Source: Candidatus Thiovulum karukerense (GTDB lineage Bacteria > Campylobacterota > Campylobacteria > Campylobacterales > Thiovulaceae). Taken from it: a stretch of 34,342 nucleotides of DNA. Shown here in pieces: positions 1 through 34,342 of the stretch; positions within the stretch are counted from its first letter, which is position 1, and the number at the start of each line of letters is the position of its first letter. The notes beneath the pieces were generated by a model. The model was given only the letters and a program-made list of their open reading frames with translations. It ran no database searches and was not told the origin of the DNA. The DNA is taken from NCBI GenBank assembly GCA_024281215.1, contig JAMJTX010000026.1, positions 1 through 34,342 on the forward strand. Direction: 5' to 3'. Both the position numbers and the translations under genes were made by a program.

Positions 1-1
1 T

Positions 2-2044
2 CATTACACTATATATGCTTTTATTAACATCACTTTTAGAAAGCTGATCAATTGAATAGACTTTTGTGATTGAACCAAGTGCTAATTTATTACTAGATTC
101 AACTCTAGTTAGAATATCATCATCTCCATTCTCTTTAATATCAAAGTTTCTATTTTCATCATTAATGGTTGTCATATATACATAATCACCACTCTCTTTA
201 GACTTAAAGTCCCCAAAGGTTAAAGTTGTTGCAATAGTGTTAGCTGTATTTCCATTACTAACTGTTTTTGAAATATAGTTACCATTACCTGTATAGTCAA
301 TATATAGATTTTCATCTGCTCCAAGAGTTGTATCATCAACTCTAAATGTTTTAGTAAATGTATTATCTAAAATATAGAATGGAGTGTTTCCAACAAGAAT
401 AACAGAGTCTTGGAATCCATTGATATCTAAATCAACAATAACATCATTAATAATATCTACTGAGCCACTTGAAAAATCCGTAGTTAAATCTGCAATATTA
501 TCTTCTGTAACATCAATTTCAGTTGTATTTATTTTGACTTTACCTAGTTCAATGGTTCCACTATTCAAAGGTGTATTAGCAGTAGTTCCATCACCATTGT
601 TATTTATAGAAGCTACTAATGTATATTCACCATATCTTGAAGCTACACCAGTATCCGTTAAGTTTGCAACAGCAATATATGAATTTGATGATAGATCATA
701 AGGATCTTGATCTCCAATTGTTCTTACAATATCAAATACATCGTCATCATTACCTCCACTATCTTTATCATAAACCCTAAACCGTCTGTCTGATAAAATA
801 ACTATTTTTCCTGTTAGCTCAGTATCATCGATTGGGAATGCTCTAACATTAAAATTTTTAGACAGCTCTCCCTTTTCAATACCAGAGCTAATTTGATTAT
901 TAATAGCTCTACATACCTCTTGAGGATTTACCCCATTAGCATCAATAGAGTATAAAGTGATGGATATACTCTCTTTACCTGTCTCATCAGTGATAGTAAA
1001 TTCATCATCAACTGCTTGATTAGATAATTTTAATATCAATCCTGTTGATGAGTGTCGAAGATAACCATCTGGAAATGAGAGCATATTCCAGCCACTTGAT
1101 AAGAGAGGGTGTCCGCCATATCGACTAGTATTGTTTCCATCTGAAAGAGGGTAGTAAGTTTTAGAGTATGTTGTAAGAGATATATTTCCATCTCCAAGAA
1201 TTAGACCATGCTGTGTTGTAGCTTCAGTATCGTCATGGAGTTTTACCCAATATGCACTTCCTGCTGTTAACTCTGTAAAATCATTTGAGCTATCAGCTAT
1301 CTCAGAGTAGAAGCTCTCCCAAATAGATCTATTAGAGTCTAGCCGAAATACTTTTATCCAGTCATCACCAACAGTAAGATCATCTCTGTGAGCAGAGTCT
1401 CTATCATAATCCAGAATATCACCAGATTGACCATCTCTCCCTGGATTGTTTGTGAAGTCCATATCTATCAATTTACGAATCTTAAATGTGTAATCAGATG
1501 TAGCCACTTTTAAGGCTGACAGAGTCATTGGATTGTCAGAAGTGTGGGAAGAGTTAAAATAGCCATAATAGACTCTATTATCATTAAGGTCTGTAATAAC
1601 TTTTAAGTGAAACATTTCACCCTCAAGGTTTGCCTGATACTTCACTTTTATATCAGCAGTTCCACTGTTGTCACTATCGATAAATATCTCTCGTCGTGGT
1701 TGGTAGCTATCAATTGAAAAACCATCTCCATTAAATGAGAGAGTAATTGTATTGAAGTCTGTATCTGTCACCTCAAAACCGACTAGATGAGTTGTTGCAT
1801 TATATACAGCTAGAGTTCCACCATCAGCAGTTCCTATATAACTCCCATCGTTAATGCCACCATCAACCTCAGTCCCATAGTGCCAATCCCCGCTCGTTGT
1901 AATATCACCACTTCCAGAACCCTCCATAAAAGCCCCTGGAACACCTATAAGTTTCCACTGGTCGTTAGGCAAAACAACCTCAACAAGATTATTTGCACTT
2001 AGTCCAATAAAAGCTACTAGAGAAAAAAGTCTTAATATCTTCAC
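2..2044 (-). CDS. Large secreted surface protein, 3'-truncated by the window edge (>681 aa); paralog of the 1353-aa protein at 6168..10229
   Basis: Not in the ORF track. Manual translation: GTG at 2044 overlaps the upstream TGA (GTGA), and no in-frame stop occurs down to base 2. It begins MKILRLFSLVAFIGLSANNLVEVVLPNDQWKLIGVPG (signal-peptide-like) and shares ordered motifs with the 1353-aa protein (NNPG, YDRDS, ELTAGSAYWVK, GLILGD, GWNMLSFP, RAIN, FNVRAFP, YGEYTLV). Confidence 0.9.
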   Translation of the reverse strand, partial: MKILRLFSLVAFIGLSANNLVEVVLPNDQWKLIGVPGAFMEGSGSGDITTSGDWHYGTEVDGGINDGSYIGTADGGTLAVYNATTHLVGFEVTDTDFNTITLSFNGDGFSIDSYQPRREIFIDSDNSGTADIKVKYQANLEGEMFHLKVITDLNDNRVYYGYFNSSHTSDNPMTLSALKVATSDYTFKIRKLIDMDFTNNPGRDGQSGDILDYDRDSAHRDDLTVGDDWIKVFRLDSNRSIWESFYSEIADSSNDFTELTAGSAYWVKLHDDTEATTQHGLILGDGNISLTTYSKTYYPLSDGNNTSRYGGHPLLSSGWNMLSFPDGYLRHSSTGLILKLSNQAVDDEFTITDETGKESISITLYSIDANGVNPQEVCRAINNQISSGIEKGELSKNFNVRAFPIDDTELTGKIVILSDRRFRVYDKDSGGNDDDVFDIVRTIGDQDPYDLSSNSYIAVANLTDTGVASRYGEYTLVASINNNGDGTTANTPLNSGTIELGKVKINTTEIDVTEDNIADLTTDFSSGSVDIINDVIVDLDINGFQDSVILVGNTPFYILDNTFTKTFRVDDTTLGADENLYIDYTGNGNYISKTVSNGNTANTIATTLTFGDFKSKESGDYVYMTTINDENRNFDIKENGDDDILTRVESSNKLALGSITKVYSIDQLSKSDVNKSIYSVM

Positions 2045-2643
2045 ACACTCTCCCTATCTATATAGTAATCTGTAATCTCTGTATATAGTTCAATTTCGTC
2101 ATATCGGAATATCTTTTCAACTATTGGTTCAAAAAAATCAACCATCTGTTGAGGAATAATAGGAGTTGCAATATAGATAGACTCAATCTTAAATACAGAT
2201 GATATCGTTGCTATTGCTGTCTCCATTCGTAAACCAGTCTCAACTGCTTCATCAACTAAAATAACTTTTTCAACTGTTTCACCTATCTTTAAGTTATCTC
2301 GATTGCCTCGAATAGCTTCAACTCTCGGCATAAGTTTATAGTCATAAATAACATCAATACTATTTAAAAGCATCTCCCGTTCAAGTTGAAAAGCCTCTTT
2401 AAGAACATCGTCAATAATTATAGTTTTAAATTCGCTAACCATAGCTATTTCACAATCAGAGTTCTTTTGGCAAAATACAGGCTCTAAAAATAGTCTTTTA
2501 TTTGGAATTTGAAGATGCTTAGAGAGAATTTTAGCTATCTGCTCCCCACTCTCTGAAATTGCAACAAGAAGCCAATTTTTATCTTCCAACTCCCCGATTG
2601 TTTCTAAGAGTTTTAGTGAAGCATCTTCGATATTTTGAAACAC
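2041..2643 (-). CDS. Phosphoribosyltransferase-fold protein with degenerate PRPP-binding loop
   Basis: ILVDEAVETGLRM resembles the PRTase hhhDDxxxTGxT loop, followed by IYIATPI. Abuts mlaD upstream and overlaps the start of the surface protein gene. Confidence 0.7.
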   Translation of the reverse strand: MFQNIEDASLKLLETIGELEDKNWLLVAISESGEQIAKILSKHLQIPNKRLFLEPVFCQKNSDCEIAMVSEFKTIIIDDVLKEAFQLEREMLLNSIDVIYDYKLMPRVEAIRGNRDNLKIGETVEKVILVDEAVETGLRMETAIATISSVFKIESIYIATPIIPQQMVDFFEPIVEKIFRYDEIELYTEITDYYIDRESV

Positions 2644-4020
2644 TTATAGACCTCCTCCAGCAGCTCCCATAAATGCTTTAAGATCGTTATCAATAAAGTA
2701 GAACCCAACTCCCATAAATAGCGCAGAGTGACTATTAATTAAGTTTGTCCCACCTACTAAGAGATCGATATGGTCATAGACTCTATATCGCAATGAAGCT
2801 TTTAAATTTGCTCCATCATTTCTGATATCATTTACAGCATTAAAATCAAATGCTTCAAGTGAAAATTTAAGCTTGTCTGCAAAAGCGAAGAAGTCTATAC
2901 CTAAACCACCTGTACTTTCAATCAATCCAGCTCGGAACAACCAATCACCATACCTTTTTCCATACTGTGCAGAGAAGAGAGTCTCTCCATCTTCATGAAG
3001 CTGACTTCCCTTAATTGTTCCATCAGACTTGTACTCATCATAGACAGGAGCATTAACAAGTGAGAAGAGATAGTATGTATTTGGATTTGGAAGATAAGCG
3101 ATATTTGTATATGTTGAGAAAGTCTCATCTCGGAAATTATGCTCAGCCCTCATCGAGAATTGAAGCTCAGATTTTGTTAATGATAAAATAATTTTATCTA
3201 ACTCTTTAATAGTCTCTTCACCCTTAGAAAAGAATCCTTCAACAGAGTCTAAGCTATTTATTAGAGGCTCTTTTGCATCACTAACAGTTCCGTTTAGCTC
3301 TGTTACAAGAATCTGAATTGAATCTAGCACCTCAGGAAGTCGTCTATCTAAATTTGCTCCAACAGAGTGGTATTTATCAAGGGTTCTTTCAAGAGATTCT
3401 ATAACAGCTGGAAGATTTGATGAAGCACTCTCTATATTTGTTACTGTATTTTTTACTCCATCTCTATTCTCTTGAATAACCCCCTTAAGATCTCGGAGGA
3501 TTGTGGCAAGATTAGATATTGCTCCCTCTAACTCATCTCGTCTATCTTGGTTGAGGGTACTTCTAATCTCTTGAGCAAGTTGTCTAAACTCCTCTGATGT
3601 CTGGAAAAAGCTATCACTTGTCTTCTCAAAAGATGCCAACTTTTTATATCTTTTAATAAATGAGCCTTCACCAAGGTAGATTGGTGAGTGACCTCTATTT
3701 ATAGCTACTATTTTACTTCCAAGAAGTGACTCTTGGACAAGTTGCACCTCTGAATCTTTTGGTATCTGATACCCATTTTCAATAAAGAGGTTTAAGACAA
3801 TAAAGTCATCAGCCATTGAGAATGACTCAACCCAACCGATAGAGATACCATTCATCTTAACTTTAGAGTTAATTTCAAGACCAGTTGAATCATCAACAAA
3901 GACCTGAACTCTATACCCCTCTGCATTAACATTTTTAAACTCACTAACTTGAGTTGTCAATAGAAACAGCATTGCCAAACCAAGAACAACGAAAAAACCA
4001 ACTTTTGCCTCTACACTCAT
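2644..4020 (-). CDS. mlaD: MCE/MlaD family protein, long form (TM anchor, MCE domain, helical stalk, beta-rich C-terminus)
   Basis: EAKVGFFV N-terminal TM; MCE motifs GLEINSKVKMNGISIGWV and SLLGSKIVAI; long amphipathic helical region; C-terminal aromatic beta-strand pattern. Confidence 0.85.
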   Translation of the reverse strand: MSVEAKVGFFVVLGLAMLFLLTTQVSEFKNVNAEGYRVQVFVDDSTGLEINSKVKMNGISIGWVESFSMADDFIVLNLFIENGYQIPKDSEVQLVQESLLGSKIVAINRGHSPIYLGEGSFIKRYKKLASFEKTSDSFFQTSEEFRQLAQEIRSTLNQDRRDELEGAISNLATILRDLKGVIQENRDGVKNTVTNIESASSNLPAVIESLERTLDKYHSVGANLDRRLPEVLDSIQILVTELNGTVSDAKEPLINSLDSVEGFFSKGEETIKELDKIILSLTKSELQFSMRAEHNFRDETFSTYTNIAYLPNPNTYYLFSLVNAPVYDEYKSDGTIKGSQLHEDGETLFSAQYGKRYGDWLFRAGLIESTGGLGIDFFAFADKLKFSLEAFDFNAVNDIRNDGANLKASLRYRVYDHIDLLVGGTNLINSHSALFMGVGFYFIDNDLKAFMGAAGGGL

Positions 4021-4169
4021 CTCTCTATAACCTCTAAATCACTATTTATCATTAATATTCAGCTCTTAAAAATTTTTACTATATTATCATGATTCTAATC
4101 TAGGGAGTGAATGGTTATCACTCGATTAAGTTTCTACTTGGAAATATAAGAGTTAATGAAAGGAGTTAG

Positions 4170-6113
<1,944 letters not shown>

Positions 6114-6167
6114 ACGATTCTTTGACTAGTATATTAATGTAAATAGAGATATAGGGGAGGTTCCGCA

Positions 6168-9100
6168 ATGGCTGGAAAACTAGGTAGGCTACTTATAGCC
6201 TTTATGCTATTCAACACACTCTTATCCGCTGAAAATGATCTGAGTCCAAAGTATGTTCGACTCTTTTCAAATGATAGTAGTGGTGATGGTGTATGGCAGA
6301 TGGTGGGTGTTGCAGGTTTTTATAACAACATCTATGGAGTTGGATTTGATGAAAAAGTAGGGAGTAATGTATATACAGCTTTCTACTGTGATGACAATAG
6401 TGAAGACTCGATTATTAGGGCTAAAGTAGTTAATTCTGAGACTAATGATGACGAGATGAGAAACCGATATTGGTTATTCTCTGTATCTCTCCAGAAGAGT
6501 GTCACAGGATATGAGCCTCTAGTTGTTGATATTGCATCATCTAACTTAAACTGTTCAACAGTCGGTCAATATAATGGTGTTCCATCACTGGAGAAACCAG
6601 TTGAAGAGCCAAATGGAACAGATGTGATGATTAACTTTATTCATGCTTCAAATGTTAACCCAACTGTTGTATTCTCATTAGGCTATGATCTCGATACTGA
6701 GGGGAAAGATATATATAGCATTACTATCGATGATGATGCGACACCTGTTACATTAAGTTCATTGGCAATGGATCAGACAACTCAGACTTACTCATCAATT
6801 ATCTCAAATATGAGTGTAAAAAAGCAGTCAATTGGTAGTATTGTTGATCTATATCTTAATGATAACCCTGGTTTTGGTAGTGCAGATGATAACTCAACAA
6901 ACTATGATAGAGATAGTAGAGAGTTTGTCTCTGTAAATCATCAAGTACCTATTGATGAGAGTAACTTCCTAAGTGATGAGGTAACTCTGACTATATATAG
7001 TTATGAAGATGCTGATGGTGATGATACAGTTGCATCACGAAATAGTTGGCAACTATACAACAACAAACGACCTAGTGCCGAAAACGGATTTAATGAACTT
7101 CAAGCTGGTAGAGGATACTGGATGAAGTATGACTTCTCTGCTGATAGAACATCAACATTTATTCAAACACTAGATCTAAACTCTAGTTGTGGTAGAGGTT
7201 GTGAAAGTAACTTAACTATTAGCATGAATGGTGATCTCAATAGCACTAACTACCAATTTACAGATAGTGATGTTGATTCAATAGTTTCTGTTCTTAATGA
7301 TACTAATGTCTCTAGAAATGGTGTTGCAGAAGTTAATATATCTGCTGTTAAGATAGCAAACAACTCTATCCTTATTCGAGCTATTGCCGGTGCAAAGCCT
7401 ACTCTTAAAGAGGAGAAGGTTGATGGTGTTACAAAAAATATCTTTTTAAATATTAAAAATGCAACTACTGCATTCTCTAATACAGAAGATATTAAAGCCG
7501 GTCTTGTTCTTGGTGATAGTAGTGTTGTATTAACATCTAGTTCCGTCTATCCACAAATTGTAAGAGAGGGTTGGAATCTATTAACTCTGCCAACTTCAAC
7601 AATTCGAGAGAGTGTTACAGGATTAATGATTGACTGGACAGCTCCAGACTTTAATAAACTTCAGATTAGTGATCACTCTGGTGTTAATGTTGTTGATGTT
7701 ATTGATTCAGATAGTAACCTTTTAATGGATCAAGCTAGTCTAAGAGACTCAGCAAGAGCAATTAATCAAGCTATCTATAAAGCTCAAACATCAGGAACTC
7801 TCTCAACTCAGTACTTTAATGTAAGAGCTATTCCAGTAACTGATGCTAATGATGTGAATAAAATTATGTTGATATCTAATGATCGATTCTCTATTGCAGT
7901 TGATAAAACTGGTCATAGTAGTTTTACAGGAAAAGTTTTATCACTAAATGGTAATGATAAAAATATTAGAGATACATCTATTGTATCAAGTGATGCAAAT
8001 TTATCAACATCAACTTATGGAGAGTATGCTCTTGTTTTTGAACCTAACCTCAACTCTCAATTTGTTAAAGATGGTATCGCTTCATTTGAGATTAATGGAC
8101 ATAAAATAGCTATTGCAGCTAATGCAACTCTAAATTCTCTAAAGAATCAAATTAATGGTGCAAATATTGATGTTAATGCATCTGAGATAGACTCAGATAT
8201 AGATGGAACGATGGATAGACTTCTTATAACATCAAGCTCAGTTATATCTATCAGGGATACAACTTATACAAAAGTTTATAAATTTACACCTAATCTTATT
8301 GGTGATGTTACGGTATCTCTTCATAAAGGGACAGATTTAGATGGTGAAGTACTTAATTCAAGAGTTACTGTTGCAAAAGATAAGAATATCTCTACATCAT
8401 CTTACACTCAAAATGGGACTTATCTAGATGGTGAAGTTACAAAGAACTATTATAGTTATATAGTAGATAAAGATGGAAATGGAACAATTACTGGAAGTGA
8501 GACAGAATATATTGTTTTAGTTTCGCAAACTCCTGACCTATATCTCAGAGAGAGTGCAGAGTCAAACAACACAGATGATAGCCTTGAAGAGAACCTCTCT
8601 TATGATAAAAATGTTTCAACAGCCGGAGCAATTTTAGGTGCAATTCACGGTGGAACATTTGCAACTGTTGATCTTGATAGCAATGGAGATATCAATAGTA
8701 GCAAACTTGGTGAAAGAAATGTGACAGCAAACAAGTTTATTACAGATGACCTTTTAGTCTCAAATGCTCTTATTACTCTCTATAATGCATTTGCAAATAA
8801 AGAGACAAAATATGTTCCTACTATGATCATTGGTGGTGAATCAAATGTAGATACTGGTATTATCAAATGGCAGAAACTATCACCTATTCAACAGATTAGT
8901 AAATGGTATAAAGATTACAACCTTTTCCATACTAATAACCAAAAGGGTTACTGGGTATATCTTGATAAGTACGACTCAAATAACAGTCTTGTTAAAGTGT
9001 TGATAGAGGAAGATATCGGTTCTGGTATTGAGGAGAATGAAGTCCCAACCGTTACAAAACAGTATATTAGAAGTTTTGATAATGAGCGCAATACTACAAC

Positions 9101-10229
9101 AAATATGTTTGACCTTGATATATCCGCATTTGTTAAAGGTGTAAAGACAACAACAGATAGTAATGGAGATACAGTAGCAGATGAGAGTAGTCTTTTTGTA
9201 TCAGCTCAACTTGTAGGTGTCTCAGATGCTCTTGAAGCTCTTGAGTTTAAAATGCCTATAAATAGTTCAACTGAGGATTCTGCTCCAACAGTTGATGGAA
9301 TTAGAGAGTTCTCAACAGAGATTAACTACTTTGATGTTGATGGTCTCCATAGAGATATGTTAAGTGGTCTAACTCAATTAACAGGTATTAAAATTACTGC
9401 AACAGATGGGCGACTTGATACAGATGAATATACAATTCCTCTTGATGTAACAAAGCCTAAAAAACCTACTCTTGAGTTTAAGACAACAGAGCCTAGAGAT
9501 ATCTTTATTACAGCTGGTGATGTCAATGATACAGTTAAATATCTCATATTTAAAGATAGAATAGATGATATTAATGGAACTGTTATCGATAGCTCAAATG
9601 GTATAAATATACCATCTAACTTTATTATGGAAGTTAATAGAACAGATGGGGAGAGTGGAGTTGGAGGACTTTGCCAACACCCTACTTTTAGTGGTGACAA
9701 CTTAGAGTATGCTTCTCTTATTGTTCTTGCTCTTGATAACCAAGATGATACTCAAGCAAACTTCTCTGATATGAAACGAATCAACTTCTTACCTATGAGA
9801 GATAGCCATGTTTTAGAGAGTACTTATGCTAATGGTTCTACAACTGAAAGAGACGAAGTACCAACTATCTACAACTCATCTTGTGATAATGACGGTGACT
9901 TAACAGATAGTACAGGTGAAACAATAAATAGTGGGATTAGCTTAAAATCTCTTAATGGAGAAGTTCGTATAGCTTACCGAGGTATTGAGGGTGAAAAGTT
10001 TGCTCAAGATCTACCAAATACAATAGTTGTGGGTGTTGTTGGAAACTCAACAGTAAGAGTTGCTGAGATTAAGTATATTGATAGATATGTTGGTAAAAAC
10101 TTCTATATCTCTTATAACGGAAAGATTTATGGTCAAACTTTCCCAACAACAGCAGATTCTGAAAACTATTTAGAGACACCATATCCATTAAACTTAGTCT
10201 CAAATAGTGGGCAGATAATAGGTGATTAA
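6168..10229 (+). CDS. Giant secreted surface protein (1353 aa), predicted heavily N-glycosylated; function unknown
   Basis: SD GGGGAGG, Sec-like signal (RLLIAFMLFNTLLSA), acidic S/T/N/D-rich beta-type composition, 20 D/E-x-N-x-S/T sequons, paralogous to the gene at 2..2044. Confidence 0.9.
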   Translation: MAGKLGRLLIAFMLFNTLLSAENDLSPKYVRLFSNDSSGDGVWQMVGVAGFYNNIYGVGFDEKVGSNVYTAFYCDDNSEDSIIRAKVVNSETNDDEMRNRYWLFSVSLQKSVTGYEPLVVDIASSNLNCSTVGQYNGVPSLEKPVEEPNGTDVMINFIHASNVNPTVVFSLGYDLDTEGKDIYSITIDDDATPVTLSSLAMDQTTQTYSSIISNMSVKKQSIGSIVDLYLNDNPGFGSADDNSTNYDRDSREFVSVNHQVPIDESNFLSDEVTLTIYSYEDADGDDTVASRNSWQLYNNKRPSAENGFNELQAGRGYWMKYDFSADRTSTFIQTLDLNSSCGRGCESNLTISMNGDLNSTNYQFTDSDVDSIVSVLNDTNVSRNGVAEVNISAVKIANNSILIRAIAGAKPTLKEEKVDGVTKNIFLNIKNATTAFSNTEDIKAGLVLGDSSVVLTSSSVYPQIVREGWNLLTLPTSTIRESVTGLMIDWTAPDFNKLQISDHSGVNVVDVIDSDSNLLMDQASLRDSARAINQAIYKAQTSGTLSTQYFNVRAIPVTDANDVNKIMLISNDRFSIAVDKTGHSSFTGKVLSLNGNDKNIRDTSIVSSDANLSTSTYGEYALVFEPNLNSQFVKDGIASFEINGHKIAIAANATLNSLKNQINGANIDVNASEIDSDIDGTMDRLLITSSSVISIRDTTYTKVYKFTPNLIGDVTVSLHKGTDLDGEVLNSRVTVAKDKNISTSSYTQNGTYLDGEVTKNYYSYIVDKDGNGTITGSETEYIVLVSQTPDLYLRESAESNNTDDSLEENLSYDKNVSTAGAILGAIHGGTFATVDLDSNGDINSSKLGERNVTANKFITDDLLVSNALITLYNAFANKETKYVPTMIIGGESNVDTGIIKWQKLSPIQQISKWYKDYNLFHTNNQKGYWVYLDKYDSNNSLVKVLIEEDIGSGIEENEVPTVTKQYIRSFDNERNTTTNMFDLDISAFVKGVKTTTDSNGDTVADESSLFVSAQLVGVSDALEALEFKMPINSSTEDSAPTVDGIREFSTEINYFDVDGLHRDMLSGLTQLTGIKITATDGRLDTDEYTIPLDVTKPKKPTLEFKTTEPRDIFITAGDVNDTVKYLIFKDRIDDINGTVIDSSNGINIPSNFIMEVNRTDGESGVGGLCQHPTFSGDNLEYASLIVLALDNQDDTQANFSDMKRINFLPMRDSHVLESTYANGSTTERDEVPTIYNSSCDNDGDLTDSTGETINSGISLKSLNGEVRIAYRGIEGEKFAQDLPNTIVVGVVGNSTVRVAEIKYIDRYVGKNFYISYNGKIYGQTFPTTADSENYLETPYPLNLVSNSGQIIGD

Positions 10230-10259
10230 GAGTCACACTATATTTAGAAGGAGTATAAA

Positions 10260-10466
10260 ATGCTAACAGCAATTGCAGCACTACTTGTCGCCTCCCTTGT
10301 GGGGGGGGTTTTTGGCTCTGTGGCAACATACACCTATGTTGATTCATCTGAAGGTAAGTATTGCGATAGAATGAGTGATGAAGTAACTCCTGATGAGGAG
10401 TTCTATAATGAATATGGCACAACAGAAAATTATAACTCTGGAGAAGACGGATACGAAGGGTATTGA
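10260..10466 (+). CDS. Small membrane-anchored or secreted peptide (68 aa) with acidic Tyr-rich tail
   Basis: Strong SD (GAAGGAG), hydrophobic N-terminus with GxxxG (GGVFG), and stop TGA 1 nt before the lipoprotein ATG at 10468. Confidence 0.6.
   Translation: MLTAIAALLVASLVGGVFGSVATYTYVDSSEGKYCDRMSDEVTPDEEFYNEYGTTENYNSGEDGYEGY
10291..10313 (+). terminator. Terminator-like hairpin or G8 tract inside the small ORF
   Basis: CCTCCC-TTGT-GGGGGG then GG and TTTTT, about 60 nt after the stop of the 1353-aa gene. Confidence 0.4.
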
Positions 10467-10467
10467 T

Positions 10468-12135
10468 ATGAAGAAGTTCCTGAATATAATTAACTTATCT
10501 CTCTTCTCTATTTTTATACTCCTATCAGGTTGTAATGTAGCTGATAATATCAATAAAGATCTATTGGGTATTGAAGATGAAGATAACAGTAATCCTCCGC
10601 CATCTAATAGTGATGATAGTCAGCCTGATGATAGTAGTGATGATGACAACAGTAATCCTCCACCATCTAACAATGACAACAATCAATCTGATGATAGTAG
10701 TGATGATGACAACAGTAATCCTCCACCATCTAACAATGACAACAATCAACCTGATGATAGTAGCGATGATTCTAATATTACTAGCAATGGTGATTCAAAC
10801 CTTTCAAGCGGTTCTAACGATAATGATACCCAAGAGACTCCTATGGAGTGTGAGAGTGGTTACCATTTAGAGGGTGATACTTGTGTTGTTGATACAGTTA
10901 CTTGCGATGACGATCAAATTCTTCAAAATGGTGAATGTGTTGATGTAACAACTACTTGTTCGACGGGTTATCACTTATCTGGTGGAACTTGTGTGCCTGA
11001 TAGTTCTGGTGGTTTAGATTATGTGGAGGTGGTTGAATTTAACCTTTCACTACCTGAATATAACAACCAGAAAAGTATAGATATTATCATGCCAAAAAAT
11101 CATGAAAAAGTTGTTATTGTTCGTTCAAATCCTAAACAGACTGATATCAACCTAAAGATGCAACTTCATCAATTTACTAACAATAGTGTAGTTGATGCAA
11201 TGCTTCAGGCTGAAGGTTCTCCAATCGTTGCACAGAACTATGATTATGGAGTCATTTTTACATCTGGAGATGCCATAGGTAAAGATGAGTTCCAATTGAC
11301 CCTTGAGAACGATACAGGATTTAGCGATAGTGTATATATCAATATGCAGGTTATTGATCAGATAACTTTAACTAAGGCACGAGATAAATATACTGTTGTA
11401 ACAGATGGAGATGCTGTAAATATAGTTATTGGGGGCTACAATGCTTTAAATAATCCTCTTGAGTTTGAAATTGTTGATTTAACCCAGATTAACAATGAGA
11501 AAAATCTTGCAATTGTTGTTAATGGCTCAAGAATCTTCAATACAGATACAGTTGATGGAGTTGATTTCAACTTTTCAGTTAGAGGTCTTGAAGATTGGAA
11601 AGAGAGTGTTGAGATTAAAGTTAAAGATAGAAGTACAGGAACAACTGAATCACTATTCTTAACTATTGAGTCTGCAAAACGAAGTACTGCTATCTATGAA
11701 GATCTAGAAGAGTGTAATGAAGATTACAATAGAAACTACTTTGAGGCAACTAGTGATAGCAACACTCCTCAATCTCCAGATGGAATATATAGTTCTGACA
11801 ATGCGATATACTTAAAATCGACTTACAATATGGACTATGATATAGGTAATACATTCTCAACTGTTATGGTATTCCATCCAACAAATGGTCAATACTCTTA
11901 TGATAGCTATGCACGAGAGACAATATCTAATTTAGATACTGGAAAAAGGATAGCTACTATATACTATGCAAACTACCTTCAAGGAATGGATTACTTTGTT
12001 AAGTACTACAATGAGGATAAGAACCAAGTTGTATGTGAGAGACGAACATTCCCTGTAATTAGTGCAGCTCCAATTGAAGACTGGGAGAGCGGACTCTATA
12101 CTCCGACTGAGTCAGAAATTCCTTCTATCTTCTAG
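10468..12135 (+). CDS. Lipoprotein with Asp/Asn/Pro/Ser repeat stalk, Cys-pair repeats and beta-rich domains
   Basis: Start moved to ATG 10468, giving MKKFLNIINLSLFSIFILLSG-C with lipobox LSGC; 3x21-aa repeats and 3x C-x10-C-V repeats follow. Confidence 0.85.
   Translation: MKKFLNIINLSLFSIFILLSGCNVADNINKDLLGIEDEDNSNPPPSNSDDSQPDDSSDDDNSNPPPSNNDNNQSDDSSDDDNSNPPPSNNDNNQPDDSSDDSNITSNGDSNLSSGSNDNDTQETPMECESGYHLEGDTCVVDTVTCDDDQILQNGECVDVTTTCSTGYHLSGGTCVPDSSGGLDYVEVVEFNLSLPEYNNQKSIDIIMPKNHEKVVIVRSNPKQTDINLKMQLHQFTNNSVVDAMLQAEGSPIVAQNYDYGVIFTSGDAIGKDEFQLTLENDTGFSDSVYINMQVIDQITLTKARDKYTVVTDGDAVNIVIGGYNALNNPLEFEIVDLTQINNEKNLAIVVNGSRIFNTDTVDGVDFNFSVRGLEDWKESVEIKVKDRSTGTTESLFLTIESAKRSTAIYEDLEECNEDYNRNYFEATSDSNTPQSPDGIYSSDNAIYLKSTYNMDYDIGNTFSTVMVFHPTNGQYSYDSYARETISNLDTGKRIATIYYANYLQGMDYFVKYYNEDKNQVVCERRTFPVISAAPIEDWESGLYTPTESEIPSIF
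10576..10770 (+). repeat. 63-bp coding tandem repeat, about 3 copies (DDNSNPPPSNNDNNQxDDSSD)
   Basis: AACAGTAATCCTCC recurs at 10585, 10648 and 10711 (period 63); copies 2 and 3 are nearly identical. Confidence 0.95.
10849..10995 (+). repeat. Three 18-aa Cys-pair repeats
   Basis: CESGYHLEGDTCV / CDDDQILQNGECV / CSTGYHLSGGTCV separated by 5-aa Thr/Val/Asp linkers. Confidence 0.85.
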
Positions 12136-12153
12136 TTCCGTAGGAGAAAATTC

Positions 12154-15132
12154 ATGAAATATCTATTCACTCTATTGGCTTTAGCAACCTCCCTTTTTGG
12201 GAGGGACTTCACTGTTACAACAAGTGAAGAACTCTACTTTGCTCTTAAAAGTGCAGAAAACAATCTTGAAGATGACACAATTACTCTAAAAAAGGGTCGC
12301 TACATTGCAACGGATAAACATCTTTTTGTCTATGAGTCTAGTGAGAATTTTGACTTAACACTTGAAGCTGAGTCTGGAGCAAGAAGAAGTGATGTGGTCA
12401 TTGATGGAAATGGCTTGTCTTCTGTTCTAACCTTTCGTAATGAGACATATAAGATTATTGTCAATATTCTAAATATAACGATACAGAATGGAGATACAGC
12501 TGAACAGGGTGGTGGTATTCTTATGGATAACATAGGGGAACTAAACCTTGATGGTGTAACAGTTGCTTATAATAAGTCAAAGTATGATGGTGCTGGTGTC
12601 TATAATTTAGGAACAGTTATTGTTAATGAGTCAATTATTGCTAGAAATGAGTCTTTGAGAGGAGTTGGTGGAGGTGTTTTTACGGGTCGTAATGCAATTA
12701 TAAAACTCTCGCAAATATCTTACAACAAATCCTATAAACACGGTGGTGGAGTGTTTAGTACAAAAACAGCTCTTGTCAAAGATTCAACAATATCATACAA
12801 CCAGAGTAGTTATGGTGGAGCATTCTATGGTCTCTCAAAGCTTAAAGCGACACAATCTATATTTACAAACAATAGTGCTAAATATGATGGTGGGGCAATT
12901 AAATGCGATAAAGTTCGCCTTTTTGATGTAAATCTTTCCAACAATAGTGCTAATAACTATGGTGGTGCTATCTATTCAACAAGAGTCAATCTTGATGATT
13001 CAAGCCTTTTTGAGAATAGTGCGAAATATGGTGGAGCTATTCTTTCAGATGAGATCGAGATAAAAGGTGGTTCGATATTTAAGAACTCCGCAGATTATAG
13101 TGGGGGTGCTTTAAAGGGTGTTAATGTAATAGTGAAAGATGCAAATCTTTCATACAACACTAGCAGAAGAGATGGTGGAGCGATTGAGACCACTCAAGCT
13201 ATCATATCAAATAGTGAGCTATCTGATAATAGCAGTAAAAAGGGTGGAGCTATTTTTGGCAAACGAGTCACAATTACAAACTCTACTTTTAATCGAAACA
13301 GGTCAGCTATAAGTGGTGGAGCTGTTAAAGGTTACGATCTTAAAATTCGTTATACCACTATGTGCGAAAATCGATCTGAGAAGTTTGGAGGGGCTATTGA
13401 TGGAGTTGATGTTACAGTTACAAACTCAAATCTTTCCAAAAATGTCAGCTATAAAGGTGGTGCTATCTACTCTCCGCACACATCAAAGCTTGATTTAACA
13501 AACTCCCTTATGTTTTACAATAAAGCATACTATGGAGGAGCACTGTTTGGTAATGTAAAGATTTTTAACTCTCTTCTACTTAATAACTATGCTAAAGGAA
13601 TGACTCTCTATGGTAAAGGAACTCTTATTAACAATGTTATTAAGAACTTTACTGCACCAGATGTAGCTTCTCAAGAGATATTTATGACAGGGAATCTTAA
13701 GCTAGAGAACAACTATCTCAATATGGGTAACATCTATAACTATCAGATGTATAAACTCAAAAGAAAAGGGAATCTGCCACTAAGTCAATTAGAGGAGGTT
13801 GAAGATCTATCGAGTGTATTTGGAGAACAGTCTCATATAGCTTCAGTTGGACTATCCGTAGATTTTAGATCTAGTTGTGAAGAGATTTTTAATGTGAAAA
13901 ATGCATATGAATCTCTTTTAGAGAATGCTCTTATCGATGTTAATGGTGATGATGATAATGATACTATCGTTACGATGAAGCGAGATGATAGAGGTGCTGA
14001 AAGAAGCTCAATGTTAGCAGATATTAGTGATTTGATGGTTGAGGGTGACCAGAAAGTCTTTAATGAACTATACCTTGTTGTGATTGTTAGAAGTGGAAAA
14101 CATAGAGTCGAAAAATATTTTATCGATTTTGACGAGGGTCGAGGTTATGAAGAGATTAGAGGAAATTCTGTAAATCACCGTTTTCATAACTCTGGAATTA
14201 AAGATATAAAAGTTAAGATTGTTGATAGTGCAGGCAATATTGTTGAAAGAGAGTTTCCAGTAGATATATATGAACTATCTCAAGATGAGTTCCGAGAACT
14301 GTTGAGCGATACTGAGACACGAGAGTATCTTGAAAACATAAGTAAAGGTGTTCTAAATGTTGCAGAGGATATGAATGGCTCAAAATATAGTTCTGCGGTT
14401 GGTCTCTTTAATAGAAGTAGTGGTGATAGTGAATATCTAAAAAGAAGGTATGGGGCTTTATTGAGTGAGTTAAACTCTGAGAGTGCTTCAAGTAATGAGT
14501 TTAATATCTCGAAGATGGTACAGTTTAATAATGGTGTCAATGAGGTTAAAGAGTATATCCTTAGTAACTTGGAGGAGTTTAACTTAGTCTCTCGCGAGGA
14601 GTCAAAAGATGCTATTGAGAATGCTAAGAAGTATATAGTTGAGAATCCATCAGAGTTCAATCTCACAAGTTTCAGAAACTATGAAGAGATTATTATCGAT
14701 ATCCAACATCAAATTATGTCAAATCTTGATGAGTATAACTTAACCCATAAAAAGAACTTAGATGTTGCATATAGTGAAGGACAAGAGAAAGTTATAAGCA
14801 ACCCGAAAGCATTCAACCTTATGAGTATGAACGACCTTCAGGGTGAAATGAGAAAACTTACTGATAAGATTAAAGCAGATCCATCTAAATATGGCATTAA
14901 AGTTACCAGAGAAGTTGTTCAAAGTCTTGATAAAGGTTGGTCTCTTCTTGGAACTCTTGCTGAAATAGAAGATATATCAATATTTGACGGTGCAAAAATT
15001 GTTTGGATATTTGCCGAAGGTGAGTTTAAGGGGTATAGCCCTGATCCTGATGTCCGAAGGAAGATTCGGGGAGCATACTTTGAACTCTTTAGCCATGTTC
15101 CAAAAAATGCTGGAATCTGGCTCTATAAGTAA
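12154..15132 (+). CDS. Secreted beta-helix protein with Pmp-like GGA(I/L/V) repeats, PKD-like domain, NP-xx-F/Y repeats and C-terminal GW module
   Basis: SD AGGAG, signal MKYLFTLLALATSLFG, about 15 N-x-A/S-xx-GG(A/G)h repeats, PKD-like YFIDFDEG..HRFHNSG...VKIVDSAG, C-terminus KGWSLLG...VW...AGIWLYK. Confidence 0.85.
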   Translation: MKYLFTLLALATSLFGRDFTVTTSEELYFALKSAENNLEDDTITLKKGRYIATDKHLFVYESSENFDLTLEAESGARRSDVVIDGNGLSSVLTFRNETYKIIVNILNITIQNGDTAEQGGGILMDNIGELNLDGVTVAYNKSKYDGAGVYNLGTVIVNESIIARNESLRGVGGGVFTGRNAIIKLSQISYNKSYKHGGGVFSTKTALVKDSTISYNQSSYGGAFYGLSKLKATQSIFTNNSAKYDGGAIKCDKVRLFDVNLSNNSANNYGGAIYSTRVNLDDSSLFENSAKYGGAILSDEIEIKGGSIFKNSADYSGGALKGVNVIVKDANLSYNTSRRDGGAIETTQAIISNSELSDNSSKKGGAIFGKRVTITNSTFNRNRSAISGGAVKGYDLKIRYTTMCENRSEKFGGAIDGVDVTVTNSNLSKNVSYKGGAIYSPHTSKLDLTNSLMFYNKAYYGGALFGNVKIFNSLLLNNYAKGMTLYGKGTLINNVIKNFTAPDVASQEIFMTGNLKLENNYLNMGNIYNYQMYKLKRKGNLPLSQLEEVEDLSSVFGEQSHIASVGLSVDFRSSCEEIFNVKNAYESLLENALIDVNGDDDNDTIVTMKRDDRGAERSSMLADISDLMVEGDQKVFNELYLVVIVRSGKHRVEKYFIDFDEGRGYEEIRGNSVNHRFHNSGIKDIKVKIVDSAGNIVEREFPVDIYELSQDEFRELLSDTETREYLENISKGVLNVAEDMNGSKYSSAVGLFNRSSGDSEYLKRRYGALLSELNSESASSNEFNISKMVQFNNGVNEVKEYILSNLEEFNLVSREESKDAIENAKKYIVENPSEFNLTSFRNYEEIIIDIQHQIMSNLDEYNLTHKKNLDVAYSEGQEKVISNPKAFNLMSMNDLQGEMRKLTDKIKADPSKYGIKVTREVVQSLDKGWSLLGTLAEIEDISIFDGAKIVWIFAEGEFKGYSPDPDVRRKIRGAYFELFSHVPKNAGIWLYK

Positions 15133-16536
15133 GTGCAGAAGATATTTAAAGAGGTAACATCTCTTGATAAGAGATGTTACAAAGAACTCTTTCTCAGTGA
15201 AGATATTTTGATGGAGAGTGCAGGTCGCTCAATATCAGACTATATTCTGAAGAACTTTCCAAAACAATCAACTATCCTGATAATTTCAGGAGGTGGTAAT
15301 AATGGAGCCGATGGAGTTGTTGTTGCAAGACAGCTTCACAAAGATTATAGAGTTAAACTGTTTCTTGCTTCTCAGCCAAAGAGTGAGATAGGCAAACTTC
15401 AGCTAAAACGAGCATCAGCTGTTGGAGTTAAAATTGTTACAGAGGTAGAAGATAGTGATGTTGTTGTTGATGCTATTTTTGGGAGTGGCTTTCAGGGTGA
15501 GTTATCAGAAAAATATATAGACCTCATCAGTAGATTCAATTCGCTATCTGGATTTAAAATAGCTTGTGATCTACCATCAGGAGTAGATATTGATGGAGGC
15601 ATACCTTCAATAGCTACAAACTGTGATATCACTATAACGATGGGGGCTATGAAACTCTCTCTTCTATCTGATGAGGTCAAAGATTTAACTGGTTCAATAG
15701 TTGTGGCAGACTTAGGAGTCTCAAGAGCTATATATGAGACTCACTCTATCTACTCTCTTCTTGAGAAGAGTGATCTAAAACTACCAATTCGAAAGTCTCA
15801 ATATAGTCATAAAGGTAGTTTTGGACATAGTGCTATATTAAGTGGAGAGAAGAGTGGTGCATCTATTATATCTGGAACTGCATCTCTCCTTTTTGGCTCA
15901 GGACTTGTAACTTTAGTCTCTCAAAATGAGAGTCTCAATACTTCTTATGAGTTAATGAGTAGTCAAACAGTACCTGATAATAGCACAGTAATTATTGCAG
16001 GTATGGGACTGGGAAATAGCGGAATAGAGTATTTCAGAGACGAGATATTAAATAGCACTCTACCCATGCTTCTTGATGCAGATATTTTTCATCATCAAAT
16101 TATTAATGATATTCTTAAAAAACGACCATATAACTTAGTTATAACTCCACACCCAAAAGAGTTCCAGTCAATTTTAAAGGTTGTGTTCCATATAGAGTTA
16201 CCAATATCAGAGATAGTCAAAAAACGGATTGAATTAACAGAACTATTCTCACAAAGATTTCCAGATGTAGTTCTTCTATTAAAAGGTGCTAATCGAGTTA
16301 TAGCTTTTCAAGAGAGGCTATATTTTGATACTTTGGGAGATGTTAGTTTAGCAAAAGGTGGAAGTGGAGATATATTGGCAGGATTAATAGGTTCTCTTTT
16401 AGCTCAGGGTTATTCTCCTTTAGATGCAACAGTTTCAGGTTCATTGGCTCTTAGTCTTTTATCACAAAGATATAAGGGAGCAAACTACTCCCTCTCACCT
16501 AGTAGGATTTTAAATATGGTTGGCGAACTATTTTAA
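15133..16536 (+). CDS. nnr: Bifunctional NAD(P)H-hydrate epimerase/dehydratase
   Basis: LMESAG, GGGNNGADG, DAIFGSG, DLPSG (YjeF_N); SHKGSFG, ITPHPKEF, LLKGA, LAKGGSGDILAG (YjeF_C). Confidence 0.95.
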   Translation: MQKIFKEVTSLDKRCYKELFLSEDILMESAGRSISDYILKNFPKQSTILIISGGGNNGADGVVVARQLHKDYRVKLFLASQPKSEIGKLQLKRASAVGVKIVTEVEDSDVVVDAIFGSGFQGELSEKYIDLISRFNSLSGFKIACDLPSGVDIDGGIPSIATNCDITITMGAMKLSLLSDEVKDLTGSIVVADLGVSRAIYETHSIYSLLEKSDLKLPIRKSQYSHKGSFGHSAILSGEKSGASIISGTASLLFGSGLVTLVSQNESLNTSYELMSSQTVPDNSTVIIAGMGLGNSGIEYFRDEILNSTLPMLLDADIFHHQIINDILKKRPYNLVITPHPKEFQSILKVVFHIELPISEIVKKRIELTELFSQRFPDVVLLLKGANRVIAFQERLYFDTLGDVSLAKGGSGDILAGLIGSLLAQGYSPLDATVSGSLALSLLSQRYKGANYSLSPSRILNMVGELF

Positions 16537-17225
16537 AATTGAGTTAGTTCGGCTAGAATCTTCTCAACATTTCCTCTCGGATCTTCTGAGTTATAGATTG
16601 GACGACCAACAACTATATAATCTACATGTTGATTCTTTGCAACATATATATTACCAACTCTCTTTTGATCATCAGCACTCTCTCCAAAAGGTCGAATACC
16701 TGGAGTTAGAGTTAGGAAATCGTTAGATGTATGCTCTTTTATTATTTTACTCTCAAATACAGAAGCAACTACACCATCTATTCCTGCTTCAAAACTGTGT
16801 TGAGCGAGTTGAACTCCTTTTTTTGGAATAGGTTCATGATAGATCTCCATAAACTCTTTATTATCAAAAGATGTTAAAGCAGTTACGGCTAAAACTTTAG
16901 GACGACTCTCTCGCTTATTTAATCTCTCCATAACAGCACTCATTCCCCGTTTTCCAGCACTAGCATGGACATTAAACATATCTATACCAAGATCGGCAAT
17001 CTCTTCAGCAGCATCAGCCATTGTGTTAGGAATATCATATAGTTTTAAATCTAGAAATATCTTAAAGTTTGGATTAATACTCTTCAATTCATTGATAATA
17101 CTCTCTCCATCTCTAATGTAGCTTCTAAATCCAACCTTTAGCCATACATCAAAATCTTTAATCTCTTTCACGAGATCAATATTCTCAACTAGAGACGGTC
17201 TATCCAATGCAATACAGAGTTCCAT
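16533..17225 (-). CDS. pyrF: Orotidine-5'-phosphate decarboxylase
   Basis: IALD, LKVG, FLDLKLYDIPNT, VHASAG, TPGIRP, VVGRPI. ATG at 17225 follows SD AGGAG. Confidence 0.97.
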   Translation of the reverse strand: MELCIALDRPSLVENIDLVKEIKDFDVWLKVGFRSYIRDGESIINELKSINPNFKIFLDLKLYDIPNTMADAAEEIADLGIDMFNVHASAGKRGMSAVMERLNKRESRPKVLAVTALTSFDNKEFMEIYHEPIPKKGVQLAQHSFEAGIDGVVASVFESKIIKEHTSNDFLTLTPGIRPFGESADDQKRVGNIYVAKNQHVDYIVVGRPIYNSEDPRGNVEKILAELTQF

Positions 17226-17282
17226 ACACTCTCCTAACAATTAATTATTGGTATGATTGTATCAAAAATAGTTATTCACTTA

Positions 17283-18026
17283 TCAGTTCTCAACCCTCAA
17301 TAGGTGAACTCTAAACTTTATATAACCTAGAATATATAGAAAAATAGACTGAATTAATATATGCAACCAGTTAGACCTAGAGAGTTCATCTTGATCGAAG
17401 ATATGAAAATTGGGAACAACTATTGATAGATAGTCATATATAGTCTGCAACTGAAGATCATTTTTTATTTTGTAAGCATAGATATATAACTCATCAAGAC
17501 CATTTCCAAAGAAAAAGATTGTTAAAGAGTATATCATCGCTTTCAAGGCTGTTGTAAATTGAGCTAATGCTAGAAACAGTAATATCAAAACAGTTGAAGA
17601 TAGGATTGATAAACTTAACTGATAAGCTATTTTTACATCAACTTTATAGATTGCCATATAGATCTGATCTACAACCATAAAAAGAATAAACAGAGAGAGT
17701 ATGGTGGCTATTTGAGATAAAACAACTGATAAAAAATATAGACCTCTATTTAAACTGCTTGATAGAGGAAATATAAATATTCCACCATTTCGCTCTTTTC
17801 CTAAATATGAAAATAGCGAAAATATAGCTATTAGATGTAAAAGAGAACCTTGAATGGAGATAGTTACATCTCGAAAAAGACGAGAGTTACCATCTCCCAT
17901 ATCTATATGACTCACCCCTATTGAGATAGCAATTGAGACTATTGAAAGTATGATAAATAGAGTAATAGCTCTCTGTTTTACAAAAGATTTGTATAAAAAT
18001 AGGGTTAAAGCAAACACTCTACTCAT
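17283..18026 (-). CDS. ABC-2-type transporter permease (PilI/NosY-like), no ATPase in window
   Basis: About six hydrophobic segments, KERNGG..FPLS..LNR..YF loop, PNF near the C-terminus. ATG at 18026 overlaps the trpA stop. Confidence 0.65.
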   Translation of the reverse strand: MSRVFALTLFLYKSFVKQRAITLFIILSIVSIAISIGVSHIDMGDGNSRLFRDVTISIQGSLLHLIAIFSLFSYLGKERNGGIFIFPLSSSLNRGLYFLSVVLSQIATILSLFILFMVVDQIYMAIYKVDVKIAYQLSLSILSSTVLILLFLALAQFTTALKAMIYSLTIFFFGNGLDELYIYAYKIKNDLQLQTIYDYLSIVVPNFHIFDQDELSRSNWLHILIQSIFLYILGYIKFRVHLLRVEN

Positions 18027-18753
18027 TGATAATATTTTTAATCTTCTCTGCACTTTTTGTGATTCTTACTATCTTCTCTGAATGAGATATAGAGCTGTCT
18101 AACAGTATCTTTACAAAAGCACTTCCAACAATTACACCATCAACATCTCTACTCTTCTCTTTAGCACTCTCTTCATTAACTCCAAAACCGATGTATAGTT
18201 CATCTGTTGATGAGGTACGAATATCCTCTATAACTCTTTTTAGATCTTCTGTTTTACCACTTCCAGTAATTCCAGCATAAGCTACTAGATAGATAAATCT
18301 ACTTCTGTCACCTTTTAAGAGTTGAGATATCCTCTCTTTACTATCTGTTGGAGCGATAAATGGTATTAAGTCTCGACTATGATTATTGAACAACTCTCTA
18401 TATTGAAGAGCCTCTTCATATGGCAAATCAGGAATAATCAGTCCCTCAACACCTCGTCTTTTTAACTCAGGAATTAGGATTTCCATTTTTTGATTGTAGA
18501 AACTGTTAAAGTATCCCATAAGATAAGTATCAATAGGTGAACTCTCAGCAAGATTGAGAACATCAGCAAATTTAACACCATTTTTAAGAGCTAAACCATT
18601 AGCCTTTTCAATCACTTCACCATCAGCCACAGGATCAGAGAATGGAACACCAAGCTCAAGAGTATCAACACTTGTTTTTAGCGAGGAGATAAGATCTTTT
18701 GTAAATTCAATATCTGGATAACCAGTTGTTAAGTATGCTACAAGCTTTTTCAT
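18019..18753 (-). CDS. trpA: Tryptophan synthase alpha subunit
   Basis: YLTTGYP, ELGVPFSDPVADG, IIPDLP, GITG, IGFG, DGVIVGSA. ATG at 18753 after AAGGA. Confidence 0.97.
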   Translation of the reverse strand: MKKLVAYLTTGYPDIEFTKDLISSLKTSVDTLELGVPFSDPVADGEVIEKANGLALKNGVKFADVLNLAESSPIDTYLMGYFNSFYNQKMEILIPELKRRGVEGLIIPDLPYEEALQYRELFNNHSRDLIPFIAPTDSKERISQLLKGDRSRFIYLVAYAGITGSGKTEDLKRVIEDIRTSSTDELYIGFGVNEESAKEKSRDVDGVIVGSAFVKILLDSSISHSEKIVRITKSAEKIKNIINE

Positions 18754-18849
18754 CACGAATCCTTGAGTTTTTTTGCAAGGATAACTAAAATAATCTCTAT
18801 TAAGTGTTTTAAAATTTCTCATCAGCTTTACTATATATATAAATTTCAG

Positions 18850-18861
18850 TAAAATTCCGCC
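18850..18861 (+). promoter_or_regulatory. Probable sigma70 -10 box with GC-rich discriminator for rpmB
   Basis: TAAAAT followed by TCCGCC, about 30 nt upstream of the rpmB ATG, with SD GAGGA. Confidence 0.45.
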
Positions 18862-18881
18862 TAAAAATTGAGGATAGTCTT

Positions 18882-19070
18882 ATGGCAAGAAGATGTGAAA
18901 TCAGTGGCAAAGGTCCTATGTCAGGAAATAATGTTAGCCATGCAAACAACAAAACAAAGAGAAGATTTTTACCAAACTTAAGAAGTGTAAAAATTACTCT
19001 TGAAGATGGAACTACTAGACGAGTAAAAATGTCTGCAAAAGAGTTAAGAACTCTAAAGAAAAAAGGTTAA
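18882..19070 (+). CDS. rpmB: 50S ribosomal protein L28
   Basis: [29 protein letters not shown]. Confidence 0.98.
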
Positions 19071-19107
19071 TTCTTACACTTAGTTACCGCTGGAAAATAA
19101 CTAACAA

Positions 19108-20247
19108 GTGAAGATAGCTAAAAGCTTTCTCGAATTTATAGAGAAGCGAAATCAACACAAGACAAAAGAGGATATTTTCCTCGATCAGGCTCTATATTAT
19201 GAGTTGAGACACTTTCGACTCCCTATGATAATAACCGTGCTGACTATGTTGTTTGGCACACTTGGTTATGTTGTTATCGACGATTTCTCCCTTCTTGATG
19301 CAATCTATCAAACAGGTATAACCTTTACAACTGTTGGTTTTGGAGAGATCGCCCCTGTGTCTCCAATGGGTCGAATATTTACAATTACTCTTATTATTGT
19401 TGGTTTTGCTGTCTTTACCCTTGCGGTGGGGACAGTGGTTAATGTAATAACAAATGGAGAGATTACAAACATTGTAAAGGTGAGAAAAATGCTTCACAAA
19501 ATTGCAAGAGTAAAAAGACACTTTGTTCTCTACTACTTAAATGACTATACAATAGAGATAGCCGAAAACCTACGACGAAATCATATCCCGTTTGTAGTTA
19601 TAGACCCAAGTCCAGATCTTGAAGAGAGGGCTAAAAGACTTAAATTTCCATACTATTTTCAGGCTGAACCCCATACAGAGATTGCGATTAAACGAGCAAA
19701 TCTTGGAATGGCTAGAGGTGTTATTACTCTATCCGAAAAAGAGGCTGATAATATCGCCCTCATAGTATCTGTTCGACTATTTGAGCAAGAGTATCGCAAA
19801 AATAGACCTTTTCAAGTAATTACCAGCTCAAAAAGCTCAATGAGTGCAGATAAGCTTAGAAAACTTGGAGCTGACAGTGTGGTTGTGCCAACAACTTTAA
19901 CAGCACAAAGAATTAGTACTATGGCAGTTAGTCCAGATCTTGAAAATCTTCTTGAGAGCTTTCTATACTCTAATGATACAGCTCTTGATATGGAAGAGGT
20001 ATTTGTTCCAAAATATAGCTGGATTGTTCTTCAGAGGCTTAAAGATCTAAGGCTAAAGAGTTTAGCAAATGTCTCTGTTGTCGGACTACGAAATAAAGAG
20101 GGTGGCTTTTTAGCTATGCCTAAACGAGATGTTCTTATAACTGCTGAGTCTTATCTTCTATTGATTGGAAAGATTAAAGATCTTAAATATGCAAAACGAA
20201 TAATAAATAGAACTGAAGCTCCTGTTGAGTTTAAACTGATGTCTTAA
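19108..20247 (+). CDS. Two-TM potassium channel with RCK (TrkA-N/TrkA-C) domains
   Basis: Selectivity filter TTVGFGE flanked by TM helices, then RCK domain (FVVID, DNIAL, KLRKLGADSVV). Confidence 0.9.
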   Translation: MKIAKSFLEFIEKRNQHKTKEDIFLDQALYYELRHFRLPMIITVLTMLFGTLGYVVIDDFSLLDAIYQTGITFTTVGFGEIAPVSPMGRIFTITLIIVGFAVFTLAVGTVVNVITNGEITNIVKVRKMLHKIARVKRHFVLYYLNDYTIEIAENLRRNHIPFVVIDPSPDLEERAKRLKFPYYFQAEPHTEIAIKRANLGMARGVITLSEKEADNIALIVSVRLFEQEYRKNRPFQVITSSKSSMSADKLRKLGADSVVVPTTLTAQRISTMAVSPDLENLLESFLYSNDTALDMEEVFVPKYSWIVLQRLKDLRLKSLANVSVVGLRNKEGGFLAMPKRDVLITAESYLLLIGKIKDLKYAKRIINRTEAPVEFKLMS

Positions 20248-22125
20248 TCAAGAGTAGCTACTAGGATTAATCTCAACCATCAACCGCTTTTTCATCTCTT
20301 TAGGGATAAGTCTTAACATCTCCTCAAGAAATGGAATAGCTTCAGATAGCTTTTTAACTCGTAAAATCAGATGAAATCTATATCTCTTTTCAACTTTCTT
20401 CAGAGGTGCTTCACCTGATATAAATATCTTTAACTTTGAAAAGAAGTGAATATATAGCTCTATATGGGTAAGGGTGTCATTAGCTATCTCTCTATCGAGA
20501 TCTTCGATAACTACTCTAATAAAATTGACAAACGGTGGAAAGAGTCCCTGTCGATTCAGAATCTCATATTTTAGAAACTTCTCATAGTCATCAATATATT
20601 TTTTATAGAAGTCCTCATACTTTGTTCCAATAATAATCTCTGAATCTCTCTCTCTTCCACTCCGTCCTGCAAGTTGAACAACAAGAGAGAGGGTCTTCTC
20701 ATAAGATTGGAAGTCTGTTAGGTTAATTGCAAAATCAAGCCCCAGAATAATAGATAGAGTGACATTTGGATAGTCATGCCCTTTGGCTATCATCTGAGTT
20801 CCAACAAGAATATCTATTTTTTTATCTTTAAAATCTTTAAGAATCTTTTTAAGATCACTCAATTTCTTAACCCGATCGCTATCAAAGTTTATTATGTTTG
20901 CATCAGGAAAAGTCTCTTTCAGTTCATTAGCTACCTGAACTGTTCCAGCTTTACCAACTTGAAGAGTATCTGAGCCACAGCTATCACAACTTATTGGAAT
21001 AGTTGTGCTATATCCACATCTATTACACTTTATCTGATTACTCTCTGAGTAGATAGTTAAACGAACAGAACAGTCTGGACAGATGTATTCATAACCACAA
21101 TCACTACAACTCAGATACTTAAAATTGCCTCTTATAGGGATAAAAATAATTGTCTGCTCTTTTTGTTGTAGTCGCTCATCTATCTTCTGGAGAATTATCT
21201 CACTCAACTCCACATCAATCTTCTGGAACTGATAACTCTTTTCTCCTTTAAAAAATCCACCCTTTAATCTAACAGATGGAAATTTATAGTAGCTATTGAG
21301 TGATGGAGTTGCACTTCCAAGTAGGACAGGTATCTTAAGCTGGTTTCCCAGATAAATTGCCATATCTCTAGCATTAAATTGAAAGTACCCACTCTCTTCA
21401 AGTGAGTAGCTATCTGAATGCTCCTCATCAACAATGATAAGAGATAGTTTTGGTAGAGGTAGAAATAGAGCGGATAGAGTCCCAATAATAACTCGAGTTG
21501 AGCCATTATATATTTTTGCCAATATCTCCCGCTTCTCTTTTGCTGACCGTTTTGAGTGCCAAGTATCGACAATATCTCCAAAGGCATCTCCAACTCTCTC
21601 TGAAATTTGTGGAGTCAAGTTAATCTCAGGTAGGAGAAAGAGAGCTGTACCTCCACTCTGCAACACATCATCAATATATTTTTTATATATAAAAGTCTTA
21701 CCGCTTCCAGTGTCTCCAAAAAGGAGTGATACAGAATGAGACTTAAGGGTCTCAAATACATCTTGTTGTTCGGGTGATAGCTTAATCTTGAGCTGTTTAG
21801 CAGGTTTTGGAATAGGAATATCTAGGTGATGAGGTTGAAAAAACTTTAAGAGAGTTGAGAATGGAGCAAAATAGTACCTATTCATAAAGAGGAGAGATTG
21901 AAGATACTCTTTAGGTAGGTAAAATGGGAGAATTTCAACAATAGCTTTCACTTTGTCCAGAGGAAAAGTGATACTCTCTTCTGAAACCTCTCGATAGATT
22001 ATCCCTCTCTCTCTTCTTCGCATCAGAGGAACAGTAACATATCGAAAACCTCTTATTCTGTATGGGTAAGAGTATGTCAATATAGGAGTTGCACTACCCC
22101 CTAAAATCACTTCATAATAGAACAT
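20248..22125 (-). CDS. priA: Primosomal protein N' (replication restart helicase)
   Basis: GDTGSGKT, PEINLTPQ, DEEH, GSATPS, four CxxC pairs, GTQMIAKGHDYP, QLAGRSGR. Confidence 0.96.
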   Translation of the reverse strand: MFYYEVILGGSATPILTYSYPYRIRGFRYVTVPLMRRRERGIIYREVSEESITFPLDKVKAIVEILPFYLPKEYLQSLLFMNRYYFAPFSTLLKFFQPHHLDIPIPKPAKQLKIKLSPEQQDVFETLKSHSVSLLFGDTGSGKTFIYKKYIDDVLQSGGTALFLLPEINLTPQISERVGDAFGDIVDTWHSKRSAKEKREILAKIYNGSTRVIIGTLSALFLPLPKLSLIIVDEEHSDSYSLEESGYFQFNARDMAIYLGNQLKIPVLLGSATPSLNSYYKFPSVRLKGGFFKGEKSYQFQKIDVELSEIILQKIDERLQQKEQTIIFIPIRGNFKYLSCSDCGYEYICPDCSVRLTIYSESNQIKCNRCGYSTTIPISCDSCGSDTLQVGKAGTVQVANELKETFPDANIINFDSDRVKKLSDLKKILKDFKDKKIDILVGTQMIAKGHDYPNVTLSIILGLDFAINLTDFQSYEKTLSLVVQLAGRSGRERDSEIIIGTKYEDFYKKYIDDYEKFLKYEILNRQGLFPPFVNFIRVVIEDLDREIANDTLTHIELYIHFFSKLKIFISGEAPLKKVEKRYRFHLILRVKKLSEAIPFLEEMLRLIPKEMKKRLMVEINPSSYS

Positions 22126-22250
22126 TTAACACATCTCCTTTCCTAACCCTACATTTTAACTTAAATATATGGACTTGGTAAATTAGAACAAATCTTTATC
22201 TATGAAATTGTGTATTGGTTTTTTAAGAAGTTTACTATAAGAAGATTTAG

Positions 22251-22303
22251 GGGGTCGGGACTTTAGTCCCGCACTTATATAGCACAGCTAAAGCTATGAC
22301 CCC
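22251..22303. repeat. REP-like inverted doublet; may also act as the flagellin terminator
   Basis: Left unit GGGGT-CGGGACT-TT-AGTCCCG-C (22251-22272); right unit reverse-complemented GGGGT-CATAGCT-TT-AGCTGTG-C (22282-22303). Confidence 0.65.
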
Positions 22304-22313
22304 ATTAGAGAAG

Positions 22314-23888
22314 TTACTGTAAAAGTTTTAAGATATTTTGCTGAACAGCATTAGCTTGAGTTAAAGCATAACTTCCAGATTGAACAAGAATATTCATTTT
22401 TGAGAAGTTAGCCGACTCTTCTGCAAAATCAACATCTCTAATTGTAGATTCAGAAGCTTTAACATTTGTTCTTGTTACAGAGATATTGTTAATTGCTGCC
22501 TCTAGCTCGTTTTGAGCAGAACCGAGTCCAGATCGAATAAGGTCAAGGTGTTTAATAGCAGCATCTGCGATATCCATCACAGCAAATGCACCCTCAAGAG
22601 TTGTTACACCAGCAGTTAGTGGATAGTCAGATTCATCAATATTCTCAACACCAGGGTAGTTTAATGAGTTCTCATTTGCAAAAACACCCATTGCATCAGC
22701 CTGAAGTGAGTTAAATCCGTTAAGAATTCCTCTTAAGTTAAAGTTAGCTTGACTCATAGCACCATCATTAACAGCATTAGCTAAAGCTCCACCATCTTGC
22801 TCAGATACTCTAATATCAACAGCACCGATAGATACCATTGTTAATCTACCACCATTAAAGCTGTTTCCATCAATTCCAAAGAAATCTTGAAAAGTTTTTG
22901 TAATAGGATCACCATTCTCATCTGTTCCAACTGTAACAGGATCACTACTAATCTCAACTGCTCTACCATCAGTTGAAGTTAATTTGAGTCGTCCTCTCTC
23001 ATCAATTGAAGCAAAAACACCAGTCTCATCTCTAGCTTCATTGATTGTTGCAACTAAACGACCATCAGCATCATTTGCTTTAATGTCAGCAAGTTCCCCA
23101 AGCTCAACACCGTTGATAACAAGGTTTTTCACCTCTGCATCAGCTTGAACTGCTTTATCTCCAAGAACCTCAACTTTATATGATGCTCGAACACCAAGAA
23201 TTGAGCTATTTTTATTGATAACTTCTGTTAAAACTCCAAGTCCAGTTCCAGCTCGGCTATCAATCTGAACAGACTCCATTGTAATAGCACCATTTGGAAT
23301 ATGAGTACCTGTAAATGTAAGAGTACTTGTTCCACTTGCTGTAATTGAATTAACAGCTGTTGTCTCCGCTCTAACATGTCCAATTTTATCAGTTGAAGTA
23401 GCTTCGATTGAAGCTTGAACAGTGTTTCGGCTATAAGCACCAATTTGGAATTCTCTATTTACGAAGTTTCCAGATAGAAGCTGTTTTCCGTTGTAGCTTG
23501 TACTTCCAGCGATATTATCAATCTGATTCATAAGAAGAGTAATATCTTTTTGGATAGCTTTTCTTGAAGCACTTGACTGTCCATCTTGTGCAGCTTGAGT
23601 AGCTTTTGTCTTGATTGTATCAAGGATAGCAACTTGCTCAGCCATAGCTTTATCAGCAATCTGAATAATTCCAACAGCCTCATTTGCATTGTGAAGAGCT
23701 TGAGTAAGTGAGTTTGCTTGAGATCGGAGGGAGTCAGCAATCGCCATACCTGAAGAATCATCAGCAGCTTTATTAATTTTAAGACCTGAGCTTAATCTTT
23801 CGAGAGAGCTACTAAGACCCTTGTTATTTAAGTTTGCTTGAGTAGATGCAATCATGGCAGCAGTATTCGTATTAACAATAAAACCCAT
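22314..23888 (-). CDS. flaA: Flagellin (epsilon type, probably sigma28-dependent FlaA-like)
   Basis: LERLSSGLKINKAADDSSG N-terminus, IRDVDFAEES...LKLLQ C-terminus. The flaA versus flaB assignment rests only on the promoter. Confidence 0.92.
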   Translation of the reverse strand: MGFIVNTNTAAMIASTQANLNNKGLSSSLERLSSGLKINKAADDSSGMAIADSLRSQANSLTQALHNANEAVGIIQIADKAMAEQVAILDTIKTKATQAAQDGQSSASRKAIQKDITLLMNQIDNIAGSTSYNGKQLLSGNFVNREFQIGAYSRNTVQASIEATSTDKIGHVRAETTAVNSITASGTSTLTFTGTHIPNGAITMESVQIDSRAGTGLGVLTEVINKNSSILGVRASYKVEVLGDKAVQADAEVKNLVINGVELGELADIKANDADGRLVATINEARDETGVFASIDERGRLKLTSTDGRAVEISSDPVTVGTDENGDPITKTFQDFFGIDGNSFNGGRLTMVSIGAVDIRVSEQDGGALANAVNDGAMSQANFNLRGILNGFNSLQADAMGVFANENSLNYPGVENIDESDYPLTAGVTTLEGAFAVMDIADAAIKHLDLIRSGLGSAQNELEAAINNISVTRTNVKASESTIRDVDFAEESANFSKMNILVQSGSYALTQANAVQQNILKLLQ

Positions 23889-23927
23889 AATATTTCCTCT
23901 AATTTTCTTAATTTAATTCTAAATTTA

Positions 23928-23954
23928 GTATCGTCTAAAGATATAAATTCTTAA
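23928..23954 (-). promoter_or_regulatory. sigma28 (FliA) promoter of flagellin
   Basis: Minus strand TTAA-N15-GACGATAC versus consensus TAAA-N15-GCCGATAA, 40 nt upstream of the ATG. Confidence 0.7.
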
Positions 23955-24066
23955 AACAGACTCTATATTAGAGCTGTTAGTTAAGTCCGATTCTAACAAA
24001 ACATTGTTATTGCCGTGCCTGATAGAATAATCCATTTTCTAATGAACTTTAATTTTGTCAGTTCAC

Positions 24067-25110
24067 CTAATATTGTTCCAGAAATTTATAAGCTGTGTTT
24101 CGTTGAGCAGGAATTTCTCCAATATCTCTAATTAGCTCAATCATCTCATCTTTACCCATTCGGAATGATGCTCCAGCAGAAGAGACAACATTCTCCTCCA
24201 TCATTGTTGAGCCAAGATCATTTGCCCCAAAAAGAAGTGCCATCTGTCCAATGTAACTACCCTGTGTCACCCAAGAACTCTGAATATTTGGAAAATTATC
24301 TAAAAATAGACGACTAACGGCAAGAAGTCTTAAATATCTATTTGATGAACTCTTTTGAATATCAATCTCTCTGGCAAGTTGAGTATTTTCAGACTGAAAA
24401 GACCATAAGATAAATGCTCTAAATCCACCCGTCTCATCTTGAAGTTTTCGGATTCGATCAAGGTGTTCAACAATCTCCTCATCTGTCTCAACTGTTCCAA
24501 ACATCATTGTTGCTGTTGATTTGATTCCAAGTTTGTGAGCCTCTCGATGAATCTCAATCCAGCGATCAGCATCAATCTTTTTAGGTGAGATAATATCTCT
24601 TACTCTATCACTCAGTATCTCTGCTCCAGCTCCAGGAATTGAAGCCAACCCTTTATCTTTAAGTCTTTGAAGAACTTCTACAATAGAGATTTTTGAGATT
24701 TTGGCAATATAATCGATCTCAATTGCAGAAAACCCATGAATAGTTATTGTCGGGTATCGTGTAGCAATCCACTCAACTAAATCTTCATACCACTCAATTT
24801 TTAGCTTTGGATGAACTCCGCCTTGAAATAGAATCTGTGTTCCACCAATCTCAATAAGTTCATCAATCTTTTGACCAATCTCTTCAAACGATAGAACATA
24901 ACTATCTCTATCTTTTTCATGACGATAAAATGCACAAAACTTACAATTGACCCAACAGACATTGGTATAGTTAATGTTTCTATCAACTACAAATGAGGTT
25001 ATATTATCAGGGTGAAGTCTCTTTTTGACTGCTGTCGCCTTTTCGCCAAGCTCTTTCAGATGCCCATTTTTTATGAGGTCAATAGCCTCACCTATACTTA
25101 ATCTACTCAT
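24067..25110 (-). CDS. mqnC: Dehypoxanthine futalosine cyclase (radical SAM)
   Basis: VDRNINYTNVCWVNCKFCAF, QGGVHP, PGAGAEIL, IQSSWVTQG, GANDLGSTMMEENVV. Confidence 0.95.
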   Translation of the reverse strand: MSRLSIGEAIDLIKNGHLKELGEKATAVKKRLHPDNITSFVVDRNINYTNVCWVNCKFCAFYRHEKDRDSYVLSFEEIGQKIDELIEIGGTQILFQGGVHPKLKIEWYEDLVEWIATRYPTITIHGFSAIEIDYIAKISKISIVEVLQRLKDKGLASIPGAGAEILSDRVRDIISPKKIDADRWIEIHREAHKLGIKSTATMMFGTVETDEEIVEHLDRIRKLQDETGGFRAFILWSFQSENTQLAREIDIQKSSSNRYLRLLAVSRLFLDNFPNIQSSWVTQGSYIGQMALLFGANDLGSTMMEENVVSSAGASFRMGKDEMIELIRDIGEIPAQRNTAYKFLEQY

Positions 25111-25748
25111 GATAAATCTGGCTCAATCTGAAAATATTTTAGTGCATCAACTTCATCATCAGAGAATCCATACTTCTTATACTCATCTTTTTCACTCTCA
25201 ATCTGTTCAAGAATCTTTCTCTTTGCAAAGCTGAGTAGAATCTCTCGTCCATCTTCAACTCTATCTGGATCGATAAAAGCAAATCCACTAAACATATATG
25301 GCTCACCATCTTGCTCAATACAGACAAGAGTACCCTCTCCTTTTGCCTCAAGCTCATCAACTAAATCTCGATATGTGATTTTAAACTCAACTGCATGCCA
25401 ACCAATATCTTCCATCACCTTATCTCGAAAACTATCGATACCATCTGCTGACTTATCTTCATAGAGTGCATTGAGACTATTTAGCTCCTCTACTCGATTC
25501 CAGTTTTTAGCAACCGATATTGAGACAGATACAAAAGTAGATGATATGTCATACCCCTTACCTAAAGGTTGCTGTTTTTGAAGCAGATTAGCTTTACCCT
25601 TAAAGATATAGACTCGATCATTTTGAAACTCATAATCGATAACACCATCAACAGTAATTCCAAACTCCCTATTTGAGTTAAGAGCTTTTGCAAACTCACT
25701 ATTTGGAACAACTACTTTATCTGTTAAAAGATTGATTTTTTTGAACAT
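25107..25748 (-). CDS. Hypothetical acidic cytoplasmic protein (213 aa), coupled to mqnC
   Basis: Long ORF filling the gap, ATGA overlap with the mqnC start, extended -10-like TGCTAAACT upstream; no family recognised. Confidence 0.8.
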   Translation of the reverse strand: MFKKINLLTDKVVVPNSEFAKALNSNREFGITVDGVIDYEFQNDRVYIFKGKANLLQKQQPLGKGYDISSTFVSVSISVAKNWNRVEELNSLNALYEDKSADGIDSFRDKVMEDIGWHAVEFKITYRDLVDELEAKGEGTLVCIEQDGEPYMFSGFAFIDPDRVEDGREILLSFAKRKILEQIESEKDEYKKYGFSDDEVDALKYFQIEPDLS

Positions 25749-25877
25749 TTTAAACCCTATTTAAAAGCTGAAATTGTGTAAGTTTAGCAAATTGTTGTAA
25801 TTATGGTGATTGACAGTCATTCAAAGTTAAAGTCTGCTTAATATTCCTCTTAAAAAATCTTCAATGATGATATTTAG

Positions 25878-26471
25878 TCAATTTCTTAAACTCTCTATCT
25901 CTGAAATAATCTTTTTAGAGATGGCTTCAACATCTTCAGAAGCATCTATCTCAAGAGTTCGTAAATTGAGTCTCTTCATCCAATACTTCAGGCTATCTTG
26001 GACTTGCAAGGAGTATTCAACTCCTCGAAGTTCAATATTGTCAAAACCTCTATCCTTTCTTCTCTCAATCAGCTCATCTTGAGATATTTTCAGAAAGATG
26101 ACTAAGTCTGGTTTTCGGTTCTCAACTGCAAGAAGGTTAATGCTTTCGATGGTATCATCATCAACTCCACCATTTTCACGAGCATATGCCATTCCAGATA
26201 TCATTGACCTGTCACTCACAACAACCTTACCACTCTGAAGATTTGGTTTAACAACTCTCTGAAAATGTTCTGAACGATCTGCAATAAACAGAAAAAACTC
26301 TGATAGGCGACTTAGATAGTAATCATCGTGAAGCAGAATCTCTCGGATTTTTTTCCCAAACTCTGTACCCCCAGGCTCTCTTGTAAATAGAAACTCTGGA
26401 AATCTATTTTTAACTTCAGCTATCTGTGTCCCCTTGCCAACAAGGTCGATGCCCTCAAAAACTATATACAT
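25878..26471 (-). CDS. tmk: Thymidylate kinase
   Basis: FEGIDLVGKGTQ P-loop, TREPGGT, LFIADRSEH, VVSDRS..SGMAY. Confidence 0.96.
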   Translation of the reverse strand: MYIVFEGIDLVGKGTQIAEVKNRFPEFLFTREPGGTEFGKKIREILLHDDYYLSRLSEFFLFIADRSEHFQRVVKPNLQSGKVVVSDRSMISGMAYARENGGVDDDTIESINLLAVENRKPDLVIFLKISQDELIERRKDRGFDNIELRGVEYSLQVQDSLKYWMKRLNLRTLEIDASEDVEAISKKIISEIESLRN

Positions 26472-26479
26472 TCTTTAGC

Positions 26480-28330
26480 CTAAATGTAATTGACAAGAGA
26501 TAGACCCTGCACTCTTGCGATACTCTGAAGCATAGCTTGATAGTTGAGACTAAGAGCTTGAAAATATGCTGATGTCTCTGCAAAATCTGTATTGATAACA
26601 TCGTTTTTAGTTATCTGCATATTAAGAGTTAGAGCCTCTGCCCTATCAATTGTATATTCAATATTCTGGAGTTGAGCTCCACTTCTTGATCTCTCTTTAA
26701 TGACATGGTCAATAATATGTGTTAAATTATCGAGAGAACCTTGAACACCTCTATTTCCTTCAAAACCATCTCGCTCACCATCTGGATGGAAGAGATCCTC
26801 TTGAACGGCATCGATTGCCATATCTATCGCTTCAAAAATATCGACTGACGGTCGGTCAAGGTCAATCGCCTTATTTGAGTTAAAAGCGAGTGGAGAACCA
26901 ATATCTGTTGAGAAGTCATGAACACTCTCATCAAACATTGAAAACTCCATATCTGTTACCGATGAGGTTAAATCCATTATCTCAAACTCTCCACGGTGGT
27001 TCAGTTTCACATCAACAAGCTCTTCTGATTCGAGAACAGCACTCTCAAAATCACCAACTTCAACACCAGACAGAGCTATTCCCATCACCTCTGTCAGTTG
27101 TTGATATGAGAAGCTCTCCGCTCCACCACCAAGTTCAAATGTTGCTCCGTTAATCGATACAGCTGTTGTCTCCTCTCCAAAAGTTAATGAAGCACTCATC
27201 TCTTCACCGCTAACTGTTTTTCCCTCAATATTGATGGTTCGATTTAGGAGGGAGTCTGTTGCAACTTCGCTCAAGGTTGTTCGAGCTGTTGCAAAACCAC
27301 TATCTGGAGATATAAACTGCTGAATATTATTTGTTAGGAAGTTTCCATCTTTTTTAAACTGAAGACTCTCACCAACAGTTGCTTCAGCATCTCCACTCTT
27401 CACAAACTCTATTGACTCGCTCTCAGATAGTTCTGAAATATCATTAACATCTTTTGTTCCAGCGACCATATGGAAATTTAGCTTTGCATTACCGCTCTTA
27501 TTGTCTTGAATAATAAATTGACCATTATTTGATAGTTCAACGGTCACCTCATCTTTAAAGACTAGACGAATCTCCTCTGCCAAATCCTCGACTTTAATTT
27601 GAGATGGATCTCCAACTTGAAACTTATGCTTAAAGCCACTACCATCTGGTCTAGTTCCACTCATATAAAATGTTGTTGATTCACTCTTACCAGTTAAATC
27701 ATAGATAGAGTCTTCAGCTTGGATATAGGCATGTCTCGATGGAATCTCTTGAAGAGCAGATTGATTCAACTTTCGCATATTTGTAGAGACTCGACTCTTA
27801 ATATCTCGGTCATATCCTAAAAATAGAGATGCTCCATCAATACTATACTCTTGACTCTGAAATCTATCTGTTCGGATAGTTAGCTTCTCTCCATTGCCTT
27901 GGTAGTTCCCTTTAATATCAATAGGTGGTTGTTTATTATCAGTTCCACCAAATATATACTCTCCATTTACTTTTGTATTTGCAAGATGTATCATTGATGA
28001 CTTAATAGCTTTCAACTCTTTCACAAGAGCCTCTCGGCTTGTTGTAGAGTGGTTACTTCCTGCATAAGCCAACATTTTAACTTTAAAGTTTTCCATCGTC
28101 TCTGTCATAGAGTTGAGAGATGTGTCTGTATAGATTGCAAACGATTTTGCACTCTCTGCACTCTCTTGAAGCTGTTTTGATAAATTTATATCTGTATCTA
28201 AATCAATTGTCTTTTTAAAGGTTGAAGAGTCTTCATACCCTTGAGATATCTTATTACCTGTACTAATCTGTTTTGAGACTCTGTTAAGTTCTCCCTGAAG
28301 AACTGAACTATAATTTGATGAAATATTCAC
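26480..28330 (-). CDS. flgL: Flagellar hook-associated protein 3
   Basis: QISTGNKI..YED, FKVKM, SREAL..EL, LANTKVNGEYIFGG, C-terminal TDFAE..LSLNYQAMLQSIARVQGLSLVNYI; SD AAGGAG. Confidence 0.92.
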   Translation of the reverse strand: MNISSNYSSVLQGELNRVSKQISTGNKISQGYEDSSTFKKTIDLDTDINLSKQLQESAESAKSFAIYTDTSLNSMTETMENFKVKMLAYAGSNHSTTSREALVKELKAIKSSMIHLANTKVNGEYIFGGTDNKQPPIDIKGNYQGNGEKLTIRTDRFQSQEYSIDGASLFLGYDRDIKSRVSTNMRKLNQSALQEIPSRHAYIQAEDSIYDLTGKSESTTFYMSGTRPDGSGFKHKFQVGDPSQIKVEDLAEEIRLVFKDEVTVELSNNGQFIIQDNKSGNAKLNFHMVAGTKDVNDISELSESESIEFVKSGDAEATVGESLQFKKDGNFLTNNIQQFISPDSGFATARTTLSEVATDSLLNRTINIEGKTVSGEEMSASLTFGEETTAVSINGATFELGGGAESFSYQQLTEVMGIALSGVEVGDFESAVLESEELVDVKLNHRGEFEIMDLTSSVTDMEFSMFDESVHDFSTDIGSPLAFNSNKAIDLDRPSVDIFEAIDMAIDAVQEDLFHPDGERDGFEGNRGVQGSLDNLTHIIDHVIKERSRSGAQLQNIEYTIDRAEALTLNMQITKNDVINTDFAETSAYFQALSLNYQAMLQSIARVQGLSLVNYI

Positions 28331-28366
28331 ACTCTCTCCTTTTTATAATCTATCTATCTTATTTTT

Positions 28367-28393
28367 AAATCGGCAAAGATAACTATCAAAAAA
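28367..28393 (-). promoter_or_regulatory. Possible sigma28 promoter upstream of flgL
   Basis: -10 GCCGATTT at 28374-28367; the -35 position is only T-rich (TTTT). Confidence 0.5.
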
Positions 28394-28422
28394 GCTATCC
28401 TCACTAACTATATTGTGAGTTC

Positions 28423-31400
28423 TCAACTCTTATTAACCCAAGCTTTAATCATAAGCAGAAGAGCTTTAGAGTCGATCGGTTTAGACATATAGTCATTTGC
28501 ACCAACTTCTATACATCTCTCTTTATCCTCTTTCATAGCCTTTGCGGTAACTGCAATAATTGGAAGCTCTGTCAGTTTCAACTCTCCCCGAATCTTAGTG
28601 ATGGTCTCAAATCCGTCCATCTCTGGCATCATAATATCCATAAGAACCAGATCAACAGATTCACTCTTTAACTTCTCAATAGCTTGAACTCCATTAAGGG
28701 CATGAAGAGTCACAACTTTCTCTTTTTGGAGCATAGCTGACATTGAAAAGATATTTCGTGAATCATCATCAACAATCAACACTCTCTTTCCAGCTAGTTG
28801 ATTATCGAGGGTAAAGCTACTCTCTTTATAGCTTTTATCAATCAGATCTTTATCACTAAAAAGTTCGTCTTTAACTGGACCACTCTCTACTGGAGGCTCT
28901 TGAATAGTAACCTCTGGTTTTTTCTCTTCTTGGACTCTCTTTCGTTGTGTTGTACTCCTCTTCTTGATTACAGAAGAGCTAGGTAGATAGATCTTGAAAG
29001 TACTTCCACTATTTTCCTTGCTGACAACCTCAATTTTACCCCCAATTAACTCAACAAACTTTTTACTGATTGAGAGACCAAGACCAGTTCCACCATACTT
29101 ACGACTAATAGAGCCATCAACCTGTTTAAATGCTTCAAAAATATATGAGAGCTTATCTTTAGGTATTCCAATTCCACTATCTTTTACACTAATCAGAACT
29201 GGGAACTCACTATCTTTCTGTTGAGTCACTCGGAGAGCAACTTGCCCTTTATCTGTAAATTTAAAAGCATTTGAGAGTAGGTTTCTTAAAACTTGTAACA
29301 GTTTAACTCTATCTGTCGAGATACTATTTTTATAATCATCACGAACAATAAACTCAAGATCTTTACTCTTTGCAATTGGTTGGAACAGGTCATTCAATTC
29401 ACCTGTCAATTCTGTTGTATTAAAGTCATCATATATGATATCCATTCGACCTGACTCTATTTTTGATAGATCTAAAATATCATTAATTAGAAGCAGAAGA
29501 TCTTGACCTGACTTATTGATAACTCTAGCCTGTTTTAGAGACTCTTCTGAAAGCTCTTCACTATTATCGCTCAACATCTTTGAGAGGAGAATAATTGAGT
29601 TAAGAGGTGTTCGAAGTTCGTGAGACATATTTGCTAAAAACTCTGATTTGTATTGACTAGACTTCTCTAACTCTTTTGCTCGTTCATCTAACTCAACTTT
29701 TGCAGTCTCAAGCATATCGTTTTTAACCCTCATATCGTGGGCTTGTTGCTCTAACTGCTGTTGTTGTTCCTCCATCTGGACATTTGATTGTTGAAGCTCC
29801 TCACTCTTAACTTGAAGCTCTTCATAAGCCTTTTGAGAATCTTCAAGAAGCTCTCTAATTTTTGATCCCTGTTTGACATTGAAGAAGAAAGCACTAATTA
29901 GCTTTCCAGCTCGATTCATAAAATCTTTTTGGAGTTGAGAGAAAATCTCAAAAGATGCAACTTCAATCACTCCAAGCAGAGTTCCCTCATATATAATAGG
30001 GAATGTATATGTGTTGGTTGGCTCACGATGGACAATCCCACTCCCAACAACAAAGTCACTTTTTGATATATTCTTAAGAAGAATAGGCTGTTTTTCAAGT
30101 GCAACTTGACCAATTACCCCCTCTCCTAATTTAAAGTTATTAGAGAGTGACTCGCGATCGATAAAGGCATATGATGATTTTAGATGTAACTCACCTTTCG
30201 CCTCATTAAATAGAAAGAGAAGAGCTGATGATGCTTCAATATGTTTAGATATTAGAGTTAATGCCTCTGTTGATAGCTTCTGAATATCCTCAATCCCAGA
30301 TAGTGAATTACTCAAGTTGCTAAATCCATCTTTCAGCCAATTATCATCTATATTCTTTTTGCTGTTACTATTAAGAGTTGCTGTCATCTTCTGGAGAGCA
30401 AATCCTAAACTATCCTTATCACTCTTAATTGCTATATTCTGAGAGTAGTCACCCTCGGCAATCTGTTCAGCTTGAAGAACGATCCCCTTAAGAGTCTCTA
30501 TCATTTTGTTAAGAGCTATCCCCAATCTGTCCTGTTCAGAGACATCTTTTAGAGATATATCAAAGTCACCAACGGCAACCCGTTCAGCAACATCTCGAAT
30601 CTCTTCAAAATATATAATTAAATCTTGAAGAGCATTACCTAGGCTATCTTGAGAACCTCTAACATCTAATCGAGTATTGAGTTCGCCATTCGATAGACTA
30701 CTTGCAAGGTTTGCTACCTCATTAAGCCTATCTGTCATTTGGTTAATAGTGTTTGAGAGTTCATTTCGTTCGCCATTAACAGATATACGATTAGAGAAAT
30801 CTCCATCTGCAACCCGCTTCGCCTGTTCAATAACTGTTTTTATATTGATATATAGTCTATTTGAAGCCTCTATCAAATCTCCTATCTCATCTCTATTTCC
30901 GTACTCTATATTTATTGGCACAGGCTCTCCATTCGATATCTTTTGAATCTGAGCTGTGACTGATGAGAGTGGATTTAATACTTGACGAATATATCTTTTT
31001 ATAAAAACTATTAAAACGAAAAGAGCAAATATTACCGCAGAGAGAAAATAGTATTCAAACTCTCGTAACTCCTCAAAAGCTACATCTTTTTCAGCATGGC
31101 TAATTATCACCCAATACTTATCTGGATGATTTTGGTCTGGATATACTCGTTTAAAAGCATGAATATGGTTATGGAGATTGACAAAACCACTCTCTTGTTT
31201 CTGAATAGCTTCAAATAGAGGTGGATCATCAATTTTGACATTTGACTCGTGACCAATTTGCCATCCCCACCTCTTATTCTCATTGTTGTGGTAAAGATAG
31301 TATCCATCTTGATTAACCATATAAATACTTCGATTTTCATGTGTAATATCTATCTTTCTAAAGAATTGGAAAAAATATTCAGCATAAGCATTTATAACTA

Positions 31401-32016
31401 ACATTGACCGCTGATTGCCATCTCCATCATATATAAAAGTTGAGAAGTGTAGAATTGGTGTCTGCGGAATGAGAATTTTTCCAAACTCCATATTCAACTC
31501 CATCTGAGATATATAGATATCTTGGAAGCCCAAGCTTAAAGCTGATTTGTAGTAATCATAACTCTCTCTATTTTGCAGTCTATTCTCCGGTTGAACAATT
31601 GCACCTTTGCTTTTTACATCAAAGAGAACAGTAACACTCTCTTTTCCATTTAAGTCTAAAATTCTGATTTTAAAATATGCTTTTTTTAACTCTATTAAAG
31701 ACTTAAAAGTCTCTTCATTGGCTCGTCTCCACTCCTCAATCTCATACTTCATTCGGACACTCTCCCAATTTAGCATATTGGTAATTGAGTGTGAGTTAGC
31801 AATAAAGTGAGTATCCTGTTTAACCATCTCCAACTTCTGCATAAGAGATAGATGGGCATCATCAACAATCTGTTGATGGGTCTTGAGGACTTTATCAATG
31901 TGTGCCTCTTGACTAGTTGTATAGCCAATATAACCAACTAACCCTACAATAAGAATTGTAAAGGCTGTTATGATATATGTTAATTTTGTCTGAATATTTA
32001 TCCGCACTCTAGTCAC
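28423..32016 (-). CDS. Hybrid sensor histidine kinase (Cache-like sensor, poly-HAMP, GAF, HisKA, HATPase, REC)
   Basis: Two TMs around a periplasmic domain, five HAMP-like units, GAF (GEGVIGQVA), FLANMSHELRTPLN, NLLSNAFKFT, DSGIGI, GGTGLGL, REC (LIVDDD, LMDIMMP, TAKA, KP). Confidence 0.95.
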   Translation of the reverse strand: MTRVRINIQTKLTYIITAFTILIVGLVGYIGYTTSQEAHIDKVLKTHQQIVDDAHLSLMQKLEMVKQDTHFIANSHSITNMLNWESVRMKYEIEEWRRANEETFKSLIELKKAYFKIRILDLNGKESVTVLFDVKSKGAIVQPENRLQNRESYDYYKSALSLGFQDIYISQMELNMEFGKILIPQTPILHFSTFIYDGDGNQRSMLVINAYAEYFFQFFRKIDITHENRSIYMVNQDGYYLYHNNENKRWGWQIGHESNVKIDDPPLFEAIQKQESGFVNLHNHIHAFKRVYPDQNHPDKYWVIISHAEKDVAFEELREFEYYFLSAVIFALFVLIVFIKRYIRQVLNPLSSVTAQIQKISNGEPVPINIEYGNRDEIGDLIEASNRLYINIKTVIEQAKRVADGDFSNRISVNGERNELSNTINQMTDRLNEVANLASSLSNGELNTRLDVRGSQDSLGNALQDLIIYFEEIRDVAERVAVGDFDISLKDVSEQDRLGIALNKMIETLKGIVLQAEQIAEGDYSQNIAIKSDKDSLGFALQKMTATLNSNSKKNIDDNWLKDGFSNLSNSLSGIEDIQKLSTEALTLISKHIEASSALLFLFNEAKGELHLKSSYAFIDRESLSNNFKLGEGVIGQVALEKQPILLKNISKSDFVVGSGIVHREPTNTYTFPIIYEGTLLGVIEVASFEIFSQLQKDFMNRAGKLISAFFFNVKQGSKIRELLEDSQKAYEELQVKSEELQQSNVQMEEQQQQLEQQAHDMRVKNDMLETAKVELDERAKELEKSSQYKSEFLANMSHELRTPLNSIILLSKMLSDNSEELSEESLKQARVINKSGQDLLLLINDILDLSKIESGRMDIIYDDFNTTELTGELNDLFQPIAKSKDLEFIVRDDYKNSISTDRVKLLQVLRNLLSNAFKFTDKGQVALRVTQQKDSEFPVLISVKDSGIGIPKDKLSYIFEAFKQVDGSISRKYGGTGLGLSISKKFVELIGGKIEVVSKENSGSTFKIYLPSSSVIKKRSTTQRKRVQEEKKPEVTIQEPPVESGPVKDELFSDKDLIDKSYKESSFTLDNQLAGKRVLIVDDDSRNIFSMSAMLQKEKVVTLHALNGVQAIEKLKSESVDLVLMDIMMPEMDGFETITKIRGELKLTELPIIAVTAKAMKEDKERCIEVGANDYMSKPIDSKALLLMIKAWVNKS

Positions 32017-32025
32017 AACGACTCC

Positions 32026-33423
32026 TTATAGCTTATCTCCTATGAGATAATCAATCACCTCATCCATATTTATATGAGGCACAGCATCAATATCTCGATC
32101 TGGAAACTCAATTGGAGAGAAACTTGGAAAACTAAACATACCACCTCTCCATTCACTTTTTGGTGGATAATCTTCAGGAACTCTTCCAGAGTACTCTATT
32201 GTTGGTACTGTTTTTCCAACAACTCGCCCCTTTAAAGAGTCCATCTCTTTGCCTCCATAATCATGAACAATATCTTCCGTACTCTTAACTGATGCAAAAA
32301 CAATTGCCTCTGTATCTATCCCCTTGAGATTCAACTCCCGTTCAGCCTCTTCAACAACTGTATTCAGAAGCTTCTGATAGTTTTGATGTTGTGACGAAGC
32401 TATGTGATCAGCTTTTGTTGCTCCAAATAGAACTTTATCAATCTTCTTCTCAAGAACTTTTTTAAGAAAGCTCTGCTCCCCATACTCATACATTCGTATT
32501 ATCTTCTTAATAGCCTCTGTCATATCGATAAATGGGTTATACCCATTCTGGAGAGATTTTAGGACATCAACAAGAATAATCTGTCTATCAAACTGAGAAA
32601 AATATTCAACTGCAAGAGGCTCTACAATCTCTTTAATATATCGATTGTATCTATTTTGAAATCGTTGATATATTGAGTCTTCATGAGGTTTTAAATATTT
32701 TGGTGGTGGAAGAGGGGTAAAGAGAAGAGTTGAGTGATCACTTAGGTTTCCACTCTGAACACTTCGTCCAGGTTGAATAATAGAGAACCCCATATTTTGG
32801 AGAGTTCTTAAGTAGTCCCGATATTTATCCACAATTCCACGATCTGCACTTCCATCAGAAAAGCCATAGATATCGTGTTTGCTTAACTCACTCTGCCACT
32901 CTTTAGCTAACTCTCGTTTTACAGAGTTTCGTAACTGAGAGTATGCACTCTCTGACCACTCTGCAAACTCTTTGTTATACATCTCCAGATCAAAAAGCCA
33001 CTCTCCAGGATAGTCAATCACCTCAAGCTCTAATATCTTGTTTGGAAAGAATGAACTTCGGCTCTTAACTTCAATCTCAACTCTCACTTTTGAGACTGAT
33101 GAGGTTGATTTAGGCCACTTCGGATCTTCTGTCCGAAGAGCATCAACAACTGTTCGATAATCAAATTCAGGAACAGAGTCATCTTCAAGAGGGATAACCT
33201 TTGCAATAAACTCTTTTCCTCTACTTCTGCTAACTTTTTGGATTCTTTTTCCAGATACAAGTTGATTAACAAGTGATGTGATAAAGATACTCTTTCCACT
33301 TCGATTCAAACCAGTAACGGCAAGTTGAATCTTCTCCCGCTTCTTAAATATAGTATCAGCATGAATATCTTTTAGAAGTTTGAGTGTCTCACTCGATACT
33401 TTATCTATATACTCTTTTGCCAT
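32026..33423 (-). CDS. ycjX: YcjX family P-loop NTPase
   Basis: AVTGLNRSGKSIFITSLVNQL, DYPGEWLFDL, FDRQIILVD, ATKADHI, PHINMD..YLIGDKL. Confidence 0.9.
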   Translation of the reverse strand: MAKEYIDKVSSETLKLLKDIHADTIFKKREKIQLAVTGLNRSGKSIFITSLVNQLVSGKRIQKVSRSRGKEFIAKVIPLEDDSVPEFDYRTVVDALRTEDPKWPKSTSSVSKVRVEIEVKSRSSFFPNKILELEVIDYPGEWLFDLEMYNKEFAEWSESAYSQLRNSVKRELAKEWQSELSKHDIYGFSDGSADRGIVDKYRDYLRTLQNMGFSIIQPGRSVQSGNLSDHSTLLFTPLPPPKYLKPHEDSIYQRFQNRYNRYIKEIVEPLAVEYFSQFDRQIILVDVLKSLQNGYNPFIDMTEAIKKIIRMYEYGEQSFLKKVLEKKIDKVLFGATKADHIASSQHQNYQKLLNTVVEEAERELNLKGIDTEAIVFASVKSTEDIVHDYGGKEMDSLKGRVVGKTVPTIEYSGRVPEDYPPKSEWRGGMFSFPSFSPIEFPDRDIDAVPHINMDEVIDYLIGDKL

Positions 33424-33430
33424 TCGCCTC

Positions 33431-34342
33431 TTATAGTCCCATTTTATCTGGATTTAGAATATTATTAGGATCAAAAGCCTTTTTAATATTTCGGAATAGA
33501 TTCATCTCTTCATCACTAAATGCCATGCCCATATATGGAGCTTTTACCATTCCAATACCATGCTCACCGCTCAATGTTCCACCCATATCTATTGTAGCTT
33601 GGAAAATCTCTTTTATAGCTTTGTAACCAATCTCAACAGCTTTTGGATCTGAACCATCAACCATAACATTTGTGTGTATATTTCCATCTCCTGAGTGTCC
33701 GAAGCAAGGAACATTAATTTTATACTTTTCAGCTATTTCGTTGAATCTTTTTAGTGTCTCTGGTAGCTTACTTCTAGGAACAGTAACATCTTCGTTTATC
33801 TTTTTGCTTCCATAGATAGAGATAGCCTGACTCGCATTTCTTCTTGCAAACCAGATATCTTTTGCTTCATTTTCATCTTTCGCTCGTCGAAACTCTGTGG
33901 CTCTATTCTCTTTAAAGACTCGTTCAATTACCTCTAGTTGAAGATTAAGGTCCTCTTCTAAATCTCCATCAACATCAGTTACAAGAATTGCTCCCGCCTC
34001 CTCTGGAAGTCCTTTTTTATACATCTGCTCAACAGCTTTAATGGTTAAGTTATCAAGAAACTCCATCGCAACAGGTGTTACACCACTTGCCATAGTTTTA
34101 AAGACGGCACTCATTGCATCTTCAACAGTTGGAAATATTCCCATTGCTGTTTTTGTCAATTTAGGTTTTGAAATTAGCTTCAGAGTAATCTCAGTAATGA
34201 CAGCAAGAGTCCCCTCACTTGCTATTAAAATCCCAGCGATGTTATAACCAGCAACATCTTTAATCGTTCTCTTACCAGCTCGGATAATATCTCCATTTGG
34301 AAGCACTGCTCGAACTGCCATCACATAATCTTTAGTGATTCC
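33431..34342 (-). CDS. glcD: FAD-linked oxidase, glycolate oxidase GlcD-like (5'-truncated by the window edge)
   Basis: Frame open to base 34342 (GITKDYV...); KDVAGYN, SEGTLAVITE, GHSGDGNIH, GGTLSGEHGIG, FDPNNILNP. Confidence 0.88.
   Translation of the reverse strand, partial: GITKDYVMAVRAVLPNGDIIRAGKRTIKDVAGYNIAGILIASEGTLAVITEITLKLISKPKLTKTAMGIFPTVEDAMSAVFKTMASGVTPVAMEFLDNLTIKAVEQMYKKGLPEEAGAILVTDVDGDLEEDLNLQLEVIERVFKENRATEFRRAKDENEAKDIWFARRNASQAISIYGSKKINEDVTVPRSKLPETLKRFNEIAEKYKINVPCFGHSGDGNIHTNVMVDGSDPKAVEIGYKAIKEIFQATIDMGGTLSGEHGIGMVKAPYMGMAFSDEEMNLFRNIKKAFDPNNILNPDKMGL

Follow-up and report, generated by a model that had tools for sequence, protein, structure and literature searches.

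Two separately conserved gene units for sequon-rich, putatively exported proteins in Candidatus Thiovulum karukerense

Gene content of the locus

The window, i.e., the whole stretch of 34,342 nucleotides analyzed here, begins within a string of three genes on the minus strand. The first gene of this string encodes a membrane protein with an MlaD/MCE domain (mlaD, positions 2644–4020; PF02470, E 1.6e-13) and is followed by a PRTase-like gene (2041–2643; Pfam Pribosyltran, E 1.3e-5, 25 bits, slightly below the cut-off of 26.3), whose stop overlaps the start of giantA (2–2044). The latter is truncated by the contig start and encodes the N-terminal 681 amino acids of an A-type giant protein with a signal peptide; the C-terminal part is found on contig C75, whose end carries an open frame of 671 aa. 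On the plus strand, the gene for NAD-dependent DNA ligase (ligA, 4173–6113) lies 54 nt upstream of giantB (6168–10229), which encodes a multi-domain, beta-rich protein of 1353 aa with a signal peptide and 20 D/E-x-N-x-S/T sequons. The next genes on the same strand encode a small peptide with an N-terminal hydrophobic helix and an acidic, Tyr-rich tail (pep68, 10260–10466), a stalked lipoprotein of 555 aa (10468–12135), whose start is the Met before the lipobox, and PMP992 (12154–15132), which combines a signal peptide, PMP-repeat rungs, a PKD-like stretch, helical repeats, and a GW module. The stop of PMP992 is abutted by nnr (YjeF_N plus carbohydrate kinase; 15133–16536, plus strand).

The original prediction had combined the two giants, pep68, the lipoprotein, and PMP992 into a single system of exported or membrane-anchored proteins without a named family. 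All five ORFs lie at the coordinates it had given, and the four plus-strand genes are separated by 30, 1, and 18 nt, as claimed. The five genes do fall within 15 kb but are not contiguous, as the PRTase-like gene, mlaD, and ligA are located between the giants. Export or membrane anchoring is borne out by the predicted N-termini, which are Sec signal peptides or, in the lipoprotein, a lipobox (LLSGC), and by the putative hydrophobic helix of pep68. The absence of a named family holds for four of the five proteins, for which neither Pfam nor NCBIfam gave a match above the cut-off, but not for the beta-helix protein PMP992, which belongs to Chlam_PMP. A scan for sigma-70 promoters performed no better than on shuffled sequences (64 found vs. 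71.9 expected). The presence of Shine-Dalgarno sites at the 1- and 18-nt gaps suggests that the adjoining genes may be co-translated.

Conservation and distribution of the two units

The region consists of two separately conserved gene units and is not a single five-gene system. Unit 1 comprises ligA, giantB, pep68, the lipoprotein gene, and PMP992; its order is kept in all four relatives whose sequence is long enough and, up to the end of the contig, in a fifth one, with ligA always adjoining giantB. Unit 2 comprises mlaD, the PRTase-like gene, and giantA and is located elsewhere in the relatives, two of which have giantA orthologs that come after mlaD and the PRTase-like gene. The proposed membership of giantA in a joint system is thus not upheld, because giantA sits in a different conserved unit. 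Among the 21 ORFs of at least 120 aa in the window, the only genes outside the block that recur in the loci of relatives are a FlgL-like gene and a histidine kinase, each in some of them. The genes just downstream of PMP992, including nnr, are never neighbors of the block in these relatives; its flanks are rearranged on both sides, whereas the block itself is intact.

The distribution of the unit 1 genes follows the same boundary. The family sample consists of six species-level genomes from four genera, with the records of the relatives titled Thiovulum. GiantB-type proteins were found in all six of these genomes; elsewhere, there are weak partial matches in 5 of 195 other Campylobacterales. 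Both the lipoprotein and pep68 are present in 6 of 201 genomes, all of them in the Thiovulum family (0 of 195 other Campylobacterales), and full-length PMP992 was found in this family only. The four plus-strand genes therefore form a conserved block that is specific to the Thiovulum family, which supports this part of the original prediction. Unlinked homologs, or homologs in characterized families, had been named as evidence against a common system; what was found is that unit 1 is linked, giantA is unlinked, and PMP992 falls into a named family. Two members of the block deviate in individual relatives: the giantB ortholog of a relative represented by a single contig reads as two frames (982 and 384 aa), and the PMP992 ortholog of an 81%-complete relative contains three in-frame stops. 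Since ligA, an unrelated housekeeping gene, is kept in the block as well, synteny by itself is weak proof of a common function.

Domain architecture and sequons of the encoded proteins

The giants are paralogs, as had been predicted (BLASTP E 1e-15, 27% identity across 283 columns), and belong to a small, unnamed superfamily with 56 matches among 1.84 billion representatives. A third paralog is encoded on contig C163. In other families, giants are surrounded by housekeeping genes and lack the partners of unit 1. Members of the giantB family have a conserved N-terminus. Neither giantA nor giantB matched any family in searches of all of Pfam, and the giant on C163 gave a single match, which is below the cut-off; no Pfam or NCBIfam family was matched by the giants at E ≤ 0.1, and sub-regions of giantB had only Pfam matches below the cut-off. 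The giantB profile found nothing among PDB sequences at E ≤ 0.1, and the ESM Atlas had no usable match. The structural model of giantB is mostly beta (pLDDT 68) and had no real match in a Foldseek search of the PDB (TM-scores < 0.2). Residues 326–441 of the model resemble domains D2–D3 of FliD, the outer domains of flagellin, and phage sheath domains (Z 6.5–7.9). The modeled folds of the locus are generic, being of the beta-sandwich and Ig-like types, with Z scores of the structural matches in the middling range.

The conserved features of pep68 are an N-terminal hydrophobic helix with a GGxxG motif and a single Cys. The gene contains a G8 homopolymer (10301–10308, plus strand) in its Gly-Gly codons; in relatives, the tract is shortened to G7 or G6 or is interrupted. 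No length variant was present in the contigs compared, and the case for phase variation at this tract is weak.

The lipoprotein, which had been correctly described as stalked, is predicted to be exported and rich in sequons. Its lipobox (LLSGC, residues 18–22) conforms to the pattern L-x-[GA]-C, and SGC or AGC followed by NVAD occurs in all nine homologs. The lipobox is followed by an acidic, Pro-containing repeat stalk of about 100 aa, three Cys-pair hairpins, two Ig-like domains, and a C-terminal beta domain. The stalk is encoded by 3.1 copies of a 63-bp tandem repeat (10576–10770, plus strand) and also exists in a form with one repeat unit fewer (P0022, 534 aa; one contig skips 63 bases). 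A paralog is encoded on contig C44. Neither the entire lipoprotein nor its sub-regions matched a Pfam or NCBIfam family above the cut-off. In the structural model (pLDDT 74.5), the two Ig-like domains are predicted with a pLDDT of about 90 and superpose best with domains 4–5 of the Gram-positive S-layer protein SbsC (Z 10.5, rmsd 6.8, 155 residues); other matches include NCAM, SraP (Z 9.8), and intimin (D00–D0). However, there is no sequence kinship to SbsC, SraP, or intimin, the fold is generic, and the lipoprotein would be anchored by a lipid and a repeat stalk instead of an SLH or cell-wall-binding domain. The suggested domain common to the lipoprotein and giantB was rejected (best BLASTP E 0.52). 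The complex prediction for residues 436–1000 of giantB with residues 187–555 of the lipoprotein (score 0.00 vs. a mark of 0.32) speaks neither for nor against an interaction.

PMP992 matches Chlam_PMP (PF02415; E 3.3e-18, 64.2 bits vs. a cut-off of 20.6) and TIGR01376 (E 3e-27). It carries 14 GGx[ILVF] motifs spaced about 24 residues apart, which correspond to approximately 14 rungs (residues 119–461); such GGA(I/L/V)-type repeats suggest a parallel beta-helix of the kind seen in adhesin passengers. In its C-terminal half, where Pfam matches are below the cut-off throughout, PMP992 has a weak PKD-like stretch, four helical repeats of 26 aa, and the GW module. It therefore resembles the chlamydial Pmp autotransporter adhesins in its PMP repeats but differs from them in having these elements instead of an autotransporter beta-barrel. 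The barrel family PF03797 was matched neither by PMP992 (E ≤ 0.1) nor elsewhere in the 97.7%-complete genome (E ≤ 0.001). The prediction that none of the five proteins would have an autotransporter or RTX family proved correct; instead of RTX features, the proteins have N-termini of the Sec type.

The "GW...L/GYW" sequences that had been considered a module common to both giants and PMP992 represent a true domain in PMP992, where they form a C-terminal "GW...GFW" module of about 80 aa (14890–15129, plus strand), but the giants show only half-domain profile similarity (hhalign: giantB, E 8.7e-6, probability 83%; A-type giants, E 5.8e-3, probability 6%). The module is unnamed and occurs on 10–12 ORFs of this genome, each of them with a hydrophobic N-terminus. 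Among nine other such ORFs that were scanned, six contain beta-propeller, GH16, LRR, DUF1800, or LVIVD domains, and three have no family above the cut-off. Of the 201 Campylobacterales genomes sampled, 37 contain the module, which reaches 11–20 copies per genome in Thiovulaceae. Its profile matched nothing among PDB sequences at E ≤ 1, and the ESM Atlas yielded only unnamed clusters for the GW part (0.89–0.90).

The sequons reported for the four large proteins are present in each of them above chance and give the strongest signal of the locus. GiantB has 20 vs. an expected 2.9 ± 1.7 and PMP992 has 7 vs. 1.6, numbers reached by none of 500 shuffles in either case; the lipoprotein has 5 vs. 1.7 (shuffle fraction 0.032), and the giantA fragment has 4 vs. 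1.5 (shuffle fraction 0.048). All 19 members of the giantB family carry 11–26 sequons, about seven times the approximately 3 expected by chance, and the sequon at N740 is present in 18 of them. The motif is directional: there are 339 forward sequons vs. 63 of the reversed motif in this family, and D or E precedes 59% of all NxS/T at position –2, compared with a D+E content of 14%. Excess is also found among the orthologs of PMP992 (3–6 vs. 1.5–1.9 expected) and of the lipoprotein (4–8 vs. 0.9–1.4 expected).

The acidic residue at –2 is favored by PglB of Campylobacter jejuni (PMC4894442). The present genome encodes an STT3/PglB homolog of 732 aa with the motif WWDYG on contig C41 (PF02516, E 1.3e-21). 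The proteins of the locus share with the N-glycoproteins of C. jejuni the predicted export via Sec, the extended sequon, and the presence of pglB in the genome but appear to differ in their unusual density of conserved sites. In C. jejuni, most known PglB substrates have one to a few sites. No literature connecting Thiovulum with pglB was found. Across the 1560 crude ORFs of the genome, there are 1019 sequons vs. 517 expected, and giantB ranks ninth. Since the excess extends genome-wide among exported proteins, it is not specific to the cluster and is no sign of membership in one system; judged from the sequences, it suggests export and probable glycosylation.

A putative glycoprotein assembly of the cell envelope

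The reading of giantB, with or without giantA, as a glycosylated S-layer whose two-dimensional lattice is anchored to the outer membrane by the stalked lipoprotein would agree with large, beta-rich, sequon-dense proteins that are exported, with the similarity of the Ig-like tandem to SbsC, and with the two secretin genes of the genome, which offer a possible export route. The SbsC match is, however, tied with those to NCAM, SraP, and other Ig tandems, and neither SLH nor any other S-layer or anchoring family of Pfam or NCBIfam was matched above the cut-off by the giants or the lipoprotein. Codon adaptation relative to eight ribosomal-protein genes, which serves as a proxy for abundance, is 0.666 for giantB and 0.668 for the lipoprotein (85th percentile each) but falls below the median for PMP992 (0.574, 27th percentile); flagellin reaches 0.733 (95th percentile) and ribosomal proteins 0.70–0.81. 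The codon bias of the cluster is moderate and does not appear S-layer-like. The stretch was recovered from two DNA sequencing runs and from no RNA run. The word "S-layer" is also absent from the accessible text of the Thiovulum paper PMC9938260, and a crystalline S-layer, which is unproven, must be considered very improbable. A periplasmic structural assembly, e.g., a scaffold connected to the envelope or to the motility apparatus in cells of such great size and speed, is improbable as well. It would account for the Sec signals throughout and the lack of a recognizable outer-membrane export domain, as substrates of PglB have to reach the periplasm and no further, and would fit the resemblance of giantB to FliD, flagellin, and phage sheath domains and the position of giantA after an MCE-domain gene. 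However, those fold matches have middling scores, linkage of the block to a flagellar gene is not shared by all relatives, and both PMP-repeat beta-helices and stalked lipoproteins with Ig tandems are typically extracellular.

Adhesins associated with a pilus or a type II secretion system, comparable to the tip adhesins PilY1/PilC, would likewise be large proteins with a Sec signal, and prepilin-type genes occur in the vicinity of the third giant (C163) and of the paralog of the lipoprotein (C44); type IV pilus genes are reported for all Thiovulum genomes in the accessible text of PMC9938260. But the pilin genes on C163 are convergent with the giant and not co-oriented, pilin genes adjoin neither the cluster in the window nor the giants of other families, and neither PilC (PF05567) nor any other Pfam family was matched above the cut-off by any giant. 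This is the least probable of the alternatives. Unlikely, but deserving more weight, is the explanation that the proteins are independent and that their genes have simply remained adjacent by descent in a small family, with no physical or functional complex. The conservation of ligA in the same block, the small number of genomes and genera in the family, the giants of other families that occur without these partners, and the general sequon richness of exported proteins are all in its favor. By contrast, the integrity of the block between rearranged flanks, the identical family-restricted distribution of all four genes, and the gaps suggestive of co-translation speak against it, and the four putatively exported proteins probably work jointly in the envelope.

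The explanation preferred here, tentatively as a whole, is that unit 1 is a family-specific set of Sec-exported, heavily N-glycosylated proteins acting together in the envelope, separate from unit 2, which holds a paralogous giant in another context (mlaD–PRTase–giantA). The products of unit 1 would be exported via Sec, with the lipoprotein lipidated at Cys22, and a periplasmic oligosaccharyltransferase of the PglB type would glycosylate about 20 sites in giantB, 7 in PMP992, and 5 in the lipoprotein, a step suggested by the excess, directionality, and conservation of the sequons together with the pglB gene with WWDYG. The lipid-anchored lipoprotein would present its two Ig-like domains on an acidic stalk of about 100 aa with a variable number of repeats, giantB would form a chain of beta-sandwich domains of about 1,330 aa, and PMP992 would be a beta-helix of about 14 rungs ending in the GW module, which this order of bacteria seems to place on many exported proteins; pep68 would contribute a small membrane helix. 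Synteny and the shared phyletic pattern are the evidence that points to joint action, most likely in a coat of glycoproteins or a complex for adhesion that is located on the cell surface or close to it. Should the proteins pass beyond the periplasm, the candidate route is a type II-like one via a secretin.

Members of the genus Thiovulum, which are uncultured, have unusually large cells and rank with the fastest swimmers known. Their attachment to surfaces and the connection of cells in veils are described as an open question in the accessible text of PMC9938260. It is conceivable, albeit rather doubtful, that no bacterial proteins seen so far are as densely N-glycosylated as giantB and its relatives, that the block restricted to Thiovulaceae is a lineage-specific glycoprotein surface apparatus for tethering and veil joining (as a coat or as the material or anchor of a secreted stalk), and that the GW module is a shared tag for surface retention or sorting on dozens of exported proteins of environmental Campylobacterales. 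If the sites are glycosylated, their directional, family-wide density (11–26 per protein) would extend the known range of general N-glycosylation in bacteria, and the sequon-dense giantB family could be a source of natural substrates for glycoengineering. As an unnamed domain, the GW module merits a study of its structure and binding. The block of four putatively exported proteins that is confined to the Thiovulum family gives the study of lineage-specific envelope biology a concrete candidate.

Two conserved gene strings in the first 16.5 kb

Contig C26, which constitutes the window, belongs to an assembly of 1.87 Mb in 191 contigs (97.7% complete). Its minus strand encodes a giant exported protein (giantA, 2..2044; only the N-terminal 681 aa, truncated by the contig start), a PRTase-like gene (2041..2643), and an MlaD/MCE gene (2644..4020). 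These are followed on the plus strand by ligA (4173..6113), a second giant (giantB, 6168..10229, 1353 aa), a 68-aa membrane peptide (pep68, 10260..10466), a stalked lipoprotein (10468..12135, 555 aa), the beta-helix protein PMP992 (12154..15132), and nnr (15133..16536). An open frame of 671 aa at the end of contig C75 represents the C-terminal part that giantA lacks here; the two pieces were kept separate. A public gene call for a protein identical to giantB (P0001, 1309 aa) begins at Met45, without the signal peptide (window 6168-6300); the longer start is supported by the conservation of residues 1-29 across the giantB family.

The ORF coordinates bear out the gaps of 30, 1, and 18 nt originally predicted between giantB, pep68, the lipoprotein, and PMP992, and a Shine-Dalgarno site is present at each of giantB, pep68, and PMP992. 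The unit is not delimited by spacing alone, because only 54 nt separate ligA from giantB and the stop codon of PMP992 is immediately followed by nnr. The order ligA-giantB-pep68-lipoprotein-PMP992 is identical in four relatives; a fifth locus reaches the contig end after the lipoprotein. When the neighbors were compared (the 21 ORFs of at least 120 aa in the window), only an FlgL-like gene and a histidine kinase recurred outside this block, in the loci of some relatives, which means that the flanks were rearranged while the block was retained. The FlgL-like gene is located near ligA in some relatives, and the genes immediately downstream of the block, including nnr, recur in none of the compared loci. 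The window also contains a flagellin gene (Flagellin_N/C/IN) and the FlgL-like gene, at 22314-23888 and 26480-28330.

Although all five exported or membrane-anchored genes had been regarded as a single system, they fall into two units, because giantA belongs to a separate conserved string, mlaD-PRTase-giantA, whose stops and starts overlap or abut (window 2-4020; loci L057 and L058 in relatives). This string lies 14 kb from the block in one relative and on a different contig in another. The giants of other families are located among housekeeping genes and have no recurring partner. The MCE protein of the string carries a long C-terminal extension.

Families and modules of the encoded proteins

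The paralogy of the two giants is evident from BLASTP (E 1e-15, 27% identity over 283 columns; second segment, E 3e-6), and a third paralog (1267 aa) is encoded on contig C163. Neither giantA nor giantB matched a Pfam or NCBIfam family at E<=0.1. Among 5.8 billion clustered proteins, giantB had 20 matches, 19 of them full-length or near full-length (36-100% identity); none carries a Pfam domain, and 'hypothetical protein' is the only name in use. Of 1.84 billion representatives, all scored, only 56 matched at E<=1e-3: about eight full-length giantB-type proteins, a few fragments, and, as the remainder, an A-type group (roughly 1000-1380 aa), which shares with giantB the center of the protein (441-740) and a segment at around 830-940. 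The A-type alignment (35 sequences) has the same landmarks over its whole length. In a FastTree phylogeny of 55 rows, the giantB clade (19 rows) and the A-type clade (36 rows) each have a support of 100, and giantA of the window lies inside the latter, grouped with the database protein P0048 and the C163 giant.

Relatives recovered with the giantB alignment stem from records labeled Candidatus Thiovulum imperiosus, Candidatus Thiovulum stygium, and Campylobacterales/Campylobacterota MAGs. GiantB-type genes occur in all six Thiovulaceae genomes of the collection (species level, four genera), whereas weak partial matches were found in only 5 of 195 other Campylobacterales. When 401 genomes from across the phylum were sampled, 5 of them, belonging to three families, matched the A-type profile. 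The superfamily has about three or four members per Thiovulaceae genome. In a single-contig relative, the giantB ortholog is present as two frames (982 and 384 aa), which may be due to decay or an assembly error. The model of giantB residues 1-1200 (19 sequences; pLDDT 68, pTM 0.55) is almost all beta and had no real match in Foldseek. In a Foldseek-independent search, two domains showed resemblances, each in the middling range of the tool: residues 940-1095 to the Ig-like/carbohydrate-binding sandwiches found in glycoside hydrolases and in CBM21 (Z up to 8.3), and residues 326-441 to phage sheath domains, FliD D2-D3, and a flagellin outer domain (Z 6.5-7.9). Residues 442-485 and 884-932 are among the most conserved motifs and lie in segments modeled with low confidence.

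Iterated profile searches of the ORFs of the genome, seeded with the last 92 residues of PMP992, defined a GW module of ~80 aa (landmarks GWxL(I/V)G, a central W.Y..G.W, and a terminal G(F/Y)W), with 12 copies in 10 ORFs (the final profile gave 16 copies in 12 ORFs). All 12 ORFs have a hydrophobic, signal-like N-terminus, in seven cases with the module directly behind it. Six of the nine other carriers scanned contain beta-propeller (two proteins), GH16, LRR, DUF1800, or LVIVD domains; three had no family above the cut-off. This pattern of carriers would mark a promiscuous targeting or binding module. The module has no Pfam match and no sequence relative in the PDB. Among the 201 Campylobacterales genomes sampled, 37 contained it; each Thiovulaceae genome has 11-20 copies, and it was not found in several large families. 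The claim that the giants and PMP992 have this module in common holds fully for PMP992, but no more than its second half could be detected in the giants: columns 36-80 of the module were placed by hhalign on giantB 273-320 (probability 83%, E 8.7e-6), with a weak match at the equivalent site of A-type giants (probability 6%, E 5.8e-3). Weak HMM matches at giantB 457-478 and 900-931 and a motif right after the signal peptides of both giants suggest the hypothesis that the giants may carry GW modules split by large insertions. A domain common to the lipoprotein and giantB, which had also been proposed, is unsupported (best E 0.52).

PMP992, originally considered to lack a named family, matches Chlam_PMP (PF02415, E 3.3e-18; TIGR01376, E 3e-27) and contains 14 GGx[ILVF] motifs spaced by about 24 residues. 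As predicted, it has no autotransporter domain; PF03797 was found nowhere in the genome. Full-length orthologs occur only in Thiovulaceae; in other families, PMP repeats and C-terminal modules are found apart from each other.

The lipoprotein is likewise restricted to the family (6 of 201 genomes), and a paralog of 1286 aa is encoded on contig C44. Its lipobox and the following NVAD are conserved in all nine homologs. The acidic, Pro-rich stalk (~100 aa) is encoded by a 63-bp tandem repeat (3.1 copies, 10576-10770) of variable copy number: a 95%-identical protein (P0022, 534 aa) is 21 aa shorter, i.e., by one unit, and in one DNA run, a contig lacks exactly 63 bases. The stalk is followed by six Cys in three hairpin-like pairs and a folded part, for which AlphaFold (13 sequences; pLDDT 74.5, pTM 0.49) predicted two Ig-like domains (pLDDT about 90) and a less confident beta domain. 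The best structural match is to S-layer domains 4-5 of SbsC (Z 10.5, rmsd 6.8, 155 residues); NCAM2, SraP, and intimin, also with tandem Ig domains, match as well, and the predicted fold is generic.

Among the 201 Campylobacterales genomes, pep68 was detected in 6, all of which belong to the family, and each time in the cluster. A GGxxG motif lies in the N-terminal hydrophobic helix of the peptide, which is very well conserved; one Cys is also conserved, and the acidic, Tyr-rich tail is variable. The gene contains a G8 homopolymer (10301-10308); the whole genome has only 6 G/C runs of at least 8. In relatives, the tract is interrupted or shortened to G7 or G6. Contigs of two DNA runs contained no length variants, and the tract is a weak candidate for phase variation.

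Sequon density and predicted N-glycosylation

The strongest signal of the analysis is an excess of PglB-type sequons (D/E-x-N-x-S/T), whose predicted presence in all four large proteins was confirmed: 20 in giantB (2.9+-1.7 over 500 shuffles, all of which stayed below 20), 7 in PMP992 (1.6 expected; 0 of 500 shuffles), 5 in the lipoprotein (1.7 expected; shuffle fraction 0.032), and 4 in the giantA fragment (1.5 expected; shuffle fraction 0.048). Elsewhere in the window, MlaD has one sequon, and none is present in ligA, nnr, pyrF, or the PRTase-like gene. All 19 giantB-family proteins contain 11-26 sequons (about 3 expected), many at common positions, with the one at N740 present in 18 of the 19. 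The excess in this family is directional (339 forward vs 63 reversed motifs), and D/E occupies position -2 in 59% of the NxS/T motifs, compared to a D+E content of 14%. The enrichment extends to the orthologs of PMP992 and of the lipoprotein; in A-type giants, the number of sequons ranges from 0 to 21.

The genome encodes an STT3-family ORF (732 aa) with the WWDYG motif and shows a twofold sequon excess overall (1019 vs 517 expected in 1560 crude ORFs; e.g., C62:6587-14740, C97:77-2620, and C119:1-2266). All top ranks among these ORFs are signal-peptide proteins, lipoproteins, or pseudopilin-like proteins, with giantB in ninth place; a 2717-aa lipoprotein has 50 sequons (5 expected). Because the excess is genome-wide, the sequons argue for export and dense N-glycosylation rather than for one dedicated system. 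Several prepilin-type (N_methyl) genes, some of them sequon-rich themselves, are located near the third giant paralog (C163:5509-6606), the lipoprotein paralog (C44:5231-6034), and pglB (C41:821-1799). A search of the available literature found no paper pairing Thiovulum with pglB.

Export, abundance, and the surface-layer interpretation

The genome contains two secretin genes, one of which adjoins a 508-aa gene, and the available part of PMC9938260 reports type IV pilus genes for all Thiovulum genomes; on this basis, a type II-like export route may exist. The same part of that paper does not mention S-layers, adhesins, or glycosylation. Codon adaptation, referenced to eight ribosomal-protein genes, places giantB and the lipoprotein in the 85th percentile, PMP992 in the 27th, and the flagellin in the 95th, a proxy that does not favor abundance at the level of an S-layer.

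The original observation is largely real, apart from the family of PMP992, the lipoprotein/giantB domain, and the division into two units. Its interpretation as a surface-layer/adhesin system stands insofar as a family-specific syntenic block encodes exported, sequon-dense proteins whose architecture is adhesin-like, but there is no evidence of a lattice or co-assembly. We rate the block as a variant that belongs with the known PglB-type exported glycoproteins and barrel-less PMP-repeat proteins. Its significance is moderate and would be greater if the density of glycosylation and a role at the cell surface were confirmed.

Follow-up and report, generated by a model that had tools for sequence, protein, structure and literature searches.

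A sequon-dense, probably exported protein and its neighbours

The window, a contiguous stretch of 34,342 nucleotides from Candidatus Thiovulum karukerense (contig JAMJTX010000026.1), carries on its forward strand a coding sequence for a protein of 1353 aa, P0001 (6168–10229). The protein starts with a predicted Sec signal peptide (residues 1–21, 6168–6230, forward strand), which comprises Lys4 and Arg7, a hydrophobic core and a terminal LLSA, with the putative cleavage site before EN; the N-terminus reads MAGKLGRLLIAFMLFNTLLSA followed by EN, and a crude in-house rule also predicted the signal-peptide class. This N-terminus is conserved in 17 of the 18 homologs of P0001 described below, the other one, P0023, being N-terminally truncated. 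The database gene call (P0005) begins at Met45 and lacks the signal peptide. From these features we infer that P0001 is exported. Of the sequencing runs that contain this DNA, two DNA runs are labelled mangrove metagenome, one of them possibly its source, and no RNA run is listed.

Sixty nucleotides past the stop codon of P0001 there is a terminator-like hairpin (10290–10309, forward strand), assigned as a consensus match only, which contains a run of eight G residues at 10301–10308. A promoter scan gave 23 matches as against 29.9 in shuffled sequence, that is, fewer than in the shuffles, and no promoter was called. The next gene on the same strand (10393–12135) encodes a lipoprotein, P0003, with the lipobox LLSGC and a likely start at Met26. 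In genome G003 a P0003 homolog (43% identity) lies directly downstream of the P0001 ortholog, and ligA is located upstream in both G003 and G001; the adjacency of P0003 to P0001 is conserved. On the reverse strand, a distant paralog of P0001 (2–2044) runs off the contig end with 681 aa visible, and aligns to P0001 by BLASTP with 26% identity over 321 aa (E = 5e-18). A third paralog is found on contig C163.

We define the extended sequon as D/E-x-N-x-S/T, with an acidic residue at position −2, S/T at +2 and no Pro at −1 or +1. A regular-expression count found 34 N-[^P]-[ST] sites in P0001, 20 of which are extended; a further acidic site, EPNGT, would be the 21st and is left out because of its Pro at −1. 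The preliminary description of this DNA had listed 20 extended sequons by eye, and the identical 20 pentapeptides were recovered. Its estimate of roughly 34 N-x-S/T sites, about 60% of them acidic at −2 and above the D+E frequency, holds as well (20/34; binomial P(≥20) = 1.5e-9 for a D+E frequency of 0.140). The shuffle check that it had proposed gave 2.97±1.69 extended sequons in 5000 composition-preserving shuffles of P0001, with a maximum of 11, so that none of the 5000 reached 20. The total number of N-x-S/T sites in the shuffles was 21.7±4.0, and at least 34 occurred in 0.2% of them. When EPNGT is included, D/E occupies position −2 in 21 of the 34 N-x-S/T sites, as against 2–5 of the 34 at each of positions −5, −4, −3, −1, +1, +3 and +4. 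Only four 5-mers recur in P0001 and the spacing of the sequons is irregular, from 6 to 221 residues; the sequons are not repeat-derived copies.

The neighbouring proteins carry fewer such sites. Extended sequons account for 5 of the 10 N-x-S/T sites in the lipoprotein, 7 of 26 in a β-helix protein nearby and 4 of 9 in the visible part of the 2–2044 paralog. On C163, the third paralog has 8 of 22. The counts in the preliminary description are close to these, that for the visible paralog being about three.

Family, predicted fold and turnover of sites

P0001 has 18 full-length homologs at 36–49% identity. All 18 contain 11–26 extended sequons, each with a p value between 2.5e-4 and 1.8e-15, and in the alignment of the 19 sequences (P0001 and its homologs) a sequon occurs somewhere in 81 columns. 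Nine P0001 sites are common to 9–17 of the 18 homologs and the remainder turn over. The most conserved is DKNIS (Asn740; 8379–8393, forward strand), whose alignment column holds an extended sequon in 17 of the 18 homologs; Asn740 sits in predicted coil, in a block with a pLDDT of 84. Two clusters contain ten of the sites. Cluster 1 (residues 336–392; 7173–7343, forward strand) is located in a predicted β-sandwich domain and includes Asn338, Asn348, Asn358, Asn380 and Asn390, mostly 10 residues apart; Asn338 and Asn348 are each retained in 12 of the 18 homologs, Asn380 in 9 and Asn390 in 13. Cluster 2 (residues 798–853; 8559–8726, forward strand) includes Asn800, Asn809, Asn815, Asn843 and Asn851, with Asn800 and Asn815 each retained in 13 of 18. 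Part of this cluster falls in a low-confidence stretch of the model and is probably flexible.

When sequon residues are compared site by site with other residues of the same type, the conservation of Asn is 0.44 in both groups, that of D/E is 0.53 as against 0.42 (p = 0.13) and that of S/T is 0.59 as against 0.42 (p = 0.03); taken singly, the residues of the sequons show no clear advantage in conservation. Of 44 further representatives from the wider superfamily, 27 show an excess at p<0.01, and the pooled sites are extended in 382 of 827 cases.

No Pfam or NCBIfam family matches P0001, and none of the nine superfamily members scanned (0/9) has a Pfam family. P0001 gave no match to curated surface-protein models (autotransporter, S-layer SLH, RTX, T9SS, PMP and similar), a chance match only in a sequence-profile search of the PDB (E = 0.48) and no usable match in the ESM Atlas. 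A cluster look-up returned no names for six superfamily members, and a search of genome contigs for related loci found one relative only. The two halves of P0001 were modelled with moderate confidence (mean pLDDT 68 and 71). A Foldseek search with the N-terminal half found no credible structure (TM≤0.12 to the query). The C-terminal half, a model of moderate pLDDT, resembles paired FN3 domains of cytokine receptors, with a probability of 0.99 along ~240 columns and a TM of ~0.3 to the target, and also matches the MG-domain arrays of complement. These models point to an unannotated family that is mostly β-sandwich. In the predicted secondary structure the sequon Asn residues show no preference for coil (13/20, as against 83/118 for all Asn).

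An STT3-family enzyme and the acidic preference across the genome

The six-frame translation of the genome contains one ORF with the WWDYG motif, at 5346–7544 of contig C41. Its product scores 76.7 bits against the Pfam STT3 model, above the cut-off, and 557 bits (E = 7e-167) against the NCBIfam model ProtGlycPglB, below the 1300-bit equivalog cut-off; it would therefore be a member of the PglB family and not what NCBI terms an equivalog of the Campylobacter enzyme. In the HMMER alignment to C. lari PglB (3RCE, E = 8e-132) nearly all of it is covered, with a similarity of the 35–50% type, and it retains the equivalents of C. lari Asp56, Arg147, Asp154/Asp156, Glu319 and Arg331, as counted on the alignment. 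Arg331 of C. lari PglB binds the acidic residue at −2, and the same source indicates that an equivalent of this residue alone does not fix the −2 rule (PMC4894442). The gene looks intact. A search for pglB had been suggested in the preliminary description, and the gene is present, with catalytic and −2-binding residues. Its contig has a GC content of 0.360 as against 0.355 for the genome, and STT3 was found in all five genomes searched from the family of the source organism. The gene lies outside any pgl cluster. Among candidate genes for making the lipid-linked donor, a PglC-like small phosphoglycosyltransferase is encoded on C77, and a PglF-like dehydratase adjoins a PglE-like aminotransferase on C81.

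We then analysed 1614 crude in-house ORFs from the genome, sorted by an in-house signal-peptide classifier that is itself crude and left several obvious exported proteins in the cytoplasmic class. D/E occurs at −2 of N-x-S/T in 36.7% of cases in signal-peptide proteins (background 14.6%), in 26.2% in multi-TM proteins (background 9.9%) and in 17.5% in the remaining proteins (background 14.8%), and at offsets −5 to −3 it is at background. Two controls in exported proteins, N-x-nonS/T and [QDSG]-x-S/T, had D/E at −2 in 13.6% and 13.7%, respectively. The acidic excess at −2 is confined to N-x-S/T sites and is concentrated in exported proteins. The signal-peptide class still gives 27.4% when proteins with at least 10 sequons are omitted.

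Eighteen ORFs of the genome have at least 10 sequons, with up to 50 each. By sequon count P0001 comes 5th of these 18, and by density 19th of 1105. It does not stand alone in its genome; the exported proteome as a whole looks as if it were under selection. Prepilin-like ORFs carry 9–10 sequons each.

Relatives with and without STT3 were compared on samples of 320–400 kb per genome. The −2 excess was absent in both sampled relatives that lack STT3 (G014, 24/187 or 12.8%, background 12.8%; G030, 7/114 or 6.1%, background 10.7%) and present in all three that have it (G004, 101/283 or 35.7%; G008, 17/54 or 31.5%; G018, 44/211 or 20.9%), a comparison of two negative and four positive genomes that are kin to each other and not a statistical test. 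The P0001 paralog family was found in none of the five STT3-negative genomes searched.

Proposed glycosylation of P0001 and its alternatives

The reading that we favour, and consider likely, is that P0001 is a Sec-exported, mostly β-sandwich protein and that the single PglB of the genome N-glycosylates many of its 20 sequons. The chain would cross the inner membrane by means of its signal peptide. At the periplasmic face PglB would move a pre-assembled, undecaprenyl-diphosphate-linked oligosaccharide en bloc onto the sequon Asn, and the Arg equivalent to Arg331 of C. lari PglB would read the acidic residue at −2. Selection would hold the number of sites high and leave many positions free to drift. 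Where the number is kept and the positions drift, the glycans likely act as a dense coat and not through site-specific functions; solubility, protection from protease, phage or predator, and adhesion properties may be proposed as roles of such a coat. For P0001 itself, site occupancy, glycan structure, final location and purpose are what we infer. The preliminary description had spoken of a surface protein under selection for dense glycosylation. The conserved Sec signal peptide and the excess in 18 of 18 homologs bear this out in part, the latter fitting selection for glycan density, while the evidence on location points to export and not specifically to the surface.

Three other explanations of the excess were weighed. 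P0001 is rich in the residues that make up a sequon (S 10.4%, D 9.1%, N 8.7%, T 8.5%), and chance or amino-acid composition might be thought sufficient; we give this next to no credence and reject it, as no shuffle of the 5000 exceeded 11 extended sequons against the 20 observed (p = 1.5e-9) and the excess is specific to −2. It is also very improbable that D/E-x-N-x-S/T serves β-sandwich proteins as a structural or metal-binding motif, such as Asx/ST turns or Ca-binding loops, unrelated to glycosylation. The model of P0001 is β-rich with many loops, five of the sequon Asn residues are at most two residues from a predicted strand end, and D/E at −2 of N-x-(not S/T) in P0001 is slightly above background (16/81 or 19.8%, against 14%), all of which would agree with such a motif. 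However, the excess requires S/T at +2, as the two genome-wide controls indicate, and is missing from the exported proteins of the two sampled STT3-negative relatives; in addition, many of the sites turn over between homologs across the 81 columns, unlike a fold-determining motif.

The remaining alternative accepts the sites as real PglB targets but supposes that only a minority receive glycan. A mutational or selective drift affecting the whole genome would have brought sequons into exported proteins in general, and most of those in P0001 would be incidental and matter little to it. Such a view accords with the 7 of 20 sequon Asn residues that are in predicted strand or helix (one of them mid-strand), with sequon residues barely better conserved than others, and with a significance for P0001 (20/34) of only p = 0.006 when the rate in exported proteins, 0.36, is taken as the reference. 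Nevertheless we regard it as unlikely. Every homolog has 11–26 sequons although identity is 36–49%, a number that would hardly persist unless selection acted on it; nine positions recur in 9–17 of the 18 homologs, Asn740 in 17, and the density in P0001 (1.48 per 100 aa) is about four times the exported-protein mean of 0.38.

Known systems and significance

P0001 resembles the substrates of Campylobacter and Helicobacter in its predicted Sec export, its D/E-x-N-x-S/T sites and the presence of a PglB of the same family in the genome. It differs in the number of sites, with 20 predicted in P0001 and up to 50 in other ORFs of the genome, whereas known PglB substrates have few, as the preliminary description had stated: the literature reports 6 sites in 5 proteins of H. 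pullorum and more than 60 glycoproteins in C. jejuni (PMC6025236). The same source describes H. pullorum HgpA and C. jejuni CgpA as general N-glycosylation substrates (PMC6025236). These are characterised substrates, whereas glycosylation of P0001 is predicted from sequence. A known exception to the low numbers is Cj1433, which has nine perfect tandem KIDLNNT repeats, and to whose N-terminal repeat region ('GlycoTag') PglB adds up to 9 glycans in E. coli; modification at many sites is therefore feasible (PMC4879521). Cj1433 and P0001 are both natural proteins rich in PglB sequons, but the 20 of P0001 all differ and extend over ~900 residues of predicted folded domains. Our literature search, thin on subscription journals, found no description of hyper-sequon proteins outside Campylobacter.

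The S-layer proteins of archaea and other heavily N-glycosylated surface proteins are large and exported, have many N-x-S/T sites and are modified by a single-subunit enzyme of the STT3 family, and a protective-coat role is ascribed to their glycans. P0001 shares the size, the predicted export, the many N-x-S/T sites and an STT3-family enzyme in its genome, and differs in that this enzyme is a bacterial PglB and the sequon the extended, acidic form; a lattice or anchoring would be hypothetical for P0001, and no S-layer domain was detected in it with Pfam or NCBIfam. In the glycan shield of HIV-1 gp120, sequon number is maintained while positions shift (PMC2920574). The P0001 family shows the same behaviour (81 columns in 19 sequences), although the enzyme, cell biology and selective agent differ and the analogy is one of evolutionary pattern only.

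Provided that the sites are occupied, P0001 and the other sequon-rich proteins of its genome would have far more of them than the PglB substrates characterised so far, and general N-glycosylation in free-living Campylobacterales would serve to build a coat and would not be an occasional modification. Bacterial glycoengineering might draw on compact natural domains with several sequons as multi-site acceptor scaffolds; residues 336–392, with five sites ~10 residues apart, are one candidate. The in vivo specificity of the PglB of an uncultured organism may be readable from genome statistics: an acidic residue at −2, S/T at +2, restriction to exported proteins, and no excess without STT3. More tentatively, and with considerable doubt, it is possible that in the source organism's family of environmental Campylobacterales the exposed surface is built largely from hyper-N-glycosylated proteins, about 18 per genome with 10–50 PglB glycans each, including the three-paralog β-sandwich family of ~1300 aa and the pilins. 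They would be selected for density and not for site identity, as a counterpart of archaeal S-layer glycoproteins and viral glycan shields; P0001 might then be among the most N-glycosylated bacterial proteins known.

Extended sequons in P0001 and the source genome

The intact ORF at window 6168-10229 on the forward strand translates to P0001, a protein of 1353 aa. A regular-expression count gave 34 N-x-S/T sites (x not Pro). In 20 of these, position -2 is acidic (D/E) and position -1 is not Pro, matching the extended sequon of PglB-type N-glycosylation. The 20 pentapeptides listed in the preliminary description are the identical set, and the shuffle it proposed as a check was carried out: 5000 composition-preserving shuffles of P0001 averaged 2.97 ± 1.69 extended sequons and never exceeded 11. 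Given a D+E content of 14.0%, the binomial probability of at least 20 of 34 is 1.5e-9. Total N-x-S/T is also high (34 versus 21.7 ± 4.0 in the shuffles), and the surplus falls entirely in the acidic class. Acidic residues occupy -2 at 21 of the 34 sites; at each of seven other offsets they occupy only 2-5. Where Asn is not followed by S/T, D/E is at -2 in 16 of 81 cases. No internal repeats that could be the source of the sequons were found in the P0001 sequence. The dense extended sequons are confirmed as a real observation.

The pattern extends well beyond this protein. The 1614 ORFs from a crude purpose-made caller contain 3950 N-x-S/T sites, of which 955 (24.2%) have D/E at -2; the D+E background is 14.2%. 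When the ORFs were split by a crude signal-peptide/TM rule, the level was 36.7% in signal-peptide proteins (background 14.6%), 26.2% in multi-TM proteins (9.9%) and 17.5% in the remaining proteins (14.8%). Several high-sequon ORFs that the rule classed as "cyt" show obvious signal or prepilin N-termini, so the contrast between exported and other proteins is probably sharper in truth. D/E at offsets -5, -4 and -3 was at background level, and control motifs gave 13.6% (N-x-nonS/T) and 13.7% ([QDSG]-x-S/T) at -2. The exported class still had 27.4% once proteins with at least 10 sequons were taken out. Eighteen ORFs carry at least 10 extended sequons, the highest having 50/65, 32/53, 28/49 and 22/25 (extended/total N-x-S/T). 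By sequon count P0001 ranks 5th; by density it is 19th among 1105. Tested against the rate for the exported class as a whole (0.36), 20 extended sites out of 34 reach only p = 0.006. Two prepilin/pseudopilin-like ORFs, on contigs C185 (7457-8431) and C44 (5231-6034), have extended sequons at 10/12 and 9/9 sites.

PglB and relatives with and without STT3

The preliminary description suggested a search of the genome for pglB, and the gene was found on contig C41 (5346-7544). It is the one ORF with WWDYG in a six-frame scan of the 1.87-Mb genome (191 contigs), and its 732-aa product is the sole match to STT3, the Pfam family of PglB (76.7 bits, above Pfam's cut-off). The match to NCBIfam ProtGlycPglB (E 7e-167, 557 bits) is under the equivalog cut-off of 1300 bits. 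The protein aligns nearly end to end with C. lari PglB (3RCE; E 8e-132), and by residue count on that alignment it keeps the equivalents of D56, R147, D154/D156, E319 and R331 as well as WWDYG. According to PMC4894442, R331 forms the salt bridge to the -2 Asp, with the caution that it is not the sole determinant of the -2 rule.

The gene lies outside any pgl cluster; a PglC-like small phosphoglycosyltransferase is encoded on contig C77, and PglF-like and PglE-like genes adjoin each other, also elsewhere in the genome than pglB. Some 4 kb separate pglB from a GspG pseudopilin gene (C41 821-1279). The ORF at C77 10576-12375, upstream of the PglC-like gene, has a PtuA-like ATPase as its C-terminal half (NCBIfam E 5e-37, below cut-off) and may serve in anti-phage defence.

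STT3 is present in 36 of 41 searched genomes of the order, among them all five from the window's family. Five relatives were sampled (320-400 kb each, exported proteins only) with the scripts used for the source genome. Where STT3 was not found, D/E was at -2 in 24/187 sites (12.8%; D+E background 12.8%) in G014 and 7/114 (6.1%; 10.7%) in G030. Where STT3 is present, the values were 101/283 (35.7%; 12.8%) in G004, of the window's family, 17/54 (31.5%; 12.9%) in G008 and 44/211 (20.9%; 11.0%) in G018. This is a comparison of a few kindred genomes and does not amount to a statistical test; its direction matches the prediction of the PglB reading. Two adjacent ORFs of the complete genome G004 have the highest sequon density seen in this analysis: L050 2361-4814 encodes 817 aa with 40 sequons, and L050 4777-7407 encodes 876 aa with 32.

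The P0001 family and its genomic neighbours

A database search returned 19 non-self matches to P0001. The alignment comprised 18 homologs, leaving out P0024 (8% query coverage) and P0005, which is P0001 itself called from M45. All 18 are without annotation, 1199-1377 aa long and 36-49% identical, and each has 11-26 extended sequons (per-protein p 2.5e-4 to 1.8e-15). P0005, the public gene call (1309 aa), leaves out window 6168-6299 and with it the conserved signal peptide; the longer start is favoured because 17 of the 18 homologs share this peptide. Each of the five genomes from the window's family has a full-length ortholog; the other 25 families searched yielded none, and only one genome among them gave a weak match, to the C-terminal part. 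The G004 ortholog is divided between one open frame of 982 aa and another of 384 aa (L008/L012, G004:C1:1229946-1233871); a sequencing error, a frameshift or a pseudogene may account for this. With residues 190-720 as the query, phmmer was run exhaustively against 1.84 billion representatives and retrieved only 50 proteins; of the 44 new ones, 27 have a sequon excess at p < 0.01 (0-21 each; pooled 382/827). No Pfam family was found in the nine superfamily members scanned.

Gene order around P0001 is conserved, with ligA before it and the lipoprotein gene after it: G003 and G001 have ligA upstream, and in G003 a homolog of the lipoprotein P0003 (43% identity) is downstream of the ortholog. P0003 (window 10393-12135) has the lipobox LLSGC at residues 43-47, followed at about residues 60-125 by tandem acidic Ser/Asp/Asn/Pro-rich repeats; it could be assigned to no known family. 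A terminator-like hairpin (window 10290-10309) just 3' of P0001 contains a G8 run (10301-10308), the sole homopolymer of at least 7 G/C in the window. Homopolymers of this kind can expand or contract, and a change in this one might shift read-through into the P0003 gene. P0004 (window 12154-15132), a Chlamydia-PMP-repeat beta-helix protein (Pfam E 3e-18), has 26 N-x-S/T sites with acid at -2 in only 7 (p = 0.05), a low share indicating that its sequon richness comes mostly from the repeat and not from a PglB-type pattern. A distant paralog of P0001 (26% identity, E 5e-18) is encoded at window 2-2044 on the reverse strand, and a third is on contig C163. Phosphoribosyltransferase-like and MlaD-domain genes (window 2041-4020, reverse strand) lie directly upstream of the former, on the same strand.

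Interpretation of the sequon excess

AlphaFold models of the two halves of P0001 are mainly beta (pLDDT 67.8 and 71.4). The C-terminal model resembles tandem Ig/FN3-like sandwiches; no credible structural match was obtained for the N-terminal one. Thirteen of the 20 sequon Asn are predicted in coil, five within 2 residues of a strand end, one mid-strand and one at a helix start, and the coil share is no higher than that of all Asn in the models (83/118). An origin of the excess in a structural motif fits the controls poorly and seems very improbable to us; chance, which fits them poorly as well, hardly deserves consideration.

The main rival is that PglB uses just a conserved minority of the sites. 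Nine P0001 sites are common to 9-17 of the 18 homologs, N740 to 17, and a sequon occurs in one or more of the sequences at 81 alignment columns. Conservation in sequons versus elsewhere was 0.44 versus 0.44 for Asn, 0.53 versus 0.42 for D/E (p = 0.13) and 0.59 versus 0.42 for S/T (p = 0.03), so that sequon residues do not appear clearly more conserved than residues of the same type. The alignment suggests a conserved core with turnover that keeps up sequon number. We regard restriction to the conserved minority as unlikely.

General N-glycosylation by PglB, the system invoked here, is already known. Characterised substrates bear few sites, according to PMC6025236, and the known multi-site case, Cj1433, is described in PMC4879521 as a nine-fold tandem repeat. 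P0001 differs from these in having 20 scattered, non-repeat sites within folded domains. No description of such hyper-sequon proteins in environmental Campylobacterales was found in the literature searched, which comprised papers without their supplements. The preliminary interpretation of P0001 as a densely glycosylated protein is supported; its placement at the surface is not, and it missed the genome-wide extent of the pattern. Site occupancy, the structure of the glycan, location at the surface and purpose all belong to the inferred part of this reading. P0001 would be exported and N-glycosylated at many sites by the genome's PglB, and we consider it probable that it is such a multi-site target with a beta-sandwich fold, one among the hyper-sequon exported proteins of this Campylobacterales family.
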